From Psammoneis japonica (lineage: Eukaryota): a stretch of DNA of 64,000 nucleotides. Position numbers and translations under genes: made by a program. Numbering within the stretch: the stretch's first letter is position 1; the number at the start of each line of letters is the position of its first letter. Positions 1-64,000 of the stretch are shown one piece after another. The stretch covers positions 352,979 through 416,978 of the forward strand of contig QPGO01000008.1 of the NCBI GenBank assembly GCA_008632985.1. The letters are read 5' to 3'. A model generated the notes under the pieces. The model searched no databases. It was not told the origin of the DNA and worked only from the letters and a program-made list of their open reading frames with translations.

Positions 1-940
1 CCTCGTCGACACGAGGGAGTGTCACGGTCAGCGTACGACGTGCAGACGGACAGACTGTACCTCGTAGAGAACAGCTCGTGCTGACTCAGTGGGATGATGT
101 CGAAGACACCTCTGAAGTGACTGACGTGGATAGATCATAGACCGCAGAAGCAGTGAGCCTCTAAAGCTCACAATGTCTTCACAAGACACAGCTCCATTTT
201 CACAGACATGTGCCAGTCTTGCAATTTCTGCAAAATGTCTTTCAACAAACTGCAGCGCCAGTCACTTGACAATGTGCAAGAGGGTTGTGGTGCTGGTCTT
301 CTCACTTGAGCTCCTCAGCTTCAGAAAAAAATGCTGCGCTGCATGATTTGAAGCAAAGTTGATTTGTGATGACACCAACCGTCTCATGGCAACAAGGCAG
401 TTGAAACAGATTGACCCCTTGACATGCTCCAAAGATTCTTGGCTGCATGGCTTTCCCCTTCACTTGTGTGGCTGGGAGTGTGAAAATGGGCACAATGGCT
501 GAGCTCTTGCAGCAGAACAAGGCATGACCTTCTGGGTCTTGGCATGTCAAAAAACAAGATCTGTTGTTGAGAAAGCCAAAAAACAATGCTCAAACATTTG
601 AGTGCTGCTGAGCCAACAGCAGGTTGGGAAACTGAAGAAACAAGAAGAACTTCAGAAAGATTCTTGTCAAGAAAACTTCAGAAAGATTTTTGTCAAGAAG
701 CAGACAAAGTGCAAGTGCTTGATGCAGAAGAAGCCAAGGAGCACTCTGTGGCAGATGACAACAAAACAGGAGAAGAAGAGCCTCTTGGTTTTTGAACTTG
801 GACAGCAGCTGGTCAACATCAAAAGTGCTGTTTGTGGGAACAGGCCATGTGCAATTTTAAAAGCAGGGCAGCACCCAGAAGCAGTCAGCAAAGCATGCAA
901 GTTGCCACAAGAAAATGTTCTACAATGTGCAGCTCAGTGC

Positions 941-1499
941 AGGATCCGAGTGTTGACTCAGCAAATGACCGCTTCGGACTGGATCTCAATTGCAGTGTGC
1001 ATGCAGACAAAAGGTTATTTTGTCACGCCCTTTGTGACATTTGAAGGCTGCAACACGTCGCCGTGATGCATCAACTCTTGTTAGCAGCTGTGTGTTGCAC
1101 AGTTGATCCCAGTCAAGAACCACTGAGAAGTGACAAAACCTTGTGACACTTGGGAGACTCACAGAGCAGAGCATTTGGTGCAAGCTCTGCTCCACACAAG
1201 GGGGGGGTGGGAGAAACCCAAACCCTCCGCAGGGTCCTGCACCAGTGCAGGGGCTCTTCCGGAAATTCAACGGAGCACTGGCACCTCGGGCGTTTTCGAG
1301 AGCCAACCCCCAGTGGCACACCCTTCGGCATTTCGCGACGTTGGGCAGCAACTGGGGAGTGAAGTGAGCACCTCGAATGAAGACACGCCAGACCAAGTTT
1401 TCCCGCACAAAAACCAAAGCCGTCAAAGGTGTTGTGCTGCGTTGCAATCCCAGACCTCGTCTTGTCGACTCCCGAGGCCGAATGAGACGGGTCGAGCTC
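941..1499 (-). repeat. Split direct repeat B2 (contains a 113-bp insertion at 993-1105)
   Basis: Aligns by eye to 1768-2212 from aggatccgag to gggtcgagctc. Confidence 0.95.
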
Positions 1500-1523
1500 T
1501 GGTCCCAGGGTGTGGTGGGTGGG

Positions 1524-1770
1524 TAAAAAGAAGAATGCATTTCCGAGCTTGAGTGATCCAGTCACGATGATCAGGGTTCCTGTTCCAACAAAGCTGGAAA
1601 AGTGAGAGAAAAGAAAACCGAAGTTTGACCGGTCACAGTCAGAAGACCAGACTGAGTCATCTTGAGTCGGAAGTGCCCCACTTCCGTCGCGGATCCAGCG
1701 AGAGGTCATGGTCATCGAGCGAGGTCGGTTTGAGTCAGTCCGTCTCCATCTAAACTTGGGTGCGAGGAGG
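1524..1770 (-). repeat. Split direct repeat A2 (247 bp)
   Basis: Ungapped match to 9984-10230 (taaaaagaagaatgc...gggtgcgaggagg), offset 8460. Confidence 0.95.
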
Positions 1771-2212
1771 ATCCGAGCACTGACTCAGCAAACGACCGCT
1801 TCGGACTGGACCTCAATTGATCCTAGTCAAGAACCACTGAGAAGCAACAAAACCTTGTGACACTTAGGAGACTCACAGAGCAGAGCATTCGGCACAAGCT
1901 CTGCTCCACACAAGGGGGGGTGGGAGAAACCCAAACCCTCCGCAGGGTCCTGCACCAGTGCAGGGGCTCTTCCGGAAATTCAACGGAGCACTGGTGCCTC
2001 GGGCGTTTTCGAGAGCCAACCCCTGGCAGCACACCCTTCGGCATTTCGCGACGTTGGGCAGCGACCAGGGAGCAAAGTGAGCACCTCGAACGAAGACATG
2101 CCAGACCAAGTTTTCCCGCACGAAAACCGAAGCCGTTGAAGGTGTTGTGCTGCGTTGTAATCCCAGACCTTGTCTCATCGACTCCCGAGGCCGAATGAGA
2201 CGGGTCGAGCTC
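1768..2212 (-). repeat. Split direct repeat B1 (445 bp)
   Basis: Match to 941-1499. Confidence 0.95.
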
Positions 2213-2332
2213 CAATCCCCCCCGATGAGAATCCTGGGCAGTGGCCACCAAAAATGTCGATCCGGAGAGCAGGAAGCTGGAAGACTGTTCTCCGGGGACC
2301 CAACGTTGCCAAGGGCTCGCGACCGTCCCGAG

Positions 2333-3991
2333 TCACATGGCCTTAGTGTGACGCAGGAATGATGGCAAAAGAAGGGCAATGTTGGCACAGTGCTGGCGCA
2401 TTTTGTGCGTGGGTCGTGCCGCACCTGATCTTTCCTTCTTCTTCCAATGGTTGACAACGTCAATGTCATCTTCCGACACCTTCTGAGCAATGGCACGCGA
2501 GTCCGAACCCCGTCTGAACGAACGACTCACATCACACTTGTCCTGCACATCAGAGAACGAGGTGATGTCCACTGCGAACAGGCTTGGGTGGTCCTCACAA
2601 ATGTCTCCCAAGACTTCATGCAAGAAAACGTTGAGCTCTTTTGTAGATGAGACCTCTCCCGCCACATTTGATGTCGCTGGTCCACGCGTGCGCCGATGAT
2701 CCCAGTGTAATGAGACCACCGTTTCGACCCAAAAATGAAGGTTGACACCTGAGCTGGTGACATTGACACTGGGGAGGAGGTGCTGCCGCTCCCCATGCTC
2801 TCCCTTGACTCGGCCCAAAAGAGGGACGACAACATAATCCGCATGTCTTGGGAGGTGTCTGACAAGAGCCCCCAAGTCCACAAGTGGGCCTTCGGGACCC
2901 CGAAGAGACAAGATGCAACCAGCCGCAAAGTGCAATCCGCGTGCAAGGCAAATAAATCTCTCCGCCTCTCCTGGGGCTCGGAGGGCCCTCTCCTTGACCC
3001 GAGGCAACAGATGTTGCATGACGTCGACCGACATCGCTCTGTCAGGCCTCCAGTCTTGGCCCATCCGTCTTTTGCATCCGGTCATGAATCGCTGGAACCA
3101 CAGAGAAGCACACGGGTCTTCGCATGTGCGCAGATGCTGTTTGCCTTCCAAATCCCCCAATGCCAAAGCTCGCGAATTAGCCTCCGCCGATGCGCGTGCC
3201 TGGTTGGAGCAAGCAGTGCGCAATTTTCGGATCGTGTCAAACTGAGTGTACAATTCCGAGTGTTTTCCCGCCGCCGTCGAAGCCAAGACGATCTGCACAG
3301 CGACTTCATGTCCACAGTGATCACAGGGCGGGAGAGGACCCGGCTCGAGGTAAGGCCCCGTTAGGCCCAGACGCTCAGACAAGGCTGGGCCCCTCCCAAC
3401 TCTCGACGCGTTTGCTTCGACTGTTGTCGATTCCCTGCTCCAAAACGCGTCCAAAATCACTCTTCGAATGCACGCTAGAGCAACCTCGTCTTGAGGTGAT
3501 GAAGGCAAGGCCTCCCTCTGGTGAAGCTTGTGAAATGCACAGGTGTCACACTCAAAGGCAACCACAAGATGATCCCCTGTGCGAGCCCGTACAAACTTGT
3601 TTTTGTCTTGAGGCTTCCGACACCAAGCATTGTCGTCCAGCCTTGGGCGGTTCCCCCCGAGAGATTGCGCATTGTCGTTTTGAGGGTCGTCCTCCAGAGT
3701 CCCCCCCAGATGGAAAGTCACGCTTTCTCTCGAAGTGTGGCACCCTGGACACCATGCCTTCCGACATGCCGGCCAGATTCCCACACTGTGCACAAAATTT
3801 GCGCAAAACATTCCTTTCGTCCACCGCAGCATCCGGCCACACTCGACGCAGGGACCGCTCCATTGCATGCATTTTTGGGGTTCCCCGAAGCTGCCAAGGG
3901 CTGCAGGAGACAAACGGAAAAAGAAGGCCAGTTGGCAAGGGCTCGAACATGTCACCTTTCCAGAACAACCTTGATCCAGCCGGGACAGCAA
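2333..3991 (-). pseudogene. Tyrosine recombinase of the retroelement; expected catalytic Tyr replaced by Cys
   Basis: Motifs LSLRGPEG, SRSFRRGSDSRA and NHWKK, plus MRQHCAN where the nucleophile Tyr is expected (codon TGT). Overlaps the 3' end of pol in another frame, as is usual for DIRS-order elements. True start uncertain. Confidence 0.85.
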
Positions 3992-6900
3992 ACACTGGGT
4001 CCGCCGCCTTGTGCAACTGTTTCTGCCACTCCGGAGTCATCAAACGCGGGCAGATGAATGCATGGAACGATGTCTGGCGCTTGATCCTTGCGATCCGGAG
4101 CTCTTCTAGGGCCGCTCTCGCCGCGGCTGGAGGTGGGGCCCAGACCCAAGTGCCCGATCTGAAACGGGGCATTTCGACAGCTTTGCAGGCTGGGCAGCTC
4201 CACCCCGCAATGTCGTGACCCTTCTGACACCAATCCAAGGGGGTCAGCAGTTCTGGAGCTGGAGTTCCAGCCCAAGATTGAACCCACGCAAAGAGAGCAG
4301 CCGACCGAGTTGTGGCTCCGAGATGGAGAGGGACAAACGAAAGCATCTTGGCTCCGTTCATGACACCCTTGGTCAAGACTCCCCTAGAAACTCCGTCTGC
4401 ACCCTGAGCTGTCATCCGTCCCCCTGAGACATGCACGAGATGTGGCCCAATCCCACACTCAGCCTCCAAAGTTTTCAAGCGAATGACCTGCTCAAGCAGC
4501 AGAGGGCTGGACGAGGTGCCCTTGCACCAAGCCATTTCAGCAACTGAGTTGTCCGTAAAAAAGAACAAACACGCGCCGGTCAATTCCCCCTGCTCCCCAA
4601 GTTCTTGGATGGCGTCCACCGTGTTGGATGGCTCTTTCCAGTTGGAGGAGTTCCCCAGTTCATCATCGCCCCACACACCGATCCAAAAGACAATGGTTCC
4701 GTCCGCTGCTTCCAGGGAGGTCCCAAGGCCTTTTCCAGATGCATCGCCAAAGCCACAGAGGACAGTGACAATCTTTGAGGACCTGAAGACAACCGCAGAA
4801 GGGGTCGGAGACTCCTTGACGCGGGACACAGCAGTCAAATCCATGAACAAACGTGGGACCGCCGTGACCTGCGGAGGGGGGGGTTGATCCCTTAGACCCT
4901 CAGCAACCTCTGACGGGTCAAGGCCCTGCTTCTCAGCGAGGTGGTGAATCCAGCTTGCGAACTCTTTCGCAGTCATCGCCCAACCATCCTTCTTTCGATT
5001 TGGTCACCAGGAGTCGAGGGTCAAATGGACTCCTTTGAGGAATGGTGTTAGAAAGGGGCAAGTCATTGCAAGGTGGACTAGAAACCCCCTCTTCTGCTCC
5101 AGATCCTCAAAGTCAAATGTGGGAAGGAAGCCCGCCGAATGCCCGGCACAAAAACCTGGCAGTTCTGCGATGACACCCTTGGCTTTGTCCCATTTGGCCT
5201 GGGAAACTGACTGGGTGACATCCCCATCAACAACTCGGAAAATGGTGCCAGCCCAGGCTCCGGTCTCAACCTGCAAGGGGGGGCGCACCTTCCGGGCAGC
5301 ATTCTGCAGTCCAAGACACTGCAACCGCGAGGCCATTTGGTGAGCAACTTGCCAAGCGGATTCCTCACTAGCCCCCATTCCACGCAAGTCATCAACGAAT
5401 GTTTTAATGTCGCCAGCAATTTCCTTGTGATGAGAATTCCACTTCATCACGAATGGTTTCTCCGTCTGGAAGTTGGGATCCCCTGGCAAGTTTAGGAGCA
5501 GCTTGTCGCATCCCATGATGTTGGAGACTCGGTTTGGATCGCCTCTGGCAATCTCATCGGCCCAATAAAATGCCCGCACCACCAAGCAAGGGCTGGGCCG
5601 CATCCCCACAAACAGACGGTTCCAACGCTCGAACCAGAGCGTGCCCGTCGAGGTCGACTCCTGGGATGCAAGATGTGGTTTGAGAGGCATCAAGTCGATC
5701 CCCGCATGTGGTCGAATGTTGGGATCCATGAAGAAGTTTAAAAACATGTCGCCCAGGTCGAGATCCACGGAAAAGGCAGCATGAGTCATGCACCCCAGAA
5801 CCGACGCAGGAGTGGGCAAGAAAAAAGAGGGTGCCCAGAGGGCATCATTTGACCCCGAAGAGGTCCCGTTACAAACCATTCGTACGTCTTCAACGATTTC
5901 CACCAAACGACCATTCTGGGGTTCCACACGGACGGTTTTTGGGACCCAAAAATGGTCGGTTGGACTGACCACCCTCCCACGATGGACCCAAAAATAATCG
6001 GTTGGACCAACCACCCTCCCACGATGGATGTAACCTTGGTCTCGGACCTTTTGCATCTTGTCCACCATCCTAAGAATCTTGTGCTCGGCCTTTGACAAAT
6101 GTCTGGATCCCATCTCGAGCCCCCACCCGCTGTTCCGGAGTGGGCCACTGCCAGAACAAAAGAGAAGAACCTCGGTCCCAACTCCACCAGGAGCTGTCCA
6201 ACACTTGCGCTGATGCCTCAGCCCCAAGGTGTGTGTCTAGAAGCAAGGGTGGGAGTGGAGGGTGGCGGTGAACCCCCCCCTGAAGACGCCCGGTAGCGTC
6301 CCCAAAACGCCGGCATTGTGTCGCCAGCATGGCGACCCAAGTCGGACCACATTCCCGGTGCAGATGGCCTGGAAAGGACTGAAGGGTCCTTCGCCACCAC
6401 CATGGGTGCGCCAAGTCCCAAAGGGCTGGCAAAACCTTGCCAAATCCCGGGAAAAGCAAAGTGATCCTCTCATCCCACAACCGGAAAGGAGGGGCCGCCG
6501 CATCCCCCTTTGCAGCTTTCGCCGTCATGAGGGATGCGTCGATCCAAGTGTGGGGTAAATGGCGCCTGAGAGTCGGTGGCCACGTTCCGGCTGGGTGGAC
6601 CGGGACCCCAACCTCCGTGTTGTCACACACCACGCCCCCAGGTTGTGACGAATCCCGGGGCGTGTGATCAACAAATGCCTCCACAAAAAGTGTGAGGAGA
6701 TTCAACGGAACAAGAGGAAATCCCCGCTCGAAAGCCCGATGCACCTGAGGCATTTGGAAACGCAGGGGAAAATCCCAGGCTGCCAATGTCTCATCCACAG
6801 ACAGTGTGCGGGTGACCCAACCTGTCAGCGACCAATGCGATGGGCACACGACTGGTCAGGTCAAAAACTGTGGGTTGAGATGGTCGCCCTCATTGTAAAA

Positions 6901-7437
6901 TTCCCCACTCGGGTGTTGTGGCGATGGCGACCCAGGTGGCTTGTAGTCGATGATGTGCCCAATGGACCGTCGCAGGCCTCCATCAAAGACCGGTGCAGGA
7001 ACCCCCCGCCAGAACAGTGCAGTCCGAAAGGAAGTGACACCGCCCACCACCGCATGTGCAATGTCCCGCCGCTGCAACTGGTGCAAACCCAGAAGACTGC
7101 GCCGCGAAACCGCTCCCACAGGGATCACAATCAAAGATCCCGACCGCATTGCATGAGCTGCGGACTCAAGGAACGAGGGTGGGCCCGACACGAACACAAC
7201 ATCAACCCGCCTGGCCAGTTGTTCCACACTTGCCCACGAGACCCGTGCCAAGGAGGCGTTCAACTGGTTCTGGAACAGCTCCGCTGATGGAGAACCCCAG
7301 TGGGACCTGGCAATGTCGTCGCAGCAGCAACAAACAGCAGGCCATTCCCTTGGTCTCAAGGACAAGAGCCAGATTGGGGGACCAGAGGCGAGAATCAAGC
7401 AAGCTCCCTGAAAACAGAAGGCTTTTCTGCCCCGCAT
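3552..7437 (-). pseudogene. pol: DNMT-like N-terminus, reverse transcriptase and RNase H; two in-frame TGA stops and one frameshift
   Basis: ORFs 6856-7437 and 6070-6849 share a frame (TGA at 6856-6858). Frameshift near 6100. RT motifs DLDLGDMFLNF, GMRPSP, TFVDDLR. TGA at 5004-5006 is in frame with 3552-4976, which carries RNase H motifs GFGDASGKG, SSNWKE, FTDNSV, ADGVSRG. Confidence 0.88.
5942..6025. repeat. 42-bp in-frame tandem duplication inside RT
   Basis: ggacccaaaaatggtcggttggactgaccaccctcccacgat / ggacccaaaaataatcggttggaccaaccaccctcccacgat. Confidence 0.95.
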
Positions 7438-7509
7438 GATGTGCCTTGGGTTGTTCGGCCTGTCGAACGAGACCTGGTGCTCCCCTGCATCCTCCGTTCC
7501 CCATGAATT

Positions 7510-9567
7510 TCACTTCTTGCTCTCCAGAGCCTCAAGCCGCCGAGTCAGGTCCTTAATCTCCGTTCGCAATTTGCCCAGATCGACGTGCGCCGAGTCGCCT
7601 CGGGCCTGGGCTGACTTCGCCTCTGAGCTGGCGTTCTTGGCTTTCTCTGTTGGTGTCAGTGCCAAAGATTGCAAATCCGTTGCCACCTCGAATCCTGAGT
7701 TTGCAGCCAGGAACTTGACGTGTTCCGACGCCATAGAAGGGTGGTCGGCAAATCCTAGAGACGTGCACTCTGCCACAACATCGTGGGTCTGAAACACCGC
7801 CCACAAAGTCTTGCTGCACACTGCATCTGGGTCCGTCCCGGAAATGGAGGTAAAAACCCCAGAGCACGCCTTGTGGATGTCCTCGAAAATGCGGTGAGTC
7901 AATTTGGCAGTCAAGGACCACGCTTGCTTCTTGGAGAACTTGCTCAGGTCGGTGAGTGATGCACAAGTGGAGTCTATAAACTGAATCAGCGCCCAAAGAA
8001 ATGCCACCAATTTCGACAATGCGTCCCGGACCACCTGACTTTCAAATGTTCCCGGTCTGATGCGTTGGTTGATGTCTTCCATGATGTCGCTCTCTGTCGC
8101 GGTGATCTTCCCCTCAATGAAGTGCTTTGTTCCGACATTCCCCGAAGACCAGTGTTCGTGGGTCTCGATTTTATCCAAGCAAGAGGGGTGCAAACCCAAG
8201 GTCTGAGACGATTTTGCAGATCCTGAGTCGAAGATCCGAGGCATGCGACATTGGAAGCCCGCCAGAGTTCGCGTGTCTTCCTCGGTGGCGATGTTTGTGC
8301 TCATTTGCTTGGCCCACTGAGACAAAAAGTGATGCAGAGCGGTGGGCTCGATCCCCTTAATCCGGTCCAAGAGCAAGACGACATCAGCCAAGCACCCGCG
8401 TGCCCTCAAGGGGAAATGCTGTGTCATCCAAGCTTGACACTCCTCGCAGGTTGATGCGCCAACCCCCGAGAACTTGATGGCAGACTTGTCTGACTTTGCA
8501 CGCAACTCACTCACAGCGCGGTCTGGGCGTGTGAGGCATGCTTCCACGGACCCTTGATCGAATGAAGCGCCGGGAGGTGCAAACCCCGAACCAAACTGGG
8601 ACTTGATCGACCTGACCTTTGAGGTGAGCTGCGCACAAACACGAAGCATGTCATTCTTCATGTTTTCCAGATCCGCGCGGCTGGCCGTCGATCCCATCCG
8701 ATCTTGCACGTGTTGGAACTTCTCATTGAAAGTTCTCACCAGATTGTTGGATTGGTTTCGCCAACCCGTCTCCACTTGTGTGACACACTCGACCAGGTCC
8801 AGAGATTGGGTTCCGGTTTCCCGGGATGAAACGTTCGCCAGCGTGCCCCAAAGAGCAGGGGCGAGTGGCGCCTCATCAAACCCCTGGGTCGGTTCCCCGA
8901 GAGACGCGTCGAGTTGATCCAGCTTCCGGCTTAGAATCTCAATCACAGACTCCACAGCGTGGAATCGCCTGCCAGCTTTGTCGCCAAAGTCGGCCAGTGC
9001 TTCCCCGGCTTGCCTCAACCCATCCTCGGTCAATTGGACCACACGGGCCAACGCGGACGGACTTTCATTTGCCGCCAGGAACTGCGCCGGGGTGGGGAGC
9101 ATTTGTTTCTCGTGCGGCGTGAACCTCTCCAGAACGGCATCCTCTTGAAGGGTTGACGGTTCCGGCCACTGCTTCCGAGCCGGTGTCTTGAACTCGGCCG
9201 CCCTTTCATGCTCCCTCAGAGTGGGTTCGACCTCGTCCTTGGTGGAAAAGGGCTCACCATTGCCCAGAACCAAGAATTTTTGCCGCCAACCGGCCAGTGC
9301 ATCCGACTCGGCTTCCCACTTGACCAACACTCCACCAGACATGTTTTCGCCATTTAAGATGGGTTGGCAAAAACCCGTGTCCGGGGACTTGAGGATTGCT
9401 GCCACACCCAACGCCAGAACACTCATCTTGCTGCCCTCATGCCTCACATTGCACTTGCTTGCCTTCTTGAGACAGAAGGTGGCTCCTCCACCCTTGATCC
9501 CCAAGCACCGAGGTGCCCCAATGGCCTCCAGCCAGGTGATTCGATGACGAGGCACATGCGAGGACAA
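7510..9567 (-). CDS. ORF1 (gag-like) of the YR retrotransposon, 685 aa
   Basis: Long ORF directly upstream of pol inside the split repeats; Cys/His N-terminal cluster and C-terminal coiled coil (LRTEIKDLTRRLEALE). Confidence 0.75.
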   Translation of the reverse strand: MSSHVPRHRITWLEAIGAPRCLGIKGGGATFCLKKASKCNVRHEGSKMSVLALGVAAILKSPDTGFCQPILNGENMSGGVLVKWEAESDALAGWRQKFLVLGNGEPFSTKDEVEPTLREHERAAEFKTPARKQWPEPSTLQEDAVLERFTPHEKQMLPTPAQFLAANESPSALARVVQLTEDGLRQAGEALADFGDKAGRRFHAVESVIEILSRKLDQLDASLGEPTQGFDEAPLAPALWGTLANVSSRETGTQSLDLVECVTQVETGWRNQSNNLVRTFNEKFQHVQDRMGSTASRADLENMKNDMLRVCAQLTSKVRSIKSQFGSGFAPPGASFDQGSVEACLTRPDRAVSELRAKSDKSAIKFSGVGASTCEECQAWMTQHFPLRARGCLADVVLLLDRIKGIEPTALHHFLSQWAKQMSTNIATEEDTRTLAGFQCRMPRIFDSGSAKSSQTLGLHPSCLDKIETHEHWSSGNVGTKHFIEGKITATESDIMEDINQRIRPGTFESQVVRDALSKLVAFLWALIQFIDSTCASLTDLSKFSKKQAWSLTAKLTHRIFEDIHKACSGVFTSISGTDPDAVCSKTLWAVFQTHDVVAECTSLGFADHPSMASEHVKFLAANSGFEVATDLQSLALTPTEKAKNASSEAKSAQARGDSAHVDLGKLRTEIKDLTRRLEALESKK

Positions 9568-9983
9568 AGAAGACGCACCTTCCCTCTCCGACTCGACCGT
9601 GCCTCCGATGTCACCCGCTAAATCCCGCCCAAAGAAACCAACCCGAGACTAGTGGGTTTCCCTCTGAACCGGGCGGGATGCGTCTCCTTCCAAAAAAATG
9701 GTTCCTGGAGGGTGGGAAATGACTTCCCCTGGCTCCGCTCTGTCAATGTCCGACTGGGGATGACCACAACCCCCCGAAATGTCATCGCTTGTGCCTCGAG
9801 GATTTAAGCCCTCGTGACCCCCCCCTGACATGCAGCCCCAGAAGGGCGAGCCGGAGGAGAGGGAGCCGCCGGAGAGCTCGACAAGAAAGGCGAGACAACA
9901 TCCAACTCCAGTTGACGAGCCAAATCAACGAACGCATCATCCGAGATACCCGAGGCAAAGAAATCCAACATGACAAGGGAGAC

Positions 9984-10230
9984 TAAAAAGAAGAATGCTT
10001 TTCCGAGCTTGAGTGATCCAGTCACGATGATCAGGGTTCCTGTTCCAACAAAGCTGGAAAAGTGAGAGAAAAGAAAACCGAAGTTTGGCCGGTCACAGTC
10101 AGAAGACTAGACCGAGTCATCTTGAGTCGGAAGTGCCCCACTTCCGTCGCGGATCCAGCGAGAGGTCACAGTCATTGAGCGAGGTTGGTTTGAGTCAGTC
10201 CGTCTCCATCTAAACTTGGGTGCGAGGAGG
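9984..10230 (-). repeat. Split direct repeat A1 (5' terminus of the element)
   Basis: Match to 1524-1770. Confidence 0.95.
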
Positions 10231-11479
10231 TTGTCAACAACTGGTGGCTGTTGTCCAGCCAGACTCCCAAAGAAAGGCTCAGAAACACTTCTTGTGCATT
10301 TTTCTCCCTTGCAAGGGTTGCACTGCAGACAACATCAATGTGTCCACCAGCTGTGGTGCAGCTGGCAATCATCAACTTGTGTTTGCAGCTCAAATGAAGG
10401 GTTTTTGCAACACAGGTTTCCTCCAAAAACTGTCACAGCTTTGAAGCATCGCCATCTGCACAGAGAGAAGTGATTTGCAACAAGCCCAGAAGTTGTGTTG
10501 TTGAAGATTTGATGGGCACAAAGCTGTTGCTTTGCTGTTTTTCACACAACCACTGCGTTGTTGTTTGTGTCGGTTGGATGTTTGACTCTGGACACCACAA
10601 TGTGTTCCCTGTGAAAAGTTTGGCATGTTAGAGAGCTGATGTTTGGGTGACACACAAGATGAAGTGTCTTGCATGATGGACAATCTGTCTCAAAAGGCTG
10701 TGTTTGTTTTCAAGCTTTATTTTTCAAAGTTGGTTGGAAGGATTTGAAAATGTAAAACATGCAACTTGTGAGCTGGCAGCACACTGACACATTTGGTTTG
10801 CACACAACTGTCTGGCACCAGCCCCACTTGCTCTGTCAAAGTCAGGTCCCAAACAATGTGCTTCATCATTGCTTTCTTCTTTGTCTTCCAATTCCATCAG
10901 CTGGTCATTGTGTGCTTTGTTGCCTGGAAAGTCTTTCACACAACCAGTGGCTTTGACCAAATGCTTTGTGCAAGTCTCTTGCTTGTGACACACTCTTTCT
11001 TTAATCTTGCAGCTGGCCTCTTCAAAGCAGGCTTCACATTGCTGCCACAACTGCCAAGCACCTTGTCAGGATTTTGCAGCATTTTTAGATGCTCATCTGC
11101 TGCAAAGCTGTGCTTGCACAAGGCGACATTCTTTCCAAGAACAACCATGAGTGCCAACTCCAGTTTTGGTTCTTCCACACCAACAACTTCAACAGCAAAG
11201 GAGCACAAGCTGGTCTTTGAGAAACACTCCAGCAGGTGTTCACATTCTTGCAGGGCACCTGTGAGTTTTGAGCTTGGTGCCTTTCTGTGCTTCTGGATTG
11301 AGAGATCAGCTGGGACAGTCAGCAGCACCCATGTCAAGTGCCTTGTGCTTTGAAGAAAATTGAGTGTTTTCTTTTGTTGTCGTTGGGGCATGGTTGCTGG
11401 CACTTGGCATGCCCCAGTCTGCTGCTCAAGAGTGCTGGTGCAAAGCAAGGTGAGCACTTCTTACACTTGCCCAGGAGAA

Positions 11480-12600
11480 AGAAATGCACCCAATGTGGGA
11501 TTTCTTGATTTGCTGCATTGGAGCAAATGGCAGTGAGGCCACAGCATCTTTTGGATGTTGGCAAAGAGTGCTGCCACAGCAGCAGCAACTCTGTCTTCAG
11601 CAACAGCCTCAAGCCAGAATTTCTGCACTTTTTACTGACACAAATGTTGGTGCTGAAACCCACTTGATGGCACTTGCAAGAAATCCACACTGGTGCAAAC
11701 ACAACACAGCTGCACATGCTGTGCTGGCTGTTGTTCATTTTCTGGTGCTGTGCCGGAGTCACAGACCAAAACAAGGTGTCCCCAACCCTTGTTTGTGCAT
11801 TTGGCATTTTCACAAACTCTAAAGCATTGGCTTCAACTGGGCCACAATGTGTCATTGTGCAACTCTTGCTGTGCAGCCACTTGCCCACTCAACTTTTTTC
11901 CACCTGCATCCAGTGTGGCAAAGATGGAGAGCAGGGGGCAACAACACCACACTGTTGCAATGATGTTTTGCCTCAGCAGCTTGCACGCACACTGTTGTGC
12001 TCCCAAGAATCAGAGAATTTGAGGTGACTTCATGCTGTCATCTTCATCTGCAAGCAGCAATGACAGTGCAAATGAAGCCATGCCAACAATGGATTTCTTC
12101 CTCCCAAAGCAAGCAGGAGAAAAGAGCCCAAGTGTGGTTGGCATTGAGACAGACAGACAAGCCGGCAAAAAAATCAGAGCCAGTCAGTCCTGCTGCCTGT
12201 GACATGCTGTCAACGAGTTGTTGCATTGAGTGCTTGTGATGTGTGTGGCTTTCTTTTCAACTCTGGCAACAAAAAACATGCAACTGCATTTGAAAGAGTG
12301 CCAGAAGCAAGAGTGCAGTTCTTTGCAGCATGGAAGACAACCACAGTGGGTTGGACAGACATGGACACTTGGTGCCGCTAGACTCTGCACTTTGGCTCAC
12401 ACCATTGGCTTGAGCACCGCATGGTCCTGGCAGTGTGCAGGGCAATGGGTGAAACAGGTGGATGAGCTTGAGGACCTGGTTGCCTTGCACAAAGATGTGT
12501 TGTTTCACCTTGCAATTCTCACAGGCTGCATGGCACTGCACTCCCTTTGCCTGTGCATCATTTTGGCATGAACATCTGAGCCTTTGTCAGCTTTTTTCAG
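11480..12600 (+). pseudogene. Heavily decayed transposase relic, possibly Plavaka (CACTA-like) family
   Basis: Frame-broken fragments QARISALFTDTNV, EIHTG and LLFIFW..GVTDQNK..TLVCAFGIFTNSKA recall Plavaka motifs (recognised from memory only). Limits approximate. Confidence 0.35.
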
Positions 12601-12739
12601 ATGCTGCTGACTTTGGATGGAATTTCTTTTTTGCTCAGACAGGAAGAACACATCAGCGGCAGGCTGCCTCTGGTGCAGAACATCTCTTCACCAAACACAG
12701 CAATTTTCTCATTTGGGAAATCTGTGCTGAGAGTTGAGC

Positions 12740-13910
12740 AAACATTGGCTGTCTCATTGAGAGAAATGATTTTGACAGATTGTCACACTGCCACAGGTGC
12801 CCAGCTTGCAAGGGAAATGAAAAATGCAGAGACAACAGCAGCACTGGGTTGGGCAAACAAAAGCTCATGCCCTGTGAGCAGCGCATCAATGCCACACCAC
12901 CTTTGCAGGTTTTCTTGACCCACTGACAACTGCTGGAAGGCAAGGCATGCTGCAAAGCTTGACATCATGGCACTGCAATGACAGGCACATTTTGAGGTTT
13001 GTGGAAGACATTTTCAAAGAGAAGCCCAGAAGCATGCAGAAAGCAGTGTTCTGGAGCTTGGTGATGCAAAAAAAAGCAGCAAATGAGTCTCCTTCAGGGA
13101 CCACAATTTTGCCTGTTGCAGCTTCCAGGGAGTGTGTGCACTGAAGATGTTGCAACTTGCTTCAAAAACAGGTGCAAAGCAATTGCAGGCATCACAGCAG
13201 TGGTTCCACACATTTCCTGATTTTTCAACATCACCATGCATCACCTCTTGACATTTCATTGAGAATCAACCAACCGTGGCTCCAAAGCATGTGGCGCTGG
13301 GATGGAAATCTAGCAAATGTGCTCTGGGAATGTTGACCATCTTGTCATGGCAAATGATTTGACACATTGTTGTGCTGCCATGGGTGGCCAGCTTTCCAGG
13401 AAAACAAAACTTGTGAAAATGATGTGGATGCCAGTGGGGTGGGAAATGAAAGCTCACACCCTGCATGCAAGCAACATGTCCATGCACAGTTTCTTGCAGG
13501 TTTTCTTGACCTGCTGACAACAGCTTGAAGGCTGGACATGCTGTGGAGCTTGGCAGTGTGATGCTGCCACAACAAACACCTTTTGGCTTTTGCAGAAGTT
13601 GTCTCTAAAGTTCAAAGAAGCATGTGAAAGCAACATCCTGGTGTGCTCAGTGTCGTGGGGAAATTGGCAAATGAATCTCCTTGAAAAAACCCATGGCTTT
13701 GCCCACTGCAGTTTCTGGTTTGTGCACAGAACATGTTGCATCTCATTCCAAGAACATTCAAGGCCATTGCAGGTGCCATTGCCTGCCCCTGCATGTTCTG
13801 ATTTTTCCACATTGCCAGGTGGCACTGCTTGACGTTTCATTGAGAGTTGCCCGACCATGGCTTCAAAATGTGATGGAACAGAAATCTGACTCATGTGCTC
13901 TGGGAACACA
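12740..13910. repeat. Diverged tandem duplication, period ~590 bp
   Basis: Anchor caggttttcttgacc..ctgacaac at ~12906 and ~13497; tttttc.aca and gtgctctgggaa also recur at a similar offset. Confidence 0.65.
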
Positions 13911-14179
13911 TCTCCGTGCTGCCACAGAAAGCAAGGATGCCATGGGCTCCAGCCTCTTTGCTCTGGCTTTGCTTTTTTTTGGCTCTTTCAGAGACCACCA
14001 AAAATGGCAACTGCCATCTCAGATGAAGTGACATGGCAAAAGATCAACTCCACCCTCAACACCATTTGCCACACCCTCTGACATCTGGAACAGCACATGG
14101 CAAACCCTTTGAATGAATCTTGATTGACTTGCACACATGTTCTTCCAGCACAATCCAAAGAGATGAAAGACATTGAAGG

Positions 14180-15200
14180 TTGCAGAGCTGAGCAGAAGAC
14201 CACCCAGAGAATCACAAAGCTGCTGTGGTGAGCAATGAAACATTGAAGAATGTGACTTCTAAAGCCTCCACTCTGTTCTCACCTGCAAGATCCCTTGCCA
14301 AAAAGATTGGAAAGGTTGCTGGATGAAATTGTTGCATGAGCGCAGTGTGCAAAAGCTTTGATTTGGGCACCCAACTGAAAGACCTGACAAGAGGGGAGCA
14401 AAAGGAAAACTCTCAACTTGCAAGAAATCCAAAAACTGGAGGGTTGCACTTCCGTGATGCAGCTGCATTGGGTTTGAGGATGAAGAACTGTCAAAAAACA
14501 GAAACAAGAGACCACCCCAAATCACACAGTTGCTGCAGTGAGACGAAAGACATGAAAGGTCACAGAGCTGAGAAACAGACACAGAAGACCACCCAGGATC
14601 ATAAAGTTGCTGTGGTGCACAATTGGATGTTGCAGAGTGTGACTTCCAAAGCCTCCATTTTGTTCTCACCCATGAGATCCCCAGCTAAAAAGATTGGAGA
14701 GGTTGCTGGGTGAAATTGTTGCATGAGGAAGGCATGCAGAAGCTTTCAATTTGGGCACCCAACTGAACGACCTGACAAGAGGGGAGCAAAAGGGAAACTC
14801 TTGACTTGCAAGAAATCCAAAAACTGAAAGGTTGCACTCCCTTGATGCAGCTGTGTTGGGTTTGACGATGAAGAGCTGTCAAGAAACAGACACAGGAAAC
14901 CACCCTGAATGATCACACAGTTGCTGCAGCAAGCAATGAAATGTTGAAGAGCATGCAATGGCCTTCAAGGCCTCTGCACTGTTCTTGCCTGTAAGATCCC
15001 TGGCCAAAAAGATCAGTGGGACAGTTGAGTGAAATTTTTGCATGAGAGTGGTGCGTGGAAGCTTTCAATCAGGGTGTCTGACTGGACAACCCAACAAGAG
15101 GGGAGCAAAAGGGAACTCTTGACATGCAAAAAACCCAAAACAAAATGACTGGACTCCCGTGATGCAGCTGCAGTGGGATCAAGGATGAAAAGAGTGCTTC
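14180..15200. repeat. Three diverged ~320-390 bp units
   Basis: Anchor caagaggggagcaaaagg at ~14388, ~14777 and ~15095, with shared flanking blocks. Confidence 0.8.
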
Positions 15201-15504
15201 TTGTGTGGACAGTTGCAGAAAAAGCACAGCACTTGACAGAGCAGATGGACTCCTCCAGTCCATGGGATGTTGCTGGGTGCCAAGAACACACCACAGAAAA
15301 TGAGGCACATCACTTGGCCAAGGCCAAAAGGCAAATTGACAGGACCTCACTGGGTGGTCAACTCAGGACAGCTGATGGGCTGATTGAAGACACTGCAGAA
15401 GGCTCCTGAAAAAGCACATCCCTTGGCTTTGCGGACAATCAAGGCAGTGGGCATTGCCAGGTGTCAATTGCAGGACATCTGATCAGCTTGTCAATGGTGC
15501 CACA

Positions 15505-16350
15505 GAGCTCAAGGTGCAGCCAATGAAAAGGGATTGCAAAAAATGCTGTGTCCAAGTGTGGACATTCCCTTGGCTCTCTCTGTGGAAGTGGCTGATGTCA
15601 GTGATGGAGTTGGATCGGATTCGGATTTGGCGCAGCAGTCGCAGGACTTGGACTTGCACTCAGTGCAGCAGCAGGAAAGGTGGAGCAGGTGGGCCAAGCT
15701 GATTTGGAAATGAGGAGCAGGGAATGGTGTTGGGTTGCTTGTGTGGCAGGATTGGGCTTGGTGCAATGTCGTCAGATCCAACCAATGAACCCTCATCAAT
15801 CACAAGGGTTGCTGTGTGGTGCAAGAGAGCTCAAGGTGCAGCCAACGAAAAGGGATTGCTAAAAAATGCTACGTCCAAGTGCGGACATTCCCTTGGCTCT
15901 CTTTGTCCCAAGCAGAACTGGCCAATGTCAGTGATGGAGTTGGATCGGATTCGGATTCAGCGCAACAGTGGGAGCACTTTGATTCGGACTTGGCGCAGTG
16001 GTGCAAGAGGCAGAGCAGGTGGGCCAATGGCCGATTCGAAATTGGTGAGCAGGGGATGGTGTCGGATTGACTGTGCGGCAGGATCGGGCTTGGCACGCTG
16101 TCGTCATGTCCAACCAATGAACCCTCATCAAATTGAGGGTTGCTGTGTGGGACAAGAGAGCTCAAGGTGCAGCCAACGAAAAGGGATTGCTAAAAAAATG
16201 CTACGTCCAAGTGTGGACATTCCCTTGGCTCTCTCTGTCCCAAGCAGAAGTGATCGGATTCGGATTCGGTGTAGTAGTGGGAGGACTTGGATTCGGACTC
16301 AGTACAATAGTGCGAGAGGCGGAGCAGGTGGGCCAAGCCGATTCGGAATT
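15505..16350. repeat. Three tandem ~325-bp units (last one partial) at the edge of the TpA-depleted domain
   Basis: Anchor gagctcaaggtgcagccaa at ~15505, ~15827 and ~16158. Confidence 0.9.
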
Positions 16351-16549
16351 GATGTAGGATAAAGTGTAGATACTTTTTTGGGCCCCAGGGTTGACGGAGC
16401 CATTGGATCGGGGTAGTTTTAGGCGACGGGGTCCCTTTCAAACTTTGACAACGACAACAAGAGCAAAACACGCGTCAGTCTTTACCAAAAACTTCCCTTT
16501 TTTATACTCACAAATTTGGAATTTACGTACATCGATCGAGTGTGCAGTT

Positions 16550-16870
16550 ATTGGCTACAACGGAGCTGCATTTGGACTAGAGCTCGGCGCTGGGCTGCTA
16601 CTTGGAGTCGTACTGGGCGTGTCACTCGAGCAGGACTACGACTCGGTTGTCGTGTCGTGTCGTGTGAGTCTGTACATCATTCTGAGCGGGACTCGCTCTC
16701 GGTGGATGGAAAGGCATTGGCGTTAGAGCACTGTGCTCCAAGCTGGGAGCAGGGCTTGTACTCGGTGTTCTGTTTGGAGCTTCACTCGGAGCAGGACAGC
16801 TTGATGGATTGTCCATTGTCGACAACTACAATCGCACGGATATCGCCGCCTATCATTGTGTTGGCGAAGT
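16550..16870 (-). pseudogene. Fragment encoding Pro/Ser-rich PSxxPS repeats typical of diatom secreted proteins
   Basis: PSEAPNRTPSTSPAPS and DTPSTTPSSSPAPSSSP lie in different frames; no clean gene model. Confidence 0.3.
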
Positions 16871-18333
16871 TCTGAGCAGTTTCAGTTTTGGTTCTTGAAA
16901 ACTGGCTCGCTCGCCGAAAAAAGAGAAACAGCGATGCGCTGCGAAACTTATTCAGCACTGTATGTACAGAAGAGAACATAGCACAGGATCACTGATGAAA
17001 TAATATATATAGATGTTTAAATGTAAATTTACTTTTCGTATCTATCATATTTAATGAAATATAAATTATTTTGCTCTAGAATATATACATAAGTATTAGT
17101 TTTCAAAGAGCCCGCTGTCTCGGATCTGGAAGCCCGGAAGCCACTCGATTTCGAAGCTCTCAAATAGAAAATGGCTGGCTGCTGGCTGGGTCGCCTGTCG
17201 CCTGCCTCCATGTCGCCTGTCGCCAACCGCCGACGATGGTGACCTTGAGCAAGTAATCGTTTGCTCCAAACCTTCATTAGCTTTCGTACACCCACTGCAC
17301 TTTGTTTCGCGTGCTATGTGGAATTCAGCCTCACGCTCTTGAATCAAAATTTTTGCCTTTTCGTTTCTATTCCCACAATGATATGATGTTGCCGGGCTGG
17401 CAATGGCAACTAGCGTGCAAAAATAATGACCCTCGTCGTGCCGACAGCCGACAGTATATTGTGACAACGACCATCAAATTGGTGCTTATGTCTAGTCTGG
17501 TCTGCTCCATGGGCAATGCGGTGCTGTAGATGGCTAGAGTTGTCGTGGTGAATTCGTCTTGGACGCTTGAACTCACAATATTTCCGTGGCGGACGTTGCA
17601 ACGAGACTACACATTGTCTATCCACCATGTTTCGTGAAGGGTTATCAAGACCAGGGTGGAGACTGGAGTTCATCGTTGTGTTTGTGGAAATAAGAATGCC
17701 AAGTTGGTTCTTTTGCTGTCAGTTGTCGTGAGGACGGTGAGGAGGAACAGAGCGTTGAAAGACGTGGGACGTGGCCAGTCACTTGACCTTTGCCGATTCC
17801 ATTTACATTTGTTCTCAGCCGGCCATACTAAGGAGGCTAACACAAACAGAGCGAAGGTACGAATGATATTATTGAACAAGGGGGGAGATAGATTTCAACC
17901 AAAGCAAGTGGTTTGCTGTTCTGGGTGTTCGCTTGTTGTTTCGTAAGGTTTTCACTCGTACGCAGCTATGCTCACAAACTGTACTTATAGCTCAAATCTT
18001 TTCTCGTTTCAGAATAGATACTTTCCCAAAAATAATGGCGCTCTACTTACACGCATTCAATTTTGCACGCAACGCCTTCTCGTGATGTCATTTTTGTGAT
18101 CTAAATTGGCTATTTTGTGGTGCCCGCTTTTAGCTACGGTACCGTACAGTGGTTTGCTCAACTACGACGTCCGACCAGCAAAAAGATGGCGCTGCTTTGC
18201 TCCTCCTGTTGCTCTAGATTCTTCTCTAGCTAGAGCTAGCTAGTCAAAATACCGGTATAATTTATACTTTCCAATTTATTTTCTTGTGTAGTGAAAACGG
18301 TGTCGTTGCAATAGTCGTAGGATTCGAACACAT

Positions 18334-21300
18334 CTATTCGGTCGAAGCAGCCATTTCTGAGAGCCTCTTTTCTTCCTCCCTCTTCGCCTGTTTGGCCTCT
18401 TTCCTTCTCTTTTTGTTTCTTGCGCGTCTCTGTCTCCTGTTTTGTTTTATCCGTTCTTGTTGTTCATCTAAGGGTTCTTGTCTCTTGAGTACATATGAAG
18501 CTGTGTCGTCCTCCTCCATTGGACTTGCTCCCACGGTCGGTTCCACTTGTCTTAAAACCTTGTTGGCATCTGAAGAAGTGTCTTCCTTATCTTTTTGACT
18601 TAATGCCGCTGTCGGATCCACTTTCCTTTTGATCTTGAATATGCTGTCGATGATATTTCGCTGATCAAATAACGTCCAAAAGATCTCTCTGGCTGTCTGT
18701 TTCGCGTTGTCGTCTCGGCGATTCAACAACTCCCGATCCCTTTCATCAAGCTTGACATAGGTAAGACGAGGCTGAGTGTCCATAAGGATGCCATTCTCTG
18801 CAAAATATGCCACTGCGTGTTTGACTTTCCTGCCAACCTCGTCCCAAAAATCAATGATCACAAGATACACGCCCTCTCCTTTTAGAAGCAATTCCAGTTT
18901 ACTTTGGTTTTCGTTGTGGCGTAACTTTTGCGCTTCGAATCCTTTACTCTCAAAAAACGGTATGAATTTCTTGGCCGATACCCATTCGCGTCTTGGAGCT
19001 AATTCGTTTCGAATCGCCAGCTTAGAAATATCTTGTTTCGCTCTCTCCTTTTTGTCCGGAATCATGCGCTTCAGAATACGAAATGAAGTGTCCGGAATGC
19101 AATATCCGACCGGCACGCGCCTTTTGTCGTAACAAAATCCGTGTTCTTTAGCCTCGGCTAGGGGCATAATTCTAGCACCCACAACCGCGTTATTTCTTCT
19201 GTTCACACGTTCTTTTCTCGACGGTTTGGCAGTTTCCTTGACAGGAGCAACTACCTCAGAGTCCCCGGTCGCAGTAGCAGACGGATCCTCCAAGCGTACG
19301 CCGCTCAAGTCACCAATTGTAGCTGTTTCGGTATCCTCAGTAGAGACATTGGAGGCTCCTGCCTCGGCGGCAGAGTAGCCCACAGTGCTAGCTCCGCGGT
19401 CGCCAACTGTCGTGCAGTATCCGGGCGCATTGACTTCTCCTTCCTCTTCTTCATCAGAGTCATAGAGAAACCGCTGCGATTTATCGTCACCAGAAGATTC
19501 ATTGCCTATGTCTGTATTCAGCAAATGATCTGAAACTGATTTGCAGCAGATTGCGTCAACAACAATTACGGTCGTGCAAGTAGCAACAACACGAGATATT
19601 CTCTTACCTATAATTCGATTGCGTTTTCTTGCGGGACTTTCTCCGTTCAAGGAGGCCATTGCATCGGATATGTTTGCAGCTTGTGACGATCTAGAGGCAA
19701 CACTGTGCACTTGTATCGCTGATTCTGAAATGGCAGAATCTTTGGTGTTGGGCTTGCAGCGGTCATCGACTTCTTCGTTCCAATCCTCGCTCGGGTCTTG
19801 CGTTGGTAATGAGTCCGTGACGGTCACAGCGGTTTCATTTTGTGGACAACATTCACTGTTCTTGCCCTTCGGCATTTCCGAATCCAGGGTAAAAACTGAT
19901 TCTTTCGAAGAAATGTCTGAGAATTTGCTGGTTGGATCCATTGACCCATCGGAGGTAACGTTCTTAGTCGTTCTAGCGGGTGCCTTCGAAGCAAGGCCAC
20001 ACCCGTCGGACGCTCCTCCAATGAACGAGCTACAGGTACCTAATCCACTAGATTCACGGTCGCCGGCTTTCGCGAAAGGCGTGGGTGCCTTGGCCTGCTC
20101 CTCTCCCTCTTCATGGGAGATAACAAGCAGCCCTTTATTGTCGCAAGAAGATCCATTGTCTGCGTCTATTTGAAACAAAGGAGAAGGCACTGGCAAGGTA
20201 TGAAGGAGGTCGTGGCAACAACAATCAATTCGCACAGGCAGCAACAAAAAGCGAGTCGATTTTCTTACCTTGAACTTGGTCGCGGCTTCTTGCCGAACAT
20301 GGTCCCTGTAAGTTGGTCATCTCATCAGTTCCGTTCGCAACTTGGGGTACTCCAGAGGCAAGATTGCACACTCGTGTGACTGATGCGGCTATAACGGTGC
20401 TATCAACGACTTCTTTATTTGCTTCTTCTTCTCCCTTCACCTCGAACGAATCTGCATCGTACACACTCAATCGAGACATGGAACTGTCATTTCTTATAAG
20501 ATTTTTCCCCGTGTGGTCGTAGTCGTTTGCCGTATCTTCGGTTGGCTCTGCATTGTAATGGGAAAAAGGAGGTATGAAATGTTTGGTTGGCCCTTCCTTG
20601 TTGTGGGCAACAGGAAACTGACGCGGTGAAGCGGATGTCTTCTTGAGGGCGTCCCGTTCTTGTCCATCAGCAGTGGGCGTGCTTCCTATACCCATGGTTG
20701 CACCAATCAAAAAAGTGGCAGAAGGAGATTTCCCACTTCGCACTTCGGATCCACTGGCAACTTGAGTTGTGTCCTCCCTTGATGTTGATCCATTGGCGAC
20801 AACTTCCACTGTCGTAGCAGCCCGGGTGTTGATAGATGCGCCATCTACTAAAGGATAGCAGATTCAAGACAAAAATTGACAAGAATGAGCATTGGGTAAA
20901 GAAAAAACACAAGATGCAAACAAATCAAACCAATGTCTTACCGCGAACATTTGAAACAGTGTGCCCTGACAAGCCACTGTTTTCAGGACTCTTATTTGCA
21001 CCTAACATTGAATCTGCGGTGGCTGCAAAGACGTTTTCATTTGTGGCAGGTGTCGCTTTTGCGGAAGGACCACTCCGTTTGGAGCTGGATTTGTCGAGGC
21101 CAGCATCCACTGTCGACGCAGTGCGTACTCTATCAAGTGATGCGGAATTTGCTTTACTGCGGCTGGTAGACCTGACACCTCTGTTGGGCGGAGCTTTGGA
21201 CGAAATGCAGTTGACTTTGTTTTGTTCAGCTTCTTGGTTTTCCTTTTCGTTCGTCTCGCAAACACCCGGAATGGGATAGAGTGGCCGATGCGTTTTCTTC

Positions 21301-22214
21301 TTGGGTGGAGTGGCTGCAGAAGAAAATGTCCTTGTCCGAGTTGAATGGTTGCCAGAGGAAGCGCGGCGAAGGCTTTGATGATTCGTGCTATTGACAAGCA
21401 CCGGGCGGCCTCCAGTGCCCCCTTGCGTCTTGAATCTAGCTGGGCTGGTATCACGCTGATTCACAACACCAGACGCGTCCAAGACAACGGCACTCCCGGC
21501 TTTCGTGTCAGACGATAATCCGTTTGCCTCTAGAGCTCTGCTCGATTCCATAGTATTGCTCGAAGTTTGCTTGGGAGTGACTGCCGGTCTCGTATCGTTG
21601 ACAAAATAATGCCAGGCAGAAGGTGCCTTCGCTATTTCTAAATTCAAAAGAAAGAGATGAAGTCGATGAGAAGAAAGTGTCGTGATCGCGCTGGCAACAA
21701 AATGAAATGCGTGTCGCTTACCTTGATTTCGTTTTCGAATTTCATTACTGGGCCCTTGAAATGGTTTGAAATCGTTGCAAACTCGAGTCGTGGTCAGAGC
21801 TTTCGTTTCTTCTTCCGACAATCCAATCGGCCTCCTAACCAAGTAGGGTCGTTGAAGTGTCGCATTCCCGAGAATAGGCCCTAGGCTTTTATCAATCTCC
21901 GTCCACGTCAGATATTCTTGGTATTGGATAGTTTCAGCGCGGCCCGTCTCACGCGAGCTTTGGCGGGCGCGGAGGGGCTCTGAAGACCGTTTCGAGTCGA
22001 GCTCTCTTTGGTGATTCCTCACCCCGTTTGAATGATACTTTGGAGCTTTGTTCGCTTCATCAGATAACTTCCGTCGCTTAGACCAATTCCGATCCTTGTC
22101 TCGTTTTCCCCTCCTCCTTTTAGATATGTGCGAATCAAGAGTCAGTTTTTCGTAGAGAGGATTTGCCGACGGCGAATCTTCATCCGATGATGATGGTGCC
22201 GTGAATCTCGGCAT
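18334..22214 (-). CDS. Three-exon hypothetical protein (~1227 aa), mostly low-complexity, with a C-terminal globular domain carrying a possible Cys-His-Asp triad
   Basis: Exons 22214-20942, 20847-20269 and 20165-18334 join in frame across GTAAG..AG introns 20941-20848 and 20268-20166 (both phase 1). Normal TpA content. Confidence 0.7.
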
Positions 22215-22987
22215 ATTCAATTCGAACCGCTTCCAGCAGCTGCACAAGAGTTGGATAAGAAAACGAAGCTTGCATGTGAGAGGGAGACTTGATAGGGAGA
22301 AGTGCGAATGAACACAACAGTGATACAAAGCAATTGTTACCTTTTTCAAGCAGGCCAACGGTTTTTCGCGGCGATTTGGATTTGGAAAGCCGACGTTTCA
22401 AACGACGTCCTTTGATTTTGTTGCTTGACAAAGAGCTTCTCCCAACGTTGCTACAAGCAAGGCACGAGACGTGAGATAATGAATAAGGATACAAGACGCA
22501 AGGAAAACAAGAAGGGAAGGCGAAAGAGCAACACTCACCGATTGCAGGCAAGTCAACAACGATAACAACAAAGAACGCTATGAGACTTGATGTCAATGTT
22601 TGATGTTCAGTGCTGTGACTTCGAACTCTAGTTCGCGTGTTGAGTCGTCGTTGCAAATATCAAGTAAACGTACATTTGTCTGATGACGTCAGGGGTGACG
22701 TAGAAGGCATAAATAAGGCCGGCTATTCAGCAGTTCCTCTCAGCCAGATAGAAGAAGAAGAGAAAAGGAAAAGGAAGGAAAAAACATTGATGGTTTGAAA
22801 GGGTGCACTGCAGCACCGCAGTGCGCACAGTAATGAAGACGGACGCAGACAGGTGCAGATGCGCTGCGTGGAATTTGGTGCGAAGTTTCATGCGTTTGCG
22901 TGCGCAGAAGGATGTGGAGCGCCAATGGCTGGAATGAAGCAGCACACCACACAGCAGTCAGTGCAGCTCTGTCATCACGGCGCTAGA

Positions 22988-24484
22988 ATGGCGGAGGACA
23001 ACATCGTTGCGTCTGGCAAAGCTGAGGATGCAGCAGCTCCGGAAGTCATGGCAGAAGTCACGGGCGCCGAAGGCGCGGCGGCAGTTGCCATGACTGCACT
23101 TGGCGCTGAGGGAAGTGCCGAGGGCATGTCCATCGAGTCCGAACGCACAAGGATGTCGGAGAAGCCGGCGCAGTCCCAAACTGAAAAGAGGGAGAAAGCC
23201 GAGCCGCCAGAGCCAACTTTTCAAATTTGTGGTTGGAATGAAGCACAGCAGCTGGGTCACACCGCCGAGCAGCTGCTTGAGGCCGGTTGCAAGATCGAGT
23301 TGGTGGGTGATCAGGCCACCTTTGTGAAACCGGAGGTCCCACCTTTTTGCAGCGGCAAAAGCGAGGAGGCAGCCAAGCCCGCGGCCAAAGTGGTCGCGAA
23401 AGCAACGGCGGAAGAGGAAGAAGAAGGAAATCAAGAGGAAGAAGAAGGAAATCAATTTCCGGACCCCAACGAACCGTCATTCGACTTGTGGGACTGGGTG
23501 TTGCGGCACGAAAAATCCGATGATTTCCAGGAGTCCATGTGCCTGATGAAGGATGCGCCGAACAATCCCAACCTCTGGTTCCCCGCGCTGGGAGAACTGG
23601 GGTGCATCAGGAGCGACCCTGAAGCCGTCGTGAATGCTCACGGCGAACACTGCAAGTGGGTGTGGAGGTGCCGCACGGAAGTCGGCAAGAGGGGCATCCC
23701 AGACTCGACGCCGAAGAGCAATGAAGTGTAAAGACCGCCGTCGAGGCTTTCGAAGCAGGGTGGTCGCTCGCACTGGTCTACCTCGTGAAGAGAGCAAGTG
23801 CAGAAGTGTGCACATTTGGATGAGGCGCCGTGTCATCCAACCTGCGTTGTTTTGCCTCGAAAAGTCCGTTCGCTCCGCAGGCCCCAAGGAGGTGGAGGTG
23901 GGCGAGCTGCGCGCATCGCAACGGAGGGGCGCAGGCACTGGTTTTTTTGCTTTGCGCCAGTTCCAGAAAGGCAGTGCGGTTGGAATCTACGTGGGCCCCA
24001 GGGTGCCCGGTACGACGAGGAGCTGCTCGTGGTACGACCACGACAGCAAGTTTGGAGAAGACCACAGCGTGTGCTGCTCCACCATCCGTGACAGCGAGGG
24101 CTGCCACGTCACAGTGGAGCCAAAACCGCTTGATTTTAGCGGTCCAGGGAACAAGAATTCTATCCACTCCACCTTGGAATGCACTGCGTGAACGATGCCA
24201 CCGAGTCGTTCAAGGACAAGAAGAAGATCAAGGCAAGCCAACATGCGGACAACAACTGCGAGTTCTACAACGACGGGTGCTTGGCAGTCACAAAGCGAAT
24301 CATGCCCAGGGAGGAATTTCTCTGCAGATGCAATTTGGACGAATTGGAGAAGAAGAAGAAGAAGAGGAAGGTGACGTCGGGTGCCATGAATCGGAAGAAG
24401 AAATCGCGTCCACTCCCCAAGTCGGGGAGGAGAAGCTCTGCGTCTTTTCAAAACGTCTGCCGTGTAGTTTGCTCTGTAAATTAG
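22988..24484 (+). pseudogene. SET-domain protein, frameshifted (near 23720 and 24180) and TpA-mutated
   Basis: GAGTGFFALRQFQKGSAVGIYVG (SET motif I), HCVND, and KRIMPREEFLCRC (E-x-x-x-x-Y with Y->C). The acidic ORF 22988-23731 overlaps the SET frame and is probably its N-terminus. Confidence 0.7.
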
Positions 24485-24580
24485 CAGCACAGTGTGTTGG
24501 TGTTTTTCAGCGAAACTGTGGCATTAGTTGAAAAGGCATAGCCCCAGTTGTGGTTCGAAAAATGGGAACGAGGAAGAACA

Positions 24581-24704
24581 GAAAGTCGGTAAATTTGCGC
24601 AAATCTGGCAAATTGGTGGGCACCTGCACAGTCGCCTGAGTGCAGAAAGTCAGCAAATTTACGCAAATTTAGCAAGTTATTTTGCACTGTCACAGTCGCC
24701 TGAG
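24581..24704. repeat. Two diverged 60-bp units, period 64, between the convergent SET and dioxygenase ORFs
   Basis: gaaagtcggtaaatttgcgcaaatctggcaa...acagtcgcctgag / gaaagtcagcaaatttacgcaaatttagcaa...acagtcgcctgag. Confidence 0.85.
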
Positions 24705-26123
24705 AATGGTCTCTTCCTCTAGAGAAAGGGGGATTGAATTGTTGTTCTTGCCCACCACAGCACTCTTCAGGCAGAGAGACACGCAGAAGAACTCGTCGTT
24801 TGAGCTTGTCCTGCTGGAGATGCAGTGGCACTTGGTGGGGTTAAAAATGATGACATCACCAAGCCGGAGTGCAACGGAGATGCCTTCGGCAGGGAAGCAG
24901 AAGCACGCCACAATCCCGTCATTCATGGTGTGGCTGCCGGATGGAGGGACTCCCACCACGGTGACCACTGACAGGAAGAAGTCCTCGTCCCGATGGGCGT
25001 TGAGGAAGACATTGCGCCCAGCCGCCAGAGAGGAGAAAATGCCATCTGACCGCACCAGGGATTTCCAGTTGTTAAACTTTTTGACACGAGCGACACCCTC
25101 AAGGATGGCACAGTCCACGCACTCATTGACAAGGTGCTCCATGCGTGAAAGAAGTCTGGTGAGGTGGTGAGTGTGTTGGTCGGCTGTGCCAGGCTGCTTG
25201 CAAGAAATTCGAGCGTCTCTCGTGGCAGCCAGGCCAATCGTGGAATGCTTGCTCCTGTCAGTCTCCATGAAGGTAACGCGTTGTTTGCCGTGCACGGTGG
25301 ACTGGGCGGTGCAGCATTCTAGTGCTTCGAGCGCTCGGCACTGAGCAACCAGTTCTGCTGGGTTGGGGGAGCTGAACACCACAGCAGAATGCGGCAGCAG
25401 GGTGCAGGTGTTGTGGCAGCGGCAACCGTCCAAGCCAAAGAAAGGCTTCAGATCAAGCACAGGGTCACAGACGACCAGAGGAGCCAATCCGGCAAAGTCA
25501 AAGTCAGCAAGACAAGGTGGTGCAGGCTGAGTGTAGTCGCCATTATAAACTAGAGTGCGGTTGGCCACGCAGTGCATGGAGAGACTCTCAGTGGCGCACA
25601 GTGCGAGTGGAACGAGGCGAGTGATCTTGGATGTTTTCCTGCTGGCGCGGCTGTGGATTCGCCTGCGGCTGCGGTGGGCCTTGCGAAGTGGCGGTTGAGC
25701 CCTCAACACGTGCTCGTACATCCTGGTGCGCATTGACAATGCGGTGTTCGCAGAGAACGTGTGTGCGAACTTGCCGGCAAACGTTCCGCTGCTTGACACT
25801 GTCACTGTCGTCTCAACAGTGCCCAAAGCAGAACTCTGTCGACAGGGACCGGTGGACTCCAGGGGAGTGGGGTCAAAACCTAATCGAGAGATGTGTCTGC
25901 TTTCCGTTGCCTCAAGAGCACCCAAAGCAAAACTCTGTTGACAGGGACCGGCGGACTCCAGGGGAGTGGGGTCGAAACCTAATCGCGAGAAGGATTTGCT
26001 TGTTGTCGGGCCGCGAGCTGCACATCCCAAACCCCCACACTGTCGAGACCGGCTGTAACTCGATCGCGACAAGTGCTTGTCGTTGGCAGGACGACGCAGC
26101 GAGGCACGAGGTGGTTGCGTCAT
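24690..26123 (-). CDS. 2OG-Fe(II) dioxygenase, TET/JBP-like (open frame but TpA-mutated)
   Basis: NAHRDEDF (HxD), VALRLGDVIIFNP, KCHCISSR (distal His) and CVSLCLK, in DSBH order; basic low-complexity N-terminus. Confidence 0.6.
   Translation of the reverse strand: MTQPPRASLRRPANDKHLSRSSYSRSRQCGGLGCAARGPTTSKSFSRLGFDPTPLESAGPCQQSFALGALEATESRHISRLGFDPTPLESTGPCRQSSALGTVETTVTVSSSGTFAGKFAHTFSANTALSMRTRMYEHVLRAQPPLRKAHRSRRRIHSRASRKTSKITRLVPLALCATESLSMHCVANRTLVYNGDYTQPAPPCLADFDFAGLAPLVVCDPVLDLKPFFGLDGCRCHNTCTLLPHSAVVFSSPNPAELVAQCRALEALECCTAQSTVHGKQRVTFMETDRSKHSTIGLAATRDARISCKQPGTADQHTHHLTRLLSRMEHLVNECVDCAILEGVARVKKFNNWKSLVRSDGIFSSLAAGRNVFLNAHRDEDFFLSVVTVVGVPPSGSHTMNDGIVACFCFPAEGISVALRLGDVIIFNPTKCHCISSRTSSNDEFFCVSLCLKSAVVGKNNNSIPLSLEEETILRRL
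25812..25989. repeat. Two 79-bp units, period 99 (33 aa), in the dioxygenase N-terminus
   Basis: SRLGFDPTPLES(A/T)GPC(Q/R)QS(F/S)ALG occurs twice. Confidence 0.95.
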
Positions 26124-26432
26124 GGTGTGTCTCAATTTGAATTGTGTTTCAAAACACAATGACGGAAGTGTTGTCGCGTTGTTTTTGTCTCCGCGGAGGG
26201 AGGATCATCCCACGGCAATCTCAGTGCGAGTTCTCGCGTAGAAGTGCGTTACGTGCCGTGCCAGCTTGTGCGTTTGAATTACACAGACACACAAGTACGG
26301 CAGCGATGAGAAGCAGGTCGAGATTCAAAACAAATTTTACCGCCCAAAGGCGTCTTGTTGTTTCAACGCGTCTGCATGTCTGTTTAAAATGACTTTGTGT
26401 GTCGCTCCACACGCAGGTAGAGGCAGCACGCC

Positions 26433-27302
26433 GTGTTTGAAAATTTCGCGCGCACAGAGGGCGCGACGGCAATTTTACGCATTCTGCGCACGTCACAGTT
26501 TGGTTTGGAAACGCGACATCTGGTCGAACCCGCTGCAAGCAAGGTTGATGTTGCCACAAGGTTGGATGCGATGAACCATCGTCACAGAAGTTTTGGGGAG
26601 TTTCATCATCAAACGGCTCCGGACTCCGCGTTCCAGAGCAGGCGTGTCTCTGGAGACGGAAGCGGATCTTCGCACGGCGGCGAAGTTGGCTTCGCTTTGA
26701 GCAGCGAAGTGTTTTTGAACGAACGCCTTCTTGGCGTGAATCACACCTGCGATGCATCTGTCGACATGGGCGGGGGAGTTGCCGGACCCAGCATCGGGCT
26801 CAAGTTACTTCGTCGCCGTTGCACCGTGGTGAGCATCGAGGCCGACCACGATCGTCACCAAGAGGCTGCATGTTGGGCTCATCATGCTGGCCTTTGCTCG
26901 AACGGTGGGTTAGAGTTGATCAACAAGTCATTTTTGGACGAGAGGCTGGCTCCTTTGTGGAAAAAGAAAGGACTCAAGGTGTTCTTCAACAACTGCAACT
27001 CCCGCATGGTCGACGACAAGATCACACAGCAGAAGGCAGAGGCGATGCTTTCGAAGTTGTGTCGTGCTGGGACCGTGATGGTGGTGCTAGATCCGCTGTT
27101 CGCATCGTGCGCAGGAGAGTGGATGTGCGAGTCGTTCACGGTGGATTGCCATGATGGCGACTTTTTGTGGCACAGCGGAGACGTGAAACATCTCGTCTTC
27201 CACAAGTGCACCAAGAAAGAGGAGACTTCTCAGTCAACCAGCCAGCACATGCGACGTCCCACTCCGACACACTTGGAACGGAAGTGTTGCGCAAGCACTT
27301 GA
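26433..27302 (+). CDS. Class I SAM-dependent methyltransferase, DOT1-like (TpA-mutated; start uncertain)
   Basis: FGEF (DOT1 YGE), VDMGGGVAG (motif I), VVSIEAD (post-I), KVFFNN and RAGTVMVVLDPL, in DOT1 order. Confidence 0.55.
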   Translation: MFENFARTEGATAILRILRTSQFGLETRHLVEPAASKVDVATRLDAMNHRHRSFGEFHHQTAPDSAFQSRRVSGDGSGSSHGGEVGFALSSEVFLNERLLGVNHTCDASVDMGGGVAGPSIGLKLLRRRCTVVSIEADHDRHQEAACWAHHAGLCSNGGLELINKSFLDERLAPLWKKKGLKVFFNNCNSRMVDDKITQQKAEAMLSKLCRAGTVMVVLDPLFASCAGEWMCESFTVDCHDGDFLWHSGDVKHLVFHKCTKKEETSQSTSQHMRRPTPTHLERKCCAST

Positions 27303-30300
27303 GCAACGAATTGGCAGAGCAAAATGAGCTCTCCAATTGGACAGTGGTTTCAACTCATCTGCACAGCTGCACAATGGCACCATGGCATCTCTGTGTGTCT
27401 CTGCTCTTTGGTCAAATGACTGCAAGTTGTCCAAGGAGACTTGTCAGAGTGGCGCAGCAGTTGCTCCATCAAAAGAGACAGCCACAATTGGAGGGTCTGA
27501 CCCAGGCAACACCTCATGTTGGTCATGTTGAATTTGTCCAAGAGGAGGAAGGCACAGAGACAACAAACTTGAAAACAGCTGTTGCAATGCTCACCATGCA
27601 AAGCAAGATGATTTGTCACCTCTGCCAGAAGATGGAAATGCTGCAGAGGGAGGCAAAATGCCGGTGGCTCTTGTTTGAAGGCTGTCACAGCAGAAAAAAG
27701 ATGAGGAAACAAACCTTGCAACAAACAAACACTCTGCAAGCAAAAACACTGTTGAACAGTGCCCAGACCTCATGAGGAATTTTGCTCTCATGCATGCATG
27801 AGAACCCAAGAAACTTGCCTCCAAAAAGCATCCCATGATCTGTTGCAAGAAGCGTGCTTGTCTGGTCTTCTGTGAATTGCAGACCTCCAGCAGAGTCAAT
27901 CCAGCATCCAAAGACAAGCTCAGCTCCAGCACTGTGGATCTGAGATCATCTGCATGTTGGAAATCCAAACAAAGTCCATTGCTTTTGCTCATGTTTGTGA
28001 AGGCCTCATTGCTGCTGCAGCACTTGTTTGCTCAAAAACTCTTGAATGGCCAGACTTCAGCACAGCTGTTGCAGCACTGCTTTGACATGAAACAACAAAG
28101 CAAGAAGTTGAGTTGATCAAGAGCCATTTTGTGGCAATGACGTGCATGCACAACAGCTGATGTTTGGTGCAAGGTGCCTGTGAGATGCTGTTTGATGATC
28201 TTGGATTTCTTAGAAGCAAGGTGCTGAGGCTGCTGATGGTGGCACAAAATGACCAAGATGTTCTAAGTCAGATGTTTGCTCCCACACCATGTGGCTGTCA
28301 GCAAACAAAGTGCAAAGTGAAAGAGTTGAGAAAATGCTCAGTTTGAACAAAACAAAGTTGCCATCTCATTCAAGCTCCTGGCTTTCAACAGAAGACATCA
28401 AAGACAAGTTGCTGGAAGACCAACTAACATCGATGTGCTGCCAGTTTTCTGTTGCAAAATTTGAAAGCTTCCCCCAGTTCTTGGTGGCCTTTGTTCATGT
28501 TGGAGCTCTCATCTGTTTTGTGTGATGAAGAGAACAGACAATTGGTGAGTTCACGCAAGACAGCCTGCCAGCAGCAAGCAATGTGGGAGCTTTTTTTGCA
28601 CATGATGAGCCAAACTTACAATGGAAGAAAAGAGCTTGTGCAAAGTGCAACCTGACAAAGGTGGCAAACACATCAAATGCAAAATTTGAAAATGGTTTTT
28701 GAATGGCTGAAAATTGCAACAGCCTTGAGTTTCTTTGACTCAAATGCTTTGCACTTGAGGACAGTGCAGCTGGTGACAGCATTTTTGATTTTGGCTCGGG
28801 CAGTGCTGGGAGCACTCTTGAGAATGCAAAGTTGTGGAAAGCCACAGGTGCAATGAAAGAGAAACAGCTTTCAATGGTGGGGCTTTCATTTGAACTTGTG
28901 TGTGACTTGGTGATTGTGCCACTGGACAACCCTGGGTTTGAGAGCTGTGCCATGGTTGTGCTGGCCAAGACTGAGTGAAAGAGCAGTTGACCAAAACACA
29001 CTGCAGCTCTTTGTCATGTGGCACCCATCATTGCTGGTTGCTGGGGTGGAGGCCCCCATTTTTTGTGATTGGAGCACTGACAGCCAAAGTGAGTGCTTTG
29101 TGCACTGCACATTTTTTCTGTGGCACTGGCAATGGGAGACATTGTTTGTTTGTCAGAGCTTGTCAGCTGGTGCAAAATTTGTGGCCAGCTGAAGAGCAAT
29201 GAGTTTCTTCTGTCACATTTCTTCCAGACCATTGATCCTTTTGCAAGAGCTGATTTTCCCATTTCCCATTTGTTCCACGTGCAGGTGGGCTTTGTCACAA
29301 ATAATTTTTGCTCCCAATCAAGCACCAAATGGGTCACAACAAAGCTGAGTGATCCTGGCAAAATCCAACCAAAGCCAAACCACAACTGGCGCTGCCCTGT
29401 TGACAAATGTTTCACCACACAGTTTCATGGACATCAGCAAACTGGAGCCCACAATTGGGAAAGTGAGCTCACCCTGCCCAGGGCTGCAAATTTGTTTAAA
29501 GTCCACAAATGTCCCAGGGCTCCATTGACTCAAAAGTGTCATTGCTCAACAACGCGCTCAACACCTCATGAGTTCAGTCAATTTCCAGAATGTGTTTGCC
29601 ATCTGCAGACCCAATGATGCAAAGACCCTTTTGCCGTGTGAGTTTTCACTGTTTGCAAACAGCTCCTGAAATGAGATGATGAAGAACTCCTGGGTTCTCT
29701 GCAATGCACCTGGTCCCACTGAGTGCTTGCAAACAAGGGCGGGGGTTGGGCAAAGGAAAAAACTCAACAGCGCCCCTTTGGCCAGTCATTTGGAAATCAT
29801 GTTGAAGCCCTGCCAGTGCAGGGCCCCAGACATGCCATCCATCAAAGGGATGAGTTGTGAGAGACTGAGTGTTTTGTCATGTGCAGCGCTGTCTGTTTCA
29901 AACCTGGAAGCCCCCCATTGCCTTTCTTGTGCTTCTTTGCTGAGGCCAGAGAAGTTGATCTAAGGACACACCCTCATTGTTGCAACAAGCAGCACAGGAG
30001 AGCTGAGGCATGAAACAGCACATCAACAGGAACAGCAGAGCTCACACTGGCACTGTGCACCATTTTAGTTGGATGATGCAGATGGCGACATGACCTTCCA
30101 TGCAGCAACAATGGAAGCATCATGCATGCCACCCGTGCAATAAAAAGCGAAGTCGAAAACGCAATGAAATGTGCAGCAGCACTGCAAAATGCTGGCCCTT
30201 TTAATCAAAACTGCAAAGCCACGGATAACACAAACAAAGCACGATAACCTAAAAGGAAGATGCTGCAGTGCGAAAATACTTTCTTGTCACATTCTAATTG

Positions 30301-30564
30301 CAGATTAAAAGATGTGACACATTCCACAAAACCAAAGAGAATTCTCCAGGCCTCGTCACTGACACGTGCGACGCCAAAGCGTCAAACCTCCACAAACCTA
30401 GGACATTCCTCTTGAGTTAGAGAGTGACATCGAAACACTCTGCACCGCTCCATATAACGGTCCTTTGTGTAACAATGGGCGTCATAGCACTTTTCAAAAG
30501 TACAAGTATAGCAAAAGGAGCCTTGTCAGGTCTCACACAATCGACAACGAAAGAGATGAAATGG

Positions 30565-30960
30565 TCACGAACGCATGCTCACCTTTTGACAGATCTGGCA
30601 TGTCCTATACTCGTCTTCGTCTGCAATGGTTCGACATGATGGGATGTCGGCTTCTGGTCGTACTTTGGTGAGATGCCTCGGCGAGGAATCTGCCGCATCC
30701 ATTGAGTTCTTTCTAAAATTGGTCATTCCTAATTTTTCATTTTTCAATGAGGCGGCAACATCAAAAGTCAGAAATCTTGCGAAATAGAATGCATGGACTA
30801 ATAGAGATACGACGGTGTACCATCCCTCAAGGAACACGATGATGCTGCTCCTCTTATACCCTTCACTCGTCAAACTCGTACCTTCCTCTGCACGAGCAAG
30901 AAAACTGATCAGAAGGATCAGAAGGATGAAAAACAACTGTGCCTGGTGAGCGATCCTCAT
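30565..30960 (-). CDS. Small hypothetical protein with signal peptide and one TM segment
   Basis: MRIAHQAQLFFILLILLISFLARA followed by a hydrophobic stretch; no family recognised. Confidence 0.35.
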   Translation of the reverse strand: MRIAHQAQLFFILLILLISFLARAEEGTSLTSEGYKRSSIIVFLEGWYTVVSLLVHAFYFARFLTFDVAASLKNEKLGMTNFRKNSMDAADSSPRHLTKVRPEADIPSCRTIADEDEYRTCQICQKVSMRS

Positions 30961-31308
30961 TGTCAAACCAGTTTGTTGAAGCAAATACGATACACGAAGC
31001 TCGGAAGGGTAGCTACCGGTAGCACAAGTAAGCAAGAGTGTAGGTCGGTCAGCCCAACAATACACTTGCGTTATTTTGCAAGAGGATGATTTTGTGACCG
31101 TGTTTTCGATCGATGACTCTCCTCTATGTCTTTCAGGACTAAAGATTTAAGCCCCAAAGCTTCAACGCAGAGGGAAATGACTCGATGTAGAAGTACCGTA
31201 CTGTAGCTGGCATCTAATTTTGTGCCCTCTACTATACTCTCTCTAGCTAGCTACTCTACTCTAGCTACTACTATTAGAGAGCTCTACTACTAGTAGAGAG
31301 AGCTCTAG

Positions 31309-31311
<3 letters not shown>

Positions 31312-31339
<28 letters not shown>
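31312..31339. repeat. (AG)14 microsatellite inside a CTAG/TAGAG-rich tract
   Basis: Direct reading. Confidence 0.95.
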
Positions 31340-31342
<3 letters not shown>

Positions 31343-31948
31343 CAGTATAGAGAGAGAGCTCTACTCTAGACTAGGTTACACTAGACTTAATTTTTTTAGC
31401 TAGCCCTCTAGAGAGTCTGTGAGATTGAAAGCAATCCGGTAGCACAAGCTGCAGGCCAATCCACGCGTCTATCACAACCAAACTTTTCGATAACATCAAG
31501 CATAAATTTCACTTTTTTCTTTTTTTTGGTACGGCGAAGCATCCACAACAATGAGAATAGTGTAACGCGAAGAAATTAAAGAAAATTGAAAATCTTGACC
31601 ATCACCACACCATTAGTCTGCGAATCGATCCTATGCCAACGCGAAAGTTCAAATGGGATTTGCAAAAAGTTTGATTGAAAACTAGATGAAGATAAAGTGC
31701 AAAATAAGTTTGTTGACGTTGGTTGACTTGCCGTCATGTGATACCATCTTAGCGCGTAGCAATACCGATGATTATTACTGTTTCTTATCTTTCACTTGTA
31801 CTATTAAGAATTAAGAAAGGGACATAAGATGTTACCATGCAACAAGAATTAAAAGCATTTCTAGATAGATGTATCTCGCTACATAACCTATATCCTTTCC
31901 TATTTCCACCCGAGACTGTACAACCCGACACTCAACCGCTCTACTTGT

Positions 31949-33331
31949 TTAGAATCCAAAGTCACCATCATCAAACCCATACTCGGAATCGTCGGCAGAG
32001 TCGTCATCGCCATCGGAGTCACTGTCGTCATGATCCAAATTAGCCGCCTCTTCAAAGTTGTTCAATTCAACAAAGTCTACCTTCCATCGTAAGATGCCGC
32101 CAATGCCACCAAAACCCTTTACGAATTGCGTGCCTTCTCCACTACGGTCGGTGACAAACTCCAAGTTGCAACCAAAGTTCTTGTAGTTGTTCGCGAACCA
32201 TTCCACAAGGGATTCCTCTTCGACAACCTCCAATTCAACTCCCGTTTCAGGGTCACGGAAAAACGATTCGTTTTGTTCCTGCTCCTTGGTTAGGTGAACC
32301 ACCTTGTCTTCGCCGGTGGATGTGTTCCTCAAAACATACCGAGTCACTGCGAGGCTGTCATAGATGATGAGGTCTTCGACTGCACCCAACTCAAGCGCCT
32401 TGAGTGTGTCATCCACCATGAAACAGTACTTGCCCGTGTCTTGAGAGATTTCGTCCATGTATCTCTGGAGCAGCTTCTTTTCCTTCATGAGCTTGACGCT
32501 GCTCAAGGTATCAGCAGCCAACTCAATGGCTTGGTTAAAGCCGTGCTCACCACCATAAGATACGTCCACCATTTTGAGTACAATCTTGGACAGACGCTGG
32601 TCAAAGAGATCGGAACGCATGAGTTCCGCCTTGAAATCGGCGGATCCCGCCAATACCAAGCCTTGCACATTTGGACGCTGTCCGTCCGTAACAAAAAGCT
32701 GCGTCGCCAACTCTGCCACTTTTCGGACATAGTTGTGTCGCTTCTCTAGACGGAGACGAGCAAAACGCAAGGCAGACTGCCCACCACGTCCGTGCTTCTT
32801 TGGCAAGTCTACACTAAACTTGTGCAGAATCTCGCGATTCGAGCCCTGAACCGTTCCGTAGAGAGTACCATTACCGTCCATGACGATGAACCCAAAGGCT
32901 TCGTCGTCCATCAACAATTCATTCAGATCTTCGGTATGGAACTTGTTATCGCATAAGTAGAGCGACGTGTTGATGGGCTTAAAGGGCTCAAAGTCAATGT
33001 TGACGCGGCGTTCCTTTCCGTCGTCTGTAATCACGGTCCCGCAATAAATCACCAATCCGTTCTTCGGGCACTTGGAGTACAGCTTCAGACGCTGCTGCGT
33101 ACTGGTGATGGCACCCAACACACTCAAACGATTTACACGACTCTTGATGTTACTAGCTGTACCGTATTCGTCTGAAAGCATCTTGTTCACGCGGCTAATT
33201 TGATCTCCGGGAGGAATAATGAGAGAAATCATCGACGTGCCGTTTCCTCGGGCTTCCTGCAGTTTCTTGATTAATTTTTTAACCTTGAAGATTTCAATTT
33301 GTTGATCCGTATCATCTTTGTTGTTCGACAT
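31949..33331 (-). CDS. eRF1: Eukaryotic peptide chain release factor 1
   Basis: GTS, TASNIKS, YLCDNKF and HGRGGQS motifs; intronless, 460 aa. Confidence 0.98.
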
Positions 33332-34023
33332 GATGTTTGCTAAGCGTCGTTCTCTGTTATATCAAAGGAGGGCGAGGGACTTGAAGACAAATTATGGCAA
33401 ACGCGAAACACGATGCAATGCGGACGTGTTTTTGCGACTGGCTCGGTGTGAATGCAGAAGACGCTCCTGATGAAAGCCGATACCAGAACAGGTTATGAAA
33501 CCCTGCTGTTACCACCACCAACGCAACGATCGTCATGGGTAATGAGCACTACTCCTCTACCTGTAGTCTCTCTGTGGAGAGTAGCTCTCTAGCTAGAGTA
33601 GAGAGTACTGTAGCTACTTAGATCTCTAGAGTATAGTAGCTAGAGTCGTATAGCAGAGTAGAGAGTAGAGAATAGAGTACAGTCGTTTAGACTGGACTCT
33701 CTCTAGCTAGAGTTGTAGTAGTAGACGTATAACACAGCGGGCAAAGGCCCAACAGAGCGAGCTCGAGAAAAAATGGATGCAACCGGCACCTCAAATTCAC
33801 TCTACCGTCTAAGATCTAGTCTCCTCTGTCTCTCTCGCTGGATAGGGCAAGAGTGCGGAATGCTTTCTTCGCTTTCGCCCTCTCGCTTTCTCCAAGTCTA
33901 CAGTATCTCTCTACGAGTACTGTAGATAGAAAAAGTAGTAGTACTGTAGTCTTGCCATACAATCACTGGATTGAACTGAAGCTGAAGAATAAGTCATAGC
34001 AAGGAAATTTTAGAAATTCTTAA

Positions 34024-35724
34024 CTAGCTAGAGGTAACCAATTTATCGGGTCTGTCGACAAAGTTGGCATAGGACAAATCGAGTAGAAGAGAACCCTTCG
34101 GCTCAAGATCTAGCTTGAGCTGCTGAATCGGCTTTTTGGCGAGGCTCTCCAAGGGAACTGTGGCTTTGCCGATGCATTTACGCTTCACCCCTCCTTTATA
34201 CCACGTCAAACGGGAGTTGTCAAGAATGACAATTTCAAGCTCGTCATCGTCGGGAGAAAGGCACTTTAGCTCGAACACTTCTCGCCAAACCGGAAAGCCT
34301 GGTTCACCATCTTGAAACGTTTGAGAAGTTCGTTTAGTTGTGGCAGATTGCTCACTGCAGGTGCTGATTCGTAATTCAACCGAGAGATCCGCCTTTCCCA
34401 CCGCTGGAGTCGCAAGCTCCTGAGCACGGCGAACAAAGACAGTGAGGAGCCCCTTGTATCTACTTGGAACAAAGGACGACTCCAGAGATGGCCACATTCG
34501 ACAAAACTCTGGAAAGCTAATTGACTTGTCCCGGTTCACATCAAGAGTTTTAAACGACTCGGCTGCATCCTCTGCTGTGTATCCCCAATCTTTGAGACCA
34601 GCTGCGAGCTCCCGCGGACCAAGACTTCCGCTGCTATCTAAATCGAGCGAATCAAACAGAGCCCACTGCTCCGGGAACTGCTCAACGAGCTCCTCTTCTG
34701 ACAACTCCCCTTGTGGGTCAGTAAGGAGCATGGACACTTTTAAACCCTGGTGGTCTCGAATAACTTGAGGGGTGAAATCAATGGTTACCGTGTTTGGAAA
34801 CAGAAACTCTCTTGGTATATCTTCGGTAAGAATACGAAAAAAGTAGGAACGTAAAACAGGAATCGCTGTAATGGGTATCAACCCAAACACCGTCATGTCA
34901 AAACTGATTTTCGGCGTTTCCAGAAGGGCGTACTCGACCGAAGTGCAGAACGGCTCGTAAGGCGCAAGTTTAAATGCCGACCAGCATACAAGATCGACAT
35001 CGGGGTTCTTGAGCGTCACGGGGACGGAAACGTTGACGAGCTTGGGAAGGGTTACATCTACCTCAAACTCCAATACAGAGGTGGACGAGAATCGCGTCTG
35101 CAGCGAGTACTGCACCTCGGCCAGAGCCCGTGTGGGCATTCTTTTGAGAGCACGCAAATAGGGTGATTGGTTCCCCGAAACAAAGGAGACTACACGAACT
35201 CCAGTTACAAAGTCTGGCATTTCTGACTCGTCGAGTACTGGCTGAATGACATTTTGCACGACACGCCTGGTGTTCTTTTGAAAGAGAAGCCACATTCTCG
35301 TCAAGGCCGCATTCAACCACACTGGCGTCACCCCATCCCATTGATATTCCTCGTCGTCGTCAAGAACTACAGTTCCTTCATCGTCTTGGTTGAATGAATA
35401 TTGCGACGAAACCTCGTCGGCGTTACTCAAACGGTTCAAGCTTTTTCCTCGACGACCAGTGAGTCTTCCAATTACCAACCCAATCACCATTGCTGCAAGG
35501 CTGATCACTGCAGTTTGTCTAGCGCCAAACGTACGTGCTGTTTTACCAATAGCACTCTTTCCGACGGTTGGTGGTAGACTCGACAGCGCAGAGCCACTAC
35601 TTGGTCGGTGTGTGTTTTGCAATGCGTAAAAGGAAGGAGGTGGCATCATGATGATTTCATCACCGCATCTTGGAGCAACGGATGCTTCCTTACGGACTCG
35701 TGAAGGACTAGCAATGAATCCCAT
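34024..35724 (-). CDS. Synaptotagmin-like membrane-contact protein (TM, SMP, two EF-hands, C2)
   Basis: TM (AVISLAAMVIGLVIG), PVWLNAALTRMW (SMP start), DLDSSGSLGPRE and DVNRDKSISFPE EF loops, C-terminal C2 (PVWREVF, IGKATVPL). Confidence 0.85.
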   Translation of the reverse strand: MGFIASPSRVRKEASVAPRCGDEIIMMPPPSFYALQNTHRPSSGSALSSLPPTVGKSAIGKTARTFGARQTAVISLAAMVIGLVIGRLTGRRGKSLNRLSNADEVSSQYSFNQDDEGTVVLDDDEEYQWDGVTPVWLNAALTRMWLLFQKNTRRVVQNVIQPVLDESEMPDFVTGVRVVSFVSGNQSPYLRALKRMPTRALAEVQYSLQTRFSSTSVLEFEVDVTLPKLVNVSVPVTLKNPDVDLVCWSAFKLAPYEPFCTSVEYALLETPKISFDMTVFGLIPITAIPVLRSYFFRILTEDIPREFLFPNTVTIDFTPQVIRDHQGLKVSMLLTDPQGELSEEELVEQFPEQWALFDSLDLDSSGSLGPRELAAGLKDWGYTAEDAAESFKTLDVNRDKSISFPEFCRMWPSLESSFVPSRYKGLLTVFVRRAQELATPAVGKADLSVELRISTCSEQSATTKRTSQTFQDGEPGFPVWREVFELKCLSPDDDELEIVILDNSRLTWYKGGVKRKCIGKATVPLESLAKKPIQQLKLDLEPKGSLLLDLSYANFVDRPDKLVTSS

Positions 35725-36123
35725 AGTAGTTCAAGGAAAGTGACAGGTGGCAACAGGTGAGAGTAAAAAGTAAAAGGATTGTGATGAGTGATGATGTGTG
35801 TTGCGAGTTGTGATGCACCGCCATCGTCAAATCTTTCACATCACACATCCACACATCACATGTTGCGATTATTTCATTATACTCATGGACATAGCTTTAT
35901 AAATGATGGGGCGTGTCATGGCGCGATCACCGCGCGATCAGAGATCTGCCTCATTTTTTCATCACAGTTTTGGAGTGGGCTTTTCTGTTTTCTGCCCTTG
36001 ATCTGCGGTCAATGGCGTTTGGGGTTCCACGCACTGTCAAATCTATTGCTCTTCCTCTAGAAGTCGTGTCGAAGCCGTCACGACACTCGTGAATGGCAGT
36101 CACCTTGTCTTTGTTGGATTCGA

Positions 36124-37401
36124 ATGGCATGTTGTGTAGACAAGTTGTTACGTTGTCAATCTGCCGCTTTCACAAGATTTGGAGCTTGCTTGTCTCGTCG
36201 TGTCATGACAACGATTCCCATGGGGGATGAAACACGCAAAGAGGTGCTTGCTACTGACAGATATATTTATCGAATGGACGAGGGAAATCGTCGAATAGAA
36301 ATTTCATTGCCAGACAAAGCAAATGCTACAGGCGTTCACAGTTTTGACCATCTTTCTCTGCACAACAGTCAACATGAGGATTCAGAACAAGTCCCAGAGA
36401 ATGTCCTACAGTATGAACGTCAGATGCGAAAAGTAAATGCCGCCAAAAGAGCATCCCAGACCCTTACACGAGAAGAACATTTGGACGTTATTTATAAAGA
36501 CGACCATCTCGTCGTGACGAACAAGAAAGCGGGGATTCTCTGTGTGCCAGGGATAAACAACAACCATTCGCTCCTGTCGTTGGTGTACGATGAATTCGTT
36601 GTCGAGAACGAGGCAGAAACTAAGATCAAGCGAGACACCATGATCTGTCATCGATTGGACATGGATACCAGCGGCTTGGTTGTGTTTGGTCTGACGAAGG
36701 AGGTCACAACTGGCCTTCACAAGTCTTTTCGAGAGGGATGTGTTCAAAAAGAGTATCAGGCTTTGGTTTGTGGCCACGTTTGGGCTGACTGCGGGTTAAT
36801 AGACTTGCCATTGCAACGAGATGATAAGCATCCACCCTTTATGCGGATAGCGACACCCTCATCAGAACAGGAGGCAGCGCAGGTTGTAAAGGACTTGCAA
36901 CACAGAGGATGGAAAAAGCTCGTATGCAAAAAGCCTAAACCAAGTCAAACTGAATTTCGCGTGTTGGAACGAACCTATCTTGAATCGACACAACTCCCCG
37001 TGACAAGACTTGCATTGACACCTATTACTGGAAGGTAAGTCATGACTTTACGACGTGTGCGCGCAAAGGAGCATGGCAAAGACTGTCCTCATTGAAAAAA
37101 CTAACCGACGGCTCTTGAACCTTCCCGCAGAACGCATCAATTGAGGGTTCACTGTGCCGCTATGGGCCATCCGATTGTAGGTGATCCAGCCTATGGAATA
37201 TATGGTGAGGCATCGGCCAACGGCGGTTTTACTGAGTCCATTATGAATGAAATTGCACCGCCAAACCGAGCTAGTCTCCAATTGCAGAAATCCATTAGCG
37301 AAGTACACAAGAGTCAAATGTGCTTGCATGCCAAGACACTGTCTTTATCCCATCCTGTTACAGAAGAACAAATGCATTGGGATGCAGATGCTCCGTTTTA
37401 G
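36124..37401 (+). CDS. RluA-family RNA pseudouridine synthase, two exons
   Basis: NKKAG and HRLDMDTSG motifs; intron 37035-37130 (GTAAGT..CTAAC..CAG) restores GRTHQLRVH; GHPIVGD and LHA motifs follow. Confidence 0.93.
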
Positions 37402-37990
37402 AATATGAACACCCCTACTAGAGAGAGCAGAGACTACGACAAACCAATTGCTGGATTCTTCTTAGAGGGGAACATAGCGCACGTTACTGTGTGTACGGAG
37501 ACTTGTAACCTCTCTACTGTAGCTACTTCTAGAGTAGAGACCCTCTCTAGTAGTAGAGAGAGGTGGTCGAAGTGTATCGGTAGGGGTTTTCAATTCTGAT
37601 AATCTCTCTACCGTACTCTCTAATAGCTAGACTCTCTATACTCTAGCTAGTTTCTGGGCCCGCGGTGCTGTGGAGCAATGTGTAGACGTACGAAGACTAG
37701 ACGTTGGAGGGAGTTCGCAAAATACGTCAGCATCGAAATTTCAAAAAATATCGCATTCGTAGCTTTTGTACTGACTCCCACGTGAGGCCCGGCGCTTCAA
37801 TCCACCGTCGCGTCGGTCCACAAAAAAGCGAAGACAAAGACGCCAAGATCCGCTGTCAACGACGCTCGAACCGAGGTGCGTGTGCGTGACTGGGCGGTGT
37901 CGTATGCATGTTGGATGGTTGATTGTCTCACTACCTTTTTCTTCTACGAATTTCCGTTTCAGTAAGAGGTATTCTTGGAAGCGGACAAAC

Positions 37991-40900
37991 ATGGTTGCTG
38001 ATGAAGGGCGTCATTGCCTTGATTTGCAGGTGAGAGCTATGAAATTGGATACTCGTCTCACAGATTCCTTTGTCATTGATGCTTCACGGAGCATTCATAC
38101 CAACCTGGCAGAGATACAGAATCTTGAATCGCTTCCATTCGCTGAAAGTCGTCATGACGTCATCGTTTCCCGTTCGCGCCATTTTTTTCACGTGCTTCCA
38201 GCTTTATCGCGATGATGCTGGCTTCTGACAATAATTCTTCACCTCTTTCTCATTTTGCAGGGTCCTCGAGCCCTGCTACATTTGGCTGATGGTTCTTCAC
38301 CTCTCGAAGCTCGATCCTTTGGATTCCCCATATCTGTTGCAGGCGAGGTCGTGTTCAATACTGGAATGGTTGGATATCCGGAAGCTTTGACCGATCCTTC
38401 TTACAGAGGGCAGATTCTAGTTTTGACGTATCCTCTCATTGGAAATTATGGTGTTCCAGACGAAGAAGATCTTGATAGCCATGGCCTTCCTAAGTATTTC
38501 GAGAGCAACGAAATTCACATCGCTGGACTGATCGTATCTTCTTACTCGTGGGAACACTCTCATTGGGCGGCTCAGAAGAGCTTGTCTGAGTGGCTGAACA
38601 AGCACAAGGTTCCAGCCATTTATGGTATCGACACGAGGCAACTAACGAAGAAGATTCGTGAATTTGGCGCTATTCTGGGTAGAATCGAACTGGTACGTAA
38701 GATTTCGGCAACTCGTCTACGTACACTTGCTTGACTCGAAACTAACTCGATTCTGTGTTTCTCTCCATGATTGTCTCGACGGAATACATACAGAATGAAG
38801 AGAACTCTGCAAAACCTGTCGAGTTTGAAGATCCCAACACAAGAAACCTTGTTGCCGAAGTTTCCACGAAAGAGTTGGTCATCTACGGAAAAGGCAATTC
38901 TCCTCGAATTGTGGCCTATGATTGCGGCATGAAGCACAACATCATCCGCTACCTTGTCGAAACAAACAAGGTCGAACTGCATGTGGTGCCATATGATTAT
39001 GATCTCGAGGCCAACCCACACGGTATCGAATGGGAGGGTCTCTTCCTTTCAAATGGCCCAGGTGATCCTACCATGTGCCCTGAAACCATCAAGTCAGTGC
39101 AATACGCTCTCGGACTGGATCCACCTCGACCTATTTTCGGTATTTGCCTTGGAAATCAACTCTTGGCCCTTGCTGCAGGAGCGAAGACGTACAAACTGAA
39201 GTATGGAAACCGTGGAATGAATCAACCTGCCATTGACTTGAGGACAGGTCGTTGTTACATTACTCCACAAAATCACGGTTTTGCCGTCGACGCAGATTCC
39301 TTGCCACCCATGTGGAAGCCCTTGTTTCTCAACGCCAACGACTTGACCAATGAGGGTATCGTTCACACCAACAAACCCTTCTTCAGCGTGCAGTTTCATC
39401 CAGAAGCCAGTGGCGGACCACTGGATACAGCCTTTCTGTTTGAGAAGTTTGTTGGTCACGTTCGCAATATTCCTCAGCCCCTCGTCTTGCAGGATACTTT
39501 ATCTTACCAACGCAAGTCCTACAAAAAGGTGCTGTTGGTGGGGAGTGGAGGCCTGAGCATTGGACAAGCCGGTGAATTTGACTATTCCGGCAGTCAGTGC
39601 ATCAAGGCGCTGAAAGAGGAGGGTATTGAGGTTGTTTTGATAAACCCAAACATTGCTACGGTACAAACTTCTCAGGAAAAGACGGAATCGACTACCCCGT
39701 CTGCCGACCGAGTCTACTTTCTGCCTATTCGCCCCTCTGTTGTGATGGATGTGATTCACAAGGAAAAGCCTGACGGCATTATTGTGTCCATGGGAGGCCA
39801 AACTGCTTTGAATGTCGGTGTCGAGCTGTGGAACGCCGGCCTTCTTCAAAAAGCCGGGGTCGAAGTGTTGGGTACACAGATACCCGTGATTGAGGCTACA
39901 GAAGATCGCGAAATTTTCAGCTCAAAGCTCAAGGAAATTGACGAAACCATCGCGCTGTCGTACAGTGCCAACAGCATTGAAGAAGCACTCGTGGCTGCCA
40001 ACAAGATTGGATATCCCGTATTGATTCGTGCAGCCTTTGCTCTTGGCGGTTTAGGATCCGGATTTGCAAGTAACGATCAAGAGCTGAAAGACCTAGCAGC
40101 CAAGGCTTTTTCCAATAGCGCCCAAATTCTGATTGACCAGGATCTGCGAGGTTGGAAGGAACTAGAATACGAAGTCGTTCGGGACTCGAGCGACAACTGT
40201 ATCACGGTTTGTAACATGGAAAATTTCGACCCGCTAGGTATCCACACTGGTGATTCGATTGTTGTCGCTCCATCTCAGACGTTGTCAAACCGTGAATATT
40301 TTATGCTAAGAAGGACCGCGATCAAGGTTGTCAGGCACTTGGGCATTGTCGGTGAATGCAATATTCAATACGCACTCAATCCGAAGAATGAAAAGTATTG
40401 CATCATTGAAGTCAATGCTCGGTTGTCCCGTTCCTCAGCTCTCGCTTCCAAGGCTACAGGTTACCCTTTGGCGTACGTGGCGACTAAGTTATCGCTTGGG
40501 AAGGATCTCGTTTCTATTCGCAACTCGGTTACCAAGACTACAACGGCGTGCTTCGAGCCCAGCTTGGACTACTGCGTCCTCAAGATGCCTCGTTGGGATC
40601 TCAAGAAATTTTCTCGGGTAAGCAACAAGCTTGGATCGTCCATGTTAAGTGTTGGTGAAGTCATGGCGATTGGTCGCACCTTTCAGGAAGTAATACAGAA
40701 AGCTTGTCGCATGGTGAACCCGGCGCTTGACGGCTTGGACGGTCAGGATTCCAATCTCATCGACGACTCGGTTTCATTGGAAGCTCGGCTAAAAACGCCG
40801 ACTGATACTCGGTTGTTTGCGGTCCAAACTGCTCTCGAACTCGGATGGTCAGTCGAAAAGGTCCACGATCTCACTAAGATTGATCTTTGGTTTTTGAGCA

Positions 40901-43025
40901 AGCTCAAGAACATCGCTTCAATGCGACAGGCTTGTATCGACGGGGGCAGCCTCGATGCTGTCCTTCAAGAAAATGGCCGAGATAGAATGCGTTCTCTGAA
41001 GATGGCCGGATTCAGTGATCGTCAGGTAAGTCCATCGTACTATGAACTCTCTGGCATTATGTTTGATTTCACTACCATTGTCTCACACCAGCTTCCGCTT
41101 TGTGCTTAGATCGCCCGCTATACCAACCTGTCGTCCAGTCTCCAAGGCGAGTGTGCTGTCCGCGAGAAGCGCAAGGCTCTGGGCGTCACTCCTTGTGTCA
41201 AACAGATCGACACCCTTGCCGCTGAGTTCCCAGCCCAGACCAACTACCTATACGTAACGTACTCTGGGGATTGTGACGACGTCGAAGAGCCGCCTCACGG
41301 TGCTCACGTGACACCAGCCTACCGTTTCTCTGTCATTGAGCGCACGACGCTGAATACTCCAGATTTCAAGCGCCGCGCTCGCGCCTTCTCCAATGCCCAG
41401 GTAGCACAATCACTAAATGACGCGAAGAATCGTGGTGTTATGGTGCTGGGTTGTGGTGCCTACTGCATTGGTTCGTCGGTGGAATTCGATTGGTGTGCGG
41501 TGTCCTGTGTTCGCCAGCTCCGTCGCGATGGGTTCAAGAGCATCATTGTGAACTACAACCCCGAGACAGTCAGTACCGACTATGACGAAAGTGACCGTCT
41601 TTACTTTGAAGAGTTGAGTCTGGAGCGCGTCATGGACATTTACGAACGCGAAGGTGCAGCTGGCGTGGTTGTCTCAGTTGGAGGGCAGATCCCAACAACT
41701 TGTCTGGTCCACTAGCTGAGTGTGGAGCCACGATTCTTGGAACTGACGCTTCTGACATTGAGCGCGCTGAAGACCGGAATCAGTTTTCCGACATGCTTGA
41801 TAGTATGGGTATCAAGCAACCTCCGTGGGCCGTATTGAAAACCAATGAAGAAGCGATCGAGTTTGCGGACAAAGTGGAGTACCCTGTATTAGTCCGTCCT
41901 TCCTTTGTTCTCTCAGGTGCAGCCATGCGTGTGGCAGCCGACGAGGTGCAGCTTCGCAACTTTCTAGATTTGGCCTCGGAAGTAGCCGCAGACAAACCAG
42001 TAGTTGTGACAAAGTTCATGTTGGAAGCCAAGGAAATTGAATTTGACGCTGTCGCCATGCAGGGAACCATTTTGAACTATGCAATTGGTGAGCATTTGGA
42101 AAATGCCGGTGTCCACAGTGGTGACGCGACTGTTATTCTTCCGGCCCAAAAGCTTTACGTAAGCACGATTCGTCAAGTCAAACGGTACGCGAGTGCCATT
42201 TCCAAGGCGTTACGCATCACTGGGCCTTTCAACATTCAGTTCATGGCCAAGGGAAACGAGGTACAAGTCATTGAATGCAACTTACGTGCAAGTCGTACAT
42301 TTCCGTTTGTTAGCAAGACGTTGAATCACAACTTTATCAGTTTGGCAACTCGCGCAATGTGTGGTCTGGAAGTTCAGCCCTATCGGATTTCACTTCTGGA
42401 TACGGATTATGTTTGTGTCAAGGCGCCCATGTTTTCCTTTACTCGTCTCCGTGGAGCTGATCCTACATTGGGTGTAGAAATGGCGTCAACCGGTGAAGTC
42501 GCCTGCTTTGGTGTAGACCAGGCAGAGGCATTCTTGTTGGCCATGATGTCCACCGGGTTTAAGCTCCCCAACAAGAATCGTTCTATTCTGTTGAGCTTCG
42601 CGTCGGATGACTTCTTGTTGGAGTTTGCCGAGTCGGCCGCCATTCTGCACAATCTAGGATACAAATTATTTGGGACCCCAGGAACTGCGGCGTTTTACAA
42701 CAATCGCTATGGATGGGACATTACCGTCGTTGAAAAGCCTAGCAGCGAGAATGATGATGGTCCGGGAACGGCGTTGTGCGAAATCAAGGCTGGCCGGATT
42801 GACCTGGTGATCAATGTAAGCGAAGGATCCACGAGACGAGAACAAATTACCAAGGGTTACTTGATTCGCAGGGCGGCCGTCGACTTTGATGTGTCTTTGG
42901 TGACTAACGTTAAGTGTGCGATCCAGATTGCGGACTGCCTTCAAAAGGGATTGGACAAGGGAGTTCCGGCACACCACATTGGGGACTTTCATCGTTTGCC
43001 CACCATTGGATGGGCCAAAAATTGA
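37991..43025 (+). CDS. Fused glutamine-dependent carbamoyl-phosphate synthase (GATase plus synthetase, no DHO/ATC); one apparent 1-bp frameshift near 41692
   Basis: Phase-0 introns 38030-38260, 38693-38793 and 41026-41109. Motifs [28 protein letters not shown] (catalytic Cys present), [15 protein letters not shown], two ATP-grasp halves and a C-terminal MGS-like domain. Confidence 0.95.
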
Positions 43026-44113
43026 AAAAGAAAGGTCTTGGTCAACGTCGTCAGGGAACCCGTGCCGAAGACGAAGGCTGTTATTATTTAGTCTAGGGAC
43101 ATAGTTTCAAGTTCCAAAGCAGATTCTTACCTCATGTATGTAATCAAAATCCAGCTGGCCTCCGCCCTACCGGTAGCTTCTAGAAAGGGTAGGGAATGCA
43201 AGTCGAACGTCAAAATCAAATACGATGCGAAGGTGAATCAACCATCATCACTATTTGACATCAACGCGTGGAATTGGGGAGGCCTCATAACTGCATCAAC
43301 TACTGTACAGTACGAAAATCTATCGTTTTGTAGTAGAGCTCTCTGCGGAGCTCTCCATGAAAAGTAACTGGACAATCAGACGCGGCGGACGTAAAACGAA
43401 TGCCTCATCGTGGACCCCAGGCAAGGAAAGCATGCTAACGAGAAAAAATCTGAAAGAAAGAGAGCGGTGTGGTACGAAAACAGAAACGATGGCATCAAAG
43501 TATGCAACAACATCGCAAGCGGTGCGACCGCCATCGTAGTCCATTGACATACGTACGGAATAAATTACACGCAAATAAAGATTGCCACAATGTACTTTTA
43601 GTCTTTCTACACACATTGGAAAAGTTTCAAAGCGTGTTTCAAACATTTGAAACACGCCAATGTCAAAAGTTGATAGAATTGGTCGCGTAGGATAACATTG
43701 CCTCAAGAGCGCCATCAAAAGATGGCGTTCAAGCTTTTTCTTATTTTCGGGGTGGAAAACCATCCCAAAAAAAAGAAAAAGGGGGGACGCACCACGGAGA
43801 CAACAAGAAAACTTGCGAGTCAACCGCGTGCTAAATCAACACTCCCTGTGAGTGAAGAGTTGCCGCACCACGTCACTGATGCGACGGAACCCCAAACCCC
43901 GCGTTCCGTCAATGGCATGATCTGCTTGGCGAGCTTTTGCTGCTTCGCAGACGAACGCTGCTGTCTGTTTCAACAGCCGTGACCTGACGGGTCAAGCGAA
44001 CAGGCAACTTCCTGCGGTCAAAGACACAGGAGCAACATGGACTCCAGGCCGGAGACACGCACTCGATTTGCCCCGACCTCCGGACTCAACTGGCAACACC
44101 TGCGCTGCCATTT

Positions 44114-44405
44114 GAGACAACACGCCATCAAGCAAAATGATTTGTGGAACACCAAACAAGAGCAGGCAATTAGAGCCAGAGGAAGGGCGAGCCATCCTTG
44201 GGTGTCGCGGCATTCCGGCTTGGCAAACAACAAGCACATCGTGCGAGACGACGAGTCGAAAAAGAGAGACAACACACCATCAAGCAAAATGAGTTGTGGA
44301 ACACCAAACAAGAGCAAGCTCTCAATCCAGAGGAAGGGCGAGCCATCCTTGGAGATTGCGGCTTCCCGCTTGGCAAACAACAACACATCGTGCGAGACGA
44401 CGAGT
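44114..44405. repeat. Two ~140-bp direct repeats, period 152
   Basis: gagacaacac.ccatcaagcaaaatga...gtgcgagacgacgagt occurs twice. Confidence 0.92.
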
Positions 44406-44499
44406 TTTTTTGCACATGTGTGATTGAACAACGAGCGCGGATTCTCACAGATTTTGAGTCGTCATGACCGTTGCTAAATTTGTCAATCACTGTCATTTT

Positions 44500-45700
44500 T
44501 GTGCATCTTTGTAGAACTGTTGCCATGATTTCGTGTGTAGAAAGTTGGTGGGCACTGGCACTTTCCAAATTGTTGCCAATTCCTGCGCACGCTTTACGGC
44601 AACCGTCCAAACGCAAAAAACTGCCGCCTTCGTTGTCGAGGTCCGAGCTCCCAGATGATTCATTCGCCTCACAGTTCTCTGCACCGGTGCTGGGTCCGTC
44701 CTGCGGTTCCCAGATTCTGTGCGATGGTGATGTCATTGAATGTGGTGGGTGATGGAACACCATGGCGACCCTCGACGAGCGCCAACCGAAACGGAGGCAG
44801 ACTGAAGAGCAACAGGATGCTGCCGTCACCACATGTGACAAGGTAGATTCCGAGAAGCCTTTGTTGGAGGAATGTGTCAAACAGATTGGAGAGGTGTTTG
44901 ATCAAGTGTCGGGTGTCGGAGGTGGGTTGACTCAAAAGATTTGTGACAACGTGAAGGACCTCATGCTGAATGATGCCATCACAGGCATTGAGACATGCAC
45001 CTCTGTCAAAGGAGTCAGCATGATGCTCGAGCAGTGTTGTCAGCATGGGCGCGTGTGTCCTCCAATTTTAGCGAAACCACACCACATGCCGCATGGGGTG
45101 TGAGCTCCGCGTTCAATCTCGTGACAGAATTGTCGAGGTCGCGTCCCACGTTGACATGTTCAGGGTCTTCGTTTCTTGCTTGGAGATGCACTCCGAAAAT
45201 GCTCTCATTCAGGAGGCAGGGCTTCATGTCATTTCAATGATGGCTGGTTGTGTGATGCCCTTTCCGTCATCAAGAATGTCCAGAGTTGGGACGGTCGTGT
45301 CATTTGCTGCATTGTTGCCGCCATTCGTCGTTTTCAAGACATCGTGGCAGTTCAGGAAACGGCTCTCATCCTTTTGTGTGAGCCAGAACAGGCATTGGTT
45401 GGATGCAGAGACAGTGCACATCTTTTCGGTCTCTTGTCCTTGAGCCGTGATGGGATCATCCCTTTGCTCTTCTTTGCTTCCCTTGAACGCTGTCCTTCAC
45501 AATTCGAAATTGTCACGTCTGCTCTGCGTCTTCTTCATTGCATTGCTGTGGAAAACGGCGATGGGTTTGGTCTCGGGACCACCAATGACACACCAGGGCT
45601 GCCATGTTGGCGCGTTCAGTCCAACACCCAGAGTGGCGTCAAATCGCGGAGACCGCCGCCCAAACCCCAAACTGCTCAAAGAGAATTTTCCAGGTGACAT
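44500..45700 (+). pseudogene. Frameshifted, TpA-mutated relic of an ARM/helical-repeat protein gene
   Basis: LEMHSENALIQEAGLHVI, AAIRRFQDIVAVQETALILL and SLERCPSQFEIVTSALRLLHCIA resemble ARM-like repeats, spread over different frames. Confidence 0.45.
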
Positions 45701-45802
45701 CTTCGTTGAAAGTGGACCAACTTTCTCAACATGTCTGTGGACATGCGCATGTGAAGACAGAACAAATGGGATGCAGCACTGGGGTGAATTAGCTGCGGCT
45801 CT

Positions 45803-47236
45803 TCACTTGACACACAGATTTTTTAAACAGAAGATCAAGGGAGCCCATGTGGAGCGGAAGGGAACAGCAGAGGGAGGCACGGAGGTGGCTGTAGAGACAG
45901 TGGAGTGGAAGGGTCGAAGGACGCAAGACGAAGGGCGTTTTGAGGAAGGCATGGGTGAGGAGGGAGCAGGGAGAGAGGAAGTGAATCGGAGGATGTGCGT
46001 AGAAAGGTGAAGAACGACGTTGCAGCCAAGAGTTTGGGTGGCCCACTGGGATGGGGTGGCCATGCGGCAGGTGCTCCCAAAGTGATCGGCGGACAGGCGA
46101 CGCCATGCGAAGTCAGCGGAGGGAAGGATTGCAGACGGAGACGACAAAGCGTAGAGGAAGGCAGAGTGGGAGGCATCGGAGTGACGAAAGTCAGAGGAAG
46201 AGGACCAGGGTGGCTTGGGCTGAGAGCAGACGGAGGAGGAGGATGTAGAACCAAAGAGCAAGTGGTGAGCAAAGCAGCCGAGACCACCACGGTGATCTAC
46301 AGTGAAGGGGAGCAGGAAGATGCCATTGTTGTCAAGTGAAGAAACAACAAGGGATCCATCGGCAGAGGAAGCAGAGGGGCCAAGAAACTTCAATCTCGCG
46401 CTCGAGTGGTGTGCCTCAGTTAAAACAGGAGAAGAGGGGGCAGGCAGACCTGGAGGAGGGCGAGAGGAAGCTTGAGGGACGGTGACGTCCACTGCAATGT
46501 AGTGATGGCGGGAGGGAGCGGAAAGGGAGGCGGGAGGGGGAATTGAAATGCCGACATCGGCGGGACGGAGGAGCGGGCGGGTGGGGAGCAGGTTGGCAGG
46601 TTCGAGATGAACGTCATCAGGGGATCGACAGAACTCTGCAAGAGGACCCAAAGTTTGGGCTAGGATGAAAACAGCATCACGGAGACCATTGGAGAGCTTG
46701 GACTTGTGAGCACGGCGGCAAGAAAAGGCATGATCACCAAAGGCATCCAGGATGGCATGGCCACAGGGACAGGGAGCATTGACAAGGGACGGAGGAAGGA
46801 TGGGGAGACGAAGCTTGCGAAGGGCGGCAACAACGTAGGCGTCCGAAGAAAGGCGGGAGCTTGGGAAGCGATGGGAGAAGGAATGAAGAGGGAGGCTTGT
46901 AAGCGGAGATAGCAATGAAGGGAGCGAAGATTGCACGTCGTAAGATGAGTTAGCAAGGATGGAGGTTACTGCTTGCTGCTGATGTTCATGGTAGAGGCGA
47001 CGAGCCAGGCCAGGAAGAGTGGCCGATTTAACCAGGGCAGCCAAGGAAGAAGAGGAAAGGGTAGAGGCGGAAGCCAGAACGGGAGCATAACGGCGGAAGA
47101 GCGTATAGAGTCGTAGGGAAGAGCGAGGGTTGGACCAGGAAGATAGGGAGAGCCGAAAGCAGCGCGGAAGGGAAACAGAAGCGCCAGATGGCAGGCTGAC
47201 ACCGTGCGAAGCAAAGCGGAACGAGCGGAGAGTCAA
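45803..47236 (-). mobile_element. 5'-truncated non-LTR retrotransposon fragment with a restriction-like endonuclease (CRE/R2-group type)
   Basis: CPCG..D..GDHAFSC zinc knuckle, RPADV, IAVDVTV, K and LLPFTVDHRGGLG in RLE order; strongly pyrimidine-rich sense strand; no RT core in the window. Confidence 0.8.
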
Positions 47237-47796
47237 ATCATTGATGTATATTACATAGCATGTCCTGTATTACACGCGGATAAACACATGTACTTGTATG
47301 GTTCGAGATCTCGTTCAACAACGAAAAGGCAGACGAGAATGGCATTGCACTCTCCTCGCTTGCCACTGTTGGATTGGTAAAAAATAAATGAAAAGCATGG
47401 TGAATGTCAGGGACCAGCGTGAAGCTTTCTTGTCGTTTTTCTACACTTTCGATGATGGATCTCACGAGGGGATGCTTGTCCCACACGGCTCGTACTAGTC
47501 TAGATACCGTACGTCTAGAGTAGGTGCCACAATAGAGCATTCGTACAACCATGATAATTATCTACTGTAGAAATATGTTGCAATGTGCCATCCAACACTG
47601 ACTGTAAATAGGGCTATTTTTTGTCAGCGGTGAGCTTTTGTCCAACTGGAAACTCTTTCGAGCTCCACATCGTCATCGATACTGTAGAGTAGTCTAGTAG
47701 TAACGTGACAGAACACACGCTTCTATGAAAATGCAAAAAAAGTAATTTCAAAGTGTACAAAAGGCAAGCTAACGAAATAAACTGGAACTATCCTGT

Positions 47797-49763
47797 TCAA
47801 GGCAAGCTTACAACAGTGTCCTGACGATCCAATCGCTCGACATCTTGTTGCAAGGGCGTGGCTAGAACCACCGTGGATGGTGTCAACGACGACGAGTCGT
47901 CGGATGCTGAGCTTGTCACCGATACGGTTCTCGCAACCATACCTTTTTCCTCTGGACTGTGTGCAGTCTCGGTGGTCAGAGTTGTTGGTGTAGTAGTGCA
48001 GATATTCTCCTTGCCACCAGCACTAGTAGTAGGAGCTACTTCTTGTTGCAGTACGGGTGACGGAGTAGCCTGGGGTCCATCCAACACATTGGACCGCGCT
48101 CGCTTCGCGGGGGCTGGCGGTTCCAACAGTTCTTCTTGGAGCGGCAAGGATGAAGAGCCTTGCTGGGTCACGGGCATGCAAGCTCCTCCATTTTCATGAA
48201 TTCCCGCAAAGAGTACCTTGCCAAGCTGGTGACTGTCAACCGGTGACGACGTCAACCGAGGTGACTGCGATGATGCCATTTCGTTCAAATAAGCCTGTCG
48301 GATTTGTTTTGGAGATTGCGCAAAGGCCCAACGAAAGGCCGGTTTGGCTCTGCGACTCTTGTCTATCTTGCAGACTATTCCCGCACTCTGTAAGACATTG
48401 GCAATATCGTACAGACGACGAATCTTGGTCTTGTTCCCCTTTGCACCGTCGCTCAACGGCTTGTCGGACTCTGCCATGTTGCCTCCCAAAATCTTGTCGG
48501 ACGCATCGATGAGTGCTACAATCTCGTCCCCCACTAGAAACATTTGAACAAAGTTTTGGGCAAGTCGCCCTAAACTCTTCTCCTTGGCAATCTTGCTCTT
48601 GTTGTTGCTGCCAAGCGGCCACTCGGTAAAGGTAGTGTCCGCTTCATCACTGTATTCGAGTCCATTCTTCTGCGCGTCTTGTGGGTACAGCGCCACAGCC
48701 TTGCTCTGCAATTGCCCAAAGATACGCACGAGGTTGTCTTTTCCGTTCCACGAGTAGGTGTTTTTGCACTTGCGCGAGACGATTTGGATGGCTTCCAAAA
48801 TGTTAAGAACGTCGTATATTCGGCGACGCTCTACATCCAAGACCTGTGCAGCTTCGTCAATGCATATCGATGGTGCAAATGGCGTCTGGTTATTGGTGCT
48901 GTCTGTCTTGGAGTAGGTCTTCATAAAGTTGTCGCACAAGAGCCCTAAGGATTTGTTGCGGCGAGAATACGAGGGATTGGTAGTATCGGACTTGTCAGAA
49001 GTAGATGCAGTGACTTTTTCCTTTTTGCGTGGCGTGGGAGTCACCAATCCGGCGGACGATTTGCGTCCTGCTTTTGGTGGCTTCTTACTAACTGCTACAG
49101 CCGGTGCAACAGCTGCTTGGATAGGAAAAGGAGGGGCCGACTGCACTTGTGGTAAGTGTTGCTGTGGCTGCTGTAACACGCGGCACGGCGGTGATGGATA
49201 AGGAGCGAATCGACACGTTGCCTGAGATATCACACAACGTGTAGCATAAGCAGAAATTGGTGTATGTGTTATTCAGATCGATCATTACGAACAAAAAAAA
49301 AATACACACAACCACCCCGTAAGTCACATACCTCGACAAACATGCCGAATCGTCCTTGACCCGATGCATAACGGTGAATATGACTACTGCCACTGTTGTT
49401 ATTGTTGTAATACGGATTCATAGCGGGCGTTCGATATGGTGATATGGTCGATTGCGGGTGCTGCGTTGAATAGAACTGACGAGACGACGGCGTCATCATG
49501 GTTGACGAGCCATTCTGCTGCAATTGATTGGTAGACGTCGTTACACTGGCAGTGTTATTGGATACGGCCGTTGTCGACGCTGTTGATGTTATATTTGCTG
49601 ATGATGATTCAAAAGGAGCTGATGAATGAAACAGCGATGACAGTGCAAGCGCTGCCGTTGACTTTGGAGACGTGAATGGAGGAGACGACATCGGCGGTCT
49701 TGTCGTGGATAACGCTCCCTGTCGTAACGGGGTCGGACCGCCAACGGTATGTCGCGTCGTCAT
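47797..49763 (-). CDS. Atypical E2F (DEL / E2F7-8 type) with two DNA-binding domains, two exons
   Basis: KSLGLLC..VERRRIYDVLNILE and KSLGRLA..KIRRLYDIANVL; phase-0 intron 49331-49222; start at 49763 inferred. Confidence 0.92.
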
Positions 49764-50674
49764 GGTGACAAACACAAACGCAACGTCGCGACGACTGCCT
49801 CCGCACCACTGCGCTGTTATTGTGTGTGAAGCCAGCTCGCTGGCAAAAATGCCGCGAAGCAAAATTTGCGCTTGTCGCGCCGTGATATTCAAATCGGAGA
49901 TCCTGCACACGAAGCCGTATAAAATGTACATACATGATTTTTGCGTAGGATCATACCAGCTAAACTGATGAATTTGAAAATAACATTAAAAATATTCAAG
50001 ACTATATTTATATATACTAAAATTTGTCTGTTTGTCCAAATAGGAAGATAAGTTCTCTTCTCTTTTCTCCTTCACCAACATCGTGTCTGTCTAACAAAGA
50101 TCCCGGTTCGCGATGCCTTACTGGTACGTAGAATCTACGTAAGTTTTGTACCAGTGCGTCGCCGATCGGAAGAAAACACACCGCACATTTGCATTGCAGC
50201 CACAGCAACAGCGGCAGCAAGCAAACCACAACATGTCGTCCCCTATTTATACTACCTTTTGGCGTCTTGCAGGCATGTCATACACACAGGTAAAGCTAAC
50301 AATGAAATAAAATTGTGCAGGAAATCGTCGTACTAAAGGCGTCGTTTTGATTTTGCGATGCGGACGTACTGACGGACGTACTGACTGACTTGTGCTCGCG
50401 CTCACACAATGTTGTTGTTGCTCGTTTCGTCGCAGTTTGTCACGAGAGCTTCGTCTTCGGTACGTGCGGCTCTCAAGGAACCAGCCAAGTCGGCAGCCAT
50501 GGCACAAGAGAAGTTTGCGTACAATGCCTCTTCTTGGGAACAAGGAGAACAAGGAGATAAAAAGCACATTGAGACGCTGGAGAATGCCGGGAAGTAGCTG
50601 AATCACTAGCGAATGAACGAGAGAGAAGTTTCTACAATAGAAAGCGAATCTAGAACTGCAAGAGCAATTTGTTA

Positions 50675-52744
50675 CTATGGATTATCTTTTATATTCGTTC
50701 GTATGGCTTGTCGAGCAATTGCTGTACCGACGAGGCACTCCCAGATAAAATACTCGGGGCGGTTGGTGTCGTCTGACAAAGTCCGTAATATCGGTGTCGA
50801 TGGCCATGGAGCTGGGTCCGCAACTAGTTTTAGGCCATCTTCTTCATTGCTACTTTGAAGTACTACTGCAGAATCCATGTTTTCGTTGTTCTTGGTCATC
50901 CAGGTTCTAACTCCGCTTTCAATACCATGAGAACTCACTGGATCCGACATTTCGTAGGTTTCTGGCGAAACAACCCGGACAATCGAGTGGGTTTCGGCAC
51001 TATTAGATATGGTCGAATCTGCATTTCCGCCTTGCAGTAGATGTAGAACAGCAGCGTCCTTGACGGAAATCCCATGCAACAGACGTGCCATCCACAAACT
51101 ATTAACTTCACGGCCTCCCAGTGGCAGGAACCACACGGTCCAGTCGAGCCGAGGAAAGTGCGGAAAGATAAAGGGCAAGGACGTTTCTGGATCATTGACT
51201 TGATACAACATTGGAACGTAACTCCATGGTCCATTGCTGGATGCAGACTCTAGAAACGCAGCCACGGGTCTTCCATTGACGCCGGTGATGGTGGCAAACA
51301 GACCGTAAGGAATAGCACCAAAATTGAGCCAATCAACCGATGGGAAACCATAGACACCAAGTCCATTTGCCATGACGGAGGCACTACCTACGAGAATCGA
51401 TAATGATACAGCCACATTGAATGCCATCTTGATTTTTTCGTTGCTGCTACTCGCGGTGATGAATATTGTTGAAGACATTATGGGTGAGAGGAGGGCAACC
51501 ACGAAACCGAGCGCCACAAGGCCGTAGACGAGCGGTACAATAGGTAGCGTGTCTCGACACGCCACACCAATGTCGTTCACCGCCCAAAAGGCTCCTCCTG
51601 CCGCGAGAGCAAGGGAACCGGCAGATACAAGATCCAAAGTCAACGCTTCGTTTGGGTCGGCTACGGCAATACTCATTTCTTCGCGCTCCGAATCAATGGC
51701 AGGAAGGTCGTCAAGCAGAGCAAATCCAATCACAACCAACACGAACTGCAGCGGCCCAAAGTTGCCAAACAACGCAATCCCTACCATCAAAAAGACGTTG
51801 AGGGAAAAGGCAACTCTTCGAATTGTTCGAGATGGCGCTAAGAAAAGAAACGGAGCAGCCATTTCGACCACCAAGACAGTCCAAGTGAGAGCTGCACTCT
51901 CAGCATCGGGCACATGCCAAAATGCCAGAGCCGCAATCGGGTTGGGTATAGGCTGCGATTGAAAGTGCCAATGAACGGCGGACAAATCCCTCCAACTAGC
52001 GTCGCAACTGAGCAACTTAACAGCACCTGCGCCAATGTACAAACGAGACAAGAGCCAGCGGTACCCAAAGATTGCAGCGTCGTTGGCAAGACCCGACGCT
52101 GCCAACAGTGTCAAGGGAGCTGCATCCAACAAGAGCCGATCCATTTGATATTGCATAAAGCGCCCTCCACTTATAACCAAGTCATGCCAACACACCCACA
52201 AGAGACCAAAGGTGACAACACCGAGCGGACCTTGCCGAAGCTTTCGACCAAAAATCAGTTGAGCCGCCGAGACGAGAATACCACACGCCGCAAAAAGTTC
52301 AACACCAACTTCTGGTGCAGAAGGTATAGTATCAAGGACCCATAGTTGGTCTTGTAATTCAGATACACGTTGTATAATTGGTAAAAGGCCCGTCTGCCCA
52401 ACCAAACCTGGTAGTTGCGTGTAAAGGCTACAAAAATGAGCCAAGTACACAGAACTGATACCGATTGATACCCATTCAAGAGCAGAACAATTGTTCATCG
52501 ATCGATCCATACTATGGACAGCCTTTTGATCGTCTTGTAGACTGGAACGAGAAGCCAGCTGCAGTCGCTGTGGCTGCTGCACAACATGACGGTTCTTCCA
52601 GAAATCCTCGCGAGAACACCATGGTCGTCTCTGTCTACGAAAGTAAGGAAAGCGATCCGGTTTAATTTTTGTTGAGGAAATCAGCGGAAACACCGATACA
52701 AAATGAAATTGAAGTATTGAAAGAAAAAGAAGTGCAATCAACAT
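50675..52744 (-). CDS. Lipase maturation factor (LMF1) family membrane protein
   Basis: QLPGLVGQTGLLP, FMQYQMDRLLLD, GAGAVKL, HFQSQPIPNP, YGLFA, PHFPRLDW; N-terminal signal peptide. Confidence 0.88.
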   Translation of the reverse strand: MLIALLFLSILQFHFVSVFPLISSTKIKPDRFPYFRRQRRPWCSREDFWKNRHVVQQPQRLQLASRSSLQDDQKAVHSMDRSMNNCSALEWVSIGISSVYLAHFCSLYTQLPGLVGQTGLLPIIQRVSELQDQLWVLDTIPSAPEVGVELFAACGILVSAAQLIFGRKLRQGPLGVVTFGLLWVCWHDLVISGGRFMQYQMDRLLLDAAPLTLLAASGLANDAAIFGYRWLLSRLYIGAGAVKLLSCDASWRDLSAVHWHFQSQPIPNPIAALAFWHVPDAESAALTWTVLVVEMAAPFLFLAPSRTIRRVAFSLNVFLMVGIALFGNFGPLQFVLVVIGFALLDDLPAIDSEREEMSIAVADPNEALTLDLVSAGSLALAAGGAFWAVNDIGVACRDTLPIVPLVYGLVALGFVVALLSPIMSSTIFITASSSNEKIKMAFNVAVSLSILVGSASVMANGLGVYGFPSVDWLNFGAIPYGLFATITGVNGRPVAAFLESASSNGPWSYVPMLYQVNDPETSLPFIFPHFPRLDWTVWFLPLGGREVNSLWMARLLHGISVKDAAVLHLLQGGNADSTISNSAETHSIVRVVSPETYEMSDPVSSHGIESGVRTWMTKNNENMDSAVVLQSSNEEDGLKLVADPAPWPSTPILRTLSDDTNRPEYFIWECLVGTAIARQAIRTNIKDNP

Positions 52745-53028
52745 CGTTGATGGCAATTGTCAGGCTGATCTCGCCTTCGCTGCGCGTCGTTGTGATGTTT
52801 TTGTGATGGCTCTCTCTTTTCGATTTTTGCTGATTTTTGGGGGGTTGGAAGCGAGCTCGTGCATGGGTGCAGCAGTTCGACTAAACTAAATTACTGTAAT
52901 TCAAACTATCATACTGTATCTGGTAGAGAGAGAGGCTCTCTAGAGAGGCATCCAGTGCTGTGCGCAACTTTTACCCTTTGCTTATGAGTAGCTAGAGCTG
53001 TCTCTGCTCTTCACCATGGCTAGTTTGG

Positions 53029-53092
53029 TAATCCACTCGCATAGGTAGCCCGAAGACCTCACATAATCCACTCGCATAGGTAGCCCGAAGAC
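53029..53092. repeat. Perfect 29-bp direct repeat pair, period 35
   Basis: taatccactcgcataggtagcccgaagac occurs twice. Confidence 0.95.
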
Positions 53093-54525
53093 TAGCATTT
53101 GCTACTTTGAATCAGGATCAGACAGTTGGCGAGACTGTAGATGCAGCACACTCATATAAGTCTTATGGTGATCAATTGTGAGACATGTTGAATGTCTGCA
53201 TACCGGTACCGTAGGTGGTGAGTGGGGTGGGGGCTTGCATTGACAAAGGTCGGCAAGAAGCAACTGCAAGATCGAACACCTGCTCTAGAGAGCAGGTGCT
53301 GAGCTTCGGCACTCATCGCGTCTTTTACGCAGAGTTGCCAGGAAAAACTCGTCCCGCAAACCGCAACTATGAATTCCATGAATCCATCCACCTGTAGCGA
53401 AGTCGTGACTTGGTCCCCCTTTCAACTGATGTGAGCCTTTCTTTCGTCGGTCTTGTCCGTTGAATAAATTTGGTTGGCGATGGAGACGGATCACGCACGA
53501 CGTGCATCGCTTTTGTCGAAACCCAAGTAGGAAGCACCGCGGGTTGACTGTCGGCACTCTGAAGATGGCGGCAATGTTGCTGACAAAAATGGAGGGATGT
53601 ACAGTGGTAGTCGGCTGATTTGTTGGTGCTCTCGTTTCCAGGATGGTGCAGGCGACGAGATTGTCAGTGTTTGAGCTGGATATATGCTGGAGGTGTGGTG
53701 GAAAAAGACGCGGGACTTTGAGTTGGTGGCAGTACTGGCTTTTCGCTTAGCGAGGACCCGCGGCGCTCCTGTCAGATTTGAAAGAAATCTTCAAACACCA
53801 AAACGCAAGGGGAGTTGGCGGGTGCACCCCAAAGAAGCGGTGTTTTTATGAGTTCGGTATCCACAAATGAGCCCGCAAGGTACCGTAGCGATGTTTCAGT
53901 TCGTTTTGTGCCGCGTTGTTGCTGGTGGTTCAACCGTTTCTGTCCTGGCCAGTACCTCGACTTCACTGGCAAGACTCCTCGCGAGCCACGCTAGTTGAGA
54001 CTGTAAGCTTAGGAACCTGCTTTCTAAACTGCCCGTGTAATCAAGCTTTGGGAGAAAGCAATTTCTCGCGATAGTGATGCCTTAAGACAAATTGAAAATC
54101 GACCGAAGCACAGCAGGTCAAACTTTGCAAGGAACTTCATCGATCGTCACGTGTAAGGCGCAAACTCAAGTCTCACTGCCATACCGGTAGACTGATGCAA
54201 AGATTCTTCTGTACACTTGGCTTTATCCACTCTCCTTTAGTCGGAAGCATACGTTGTGATTCAATTGTTCTCCGCCTCCAGAAAGCCATGAGCGCGTGTT
54301 AGTAACAGATAGTTCAAGGGTAAGTCGTTGGTGCTCACGCAATTATTGCAATAGATTTGCCTTGCTATTTCCTCATTGATCATTATCCAATTCTGTGGTG
54401 GATGGAATCTTGTCGTTGCTAGTAGGTAACTATTACCGGTAGGTTCGAATCGTTTTCGTCTCGTACGATTTACATCGCTCTACCAGCTGAAGTGACTGTT
54501 GTCTCGAAGCAGAAGTGTGCATCTC

Positions 54526-55956
54526 TTATAGACTTTCAGATTCTCTACAGCTGATCATCATGGGAAGCCCTCCCTTGGGAGTTTGAATGAGTCCATCTCG
54601 ATGTGGCGTCAACTCATAGTTCGCTTTCGCCTGAAATTTGCAATTTCGCAGAATCTCTGTCAATGACAATAACATTTCCATCATTGCAAATCGTTGCCCA
54701 GCACAGGAGCGGGCACCAGCTGAAAATGCCACAAATCCATCATCTTGGTGATTGCAAGCCAGCCAGCGCTCGGGTAGAAAGGCTTCGGGTTGTTCAAAGT
54801 TATGAGCATCTCGTTGAACTGTCCAAATCGGAACATAGAGATAGGTTCCCTCAGGAATGGTTAGCCCGTCTAGCTCGAGCGTTTTCTCAAGAGATCGTGT
54901 GGTCGAAATGGCTGGGGGGTACAACCTCAGAGTTTCCATAATGACAGCCTTGAGATAGGGATAGTCGTCGCTTGAATGTGAAGTTGCGTTACACTGAATT
55001 TCCTCCAATACCTTTTTCTCGACCAGCTCGTGCTGAGAGAGTAGGTATAGCACATAAGTCATTGTTGCAGCCGTTGTTTCGTATCCTGCAAACAGCAAGG
55101 CCACCAGCGTGTCTGTCAAGGTTTCTTCGGCGACATCTTTTGTTGTGGTGCAAGTCGCCTCGTGGACTTTGATCAGCTCGGATAATAGATCTTGAGATTC
55201 TTCGTCGTCCTTTCCAGCAGCCACCTTGTCACGTCTCTCTTGCACCAAGCGATGAATAAAGCCTCGAACAACCTTCTTGTGGTGAGCATACTTCAAGTTG
55301 CTTGGTGTAGGCAACCTGTATGAGTAGGCCGTTGGATCCAAAAGGCCCCAGGTCATGCGCCTCATCATTTCACTTGTAAGGTACTCTAACGAGATGGCAA
55401 TTTCGCTCGGTTCTAGTGCTGGAATGCACCCAAAGTCAACATTAAGGGCAGCACGACCAAACGTATCCAAAGTAAGCATTTTCATGAGGGCACCAATTTC
55501 GACATAATCATCGTACTGCTTGTCGTTGAGAGCTGCCACGAATTTCTGACTTGTCTCGATAACTGCTTGTGTATGCGCCTGTAGATTTGCAGTTGCATGC
55601 ATTGCCTTGACAACGGCGGAACGCTGAGTTTTCCATTCCTTTCCTGTCAACATTCCAATGTTGCGTTTGCCCAAGAAAGCCTCCGCATGCTTCTTCATTT
55701 GTCCGAACACCGTTCGATGAGAAGAATGCTTCAAAATGAATTGAACATCTTTGGCTCGAGTAAACGATAAAGCTGGTGTTGATCCCATCCAAAAGCACAC
55801 ACGACCATTCTCATCGGCATGCTCAACACTGAATTTGTACAGCGACACGCGGAAATCATCTTCCATCATGAGTGGTAAGTGGCCGAGTAAGAAGTTTGGA
55901 TCTGGGATCATGGAAAAACCCTCAACGGCCTGCTTGGAGGAAGTGAACAGGCCCAT
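54526..55956 (-). CDS. Cytochrome P450
   Basis: AGYETT (I-helix), ETLR (ExxR), FLPERW, FSAGARSCAG heme motif. Confidence 0.96.
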   Translation of the reverse strand: MGLFTSSKQAVEGFSMIPDPNFLLGHLPLMMEDDFRVSLYKFSVEHADENGRVCFWMGSTPALSFTRAKDVQFILKHSSHRTVFGQMKKHAEAFLGKRNIGMLTGKEWKTQRSAVVKAMHATANLQAHTQAVIETSQKFVAALNDKQYDDYVEIGALMKMLTLDTFGRAALNVDFGCIPALEPSEIAISLEYLTSEMMRRMTWGLLDPTAYSYRLPTPSNLKYAHHKKVVRGFIHRLVQERRDKVAAGKDDEESQDLLSELIKVHEATCTTTKDVAEETLTDTLVALLFAGYETTAATMTYVLYLLSQHELVEKKVLEEIQCNATSHSSDDYPYLKAVIMETLRLYPPAISTTRSLEKTLELDGLTIPEGTYLYVPIWTVQRDAHNFEQPEAFLPERWLACNHQDDGFVAFSAGARSCAGQRFAMMEMLLSLTEILRNCKFQAKANYELTPHRDGLIQTPKGGLPMMISCRESESL

Positions 55957-56328
55957 TTTGGAATTTGTGAAGCCTCAGCTAAAGATACCTGTACGTCAAT
56001 GGCGTTCTAGTCTGTTGTGGCATTTGATAACCTCTCGCAGTGTGCCAGCCGAGCTTGATGCGACGACGCAAGCGGTGTTTTGTGCTTTGTCATGGTCGTT
56101 GATCGTGATCGTGATGGTGATGCGTCGGCATGTTCTGCGATCTGCGACGAGTTCTGCGCGAGCTATCTATCTCTGACTCAGCAGTTTAGAGCACTTCAAC
56201 CTAAACCCGATGATGCAACATACCGATCAGCGTTCAGCATACCGTATCCAGCGACGAGCGACACCATGACGGCACTATTCATATCCATAAGCCTTTACAA
56301 GGAGCTCTGAGATCATCATACTACAACA

Positions 56329-57462
56329 ATGTCAGGACAGCTATGTCCCTCTCCATCTGTATATAAGGCCGGGTTTGTTATTGGGATAGTACTATGCGTG
56401 GTCTCGTATGCTCTAGCATGTTGGCGTTCCCTCAAGTTTCTCTTCGCGTGTCAGCGATTGCATCTCTATCGTACCGGTATGGGCCAGGATACATCCAGGA
56501 ACCGAGATGATTCTTTCTCGCAAAGTGAAAATGAAGATATTCATGACTATAGTGGCGATGAGGAAGACGATAAGCAATTTCTGGACGAGATAACGTGGTG
56601 GAAGGTTGCTTGCTTGTGTTGCATCATGGCGTTTTGTGTTCTTTACTTCTCGGGAGACTTCAGGCACATGCTAGTATTGATGATCTGGGTGGCCGTGAGC
56701 CTTATCGTCATGTTTGTTATGGTCTATATCAAGCCACCTGCCAATGAAATACTTCGGCAAATACACTTTAAGATTCATTTCGAAGCTTTGTTCATGTTGA
56801 CGTCCATATGCTTTGCTACTTTCTTGGTGGTGGCAACGGTACATGCTTTTGCAATGATGACAGACATTGCCCACTACGATTATTTTGGTCCCATGAGAGT
56901 TACCGGAGTCTTTGCAACATTAGATCGCGTTTCTACAAGTGATGATAATTGGGTCGACGAAATGAAGGCTCAAGTTCAATTGGAGTTTGGAGGCTCGTGG
57001 GCATGCCCGCAATCCTCGGAGGACGACGACTCGCCATGCGTGGCTGTCACATGGGACGAGTATAGCTGCAACAAGATTGTATGTAGCTCACAGTGGCAGG
57101 ACTGTGACAATGATGACGGAAATGCTTATGCCTTTACGCTAGAGTGCCAGGAGAACCGCCATGCAGAGGCTTTGGCACTGGTAGATGCCGGAACCGAGTA
57201 TGATCTTAGTGTTCCACCCAAGCAAGACGAGAATGGTTGGCCCTACATGAGTGCCTTTGGCAAATGTTCTACTTGCGAGGCAAGCCGCCATCCTGACAAA
57301 CTCAACATGGCTGTTGATACGTGGAATATGGCAAAGCTGTTGCTTATTCTGAGTACTGGATTGCTGGTAATAGCTGGGGTTACATTTTGGAGACGACGTC
57401 TCATCAAGTCAAGTGGCAATCAAGTGGAGTTGATTCGCAATCCTCAGGGTAGTACCACATGA
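56329..57462 (+). CDS. Hypothetical multi-pass membrane protein with a Cys-rich luminal domain
   Basis: 377-aa ORF with about five hydrophobic segments. Confidence 0.7.
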   Translation: MSGQLCPSPSVYKAGFVIGIVLCVVSYALACWRSLKFLFACQRLHLYRTGMGQDTSRNRDDSFSQSENEDIHDYSGDEEDDKQFLDEITWWKVACLCCIMAFCVLYFSGDFRHMLVLMIWVAVSLIVMFVMVYIKPPANEILRQIHFKIHFEALFMLTSICFATFLVVATVHAFAMMTDIAHYDYFGPMRVTGVFATLDRVSTSDDNWVDEMKAQVQLEFGGSWACPQSSEDDDSPCVAVTWDEYSCNKIVCSSQWQDCDNDDGNAYAFTLECQENRHAEALALVDAGTEYDLSVPPKQDENGWPYMSAFGKCSTCEASRHPDKLNMAVDTWNMAKLLLILSTGLLVIAGVTFWRRRLIKSSGNQVELIRNPQGSTT

Positions 57463-57639
57463 AAGGTAAGAAGTGATCCATCGCTTCCTACTAAACTTGA
57501 ATGTAAGATGCCGGTACGCCCGTTTCAAACAGTCAACGTTTTCTCAAATCGTTTCTACGATATGTTTATCTACTACTACTAAAGCAGAGTCCTGCGTGTA
57601 CGCGCTAAGCATGGAGGGAAACGCCTCCTCATGGCTTTC

Positions 57640-58359
57640 CTAGCAGAAGTTGGGGTCTGCAAAGTTGAGCACTCCCGCAATGACGCAGTTGACGTCGGTT
57701 CCAGCTAGAATCAACTCTGAAGAGTTGGAGCGGTGGATACCGATGGTGGAGTCGCCGTTCCATCCAATGTAACGCCCGTTCGCCCAGACAGCTCCATCGT
57801 TGATATCGTTTCCTTGATTGTCGCTGGACTTGGTCCACAAGTCCCTCTTGAGAAGAACACCGGCGGGGAGAACTTGGTTGACAAGCGGAGGGTCCTCGAG
57901 GTTGCTGTCCTCGGAGGTGTCCCCAAACACCAGCATGTCGCTGTCCGACTGCATGTTGAGGACGAGGCTAGCCCCGCCATCGTCACAAGAAGCAAACACA
58001 AGCATCGGATCTTTATCAAGAATAGTCTCGTTCATTCCTTCGGCGAGACGAATGTCAAAGTAGAGCTGATGGTGCTCCGAGTGACGAGGACGGTGGTGAT
58101 GGTGGCAGTGCCCCTTCTTGCCGCCCTTTGAACTGCTGCTGGAGAGCTTGCGCAACGTGTTCGGATGACCTGGGTTATCATTGTGGGACGAAAGCAACGG
58201 AAATACATGTGAGTAACGGCAAAATGGAAATCAGTTTGATTTCGCGCCGACGGCGGAAGCATTTGAAGGATACTCACCACCCTTGGCAGCTGCCGCGACA
58301 CCGGACACGATGATGAAAGCCATGGAGAACATGGCAAAGGACTTGATGGAGAAAAGCAT
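57640..58359 (-). CDS. Hypothetical secreted protein, two exons
   Basis: Signal peptide MLFSIKSFAMFSMAFIIVSGVAA; intron 58277-58170 (GTGAGT..CAG, phase 1) joins it in frame to ORF 57640-58197. Confidence 0.7.
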
Positions 58360-58812
58360 GGTGGAAGAATACGTCGTTGGAAGAGTCAAACGAAAGCTTT
58401 GCAAAAGCCACTGTTGTGGATTTGTGAGACGATGGAAAGCGGCGGTTTGAATGCTTTGTTCTCGTTCCGCGTCTACGTGTGTTCGGTACAAGTCCACGTC
58501 CCGTATGGTTTCTACTGAAAATGCGTATGTACAATTCCACGGAGGATCTGTCCTTACAACTCCCAACTGTCAAATCCGGGTGCTCACCTGAGGTCTTTGC
58601 GCGGTGCGTGCGCTGTCAAGAGCCGGGGAAGGATTCTTTTGCATTTTTCCATCGCACCATGGCGGTTTCCTTCGCGGACGATGGTTCTTTGCCGTAAGGA
58701 CTGGTGTCTTGCGCAAACGATACTTGTTGGATAGTTGACGTTTTTTTGGATCGTGAAAATTTGGAGGAATCGGTGCCGATAGACGATAGAATTGATTCCG
58801 CAGAAAGTCAAG

Positions 58813-59490
58813 ATGCCGAATGTATCTCGAGCAAGGAAGGATTGCTCAGAAAAAGATATTGAGACTACTTTTGAGCGACAGTATAATCGATTGCAGATTC
58901 TTGAGTTATGGAGAGAGCTAGCAATTCGACCTTCAGAGCAAGACTGCCACGACGAAGATCTTGATTTGTACGAAATGGAGTTTGATGATCTGGAAAGCCT
59001 ATCTCAGCGCTGCCTCAACGTCCGGAACCGTATGAACGCCGAGTTGCCACCGCATGAAGTTGCACTAGACGACTCGACAATTCCAATGAAGAGCACCATA
59101 AAGGATGCTGGTATGGGTTTATTCTACTGCCCGATGAAGCACGAACGAATTCACGCCGGCGAAACGATCTGCTACTATTGTGGTCACATACACAACTTTC
59201 AATCTTCTCGGCTCCTTGAGGACAAGTCATACTTAATGCTAGTTGAGGGTGACCTCTTTGTTGATCCAAGACCGCTACCAAATATCAAAGCTCGATTCAT
59301 TAACGATCCAATCAATGAAGCATTGTTGAATTGTCGGTTTGTGCCCGAGCCGAAGCATTTTCGTTGTGCTGTTGTGGCAACCAGAGACATTGAGCCGGGT
59401 GAAGAGCTCTTTGTTAGCTATGGTGACATGTACTGGGCAAGTCAGCCTATAATGGGCACTATTCACTGCAAACCAAAGAAGGCTTCGTGA
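58813..59490 (+). CDS. Small SET-domain protein
   Basis: AGMGLF, ARFINDP and DIEPGEELFVSYG motifs intact. Confidence 0.92.
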   Translation: MPNVSRARKDCSEKDIETTFERQYNRLQILELWRELAIRPSEQDCHDEDLDLYEMEFDDLESLSQRCLNVRNRMNAELPPHEVALDDSTIPMKSTIKDAGMGLFYCPMKHERIHAGETICYYCGHIHNFQSSRLLEDKSYLMLVEGDLFVDPRPLPNIKARFINDPINEALLNCRFVPEPKHFRCAVVATRDIEPGEELFVSYGDMYWASQPIMGTIHCKPKKAS

Positions 59491-59688
59491 CACTGATCAG
59501 AAACGGGAAGAAGCTTTTTGAAATGGGTGAAACGAGATACGAGATAGCTGCTGCTACGTAGCATATAGATATTGCTATACTGTAAGTGATCTAGTCCATC
59601 ATTGAGCGTCAATGAGAACCCGTCAATGGTAGGAGTAGCACGAACAAAAGAAAGAATGATTCCTGCATTACTTTTTAAATGATAACAA

Positions 59689-60582
59689 TTAATCCGCATA
59701 ATCTTGTTGAAAAGATGCTACTGTTTTAAACGAATCAAGGCACCCACGACTCTCGACAAATCTAACAACATGATCTTCGATGTACGCCGAATGCTCTCTT
59801 GTACAGTCACTCAAACTTTCAGGAATTCCGTACGTGGGGTCGTAGACGACTTTGGAAATGAATAGTTCCATGTGGTGTCCAAGCGATGGAATTGGGCGGG
59901 AGAAGTCTTTCCAATCCTTGCTGCCTCGTTCTACTCGAGCCTCAAGTACTTTTCCATTGAGAGTGAGACGTATTGGGTATTCCTCGTTCACGCCATTACC
60001 TAGCATCACCTCTTGTAACGACATGAATTTCGCTGGCGGTGGATCATCAAACGATCTAAATTGGTGCGGCAAAGGTCGTGGTGTTGAAACATGGTTTTCC
60101 AAAAAGTCGATATATTCTTGTTTCACGCCAAAGTGTTTCGCACCCTGGCTCATGATTTGCAAGTATCGTTCGCCCGGTGGCTTGTCTTCTCCTCGATCAA
60201 ACGAGTCTGGTTTCGTATAGACGGTAGCTTCCACGATTGTTCCATCGTACAATCTGGCTTTGGCTGTTGTTCGAACATATTCAATTTCAGTTTCATCAAG
60301 CTTTTCCATTGTGTCTTGTGTGACAGCGTGCAAAACACCGTGAAACGATTCTCCAGGGCACTCCACCGCCTGCGCAAGTCCCAGCGACCCAAAAAAGTGA
60401 AGCTTGAAATCCAAAAGTTCACCGGGATGACTTTCGATTGGGACGAGTCCGCGATTCTTCATTGAAATGGGATTCATCATGGCACCAATAGCAAAGTACC
60501 AAATTCGTCCATTCTCTTCTTGTTTGTTGGGATGAGACGGAGACAACTCCTCTGGATTTTGCGAAGGTTTCGTTGCGCTCAT
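59689..60582 (-). CDS. Gamma-glutamylcyclotransferase (GGCT/AIG2-like) family protein
   Basis: WYFAIGAMMN, FHGVLH, LDETE..Y, P..RYLQIM..GA..FG...EY. Confidence 0.8.
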   Translation of the reverse strand: MSATKPSQNPEELSPSHPNKQEENGRIWYFAIGAMMNPISMKNRGLVPIESHPGELLDFKLHFFGSLGLAQAVECPGESFHGVLHAVTQDTMEKLDETEIEYVRTTAKARLYDGTIVEATVYTKPDSFDRGEDKPPGERYLQIMSQGAKHFGVKQEYIDFLENHVSTPRPLPHQFRSFDDPPPAKFMSLQEVMLGNGVNEEYPIRLTLNGKVLEARVERGSKDWKDFSRPIPSLGHHMELFISKVVYDPTYGIPESLSDCTREHSAYIEDHVVRFVESRGCLDSFKTVASFQQDYAD

Positions 60583-61037
60583 TCTGATTCAAGATGGAAA
60601 TAGCGAATTCTTTCACACTGTATCGAGAAAGATTTGTCGTCGGAGATTGCTTCGGAGAGTGCAGAGTTGCGACGCAAATGTTGTTGCGTTCTTGGAAGGT
60701 CATCAACGGAACGGGGATGAAGTCTGTTGCGTAGGATGCGTGAACACGAAAGATCTCCGAAAATGCCCGCGAAAACGACAAAAGATCATCCGAGAGTCCG
60801 AAAAAGATCTCACATCCGGGTCTACATCCAAGAATTCCCTCCGAGCTAGTACTGTACACGCCACAACGACCGCATAGCAACCGCCGCTTCACTTACGCTT
60901 CCCGCATCGAATCTATCATTACACTCATCTTGATCTCTCTTCTGCTTCTCACACCAGCTTCTTTTAAAGGCCGATACGTTATTGGATTGGTCACGTCTCT
61001 ACCGTACCTCAGAACAGGGGCACAGTTTACGTAAAAC

Positions 61038-62489
61038 ATGGTCACCTCCAACAGCCGGGAAAGTCTGTCCAAGCAACGGCATGGTACGCCGTCTCCATCA
61101 GTTATAATTGGTGTGACTGCAGGGTGCGTTCTGGTAGGAACGCCGCAGGGTCGTCGCATGCTGCGTCGTGGAGCAAGTACCTTGGCATCGGCTGCGGGAT
61201 TCTTGGTGAATACAGCTCATGATCTAGCTACGCATCACTCTCACAAACTCTCTCAATGGGAAATTGCATTGAACAGCATGGACAAGTTTCTCACGAAAAG
61301 CGGTGTCTCGGACGAACTAACTAAGAGTGTCAGCCATCGATTGCTTCATAATTTGGGATTCCTTGTCAAGGTTCAAGAACAAATGCCTCGCCGTGAGGTA
61401 GAAGTAATAGCCAGCCAATCACATGCATACAATCTTCCAACGAGCCAAGAAGCGGCCAAGTACATGAGATTTGCAACAGCCGTCTATGGTTCCAGCATGA
61501 TACGGTCGGTTGAGATGGAAATTTCACCAGACGAAATGACTTTTGAAACCCAAGAAGAGGTAATCATGCGTCATACTGGAATTGAGAGCAAGGAAGACTT
61601 TCTAGTATCCGATGTGGAGTATGGGACGGGTTTGGAATGCCTCCGTCACATGGTTGCAGTCGACCACAAGGAAAAGGCGGTCGTGTTTGCCGTGAGAGGC
61701 ACCTTTGACTTGTCGGGTGTTGTGGTGGATCTAGTTGGCTATAGCGAACCCTTTTGTGGTGGCGAGGCGCATGCGGGAATGGCTGACATGGCACGGGCAG
61801 TTTGGAAACTAGCACACAAGACTGTGGGCGACAAGCTTGAAGAGGTTCCCGAGGATTATGAGCTCATTATTTGTGGACATAGTTTGGGTGCTGGAGTTGC
61901 TTGCCTCATGACAATAATGGCCTATCACGAGAAGCTCTTTCCGCCACATGTCAAGGTTCGCTGTCTTGCTTATGCACCGCCACCCGTCTTTTTCCCATTG
62001 ACAGCAGCCCAAGAAGCAATGCCACATATTACTGCCTATGTTCACAATCATGATGTTGTCCCATCCCTATCTGTATCATCGTTTCGGCAGCTATTTGCAC
62101 AAGTAGCTATTTTCAACAAAGAGTTACAGCACGAAAGCTGGATAAATTACATTCGTATGCGACGAGGAAGCAAGGCAATACCCAAGCACATTGTAGATGA
62201 CGTGGTCAACGTCCGAAAGAACCACCAGACATTGTTGCCAAAAGTACAAGGAGCTCCCATGCTGGCGATCCCTGCTGACGTGATTGTGTGGTTAAAAGCC
62301 GACCAGCCAGAGAGTATTGCCAACGATATGGATGCGTCATTCTCAACCATTCTCTGCGACGCAATCAAGTATGCCGACTCTGGGATCCGCCTCAGCGACA
62401 ACATGGTTTTTGATCACTTTCCGCCAAAGTATCAGGTTGCGCTCGAAAGTGTATGGACTCGAGAGAAGAAAACGACAACCGCAGGCTAG
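61038..62489 (+). CDS. Class 3 lipase (DAG-lipase-like)
   Basis: AVRGT, AHAGM, GHSLGAG, DVVPSLS and DHFP motifs. Confidence 0.92.
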   Translation: MVTSNSRESLSKQRHGTPSPSVIIGVTAGCVLVGTPQGRRMLRRGASTLASAAGFLVNTAHDLATHHSHKLSQWEIALNSMDKFLTKSGVSDELTKSVSHRLLHNLGFLVKVQEQMPRREVEVIASQSHAYNLPTSQEAAKYMRFATAVYGSSMIRSVEMEISPDEMTFETQEEVIMRHTGIESKEDFLVSDVEYGTGLECLRHMVAVDHKEKAVVFAVRGTFDLSGVVVDLVGYSEPFCGGEAHAGMADMARAVWKLAHKTVGDKLEEVPEDYELIICGHSLGAGVACLMTIMAYHEKLFPPHVKVRCLAYAPPPVFFPLTAAQEAMPHITAYVHNHDVVPSLSVSSFRQLFAQVAIFNKELQHESWINYIRMRRGSKAIPKHIVDDVVNVRKNHQTLLPKVQGAPMLAIPADVIVWLKADQPESIANDMDASFSTILCDAIKYADSGIRLSDNMVFDHFPPKYQVALESVWTREKKTTTAG

Positions 62490-63358
62490 AGATCTTGTTG
62501 CGAGTTTTGCTAGAGCCAACTGCTCAGAGCTCTACAGGGGTATCCTTGCTCCATCCATCTATCTCTCTAGTGAGAGGGTATAGGATTACACCGTGTAGTA
62601 TTGCTTGGTAGTCGATACAGTGTTTTTACTTTGAGCAAGTGCTTTGCAACCCACGGTTGAGATTGGCGAGTGGCAGCGGTCAGGTAATATCTAGTAGAGA
62701 CTTCCCGTGATGCGACATCCAAAAAGGAGGAGTGAGTCAAGTTTTTCCCTCTAGAACGAGTAATATAGTCTACTTGTTGCTACTCTACATACTTTGAGGT
62801 AGCCTAAGTCTACCTCTACTAAAGGGCAAAGTTAGAGTGTAGTGCCCTAGGGCCCTACCTCTAATGTACAGTGAGACAGTGAGAGATTAGAGAGGGGAAA
62901 AACTCTCAAAAATGTGAGGAACAAGGGGCAAAAATGCGAGAAGTTGGGTCAACGTTCAGACGTATTGTGACGTCCGCGACGATATGACGTGGGCATGACG
63001 TGGTAGTTGAGCTTAAAAATTGATGCTAAATGTCCGTTCTATATTATCCTATTCATACTTAAATGACTTTAATAAGTAATTCAAGCGTTGCGAGACCAAT
63101 CTAATCGATAGTGCATATTCTCCATGTTTTATATTAATATTTATTTATGCATATCCAAGTTTTTATGCCATCAGTCGTGAAAACCGCGGTCTCGCAGATT
63201 TGGGGTACTTACTCTAGTAGTATTGACTTGATGTACATTTCTACGTGGCAACTCCATCTGCTGCGACACGCAAACTGGGAACCAAAACAAACAAAAAACC
63301 CAAGATTCTTCACACGAAGCACTCGTTATTTCTCAATCAACTTGTCCTTGCCATCACG

Positions 63359-64000
63359 ATGAATACATCATCGTCCGTAGATGTCTTGTCCAACGCCAAC
63401 ACATCACCAGCGACCATGCCGTCAAAGCGAAAGAAATCCAGTGGAATAGTGCGACTCGTAAAGTACATGAAGCCCAAGCGCTCGAATCGAACCGCAGCGA
63501 CTCGAAGCAGCTTTTGTGACGATGACGAGAGCTTTCTGGATGATCATGTCAAACAAGACGAAATCATAATTAAAGGTCTCAAGAAGAAGCACCGAAAGAA
63601 AAAGACGTGGGCACAGTCGTCTTCGGGTTCCATCTCATCTCTGTCGTCATCGTGTCGACGTGACAGTGGTCGCAGCTGGAGTTTGCGTAAGAGTCAGAAG
63701 CAGCGAGAGGAAGAAGCGCTGCTGTCGCTGCTGGGTATGGCCGACGTGGAGTTTGATGGGGGGCACCCAGATCGAGCTTATGCCTGTTGGAGACAAGCGA
63801 GAAAGCAAAGTCGTGATGCTTCTGAGCCGGAGATTGCAATCCTGCATCAATGTTCTCTATGGAAACTAGCTCTGTTTCACGTCAGTCAGGAATGTCACGG
63901 ATCTCAAGAGGACGGAGAACAAGAAGAAGAAGATTCTTTTGATCGAACCGAAGCTCTGGAGTACCTGCAACAATTGGATTTTGAATCTTGTCCTGAGGAT
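63359..64000 (+). CDS. Hypothetical protein, 5' part (runs off the window)
   Basis: Open frame from ATG 63359 (MNTSSSVDVL...) to the window end with no stop. Confidence 0.65.
   Translation, partial: MNTSSSVDVLSNANTSPATMPSKRKKSSGIVRLVKYMKPKRSNRTAATRSSFCDDDESFLDDHVKQDEIIIKGLKKKHRKKKTWAQSSSGSISSLSSSCRRDSGRSWSLRKSQKQREEEALLSLLGMADVEFDGGHPDRAYACWRQARKQSRDASEPEIAILHQCSLWKLALFHVSQECHGSQEDGEQEEEDSFDRTEALEYLQQLDFESCPED

Follow-up and report, generated by a model that had tools for sequence, protein, structure and literature searches.

Footprint of a probable strand-symmetric TpA→TpG/CpA hypermutation in transposon and repeat blocks of the diatom Psammoneis japonica

In a window of 64,000 nt from the stramenopile diatom Psammoneis japonica (GCA_008632985.1, contig QPGO01000008.1, 352,979–416,978, forward strand), the dinucleotide TpA has nearly vanished from several discrete blocks. 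We consider it probable that these blocks are diatom transposon, repeat and relic DNA that was hit after its arrival by a strand-symmetric TpA→TpG/CpA hypermutation acting at the DNA level, of which we see the sequence footprint only. The change has one direction, is restricted to TpA, affects both strands alike, is sharply confined, occurred in place and outran the decay of CpG in the same DNA.

Results and Discussion

TpA Is Depleted in Sharp-Edged Blocks

Between 165 and 16300 (16,136 nt) only 79 TA remain, compared with a mean of 906 in 200 mononucleotide shuffles (sd 24, minimum 847); the earlier note's counts of 4 TA in 11041–12000 and 3 in 8101–9060 were reproduced exactly. Per kilobase, the observed/expected ratio (o/e) of TA is 0.01–0.19 in 16 of 16 windows of 1–16000, 0.02–0.29 across 23001–30000 and 0.07–0.10 across 44001–46000, versus 0.33–0.96 in all windows outside these three stretches. 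As host reference we used the gene-bearing parts of the window, with a TA o/e of 0.61, at which about 894 TA would be expected in five pooled blocks that have 143 left. The edges are sharp to <100 bp: the final ordinary TA before block 1 lies at 162 and the following TA at 858, ordinary density returns from ~16270–16300, block 2 starts between 22749 and 22831 and ends at ~30200, and block 3 starts between 43742 and 43832 and ends at ~46250. Both ratio and edges thereby bear out the recurrence that had been proposed for 22.8–30.25 kb and 43.8–46.25 kb. The blocks are made up as follows:

165–940, no strand assigned: left portion of an older block depleted of both TpA and CpG (GC 0.452; o/e of TA 0.04, CpG 0.08, TG 1.87, CA 1.72)
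941–10230, minus strand: tyrosine-recombinase (YR) retrotransposon with split direct repeats (TA o/e 0.13, CpG 0.74, GC 0.562)
10231–16300, no strand assigned: right portion of the older block, likewise poor in TpA and CpG, with degenerate tandem repeats (TA o/e 0.05, CpG 0.14)
22800–27000, no strand assigned: second TpA-poor block, CpG kept (TA o/e 0.20, CpG 0.90, GC 0.554)
27001–30250, no strand assigned: continuation of block 2, TpA- and CpG-poor (TA o/e 0.05, CpG 0.24, TG 1.87, CA 1.72)
43800–46250, no strand assigned: third TpA-poor block (TA o/e 0.10, CpG 0.80), with a 152-nt tandem duplication at 44114–44405

Two classes emerge. In the first (941–10230, 22.8–27 kb and 43.8–46.25 kb) TpA is poor while CpG is roughly kept, with GC 0.53–0.56 and CpG o/e 0.7–0.9; in the second (165–940, 10231–16250 and 27–30.2 kb) both dinucleotides are poor, with GC 0.45–0.48, CpG o/e 0.08–0.24 and TG/CA o/e 1.7–1.9. 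The longest TA-free gap of the window, 27088–28211, lies in the continuation of block 2. The earlier note had remarked neither on these two classes nor on the decay of CpG to TpG/CpA.

TAA and TAG together occur about 2 times per kb in the blocks versus 7–11 per kb elsewhere, and long open reading frames there are partly an artefact because these stop codons are scarce. The sole transposon identified among the blocks is the element at 941–10230. Pfam searches and comparison with the YR element family revealed no recognizable mobile-element gene in 10.2–16.3 kb, 22.8–30.25 kb and 43.8–46.25 kb, the third block having neither a Pfam match nor homology to this family; the other blocks are probably transposon or foreign DNA as well.

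A YR Retrotransposon Lies Within an Older Block

The element at 941–10230 is inserted within the older block that has lost TpA and CpG. Its parts are:

9984–10230, minus strand: terminal repeat A1, a copy of 1524–1770 with 96.8% identity over 247 nt
7510–9648, minus strand: first open reading frame, 712 aa, in gag position and so named by position only
5004–6236, minus strand: reverse-transcriptase part of pol (P0245), ending at an in-frame TGA
3552–5003, minus strand: RNase H-like part of pol and downstream region (P0246), in the same frame as the reverse-transcriptase part
2333–4036, minus strand: tyrosine recombinase (P0003), identified by homology and structure, inactivated by Tyr→His/Cys changes
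941–2212, minus strand: internal and terminal split repeats 3' of the recombinase, namely B1 (1814–2212 and 1768–1819), A2 (1524–1770) and B2 (1100–1499 and 941–992)

In tblastx, homology with 80 metagenome loci from the element's family extends over 2289–9474, and some of these loci match the first reading frame at 7504–8002 and 9212–9474, for which no Pfam match was found. P0245 matches 2215 relatives with E ≤ 1e-3, identity reaching 49–50%; its TFVDDL corresponds to TYVDDL in relatives (18 of 30 have the Y and 29–30 of 30 both Asp), which we take to be the reverse-transcriptase motif, and the region is without a Pfam match, also in intact relatives. The motifs GFGDASG and FxFTDNS of P0246, presumably those of RNase H, are conserved in 23–30 of 30 relatives. 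P0003 has 274 relatives including Fragilaria crotonensis, with up to 53% identity; all top Foldseek matches of its AlphaFold model (pLDDT 74) are lambda Int, Cre, XerH or Flp (best match: E 5.8e-3, probability 0.99). The near-invariant C-terminal Tyr of the RYT motif, lost in P0003, is probably the catalytic one. One contig of a public run (run X1, see below) links 940 to 10228 and omits exactly the element, which is weak evidence with 27 letters on the short side.

This organization resembles Ngaro/PAT-type YR retrotransposons of the DIRS order, with a gag-position reading frame, reverse transcriptase/RNase H and tyrosine recombinase on one strand and split repeats in the order A1-ORFs-B1-A2-B2, the internal ones downstream of the recombinase, as far as the definitions given in PMC4157794 go. 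Unlike in those elements, the proteins have diverged so far that no Pfam model matches them or their intact relatives. The family seems to be centered on diatoms, its named matches being Fragilaria.

Conserved Tyrosines Are Lost to Histidine and Cysteine

The tyrosine codons begin with TA, and the proteins record the direction of the change. None of the seven conserved Tyr columns of the recombinase is kept (6 His, 1 Cys) versus 171 of 202 other conserved columns, whereas each of 26 relatives keeps 5–7 of these tyrosines (Fisher p=4e-6). In pol, one conserved Tyr is kept and four are changed (3 Cys, 1 Phe) versus 208 of 243 other columns kept; pooled, 1 of 12 Tyr columns survives (Fisher p=1.7e-8). 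Tyr makes up 0.34% and 0.70% of the two proteins, whereas relatives have 2.48% and 2.88%. Most codons whose A or T is not part of a TA are conserved (F 20/25, N 12/14, K 15/18). The seven peptide motifs quoted in the earlier note as signs of Tyr→Cys/His and Leu→Pro exchange are all found in minus-strand reading frames and these exchanges are real; six coincide with columns in which Tyr or Leu prevails among relatives, while DWCQKG falls on a column with a Phe majority.

A further relic in block 2 behaves alike:

24690–26204, minus strand: relic of a diatom-specific gene (P0004) with a conserved H-x-D ... H motif and three relatives, among them Seminavis robusta

All three columns in which every relative has Tyr read H, C and C here. 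P0004 may be derived from a TET/JBP-like dioxygenase, to go by its atlas matches, 22 of 30 of which fall within a Tet_JBP-carrying set (score 0.93); it has no Pfam match, and its structure model reaches a pLDDT of only 32.

Across recombinase, pol and this relic, Tyr→His occurs seven times and Tyr→Cys six times. Because the His and Cys outcomes are similarly frequent and the plus-strand counts of TG and CA are about equal in every block, both strands must have been affected.

Repeat Copies Diverged in Place

Split direct repeats of this element class are described as identical copies (PMC4157794), and the following argument presumes that they were identical at insertion. The repeat pairs of the element now differ in 42 of 699 columns: 22 of these differences form 11 TG|CA doublets, 4 are TA|TG/CA, 11 are CG|TG/CA and 5 are other. 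Six of the 8 mismatches between A1 and A2 lie at YpR (3 CG|TG, 1 TA|CA and 1 TG|CA doublet). In the B repeats (1100–1499 versus 1814–2212, 92.5% identity; 941–992 versus 1768–1819, 90.4%) each of the 29 mismatches is a transition, and 9 TG|CA doublets occur versus 0.32 expected from CpG decay; for all repeats of the element the figures are 11 versus 0.44. This excess of sites at which one copy reads TG and the other CA therefore indicates a change in place and on both strands. Estimated from these small numbers, 0.86 of TpA sites, 0.14 of CpG sites and 0.006 of all other sites mutated per copy, and TpA changed ~13 times as fast as CpG and ~300 times as fast as the background.

The pattern extends to the ten repeat pairs of the window, in which 70 double differences are TG|CA, against 10 in the next most frequent class. 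Each site appears to change once, because there is a single CG|TA pair and CpG is not raised. TG|CA doublets also dominate between the copies of the tandem repeats at 12764–13906, 14160–15192 and 15495–16354 (8, 14, 26 and 9 per pair). Among the best-supported 40 of 1,871 differences between the window and other copies, 14 have TG/CA in the window and CG in the other copies, which we read as private CpG decay; the same 40 include 3 TG/CA doublets and 2 sites with CA in the window and TA in the others. Some of the TpA loss may predate insertion, if the source copy had been mutated before.

The repeats also bear on whether the element arrived mutated, its RNA or cDNA having been edited before integration by an ADAR-like A-to-I activity or another deaminase. 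That the best-characterized block is a retroelement and that block edges are sharp speaks for such a course, which would explain edges at element ends. Editing of the sense RNA, however, would leave A→G on one strand, against the seven His, six Cys and balanced TG and CA observed; repeats expected to be identical at integration differ by the above doublets; the flanks at 165–940 and 10231–16300, which are not part of the element, and the tandem repeats are even more depleted; and TAG and TAA, contexts that ADAR prefers, are the survivors. A preference of ADAR-type enzymes for a 5' U is mentioned in the discussion of a recent preprint (10.64898/2026.01.13.699255) and would fit. On balance, we regard editing before integration as improbable.

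The Loss Is Specific to TpA and Foreign to the Family

A general AT→GC bias in repeats, through GC-biased gene conversion or pol-eta-type repair with its WA→WG hotspot, would agree with the GC of 0.53–0.56 in young blocks versus 0.48 in host DNA and with the predominance of transitions over transversions among copies (1366 versus 502 for run X1 copies, 335 versus 122 for in-window pairs). The neighboring dinucleotides contradict it: AA/TT o/e is 1.09–1.34 in the blocks versus 1.11–1.14 in host DNA and AT o/e 0.71–0.86 versus 0.90, whereas a WA hotspot should erode AA; TG and CA are raised to 1.2–1.9. Moreover, A/T codons outside TA are ~80–86% conserved, and old blocks have host-like GC (0.45–0.48) yet the lowest TpA. 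Pol-eta, which had been named as a candidate, is hence a poor fit; the TAA/TGG pair at 5952/5994 cited in its favor is real but a single case. We find a general bias of this kind very unlikely. The few remaining TA have a distinct context: R-TA-Y makes up 5.6% (host DNA 29%, relatives 25%) and Y-TA-R 48% (host DNA 17%, relatives 24%; chi-square p 1e-16 to 1e-20). R-TA-Y sites are thus cleared most thoroughly; the residual Y-TA-R bias could alternatively reflect newly created TAs.

Avoidance of TA as a native trait of the family or of host repeats, for instance because of codon usage, UpA-directed RNA cleavage or escape from nucleases, could draw on the mildly low TpA everywhere (host 0.61, relatives 0.36–0.78) and on one pol relative (P0379, 506 aa) that has no Tyr and carries Phe at 6 of 8 Tyr-majority columns. 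It is extremely unlikely, given that conserved tyrosines are replaced here, including the near-invariant C-terminal one of the recombinase, but kept in relatives, that pol has an in-frame stop, and that non-coding tandem repeats are equally affected. The family is not TpA-free by origin: 80 of 80 loci have a TA o/e of 0.36–0.78 versus 0.12–0.13 here, none comes near 0.12, and none is a hypermutated copy, in a search that favors intact copies. This supports the claim of the earlier note that the loss is mutational, and runs counter to the TpA-free family with which that note would have seen it refuted.

That assembly or polishing rewrote TA in repeats, where polishing errors concentrate, is scarcely credible: contigs from run X1, one public run whose Logan contigs were assembled separately from the window's assembly, though possibly from the same sample and even the assembly's own data, show the same TA-free single-copy sequence (10573–11233 with 2 differences over 661 nt, 11382–12312 with 2 over 931 nt), the protein-level effects are coherent, the boundaries at element ends are sharp and biological, and the same signature was measured experimentally in another alga. 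The TA-free bases in single-copy stretches are real, with the proviso that this run is perhaps not independent.

Comparison with Known Systems

The closest counterpart contradicts the assertion that no such system had been described. Mettrop et al. (2026, bioRxiv 10.64898/2026.01.13.699255) report, in their preprint, TpA→TpG/CpA hypermutation of NCLDV and virophage inserts in mutation-accumulation lines of the chlorarachniophyte Bigelowiella natans, with TpA-poor, CpA- and TpG-rich clusters and an enrichment of reverse-transcriptase and DDE domains among low-TpA coding sequences. According to the preprint, A→G and T→C occur there, as here, only at TpA and on either strand, and are confined to discrete non-host regions in an otherwise ordinary genome; its rate of ~1000 times the background compares with our rough 300 times, estimated from repeat pairs. 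The hosts differ (Rhizaria there, a stramenopile here), as do the targets: giant-virus and virophage inserts there, a YR retrotransposon and tandem-repeat relics here. Rho is given as 0.45 in the NCLDV region, whereas our blocks are near saturation (o/e 0.04–0.2), with superposed CpG decay and a flank preference (R-TA-Y cleared, Y-TA-R left); and the process was measured there in accumulation lines, but is known here from its imprint in the DNA.

Fungal RIP likewise hypermutates repeats and mobile DNA within sharp edges, by dinucleotide transitions on both strands that inactivate transposon coding sequences. Its polarity is the opposite, as had been proposed: RIP changes C:G to T:A, mostly CpA→TpA, creating TpA and lowering GC, while here TpA is destroyed and GC rises. 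A dependence on duplication is not apparent here: at 10.7–16 kb the summed contig depth of run X1 equals that of neighboring genes, with no multi-copy signal at ≥80% likeness. The description of the process as repeat-restricted is borne out only in part: the loss is confined to discrete transposon or repeat blocks beside intact genes, and this stretch, for all its lack of a multi-copy signal, does contain tandem repeats.

Decay of 5mC at CpG yields the same products, TpG and CpA, and is active in these blocks as well, as seen from the CpG o/e of 0.08–0.24 in old parts, the 11 CG|TG/CA repeat differences and the many private TG/CA-for-CG copy differences. Its polarity, however, is again the opposite, as had been proposed; it can neither eliminate TpA nor convert a Tyr codon to His or Cys, and was ~13 times slower by the repeat-pair estimate. 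Diatom transposons are CpG-methylated, and the CpG decay probably reflects 5mC deamination in methylated repeats.

ADAR, APOBEC and fungal TAD2/TAD3 editing share deaminase-driven transitions against selfish or foreign nucleic acid; TAD2/TAD3 perform A-to-I mRNA editing in fungi, and ADAR and fungal editing favor U 5' of the edited A. Their substrates are RNA or single-stranded cDNA and the changes they make fall on one strand, whereas chromosomal DNA is changed on both strands here; ADAR moreover prefers a 3' G, in contrast to the pyrimidine after TA here.

Proposed Mechanism and Implications

For the hypermutation in place that we favor, catalysis would consist of an A:T→G:C transition at TpA only. 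Each change would destroy its own target, so that the process would continue until TpA is nearly gone and then stop, eliminating the codons for Tyr along with the stop codons TAA and TAG while sparing adjacent genes. Ordinary decay of CpG to TpG/CpA runs more slowly alongside it in these blocks; with two speeds, young insertions are poor in TpA only and old relics in both TpA and CpG. As to the chemistry, we tentatively suggest that an ADAT/TadA-like deaminase may act on the adenine of TpA in DNA. The process is probably a targeted defense, directed against silent or foreign chromatin and not guided by sequence homology. Our literature search found no report of TpA→TpG/CpA hypermutation in diatoms. 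Because the preprint on B. natans describes a like change in the integrated viral DNA of an unrelated alga, the process may be widespread.

Extent and Edges of TpA Loss

The dinucleotide TpA is strongly depleted in discrete blocks at 165–16300, 22.8–30.25 kb (block 2), and 43.8–46.25 kb (block 3). Dinucleotide counts over the whole window yield an observed/expected ratio (o/e) for TpA of 0.01–0.19 in all sixteen 1-kb windows of 1–16000; the 1-kb windows range from 0.02 to 0.29 over 23001–30000 and from 0.07 to 0.10 over 44001–46000, versus 0.33–0.96 in all the others and 0.38–0.96 for the intervening host genes. The stretch 165–16300 holds 79 TA against 906 ± 24 (minimum 847) across 200 shuffles, and the spot counts of an earlier note on this DNA, 4 TA in 11041–12000 and 3 in 8101–9060, proved exact on recount. 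Altogether, 143 TA are left in five blocks; the o/e of the gene-bearing parts (0.61) would predict about 894. TG and CA are raised in the TpA-poor blocks, and AA, TT, and AT are not depleted (AA/TT o/e 1.09–1.34 versus 1.11–1.14 in host DNA). The block edges are sharp to less than 100 bp, and the host genes between the blocks are ordinary.

Two classes of blocks can be told apart: In class 1 (941–10230, 22.8–27 kb, and 43.8–46.25 kb) only TpA is lost, with a GC content of 0.53–0.56 and a CpG o/e of 0.7–0.9. In class 2 (165–940, 10231–16250, and 27–30.2 kb) TpA and CpG are both lost; here, the GC content is 0.45–0.48, the CpG o/e 0.08–0.24, and the o/e of TG and CA 1.7–1.9. Since both flanks of 941–10230 carry the class 2 signature, this class 1 element is nested in an older class 2 block. 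Among the TpA-poor blocks, a non-host origin is established for 941–10230 only.

TAA and TAG occur about twice per kb inside the blocks versus 7–11 times per kb elsewhere, and the many long ORFs found there are consequently in part an artefact of this scarcity. ORFs of 200–700 aa persist in the dead DNA of the TpA-poor blocks, on both strands and in several frames; the stretch 1–16400 contains 58 ORFs of at least 100 aa.

Intron-poor genes occupy the ordinary parts of the window; their products are eRF1, a CAD-type carbamoyl-phosphate synthase, E2F/DP, LMF1, a P450, and a lipase. Among named eRF1 sequences, the nearest come from the diatoms Ditylum (91%), Odontella (89%), and Phaeodactylum (87%). 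Of 28 large ORFs in the whole window, none matched a deaminase family. Downstream of the minus-strand eRF1 gene lies a TA-rich CTCTAG/AG microsatellite cluster (31227–31370), and the kilobase holding it is the most TpA-rich of the window (83 TA); TA-rich simple repeats of the host are therefore not attacked. A 488-aa ORF at 45803–47269 (minus strand), which has no family assignment, is a candidate either for a member of block 3 or for a low-complexity host gene. TpA is intermediate over 46001–47000 (o/e 0.33), and 46001–48000 has a strong purine skew (GC skew 0.28, AT skew 0.24).

Layout and Coding Content of the Element at 941–10230

The minus-strand element at 941–10230, a tyrosine-recombinase (YR) retrotransposon, has its ORFs framed by split direct repeats (A1, B1, A2, and B2).

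Features of the element at 941–10230, in element order
10230–9984, minus strand: repeat A1 (direct-repeat search)
between A1 and B1, minus strand: ORFs (split-repeat layout)
2212–1768, minus strand: repeat B1 (direct-repeat search)
1770–1524, minus strand: repeat A2 (direct-repeat search)
1499–941, minus strand: repeat B2 (direct-repeat search)

The order A1–ORFs–B1–A2–B2 matches the split-direct-repeat plan of Ngaro/PAT-type elements as laid out in the available excerpt of the source (PMC4157794). The product of the ORF at 2333–4036 (minus strand; P0003) has 274 relatives at no more than 53% identity, several of them from Fragilaria crotonensis. A structure model built from a 27-sequence alignment reached a pLDDT of 74, and the leading Foldseek matches are all tyrosine recombinases; those listed comprise lambda Int, Cre, XerH, Flp, and Tn1549 Int, and their probabilities reach 0.99–1.00, at weak scores (best E 5.8e-3, none at 1e-3); a PDB sequence search with E up to 10 gave no match for P0003. 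The modeling thus points, weakly but consistently, to a putative tyrosine recombinase. The ORFs upstream of it, on the same strand, are related to polyproteins of 1100–1400 aa. The window pol and 30 polyprotein relatives have xVDD, GFGDASG, and FTDNS blocks in common, which we tentatively read as RT and RNase H motifs.

Pfam returned nothing for the element proteins or for five intact relatives (P0005, P0006, P0247, P0252, and P0254). As no RT, RNase H, or integrase match is obtained even for these intact proteins, standard annotation will label them “hypothetical”. The diatom family of YR retrotransposons to which window 2333–9648 and its relatives belong is invisible to Pfam.

Lost Tyrosines Give the Direction of Change

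Tyr is the only amino acid with codons starting in TA, and we compared its conserved positions with those of other residues. At the seven recombinase columns with Tyr in at least 70% of 26 relatives, each of which keeps 5–7 of these residues, the window protein retains none (six His, one Cys), versus 171 of 202 other conserved columns kept (p = 4e-6). In pol, aligned with 30 relatives of at least 1100 aa (MAFFT, faster settings), one Tyr is kept and four are changed (three Cys, one Phe), versus 208 of 243 other columns kept; at a looser threshold of 55%, none of the ten occupied columns has Tyr in the window (six His/Cys, four Phe). Pooling both proteins, 1 of 12 conserved Tyr is kept and 10 of 12 are now His or Cys, with 379 of 445 other conserved columns kept. 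Phe, Asn, and Lys codons, in which A or T stands outside TA, are kept at 80–86%, and the Tyr content is 0.34% and 0.70% in the window proteins versus 2.48% and 2.88% in the relatives. The same change is seen in a relic ORF of block 2 (24690–26204) that is unrelated to the element: three columns with Tyr in all relatives now hold His, Cys, and Cys.

The earlier note had read the protein sequences as damaged by mutation of TA to TG or CA, and in essentials this is right: Conserved Tyr residues have become His or Cys, and the relatives are not TpA-free. Of its seven peptide motifs, six do fall on positions where Tyr or Leu is the majority residue; the remaining one sits at a Phe. The condition named as fatal to this reading, an element family natively devoid of TpA, does not hold, as the loci of all 80 relatives from metagenomes have a TA o/e of 0.36–0.78 and a TG+CA o/e of 0.95–1.31 in a search that favours intact copies.

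Both Strands Are Hit in Place and Once per Site

Tyr has changed to His seven times (T→C on the coding strand) and to Cys six times (A→G), and the TG/CA counts are nearly equal in each block (778/870, 690/655, 351/344, 365/350, and 219/216). The presence of both TpG and CpA outcomes means that both strands are hit. The repeats of the element provide an internal record of these events: In the available excerpt of PMC4157794, split direct repeats of this element class are described as identical copies. Here, 42 of 699 aligned columns differ in the three repeat pairs of the element. Writing X:Y for the dinucleotide states in the two copies, 22 of these mismatches form 11 TG:CA doublets, 4 are TA:TG or TA:CA, 11 are CG:TG or CG:CA, and 5 lie elsewhere. 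CpG decay alone predicts 0.44 TG:CA doublets, as derived from 34 CG:CG sites and 11 sites with CG in one copy and TG or CA in the other. The excess of 11 over 0.44 therefore marks the doublets as former TA sites at which the two copies changed independently of each other. In all ten repeat pairs of the window, TG:CA accounts for 70 of the double differences, and the next class for 10. Only one CG:TA pair occurs, and there is no rise in CpG, which argues that a site stops being a target after its first hit.

From the three element pairs, the fraction mutated per copy can be roughly estimated as 0.86 at TpA, 0.14 at CpG, and 0.006 at all remaining sites; TpA would accordingly change at about 13 times the rate of CpG and about 300 times that of background, in small numbers read from a repeat-pair footprint. 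TpA being lost first and CpG later explains the two block classes. A 42-nt tandem repeat in two copies at 5942–6028 differs by TGG versus TAA and by one TG versus CA doublet; it also shows one G/A difference away from TpA. On a small scale, this repeat thus illustrates the signature locally.

The surviving TAs are not a random sample with respect to their flanks (p 1e-16 to 1e-20). Among the 143, purine-TA-pyrimidine makes up 5.6% versus 29% in host DNA and 25% in the relatives, and pyrimidine-TA-purine 48% versus 17% and 24%, respectively; of the individual tetranucleotides, ATAT and GTAT are missing, and ATAC is found a single time. On one reading, TA is the best substrate when a pyrimidine comes next to it on the 3′ side, whichever the strand; alternatively, the surviving pyrimidine-TA-purine sites are newly created TAs.

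Related Copies in Public Reads

A public DNA run (X1), which has two companion runs from the same sample, contains 45% of the sampled words of 2300–10300; no RNA run with these words was listed. At a likeness of at least 80%, 1,863 of its contigs fall on 1–20000, of which 354 have an identity of 99% or more, 500 of 95–99%, 575 of 90–95%, and 434 of under 90%. Contigs of this run reproduce the TA-free single-copy stretches 10573–11233 and 11382–12312 with two differences each. The summed contig depth, which is not a copy number, is higher over 0.7–10.7 kb than over 10.7–20 kb, so related copies of the element exist. At 668–1334, the summed depth is 25,786 versus 165–750 elsewhere on 1–20000; either the terminal-repeat piece at this position or an insert near 993–1099 belongs to a very abundant repeat.

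Between copies, 1366 transitions stand against 502 transversions. When the best 40 of 1,871 differing places were read by eye for context, 14 had TG or CA in the window and CG in other copies, which is private CpG decay of the window copy; a further 3 were TG/CA doublets, and 2 had CA in the window and TA in the others. One contig joins 940 to 10228 and skips 9,287 nt, on a short side of 27 letters that is unreliable. As this join is exactly the element interval defined by the repeats, it looks like an empty site; the contig could stem from an allele or strain lacking the insertion, from a paralogous site without it, or from precise excision of the element.

Other Blocks and Tyrosine-Poor Relatives

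The 101 ORFs of at least 100 aa in the depleted blocks gave only seven weak Pfam matches (E 0.011–0.086), all below the curated cut-offs. No match was returned by tblastx of 10.3–16.4, 22.7–30.3, and 43.7–47.3 kb against the 80 relatives' loci; these stretches are therefore not copies of the YR element. Terminal repeats sought for blocks 2 and 3 were short and weak, with none at a block end.

The relic ORF at 24690–26204 (minus strand; P0004) has three relatives, including an “unknown protein” of Seminavis robusta, and is what is left of a diatom-specific gene. Because it lies inside a hypermutated block, it is probably the passenger of a mobile element. H404, D406, and H460, in the arrangement H-x-D…H that a TET/JBP dioxygenase would need for its iron triad, are invariant in the relic and its three relatives, and an atlas feature search placed 22 of 30 matches of the relic in a set carrying Tet_JBP, a family found on 16% of the members of the listed cluster. 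Pfam gave no match for the relic or its three relatives, a PDB sequence search with E up to 10 gave none for the relic, and its structure model from the four-sequence alignment was unusable (pLDDT 32). This TET/JBP-like relic is only a lead for thymine oxidation, not evidence for it.

Among relatives from public metagenomes, compared as proteins, P0104 has Cys or His at four of six conserved Tyr positions, the sole such case among 120 recombinase relatives. Relative to an 88%-identical neighbour it shows three Tyr>Cys and three Tyr>His changes and no reverse change (12 Tyr versus 6). In an alignment of 150 pol relatives, P0375 has His or Cys at three of eight Tyr-majority columns, and P0379 (506 aa) is devoid of Tyr and mostly has Phe at such columns, which could reflect tolerance of TpA loss rather than damage. 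These Tyr-poor proteins hint that the process may be active in other diatom populations.

Comparison with Known Mutational Processes

The closest likeness, and the only one that our literature searches yielded, is found in the chlorarachniophyte Bigelowiella natans. According to the available part of a recent preprint, 230 of 231 mutations in integrated NCLDV and virophage DNA of its mutation-accumulation lines are A→G or T→C, all of them on TpA, at a rate of about 6e-7 per site and generation, which is about 1000 times the baseline and confined to some lines (10.64898/2026.01.13.699255). The same part describes 124 TpA-poor, CpA+TpG-rich clusters in the genome, low-TpA coding sequences enriched for RT and DDE domains, and the authors' proposal of an ADAT2-like DNA adenine deaminase (10.64898/2026.01.13.699255). 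The earlier note's remark that no system with this signature had been described is thereby out of date. The diatom blocks likewise show A:T→G:C changes that strike TpA and spare A or T elsewhere, here as a footprint and not as observed events, with both TpG and CpA outcomes in discrete regions next to ordinary DNA. However, the diatom belongs to another supergroup, the targets are a retrotransposon and repeat relics, and, as far as the available part of the preprint permits comparison, the process differs here in being at saturation and superimposed on CpG decay. The literature searched held no diatom report of the TpA→TpG/CpA signature; one paper that came up (PMC9258296) proved unrelated.

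The most likely explanation, in our view, is that silent mobile or repeat DNA has undergone A:T→G:C hypermutation in place and specifically at TpA. Among the alternatives, CpG decay driven by 5mC is present, as seen in the CpG o/e of 0.08–0.24 in the old blocks and in the CG:TG and CG:CA differences; as the full cause it accounts neither for the loss of TpA nor for 11 doublets where 0.44 are predicted, and it is a co-occurring process rather than an explanation of TpA loss. Polymerase eta, a candidate of the earlier note on account of its WA→WG preference, is disfavoured, given that AA and TT are not depleted and stand in the blocks at or above the host level. ADAR-like RNA editing before integration is at odds with strand-symmetric changes, with repeat pairs that differ within one copy, and with the effect on flanking non-element DNA. 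N6-methyladenine as a trigger was dropped: The excerpt available places it at ApT and in chromatin of the permissive kind, that is, at the wrong dinucleotide and in the wrong chromatin (PMC12695648). Fungal RIP converts C:G to T:A, enriches TpA, and lowers GC; with a TpA o/e of 0.04–0.2 and GC raised or unchanged, the opposite polarity proposed from the sequence is borne out. As to the chemistry, adenine deamination leads, if only tentatively, with thymine oxidation as a further candidate.

A Possible TpA-Directed Defence

The classical defences that work by mutating selfish DNA, namely RIP, APOBEC, and 5mC decay, all change C to T, to our knowledge. A defence acting by A:T→G:C change at TpA was first reported in 2026, according to the available part of the preprint from viral inserts of a single rhizarian alga (10.64898/2026.01.13.699255). 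It is conceivable, though we hold it to be rather doubtful, that TpA-directed hypermutation is an old defence common to SAR, perhaps wider, which disables transposons and integrated viruses rapidly on an evolutionary scale. If true, it would not be peculiar to one chlorarachniophyte; in this diatom it would outrun 5mC decay by an order of magnitude, and its targets may already include an insertion that the empty-site sequence of another read set lacks. The clearance of pyrimidine-flanked TA together with the survival of TAA and TAG would then point to a TadA/ADAT-like deaminase acting on chromosomal DNA. Given their genetic tools and large culture collections, diatoms would then be where the enzyme and the targeting signal could best be identified.

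The saturated footprint places the process in a second, ecologically dominant lineage and extends its known targets from viruses to transposons. A genomic screen is now simple: TpA-poor, CpA/TpG-rich blocks, Tyr-free open frames, and TG:CA doublets between repeat copies. There is also a hazard for annotation, since TAA and TAG vanish and dead elements thereby keep long false ORFs, which gene callers are likely to predict as Tyr-poor, Cys/His-rich proteins. The question of enzyme and targeting is directly testable in organisms that are grown clonally and can be transformed.

What the first reader, a model, noticed from the sequence alone, without database searches (positions are those of the whole stretch)
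941..2212. Split direct repeats record the mutation spectrum directly
B1 and B2 should be identical at insertion. By eye they differ at 10 sites as TG versus CA (one ancestral YR site hit on opposite strands), 3 as TA versus TG/CA (TA kept at 1824, 1865, 2158) and 8 as CG versus TG/CA. The rest is 2 other T/C changes and 1 G-run indel, with no transversions. A1/A2 show the same pattern (TA at 10108 versus CA at 1648). So mutation followed insertion, acted on both strands and was almost confined to YpR sites. The TG/CA pairs alone cannot distinguish a TA ancestor from a CG one.
Basis: seen in the sequence. Interest (0 to 1): 0.75.

Follow-up and report, generated by a model that had tools for sequence, protein, structure and literature searches.

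The report
TpA-erasing hypermutation in diatom retrotransposon
The paired repeats of a dead retrotransposon in a diatom genome show that mobile DNA here has lost nearly all its TA dinucleotides to TG or CA, far faster than its CG sites decayed, a kind of genome defence so far reported only in one unrelated alga.

Summary
B1 (941-1500) and B2 (1768-2213) differ at 34 of 451 aligned sites. All 34 are transitions and 31 lie in YpR dinucleotides: 10 TG/CA swaps, 3 TA vs TG/CA and 8 CG vs TG/CA.

The repeats belong to a minus-strand tyrosine-recombinase retrotransposon with split direct repeats, in a diatom.

- With 22 CG/CG and 8 CG/X sites, CG ancestors at one rate predict 0.36 TG/CA swaps, not 10 (P=8e-12).
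- A TA class that lost about 93% of its sites per copy fits exactly.
- At 29 alignment columns where relatives carry tyrosine (TAY), the element has Tyr 3, Cys 11 and His 8.

Estimated hazards are TA 2.7, CG 0.17 and other sites 0.006 per site.

The window has further tracts stripped of TA, some also of CG. Surviving TAs are mostly YTAR.

The closest precedent is a 2026 preprint on TpA to TpG/CpA hypermutation of integrated viruses in Bigelowiella natans. I found no diatom report.

I could not polarise the ten B sites one by one. The enzyme, probably a DNA adenine deaminase, is inferred.

The parts
941..1500 (-). It is the 3' end of the element on its own, minus, strand.
   Evidence: It is 92.5% identical to 1814-2212 and 90% identical to 1768-1819.
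993..1099 (.). 107-nt insert present in B1 only. It is a piece of a very abundant short repeat, flanked by TTG on both sides.
   Evidence: alignment gap. (summed word depth about 51,000 in bin 934-1267 against 137-160 in the flanks, with many loose ends at 987-1101).
1517..1770 (-).
   Evidence: It is 96.8% identical to 9984-10230.
1768..2213 (-). It overlaps A1 by the 3 nt AGG.
2336..4036 (-). Recombinase ORF (putative tyrosine recombinase). It is inactivated: 12 of 14 tyrosine columns are now His or Cys, including three invariant ones.
   Evidence: 274 homologues, some in the diatom Fragilaria crotonensis. (alignment with 60 homologues). (Atlas lead: Phage_integrase and ALOG clusters, 0.92-0.94). 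Pfam gave nothing.
3552..6236 (-). RT/RNase H-like ORF with one in-frame TGA. FVDD stands in place of the family's YVDD, and it has an FTDNS motif.
   Evidence: translation. (5139 homologues). (consensus YVDD, FTDNSTAE). (tyrosine columns). (Atlas lead: RVT_1, Dam and DNA_methylase clusters).
6070..9648 (-). Upstream ORFs of the element (gag-like or unknown). They form one frame with two in-frame stops, and the 712-aa part has no tyrosine at all.
   Evidence: Pfam gave nothing significant.
9977..10230 (-). It is the 5' end of the element on its own strand.
   Evidence: The empty-site joint 940->10228 is.
1..940 (.). Left flank. It is stripped of both TA and CG (strongest from about 500) and rich in TG/CA.
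10231..15615 (.). Right flank. It is stripped of both TA (0-3 per 500 nt) and CG (about 2 per 500 nt). It contains tandem repeats whose copies also differ by TG/CA swaps.
22840..27307 (.). A second tract stripped of TA but not of CG. Its identity is unknown.
   Evidence: The ORFs have Tyr 0-1%. Only 3 uninformative homologues were found.
27310..30060 (.). Tract stripped of both TA and CG.
43840..46830 (.). A third tract stripped of TA but not of CG.

Best explanation
The repeats are the split direct repeats of a minus-strand tyrosine-recombinase retrotransposon (order A - genes - B A B) in a diatom genome. The two B copies and the two A copies were identical when the element integrated. Two DNA-level processes then acted on both strands of the integrated copy.

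1. A very fast, sequence-specific A:T to G:C transition at TpA turned TA into TG or CA. It removed about 93% of TAs per copy. It worked best where the adenine is followed by a pyrimidine and worst at YTAR.
2. The ordinary, slower decay of (presumably methylated) CpG to TG or CA removed about 15% of CGs per copy.

A TG/CA swap between the two copies is one ancestral TA resolved on opposite strands in the two copies.

The same treatment marks other, probably mobile or foreign, tracts of the window and spares the host genes. It therefore behaves like a genome defence aimed at silenced DNA.

The most likely chemistry is enzymatic deamination of adenine to hypoxanthine in DNA at 5'-TA. This is the mechanism proposed for the one known precedent in Bigelowiella natans.

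Shown: the pattern, its direction, its relative rates, its context bias and its restriction to tracts. Inferred: the timing after insertion, the enzyme and how the tracts are targeted.
For: Pattern. There are 34 differences among 451 B columns, all transitions, 31 in YpR. There are 10 TG/CA swaps against 1 AC/GT swap.

Direction from rates.
- From 22 CG/CG and 8 CG/X sites, the per-copy CG loss is 0.154. That predicts 0.36 TG/CA swaps; 10 are seen (Poisson P=8e-12).
- A CG+TA model reproduces every class. TA loss is q=0.93 (profile interval 0.82-0.98), with about 22 ancestral TAs.
- It beats the one-rate CG-only model (likelihood ratio 20.6, P=5.6e-6).

Direction from proteins.
- In 15 columns where at least 40% of 50 RT/RNase H homologues have Tyr, the element has Y2, C6, H1, F5, W1. 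Homologues left out one at a time keep Y in 4-16 of 11-19 columns and show C 0-1 times.
- In 14 such columns of the recombinase ORF (60 homologues), the element has Y1, H7, C5, D1. Three columns invariant in 60 of 60 homologues are among the changed ones. Homologues keep 8-11 of 12-14 and show C 0 times.
- Tyr makes up 0.3% of the element's ORFs, against 2.5% in host genes of the window and 1.2-4.2% in 59 homologues.

Not intrinsic to the element family. Four related loci from metagenomes have TpA o/e 0.65-0.74, against 0.13-0.14 in this element.

Restriction to tracts.
- Host parts have CG 0.98 and TA 0.61.
- TA-stripped tracts have CG 0.77 and TA 0.14.
- Doubly stripped tracts have CG 0.12, TA 0.05 and CA/TG 1.81.
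- The borders are sharp.

Same signature outside the element.
- Tandem repeats in the stripped flank show 19, 5, 9 and 5 TG/CA swaps against 2, 0, 3 and 2 AC/GT swaps.
- The empty-site contig differs from the window at 810-811 by TG vs CA.

Context bias.
- YTAR makes up 17% of TAs in host DNA but 45% and 53% of the survivors. RTAY falls from 29% to 7% (chi-square P=4e-18).
- All four TA alleles at B and A sites where the two copies differ are in CTAG, TTAG or GTAA contexts.

CpG decay polarised. At 12 of the 17 displayed sites where all 4 or more other contigs differ from the window, the window has TG or CA and the others have CG.

The sequence is real. Run X1 contigs (word depth about 137) hold 0.80 of the sampled words of 12000-21999. 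Of 1727 contigs laid on 600-10600, 305 are at least 99% alike.

Precedent. bioRxiv 10.64898/2026.01.13.699255 (abstract, Results and Discussion read) reports de novo mutations only at TpA, giving TpG/CpA, about 1000 times the background rate, in integrated viral DNA of B. natans. TpA-poor coding sequences there are enriched in reverse transcriptase and DDE domains. The authors propose an ADAT2-like deaminase.
Against: None of the ten B1/B2 swap sites was polarised directly. No third copy of B was available, and only 40 of 1558 variant rows were shown.

A two-class CG model, with a hypermutable and a resistant class, would fit the pair table as well as the TA model. It is disfavoured only by the independent protein and composition evidence.

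A1/A2 lost fewer TAs: 2 TA/TA sites are kept, 1 TA/CA, 1 swap. The rate is therefore not uniform. The kept sites are in the resistant CTAA and GTAA contexts, which explains this only after the fact.

At 8296-8297 the window has TG while all 6 other contigs have CA. Independent hits would give a mixture, so some changes are shared by descent, or those contigs are not independent.

Identity of B1 and B2 at insertion is taken from the literature on this element class. It is not shown for this family.

No enzyme was examined, because the genome is not held. Run X1 may be the sample the assembly came from, so it is not independent proof of the sequence.
Confidence: 0.7

Rival explanations
1. Ordinary CpG methylation decay only. 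All TG/CA swaps come from CG sites hit on opposite strands in the two copies, and the few TA alleles are derived (CA to TA or TG to TA).
For: CpG decay is real here. There are 8 CG vs TG/CA sites in B. At 12 of 17 displayed sites, other copies keep CG where the window has TG or CA. A two-class CG model cannot be excluded from the pair table alone.
Against: A single CG rate predicts 0.36 swaps against 10 seen. 22 CGs remain intact in both copies. Tyrosine codons (TAY), not arginine codons, are what became Cys and His: 19 of 29 tyrosine columns. TpA is at 0.14 of expectation while CpG is still at 0.77 in the element.
Confidence: 0.05
2. The TpA process is real, but the B1/B2 and A1/A2 differences were largely inherited. 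The family propagated, perhaps non-autonomously, from masters whose two repeat copies had already diverged. The pairs would then not time events after this insertion.
For: At 8296-8297 all 6 other contigs share CA against the window's TG, which suggests some changes are shared by descent. A differs less than B (3.2% against 7.5%). The family is multi-copy and diverse: 1727 contigs at 80-100% identity.
Against: Split direct repeats are described as identical pairs (PMC4157794 passages). At 1811 the B2 allele is private, since all 6 contigs have the B1 allele. The share of tyrosine codons lost in the genes (19 of 22 columns that are Y, H or C) matches the share of TA lost between the repeats (0.93). 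So a functional element at insertion is sufficient to explain both. An empty-site sequence exists in the same sample.
Confidence: 0.12
3. Editing during retrotransposition. An ADAR- or ADAT-like deaminase edited the element's RNA, or its single-stranded cDNA, before integration.
For: A to G with a 5' U preference is the ADAR signature (recalled, and stated in the Discussion of the B. natans preprint). The changes are confined to the element on the side where it meets host-like composition.
Against: Each repeat copy carries both TG and CA outcomes, and both His and Cys replace Tyr. Both strands were therefore hit. The non-retroelement flanks and their tandem repeats show the same swaps. The B pairs would have to be edited independently within one molecule.
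Confidence: 0.05
4. Assembly or base-calling artefact. Modified bases at TpA and CpG in silenced DNA were miscalled, with the TG or CA call varying at random.
For: This would explain TG/CA swaps between truly identical repeats without needing any double mutation.
Against: Contigs of run X1, with word depth about 137, carry the stripped flank. One of them spans 600-940 joined to 10228 onward with only 3 substitutions and 2 small insertions. 305 contigs lie on the region at 99% identity or more. The run's library type is not on record, and it may be the assembly's own source.
Confidence: 0.03

Closest known systems
TpA-specific hypermutation of integrated viral DNA in Bigelowiella natans (bioRxiv 10.64898/2026.01.13.699255, 2026)
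   Same: In both cases the change runs only from TpA to TpG or CpA, on both strands. It is orders of magnitude faster than the background rate. It is confined to foreign or mobile tracts and gives TpA depletion with CpA+TpG gain. TpA-poor coding sequences in B. natans are enriched in reverse transcriptase and DDE domains.
   Different: The preprint measured mutations directly in mutation-accumulation lines of a rhizarian alga. Its main targets were giant-virus and virophage inserts that still hold many TAs (TpA rho 0.45). Here the host is a diatom and the evidence is a fossil record. The target is a tyrosine-recombinase retrotransposon plus unidentified tracts. Erasure is nearly complete (o/e 0.05-0.14). 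CpG decay follows as a second, slower layer, and a flanking-base preference (TAY hit, YTAR spared) is visible.
Repeat-induced point mutation (RIP) of fungi
   Same: Both are DNA-level hypermutation that inactivates mobile or repeated DNA. Both involve transitions only, in a dinucleotide context, on both strands, with sharp borders.
   Different: RIP changes C to T, mainly at CpA, and so creates TpA and lowers GC (recalled; RIP-type TpA gain is the standard index). Here the direction is the opposite: TpA is destroyed and GC rises (0.554 in TA-stripped tracts against 0.477 in host DNA). Dependence on duplication was not testable.
Deamination decay of methylated CpG in transposable elements
   Same: The 8 CG vs TG/CA sites, and the 12 sites where other copies keep CG, behave this way. 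The estimated rate is about 29 times that of other sites. TE methylation is known in diatoms (PMC9998398 passages).
   Different: It cannot explain the TG/CA swaps, the loss of tyrosine codons or the TpA depletion. Methylation itself was not measured.
APOBEC or ADAR editing of retroelements before integration
   Same: Both are deaminase-driven clusters of transitions in retroelements. The 5'-T/U preference before the edited A resembles ADAR.
   Different: Those systems act on one strand of RNA or cDNA, and within metazoans. Here both strands are hit, and non-retroelement DNA is affected too.

Membership tests
Tyrosine-recombinase retrotransposons with split direct repeats (DIRS order: Ngaro/PAT-like) | Repeat order A1 - coding region - B1 A2 B2, with the internal repeats downstream of the recombinase gene. 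| tested here: met
   On the minus strand the order is A (10230-9977), ORFs, recombinase ORF (4036-2336), B (2213-1768), A (1770-1517), B (1500-941). The definition comes from PMC4157794 passages.
Tyrosine-recombinase retrotransposons with split direct repeats (DIRS order: Ngaro/PAT-like) | Reverse transcriptase and RNase H domains. | tested here: inconclusive
   Pfam gave no hit for the element. Homologues P0124 and P0131 gave weak RVT_1 hits (E=0.066 and 0.094). A PDB profile search gave nothing. The family consensus has YVDD and FTDNS motifs. The Atlas lead is RVT_1 in 46% of the nearest cluster.
Tyrosine-recombinase retrotransposons with split direct repeats (DIRS order: Ngaro/PAT-like) | Tyrosine recombinase ORF. 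| tested here: inconclusive
   Pfam gave nothing. Atlas leads show Phage_integrase on 18-30% of members and ALOG on 78% (0.92-0.94). An SFRRG motif and invariant C-terminal tyrosines are present in 60 homologues.
Tyrosine-recombinase retrotransposons with split direct repeats (DIRS order: Ngaro/PAT-like) | Integration without a target-site duplication. | tested here: met
   The empty-site contig joins 940 to 10228 with only 3 shared letters, AGG. No flanking direct repeat is seen.
Tyrosine-recombinase retrotransposons with split direct repeats (DIRS order: Ngaro/PAT-like) | Presence (PAT/DIRS) or absence (Ngaro) of the methyltransferase-like domain. | tested here: inconclusive
   Nearest Atlas clusters of homologue P0122 carry Dam (11-19% of members) or DNA_methylase (45-64%). 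Pfam detects none in the element.
TpA-targeted A:T to G:C hypermutation of foreign DNA (B. natans type) | Changes are A to G or T to C at TpA, giving TpG or CpA. | tested here: met
   19 of 29 tyrosine (TAY) columns are now TGY or CAY. 10 swaps plus 3 TA vs TG/CA sites fit a TA ancestor. Direction is inferred, not observed as new mutations.
TpA-targeted A:T to G:C hypermutation of foreign DNA (B. natans type) | [quoted passage not shown] | tested here: met
TpA-targeted A:T to G:C hypermutation of foreign DNA (B. natans type) | Rate orders of magnitude above the background rate. | tested here: met
   Hazards are TA 2.70 against other sites 0.0058 per copy, about 460-fold. This is relative, from a single repeat pair.
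TpA-targeted A:T to G:C hypermutation of foreign DNA (B. natans type) | De novo occurrence in living lines. | not testable with these tools
   No mutation-accumulation or resequencing data are available here.
Fungal RIP | C to T, mainly at CpA, producing TpA excess and GC loss. | tested here: not met
   TpA o/e is 0.05-0.14, and GC is higher in the TA-stripped tracts than in host DNA.
ADAR-type RNA editing fixed by retrotransposition | Edits on one strand only (the RNA sense strand). | tested here: not met
   Both TG and CA outcomes occur in each repeat copy. Both Cys (11) and His (8) occur at tyrosine columns.

The most novel reading that the evidence does not exclude
Diatoms possess an active, RIP-like but chemically opposite genome defence. 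A DNA adenine deaminase acts at 5'-TA-Y on both strands of silenced mobile DNA. It erases TpA, and with it tyrosine codons, within a time in which neutral sites change by under 1%. It works independently of CpG methylation decay and faster than it. Because the same signature has been measured in a rhizarian alga, this editing defence would be old and widespread in the SAR lineages. TG/CA swaps between paired repeats would be a simple sequence-only test for it in any genome.
Probability: 0.4. Interest if true: 0.85.

Novelty: new member of a known kind. Interest (0 to 1): 0.7.

Why it matters
Targeted A:T to G:C hypermutation at TpA has so far been reported once, in a 2026 preprint on a chlorarachniophyte. 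Its enzyme and its phylogenetic range are unknown.

A diatom case with near-complete TpA erasure in a retrotransposon would add four things.
- It shows the process exists in stramenopiles.
- It shows the process acts on ordinary transposable elements and not only on integrated viruses.
- The split repeats supply an internal clock that gives relative rates (TA : CG : other, about 460 : 29 : 1).
- It gives a flanking-base preference that any candidate deaminase must reproduce.

It also matters in practice. Such tracts lose TAA and TAG stops and all tyrosine codons. They therefore yield long spurious ORFs and escape domain searches; Pfam found nothing in this element.

Tried and rejected
- Whole genome: not held for this window. 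Other genomic copies could not be fetched directly.
- Same-family DNA in public collections: a 24-nt B pattern found nothing in metagenome contigs or viral contigs.
- Protein-guided scans: these gave 4 distant loci in metagenomes, used only for composition, and none in viral contigs.
- Domain searches: Pfam gave no significant family for any ORF of the element or of the other stripped tracts. A PDB profile search gave none.
- ORF 24690-26204(-) of the second TA-stripped tract: only 3 uninformative homologues. Whether that tract is mobile DNA stays open.
- Sequencing runs: no RNA holder was listed. X2 and X3 laid nothing.
- Trinucleotide gains (TGN) compared with host DNA: not interpretable, because the ancestral composition of the tracts is unknown.
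- His-versus-Cys outcome by the base before the codon (6:2 against 3:8): only suggestive (Fisher P=0.07).
- Earlier notes of this scan: nothing on this genome or on this process.
- Literature on diatoms: searches for such a process found none. Subscription journals and the preprint's supplements were not seen.
- A single-step TG to CA 'dinucleotide inversion': considered and rejected. Swaps reach about 13% of TG/CA-type sites while other transitions are near 1%, which fits a hypermutable ancestor and not a slow two-step path.
Full report
**What is there.**

The window comes from a diatom. Its eRF1 gene (31949-33361, minus strand) is 85-92% identical to diatom sequences, with named hits from Ditylum, Odontella, Phaeodactylum and others. 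Long intron-free genes for CPSase, E2F, LMF1, P450 and a lipase fill most of 16-64 kb.

Positions 941-10230 hold one mobile element on the minus strand. Read on its own strand, the order is: A (10230-9977), about 7.7 kb of ORFs, B (2213-1768), A (1770-1517), B (1500-941). This is the A1 - genes - B1 A2 B2 layout of split direct repeats in tyrosine-recombinase retrotransposons, in which A2 is described as an identical repeat of A1 and B2 of B1 (passages of PMC4157794).

The ORFs have thousands of relatives: 5139 for the RT/RNase H-like ORF and 274 for the last ORF, some from the diatom Fragilaria crotonensis. Pfam and a PDB profile search do not recognise them. The family consensus carries YVDD and FTDNS motifs. 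Language-model look-alikes point to RVT_1, Dam and DNA_methylase clusters for the polymerase ORF and to Phage_integrase and ALOG clusters for the last ORF (leads only).

One contig of the public run X1 joins 940 directly to 10228 with three shared letters. So an empty site exists, either as the other haplotype or as a paralogue, and there is no target-site duplication.

**The observation.**

It is correct almost to the letter. Over 451 aligned columns, B1 and B2 differ at 34 sites. All 34 are transitions, and there is one G-run indel.

The YpR pair table is:

| Pair class | Sites |
|---|---|
| CG/CG | 22 |
| CG vs TG/CA | 8 |
| TG/CA | 10 |
| TA vs TG/CA | 3 |
| TA/TA | 0 |
| TG/TG | 20 |
| CA/CA | 34 |

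- 31 of the 34 differing sites lie in YpR columns, which are about 43% of columns (P=5e-9).
- The mirror control, AC/GT swaps, occurs once.
- B1 also carries a 107-nt insert (993-1099) that the finding does not mention.
- A1/A2 differ at 8 of 247 sites: 7 transitions and 1 transversion, 6 of them in YpR.

**TA or CG ancestors.**

- With 22 intact CG/CG and 8 half-changed sites, the per-copy loss of CG is 0.154. Double hits on opposite strands should then number 0.36, not 10 (Poisson P=8e-12).
- A model with a second ancestral class, TA, reproduces every cell. It needs about 22 ancestral TAs, each lost with probability 0.93 per copy (profile interval 0.82-0.98). It beats the one-rate CG model (likelihood ratio 20.6, P=5.6e-6).
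- A two-class CG model would fit as well, so independent evidence was needed.

That evidence comes from the element's own genes. Tyrosine codons are TAY, and tyrosine is 0.3% of the element's ORFs. This compares with 2.5% in host genes of the window and 1.2-4.2% in 59 homologues.

- RT/RNase H ORF: in the 15 alignment columns where at least 40% of 50 homologues have Tyr, the element has Y2, C6, H1, F5, W1. Homologues left out one at a time keep Tyr in 4-16 of 11-19 columns and show Cys 0-1 times.
- Last (recombinase) ORF: in 14 such columns, against 60 homologues, the element has Y1, H7, C5, D1. Three columns that are Tyr in 60 of 60 homologues are among the changed ones. Homologues keep 8-11 of 12-14 and show Cys 0 times.
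- The codons are TGY and CAY.

So TA was ancestral and TG/CA are derived, in both directions.

Of the 22 columns now Y, H or C, 19 have lost TA (86%). This is close to the 93% estimated from the repeats, so an element that was functional at insertion accounts for both figures.

Four related loci from metagenomes have ordinary TpA (o/e 0.65-0.74). TA poverty is therefore not a trait of the element class.

**CpG.**

The CG-type differences are ordinary in direction. Run X1 contains many relatives of the element: 1727 contigs at 80% identity or more. Variant places number 290 A>G, 295 C>T, 295 G>A and 262 T>C, against 38-66 for each transversion type.

Only 40 of 1558 variant rows were shown. I examined the 35 transition rows. 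At 17 displayed sites all 4 or more covering contigs differ from the window. At 12 of those, the window has TG or CA and the others have CG. At one site (8400) the relation is reversed.

Estimated per-copy hazards since the repeats were identical are TA 2.70, CG 0.167 and other sites 0.0058. The ratio is about 460: 29: 1.

**Beyond the element.**

In 500-nt bins the window falls into three states with sharp borders.

| State | Coordinates | CpG o/e | TpA o/e | CA/TG o/e |
|---|---|---|---|---|
| Host DNA | rest of the window | 0.98 | 0.61 | 1.16 |
| Stripped of TA only | the element; about 22840-27307; about 43840-46830 | 0.77 | 0.14 | 1.32 |
| Stripped of both | 1-940; 10231-15615; about 27310-30060 | 0.12 | 0.05 | 1.81 |

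- The element sits inside doubly stripped DNA and is itself only TA-stripped. TA loss therefore comes first and CG loss later.
- Tandem repeats in the stripped flank differ by 19, 5, 9 and 5 TG/CA swaps, against 2, 0, 3 and 2 AC/GT swaps.
- The empty-site contig differs from the window's flank by a TG/CA swap at 810-811.
- What the other tracts are could not be established.

**Sequence preference.**

Surviving TAs are not a random sample. YTAR contexts make up 17% of TAs in host DNA but 45% and 53% of survivors. RTAY contexts fall from 29% to 7%, and no ATAT is left (P=4e-18).

Put as a rule: an adenine preceded by T and followed by a pyrimidine is the preferred target. All four TA alleles at sites where the two copies differ (1824, 1865, 2158, 10108) are in CTAG, TTAG or GTAA contexts. 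At lost tyrosine codons, His tends to follow a purine and Cys a pyrimidine (6:2 against 3:8, P=0.07), as the rule predicts. The numbers are small.

**Mechanism.**

Shown:
- transitions only;
- both strands hit;
- TA to TG/CA at several hundred times the neutral rate;
- a flanking-base preference;
- restriction to tracts that exclude host genes;
- a slower CpG decay layered on top.

Inferred:
- The changes occurred on integrated double-stranded DNA. RNA or cDNA editing would hit one strand only and would not touch the flanks.
- The process is enzymatic.
- The chemistry is adenine deamination to hypoxanthine at 5'-TA.

**Comparison with what is known.**

The closest known case is a 2026 preprint on Bigelowiella natans. 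I read the abstract, Results and Discussion; the supplements were not seen.

- In its mutation-accumulation lines, 230 of 231 mutations in two integrated viral regions were A to G or T to C.
- All were at TpA, at about 1000 times the background rate.
- TpA-poor coding sequences were enriched in reverse transcriptase and DDE domains.
- An ADAT2-like deaminase was proposed.

The present case differs in host lineage, in target, in the near-completeness of erasure, in the added CpG layer and in the visible flanking preference.

Fungal RIP runs in the opposite chemical direction. Its defining signature (TpA gain, GC loss) is not met. Diatoms do encode DNMT4 enzymes related to the RIP factor RID (PMC9998398 passages), but nothing here links them to this process.

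Searches of the held library found no report of such a process in diatoms.

**Limits.**

- The ten swap sites were not polarised one by one.
- The timing 'after insertion' depends on the identity of split repeats at integration.
- A lost fewer TAs than B.
- At 8296-8297 all six other contigs share CA against the window's TG, so some changes may be shared by descent.
- Run X1 may be the assembly's own source.
- No enzyme could be examined, because the genome is not held.

**Verdict.**

The open point is resolved in favour of TA ancestors for most swaps. The finding is best filed as a second, independent lineage showing TpA-targeted hypermutation of mobile DNA.

Noticed in passing
window 993-1099: A 107-nt insert is present in B1 but not in B2, flanked by TTG on both sides. 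In run X1 this stretch has a summed word depth of about 51,000, against about 137-160 for single-copy flanks, and many contigs leave it at both ends. It looks like a very abundant short (MITE-like) repeat that inserted after the retrotransposon did.
   Followed up: partly
window 940/10228 (joint) and 810-885: One X1 contig (depth 136.9) carries the empty site, with only AGG shared at the joint. It differs from the window's flank by TG to CA at 810-811, G to A at 825, a 24-nt insertion after 885 and +A after 10282. The insertion is therefore polymorphic, or the flank is duplicated.
   Followed up: partly
window 5942-6025: A 42-nt tandem duplication lies inside the RT ORF, encoding HRGRVVGPTDYFWV / HRGRVVSPTDHFWV. 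The consensus of 30 homologues lacks it. Its two copies differ at 4 sites, all transitions, including a Tyr/His codon pair and a TG/CA swap.
   Followed up: partly
window 22840-27307 and 43840-46830: Two more tracts have lost TA but kept CG. Their ORFs have 0-1% tyrosine and no recognisable domains. The 504-aa ORF 24690-26204(-) has only three uncharacterised relatives, one of them in the diatom Seminavis robusta.
   Followed up: partly
window 12764-16354: Several families of diverged tandem repeats (units of about 300-590 nt, 66-82% identity) lie in the doubly stripped flank. Near 15616 CG returns, while TA returns only near 16190.
   Followed up: partly
window 46001-47000: A strongly purine-skewed kilobase (GC skew 0.39, AT skew 0.37 on the plus strand) lies at the border of a TA-stripped tract.
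   Followed up: no
window 1-12000, all six frames: TAA and TAG are nearly absent in the stripped DNA: 35 TAA and 30 TAG against 250 TGA in the element's interior, both strands. As a result 34 stop-free frames of 120 aa or more overlap one another in 12 kb. Gene finders would be misled here.
   Followed up: partly

Follow-up and report, generated by a model that had tools for sequence, protein, structure and literature searches.

Did a mobile element bring a set of DNA- and histone-modifying enzymes into this genome, and has the host since disarmed it? The question is raised by three neighbouring ORFs in the window, the whole 64,000-nt stretch of DNA that we analysed. The original prediction had read them as genes for a SET-domain protein, a TET/JBP-like 2OG-Fe dioxygenase and a DOT1-like methyltransferase, carried as cargo of a large element and later inactivated. 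The ORFs are present as described, at 22859–24484 on the plus strand (ORF1), 24690–26123 on the minus strand and 26571–27302 on the plus strand.

Extent, copy number and borders of the repeat block

The ORFs lie in a multicopy repeat block at 22690–27288, its left end approximate and its right end defined by the loss of match to other copies. In the one DNA run that proved to contain the block, summed contig depth between about 22.7 kb and 27288 was 1000–4400, compared with 64 in the right flank, so that the multiple copies foreseen for the block are indeed found. By bin, depth was 1014 in 22534–22800 and 1380–4412 across 22801–27072; in the flanks it was 175–241 in 22000–22533 and 64 from 27340 onward. 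A total of 973 contigs align to the block at 90–100% identity (264 at ≥99%, 393 at 95–99% and 316 at 90–95%). All copy-number data come from this single run, which possibly represents the sample behind the window assembly and is therefore not independent of it. The contigs are short (142–287 nt among those listed), and depth speaks for each part of the block as multicopy without addressing the linkage of the three genes in each copy.

The repeat stops sharply at 27288, within the last codons of the methyltransferase ORF, and two contigs with loose ends behind this position carry different letters there. A joint from 26555 to 25908 indicates rearranged variants among the copies. The segment from about 22.7 kb to 27288 is probably one decayed copy, broken off at the right, of a repeat with tens of copies in the source genome. 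A tblastx comparison of the rest of the window with the block gave no match, nor did an Rfam scan of 20–31 kb. Two tandem 62-nt units (24579–24704; 79% identity) occupy the spacer between the convergent 3′ ends of ORF1 and the dioxygenase gene; a 99-nt tandem duplication (25807–26001; 85% identity) lies inside the 5′ part of the dioxygenase ORF; and a spacer at 26124–26570 separates the divergent dioxygenase and methyltransferase ORFs. Outside the repeat, the adjoining stretch at 27289–30100 is single-copy (one contig of 4075 nt, depth 64), is stripped of TpA as well as CpG, and has no Pfam match.

The minus-strand ORF is predicted to encode a TET/JBP-like dioxygenase

The 477-aa ORF at 24690–26123 contains a conserved domain encoded by 24690–25550. 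Its closest sequence homologue, P0001, is 42% identical (E 1.2e-32), and the family comprises 884 cluster representatives at E ≤ 1e-3. In an alignment of 56 sequences, the HxD...H iron triad (His186, Asp188, His242) is invariant, and the window copy retains it, with codons at 24993–24995, 24987–24989 and 24825–24827, respectively. An AlphaFold2 model built on the same alignment has a pLDDT of 88.9. Among the Foldseek matches listed, ranks 1–26 are CcTet, CMD1, TET2 and NgTET1 (best E 8.9e-8, TM 0.44–0.54). The top four in VIA-align are TET2 (Z 17.8, rmsd 3.6, 253 aligned), NgTET1 (15.3), CMD1 (13.8) and CcTet (13.4); the best AlkB-type chains, at Z 12.4, fall below all four.

Sequence profiles gave a sparser picture. 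The window ORF does not match Tet_JBP (PF12851), the family to which it had been expected to belong, or any other Pfam family at E ≤ 1, and P0001 has none at E ≤ 10; among the 56 aligned members, one matches PF12851 (E 0.0023) and one PF20515 (E 0.0027). Sequence searches of the PDB returned nothing for the ORF and chance-level matches for the family profile. Diatom proteins are the closest named relatives, a related TET-like cluster including proteins of Fragilaria crotonensis, which makes a diatom origin of the window plausible; six host proteins looked up by exact sequence had no entry in the protein collection. With a predicted fold nearest to TET2, NgTET1, CMD1 and CcTet, and with the triad kept, we regard the assignment of the ORF to TET/JBP-like dioxygenases as solid; oxidation of 5-methylcytosine or another modified DNA base is its putative activity.

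A small methyltransferase, probably DOT1-like

The ORF at 26571–27302 on the plus strand specifies a 243-aa SAM-methyltransferase-like protein devoid of Tyr. Its sole sequence homologue, P0002, is 51% identical (E 9.5e-68), and we regard the gene as real. The sequence shows a glycine-rich motif I and an Asn-Asn pair, both of which may resemble the motifs of DOT1. Protein-language-model neighbours are DOT1 clusters (score 0.96, 201–202 of 256 features shared), among them several from Nucleocytoviricota, and the ten best named matches all belong to the DOT1 family. Pfam gave no match to DOT1 (PF08123): at E ≤ 1 the window ORF had a chance-level match to DAO, and P0002 had none at E ≤ 10. The sole match in a PDB profile search was an O-methyltransferase over motif I and post-I (E = 0.1), and a PDB sequence search with P0002 gave chance-level matches. 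With only two sequences in the alignment, the AlphaFold2 model reached a pLDDT of 31. The gene predicted here is real and has one homologue; its DOT1 name finds no Pfam match and draws on language-model neighbours and motifs; as a lead, the protein is probably a Rossmann-type, DOT1-like methyltransferase.

ORF1 and the SET assignment

ORF1 begins with an Ala/Glu-rich part of 290 aa (22859–23731, plus strand) that contains no Tyr and belongs to no family. Its frame has clearly the best codon-usage score, 0.129, compared with −0.075 to −0.199 for the other five. Another copy is represented by a contig with a T inserted after 23728, which removes the stop. The SET/PR-like stretch that follows is split over two plus-strand frames: the first half runs from 23838 to 24159, with codons starting at positions divisible by 3, and the second, which holds VNDA and EEFLCRC, runs from 24161 to 24484 and ends at TAG. 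Between them, at 24159–24160, the window copy has a 1-bp deletion: two contigs, accounting for all depth at the site (958.5/958.5), have an extra C after 24159, and in translation this base joins the two frames.

The sole PDB match of the first half is the PR/SET domain of MECOM, over the Gly-rich start (E = 1.1, 12.7 bits); the second half has none. Neither piece matches any Pfam family at E ≤ 10, PF00856 included, and no homologue was found in the 101–324 aa length range. A host SET protein in the same window does match PF00856 (5.2e-11) and shows no similarity to ORF1. Open frames come cheaply here, since TAA and TAG are scarce in TpA-poor DNA (31 in the 4588 nt of the block vs. 259 in 13800 of host DNA), so that an open frame in ORF1 says little in favour of a gene; a 235-aa frame at 23824–24528 is also open over the same DNA in a different reading frame. 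The SET identity originally claimed is therefore not borne out by a motif stretch divided between frames, with no Pfam match, no homologue and one PR/SET match at E = 1.1. An ancestral product of about 540 aa with PR/SET-like motifs at its C-terminus is suggested, and unproven.

TpA loss and decay of the window copy

The TpA-loss signature noted at the outset is far beyond chance, with an observed/expected ratio of 0.21 in the block (22701–27288) and 0.62 in host DNA. CpA and TpG stand at 1.39 and 1.32 in the block, compared with 1.15 and 1.18 in the host. Among its parts, TpA is at 0.20 in the dioxygenase gene, 0.16 in ORF1 and 0.08 in the methyltransferase gene; the 26124–26570 spacer, at 0.30, is less TpA-poor than the coding parts. 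In the 27289–30100 flank, TpA drops to 0.04 and CpG to 0.11, with CpA at 1.74 and TpG at 1.89. The edges of the TpA-poor island, near 22.8 kb and 30.1 kb, are sharp. By the same measure, all 80 related TET loci fall between 0.39 and 0.94. Tyr makes up 0.65% of residues in block ORFs vs. 2.58% in host ORFs, and Cys 4.73% vs. 1.78%.

These losses can be followed codon by codon. The alignment has 48 conserved TET columns, at 11 of which the window copy carries a different residue; the near-invariant Arg54, Arg87, Tyr102 and Tyr260 have become His, His, His and Cys. The codons of all four conserved Tyr now read CAY or TGY, and those of two near-invariant Arg read CAY. One other genomic copy keeps Tyr260 (T at 24772, giving TAC), and another keeps Arg54 (C at 25390, giving CGT). 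In the methyltransferase, P0002 has Tyr in nine columns, and the window reads TGC or CAC at 7 of these. Two of the motifs offered as marks of TpA loss, SLCLK and FNNC, do sit at Tyr sites of the relatives; a third, KCHC, fares less well, its first Cys aligning with a Gln of P0001. Among 40 listed differences between copies, the window has CA or TG where others have TA in 8, and the reverse in 2. From the Tyr columns and the copies that keep TA, the direction of change is TA to TG or CA.

The later inactivation that had been proposed is evident in the window copy, which combines frameshifts with transitions at TpA and CpG. As a mechanism, the host would degrade the copy through A:T-to-G:C transitions aimed at TpA, yielding TpG or CpA, with ordinary CpG-to-TpG/CpA decay as a second route of damage and small deletions on top. 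The TpA pattern matches the one reported for foreign DNA integrated into the genome of Bigelowiella natans, and we take the two processes to be alike in kind. In that species, according to the available part of a preprint, TpA hypermutation acts on integrated NCLDV and virophage DNA and is proposed to involve an adenine deaminase (Mettrop et al., bioRxiv 10.64898/2026.01.13.699255). Literature searches on TpA depletion in diatoms gave nothing relevant among the matches listed.

Mobile-element context and alternative explanations

As in the first reading of this locus, we found no transposase, terminal inverted repeats or target-site duplication within the window. None of 116 ORFs of at least 100 aa in the TpA-poor domains has a Pfam family at E ≤ 0.01, and HMMs of the Plavaka cluster (at E ≤ 10) and of cluster 4 did not match the six-frame translation of the window. 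The mobile-element reading consequently rests on copy number and distant relatives. Among 80 metagenome loci bearing a TET relative, 12 contain a Plavaka-type ORF cluster (6 scanned ORFs exceed the Pfam PF18759 cut-off) and 7 contain Helitron Rep/helicase genes. In a quick tree, the TET sequences cluster by neighbour type, with 3 changes each vs. a shuffled mean of 9; in this tree, which kept 76 of 81 sequences, the window protein sits on a long branch (1.66) and is assignable to neither the Plavaka-linked nor the Helitron-linked group. Except for TET itself, no ORF of the 80 loci matches the window. The co-occurrence of the three genes that had been anticipated elsewhere did not appear: relatives of the SET-like ORF and of the methyltransferase are missing from all 80 loci, a metagenome scan with the methyltransferase gave no match, and a scan of 150 neighbour ORFs turned up neither a SET nor a DOT1 domain. 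The idea of mobile cargo is thus upheld by multiple copies and by TET relatives beside Plavaka and Helitron genes, but not by a second locus with all three genes. On balance, we favour reading the block as a cargo module of a mobile element, in a copy that is now decayed and truncated. Most likely it was the cargo of a DNA transposon or an element of Helitron type, and this copy lacks the transposase; because the copy breaks off at 27288, the transposase gene may be present in others.

Giant viruses commonly carry DOT1-like and SET genes, and the block might instead be what is left of a virus or virus-like element (giant virus, virophage or polinton-like) that became integrated. The Nucleocytoviricota clusters near the methyltransferase fit such an origin, as does published TpA hypermutation, which targets integrated NCLDV and virophage DNA in the available text (10.64898/2026.01.13.699255). 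However, scans of a viral contig collection with the methyltransferase, the TET family profile and the SET-like piece (and with the window ORF at 7513–9648) gave no match, a transposon accounts better for tens of diverged copies, and the genes adjoining TET relatives are those of Plavaka and Helitron elements; we consider a viral source improbable. Even less credible is a family of host genes that multiplied by segmental or tandem duplication, is immobile and decays as redundant copies do. It would account for the missing transposase and termini and for a left flank (22000–22533) above single-copy depth (175–241 vs. 64), but not for a repeat whose abrupt end, at 27288, falls among the last codons of a gene, for a TpA signature confined to sharp-edged islands beside normal host genes, or for the transposon linkage of the TET family elsewhere.

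A different doubt concerns the kit itself. Perhaps only the dioxygenase acts on chromatin or DNA, ORF1 is not a SET protein, the methyltransferase is not histone-directed, and the kit reflects over-read motifs in Cys/His-enriched, stop-poor sequence. The failure of SET and DOT1 in Pfam even at E ≤ 10 is in keeping with this, as are the lack of a homologue of ORF1 and its dissimilarity to the host SET protein, the O-methyltransferase over motif I (E = 0.1) as sole PDB profile match of the methyltransferase, and the 235-aa frame open over ORF1 DNA. Yet a search of 177,635 distinct PDB sequences with the ORF1 piece ranked a PR/SET domain first, aligned at its N-terminal Gly-rich strands; the frame-restoring base of other copies sits exactly where motif order predicts a frame change; and the DOT1 language-model neighbours are consistent. 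We think it possible, though on the unlikely side, that the dioxygenase is the sole chromatin or DNA enzyme of the block.

Proposed role and significance

The ancestral unit encoded a TET/JBP dioxygenase, a probable DOT1-like methyltransferase and a possible PR/SET-like protein. If fungal transposons that carry TET genes are a guide, the dioxygenase would act on the DNA of the element itself by oxidising its 5-methylcytosine, and the methyltransferase or methyltransferases would write histone marks opposing silencing, so that the module as a whole would serve, we infer, as an anti-silencing kit. In its fullest form, the proposal is of a diatom-like alga with a multicopy element that carries a TET/JBP eraser together with DOT1-like and PR/SET-like writers, and that the host disarms by near-saturated, TpA-specific A-to-G editing and CpG decay. 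This would be the first DOT1-type gene on a transposon and the first TET-carrying element outside fungi, and would involve a TpA defence so far reported only in a chlorarachniophyte; taken together, it is doubtful.

Transposon-borne TET genes are documented in fungi, and if our reading is true they extend to a photosynthetic protist lineage, while the pairing of TET with candidate chromatin writers would provide a concrete case in which to study the resistance of elements to silencing. The TpA-to-TpG/CpA pattern bears on the silencing conflict between algae and mobile DNA; it is much deeper in the window than in the one published case, and it falls on a repeat family. If the host is not B. natans, this would be a second lineage with a TpA defence and a natural place to seek a DNA adenine deaminase. 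TpA depletion removes TAA and TAG stops, replaces Tyr by Cys or His and defeats Pfam, so that genes in such DNA will be missed or mis-called by annotation pipelines.

Comparison with known systems

A 2014 study by Iyer et al. in PNAS reportedly concerns TET/JBP-carrying DNA transposons of fungi. As in those elements, the window has a TET/JBP-fold dioxygenase in multicopy elements, with relatives beside Plavaka or Helitron genes; it differs in its non-fungal host, in the lack of a transposase and of a Tet_JBP match, and in two further putative methyltransferase genes. According to the available part of Kojima 2025 (PMC12730594), TET/JBP passengers occur in fungal Kyakuja/Dileera/Zisupton, Plavaka, EnSpm, Helitron and other transposons, with escape from methylation-based silencing as their proposed role; this text on TET-carrying transposons mentions neither diatoms nor stramenopiles. 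Citing Repbase Reports, it also describes the capture of SET-domain genes by HarbingerS and MuDR transposons of Phytophthora (PMC12730594). As far as that account goes, these place a histone lysine methyltransferase gene on a transposon in a stramenopile, whereas in the window SET identity is unproven and a Harbinger or MuDR transposase is absent. Literature searches found no paper combining JBP dioxygenase, diatom and transposon, and nothing relevant among the matches listed on DOT1 or SET carried by transposons. The small DOT1-like methyltransferases of haptophytes, diatoms and giant viruses are similar in size to the window ORF (about 200–300 aa) and are its nearest language-model neighbours; the window ORF differs from them in having no PF08123 match, one homologue and no usable structure model.

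For the decay, two systems invite comparison. RIP of fungi turns CpA into TpA, so that TpA rises. Like the process in the window, it is a dinucleotide-specific transition hypermutation that ruins repeats and leaves islands of skewed composition; in the window, however, TpA is destroyed and CpA and TpG go up, and the flank with the deepest depletion has only one copy at 90% identity. The hypermutation of B. natans, as described in the available part of the preprint (10.64898/2026.01.13.699255), is closer: in both, TpA becomes TpG or CpA on both strands, leaving TpA-poor, CpA+TpG-rich islands in foreign or repeat DNA. In the window, the signature hits a multicopy element, and neighbouring stretches show near-total CpG loss as well. 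Block CpA and TpG values lie under the cut-off of 1.52 that the B. natans paper set for its own genome (10.64898/2026.01.13.699255). Host DNA in the window, with long uninterrupted ORFs, has 4.2% TpA, compared with the 6.0% reported for B. natans, so that the two organisms are probably different; depletion in the window, to 0.3–1.05% of dinucleotides, is far deeper than the 3.3% TpA of the B. natans NCLDV region (10.64898/2026.01.13.699255).

Identity of the three ORFs in the block

The block represents a defunct and truncated copy of the cargo module of a multicopy element; of its three genes, TET is certain, the DOT1-like one likely and the SET-like one possible. The window DNA is eukaryotic with few introns; its host portion has long genes without interruption and encodes, among others, eRF1, carbamoyl-phosphate synthase, E2F, a P450 and, at 58783–59490, a bona fide SET protein. 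ORF calling placed the SET-like ORF set (ORF1) at 22859–24484 on the plus strand, the TET/JBP-like dioxygenase at 24690–26123 on the minus strand and the methyltransferase at 26571–27302 on the plus strand. The original prediction had named these three ORFs as SET, TET/JBP-like and DOT1-like genes; the ORFs are present and the TET/JBP fold stood, but a Pfam search with all three gave zero family matches, so that each name required other tests. TGA alone is still a common stop in TpA-poor DNA, and long open frames are therefore expected by chance, as exemplified by a 235-aa frame (23824–24528) overlapping ORF1. A codon-usage score showed a weak preference for the claimed frames and a clear one for the N-terminal part of ORF1.

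The dioxygenase ORF has a homologue, P0001 (42% identity, E 1.2e-32), which in turn matched 884 cluster representatives at E <= 1e-3, 72 of them at E <= 1e-30. We aligned 56 sequences, comprising the window domain (24690–25550), P0001 and 54 of the 150 matches listed, picked for long matched stretches. His186, Asp188, His242 and Lys262 are invariant throughout; Pfam recognized Tet_JBP in 1 of the 56 (E 0.0023) and Tet-like PF20515 in 1 (E 0.0027). An AlphaFold2 model of the domain was confident (pLDDT 88.9, pTM 0.86), and Foldseek ranks 1–26 among the matches listed were all CcTet, CMD1, TET2 or NgTET1 (best E 8.9e-8). In a second structure search, independent of Foldseek and covering 48,161 chains, TET2 came first (Z 17.8, rmsd 3.6, 253 aligned), followed by NgTET1 (Z 15.3), CMD1 (Z 13.8) and CcTet (Z 13.4), with AlkB-type enzymes next at 12.4. 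On its predicted structure, the window dioxygenase is a TET/JBP-fold enzyme of a divergent family outside the reach of Pfam's model, in agreement with its original assignment. Protein-language-model neighbours are diatom clusters, and Fragilaria crotonensis proteins belong to a related 90% cluster, that of P0004, a match of P0001.

For the methyltransferase, P0002 was the sole homologue (51% identity over 98% of the length, E 9.5e-68), and the sole PDB profile match was an O-methyltransferase across the Gly-rich motif (E = 0.1). Fold prediction from the two-sequence alignment reached pLDDT 31. A language-model search with P0002 led to DOT1 clusters of haptophytes, diatoms and giant viruses (scores 0.96–0.93, 184–202 of 256 features in common), the family being common to all 10 of the best named matches. 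These neighbours speak for the DOT1-like name, Pfam's lack of a match against it, and we regard the small methyltransferase as putatively, and rather probably, DOT1-like.

The SET identity fared worse. The motif stretch changes frame, running in one frame up to ~24159 and in another from 24161, and neither piece (23838–24159 and 24161–24484) matched Pfam or resembled the host SET protein. No homologue of the 185-aa SET-like ORF was found in the length range covered. Among 177,635 distinct PDB sequences the first piece had a single match, the N-terminal Gly-rich strands of the MECOM PR/SET domain (E = 1.1), which is not significant alone and is notable only because SET had already been guessed beforehand. 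SET/PR stays a tentative candidate identity for ORF1. The frame break itself is real and specific to the window copy: two contigs of other copies, accounting for the entire depth at this point, have one more C following 24159, which fuses the two frames exactly. Some copies also have single-base insertions after 23728 and after 23835, which would connect the upstream 290-aa ORF (22859–23731) to the SET-like stretch via a third frame; in the window copy this linking frame contains a TGA at 23821.

Copy number and boundaries of the block

Copy number was assessed with contigs of the one DNA run found to contain the stretch, possibly the source sample, placed on 22000–30000. The region from ~22.7 kb to 27288 is covered by 973 contigs at 90–100% identity, with a summed depth of 1000–4400 versus 64 to its right, where a single 4075-nt contig crosses 27259–30000; in this run, the expectation of multiple copies was borne out. 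Each part of the block is multicopy, but because the contigs are short, linkage of the three genes in each copy does not follow. Contigs of other copies have different letters past 27288, and the window copy therefore stops within the last methyltransferase codons. Differences between copies are transitions at 63 of the 75 places counted. Among 40 listed differences, the window has TG/CA and other copies CG at 16; it has CA/TG and other copies TA at 8, with the reverse at 2.

The left flank (22000–22533) has a depth of 175–241, 3–4 times that of the right flank (64), and one contig skips 22240–22340; this flank, too, may be repeated at low copy number. At the left edge of the block (22680–22750) lie a TGACGTCA palindrome and a CATAAATAAGG stretch, both retaining TpA, which may be promoter elements of ORF1.

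Loss of TpA

The TpA loss noticed in the original prediction was confirmed. Observed/expected TpA is 0.21 in the block (22701–27288; CpG 0.90, CpA 1.39, TpG 1.32) versus 0.62 in host DNA (CpG 0.97, CpA 1.15, TpG 1.18), and 0.04 in the flank 27289–30000 (CpG 0.11, CpA 1.74, TpG 1.89). Tyr is depleted (0.65% in block ORFs versus 2.58% in host ORFs) and Cys enriched (4.73% versus 1.78%). The window TET deviates at 11 of 48 columns conserved at >=70%; CAY or TGY codons have replaced each of the 4 conserved Tyr, and CAY has replaced CGY at two near-invariant Arg. P0002 contains 9 Tyr; the window methyltransferase lacks Tyr altogether, its codons at those columns including six TGC and one CAC. One other genomic copy has T at 24772, giving TAC (Tyr260), and a further one has C at 25390, giving CGT (Arg54). 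Taken together, the TET columns, the P0002 Tyr columns and the other copies establish the direction of change. The signature is a property of the host, not of the TET gene family; in all 80 metagenome loci bearing TET relatives, TpA observed/expected is 0.39–0.94.

Within the block, observed/expected TpA drops from 0.39 and 0.30 in the two spacers and 0.68 at the left edge to 0.16, 0.20 and 0.08 in the coding parts, the reverse of what protein selection would lead one to expect. With small counts (6 and 8 sites), this might point to a transcription-linked process.

Other parts of the window are also TpA-poor. The stretch 27289–30100, single-copy at 90% identity (TpA 0.04, CpG 0.11), adjoins the repeat at 27288 and has an abrupt far edge at ~30.1 kb; since it is single-copy yet has lost nearly all TpA, the process is not obviously repeat-dependent. 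The two states of block and flank recur in a large domain at 1–16000 (TpA 0.13, CpG 0.71 in 1–10000; TpA 0.05, CpG 0.15 in 10001–16000), where five long minus-strand frames across 2336–9648 had no relative in Pfam, PDB or viral contigs; this domain is possibly another decayed element. A third island (44000–46000; TpA 0.09, CpG 0.78) lies between host genes and holds a 243-aa frame (44173–44901) of no family.

Genomic context of TET relatives

Scanning metagenomes with the TET profile gave 437 matching stretches, 171 of which encode relatives; the best 80 of these 171 were kept. The co-occurrence of the three genes expected elsewhere did not materialize, these 80 loci (436,996 bases) encoding nothing related to the SET-like pieces, to the methyltransferase or to another four window ORFs. 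Among neighbour ORFs that do not overlap and measure >=130 aa, 181 in all, the 150 longest were scanned, and neither SET nor DOT1 was detected in them at E <= 1e-4. A Plavaka-type ORF cluster is present in 12 of the 80 loci, 6 of its scanned ORFs exceeding Pfam's cut-off. Seven loci (L007, L009, L010, L017, L052, L054, L075) encode Helitron-type proteins, the TET-like gene accompanying a Rep-helicase; unlike the window's cargo set, their cargo is instead of the ubiquitin system (F-box, UCH, U-box, RING and ubiquitin genes). Five near-identical loci (L028, L034, L036, L037, L038) have a TET-like gene amid ORFs of 1300–1433 aa, plus 388- and 516-aa ORFs without a Pfam family, and represent a large element of 20 kb or more. 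In a quick tree (76 of 81 rows), TET sequences group by neighbour type, and the window sequence lies on a long branch and could not be assigned to any group. The window itself yielded no transposase by tblastn, cluster HMM or Pfam, and no terminal inverted repeats.

Comparison with known systems

Our literature search returned no publication describing TET-carrying elements from diatoms and, among the papers listed, none on DOT1 genes in transposons. A putative anti-silencing role for the block is borrowed from the fungal TET-carrying transposons treated in Kojima 2025 (PMC12730594), which also notes SET genes in Phytophthora transposons. The TpA signature of the window matches the TpA-to-TpG/CpA hypermutation of Bigelowiella natans, measured on integrated viral DNA (Mettrop et al., bioRxiv 10.64898/2026.01.13.699255). 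Transposon domains are enriched in its TpA-poor clusters, and an ADAT2-like deaminase is proposed there. The window probably stems from an organism other than B. natans, given its long host genes without interruption and a TpA content of 4.2% in window host DNA versus the 6.0% reported for B. natans in the same source.
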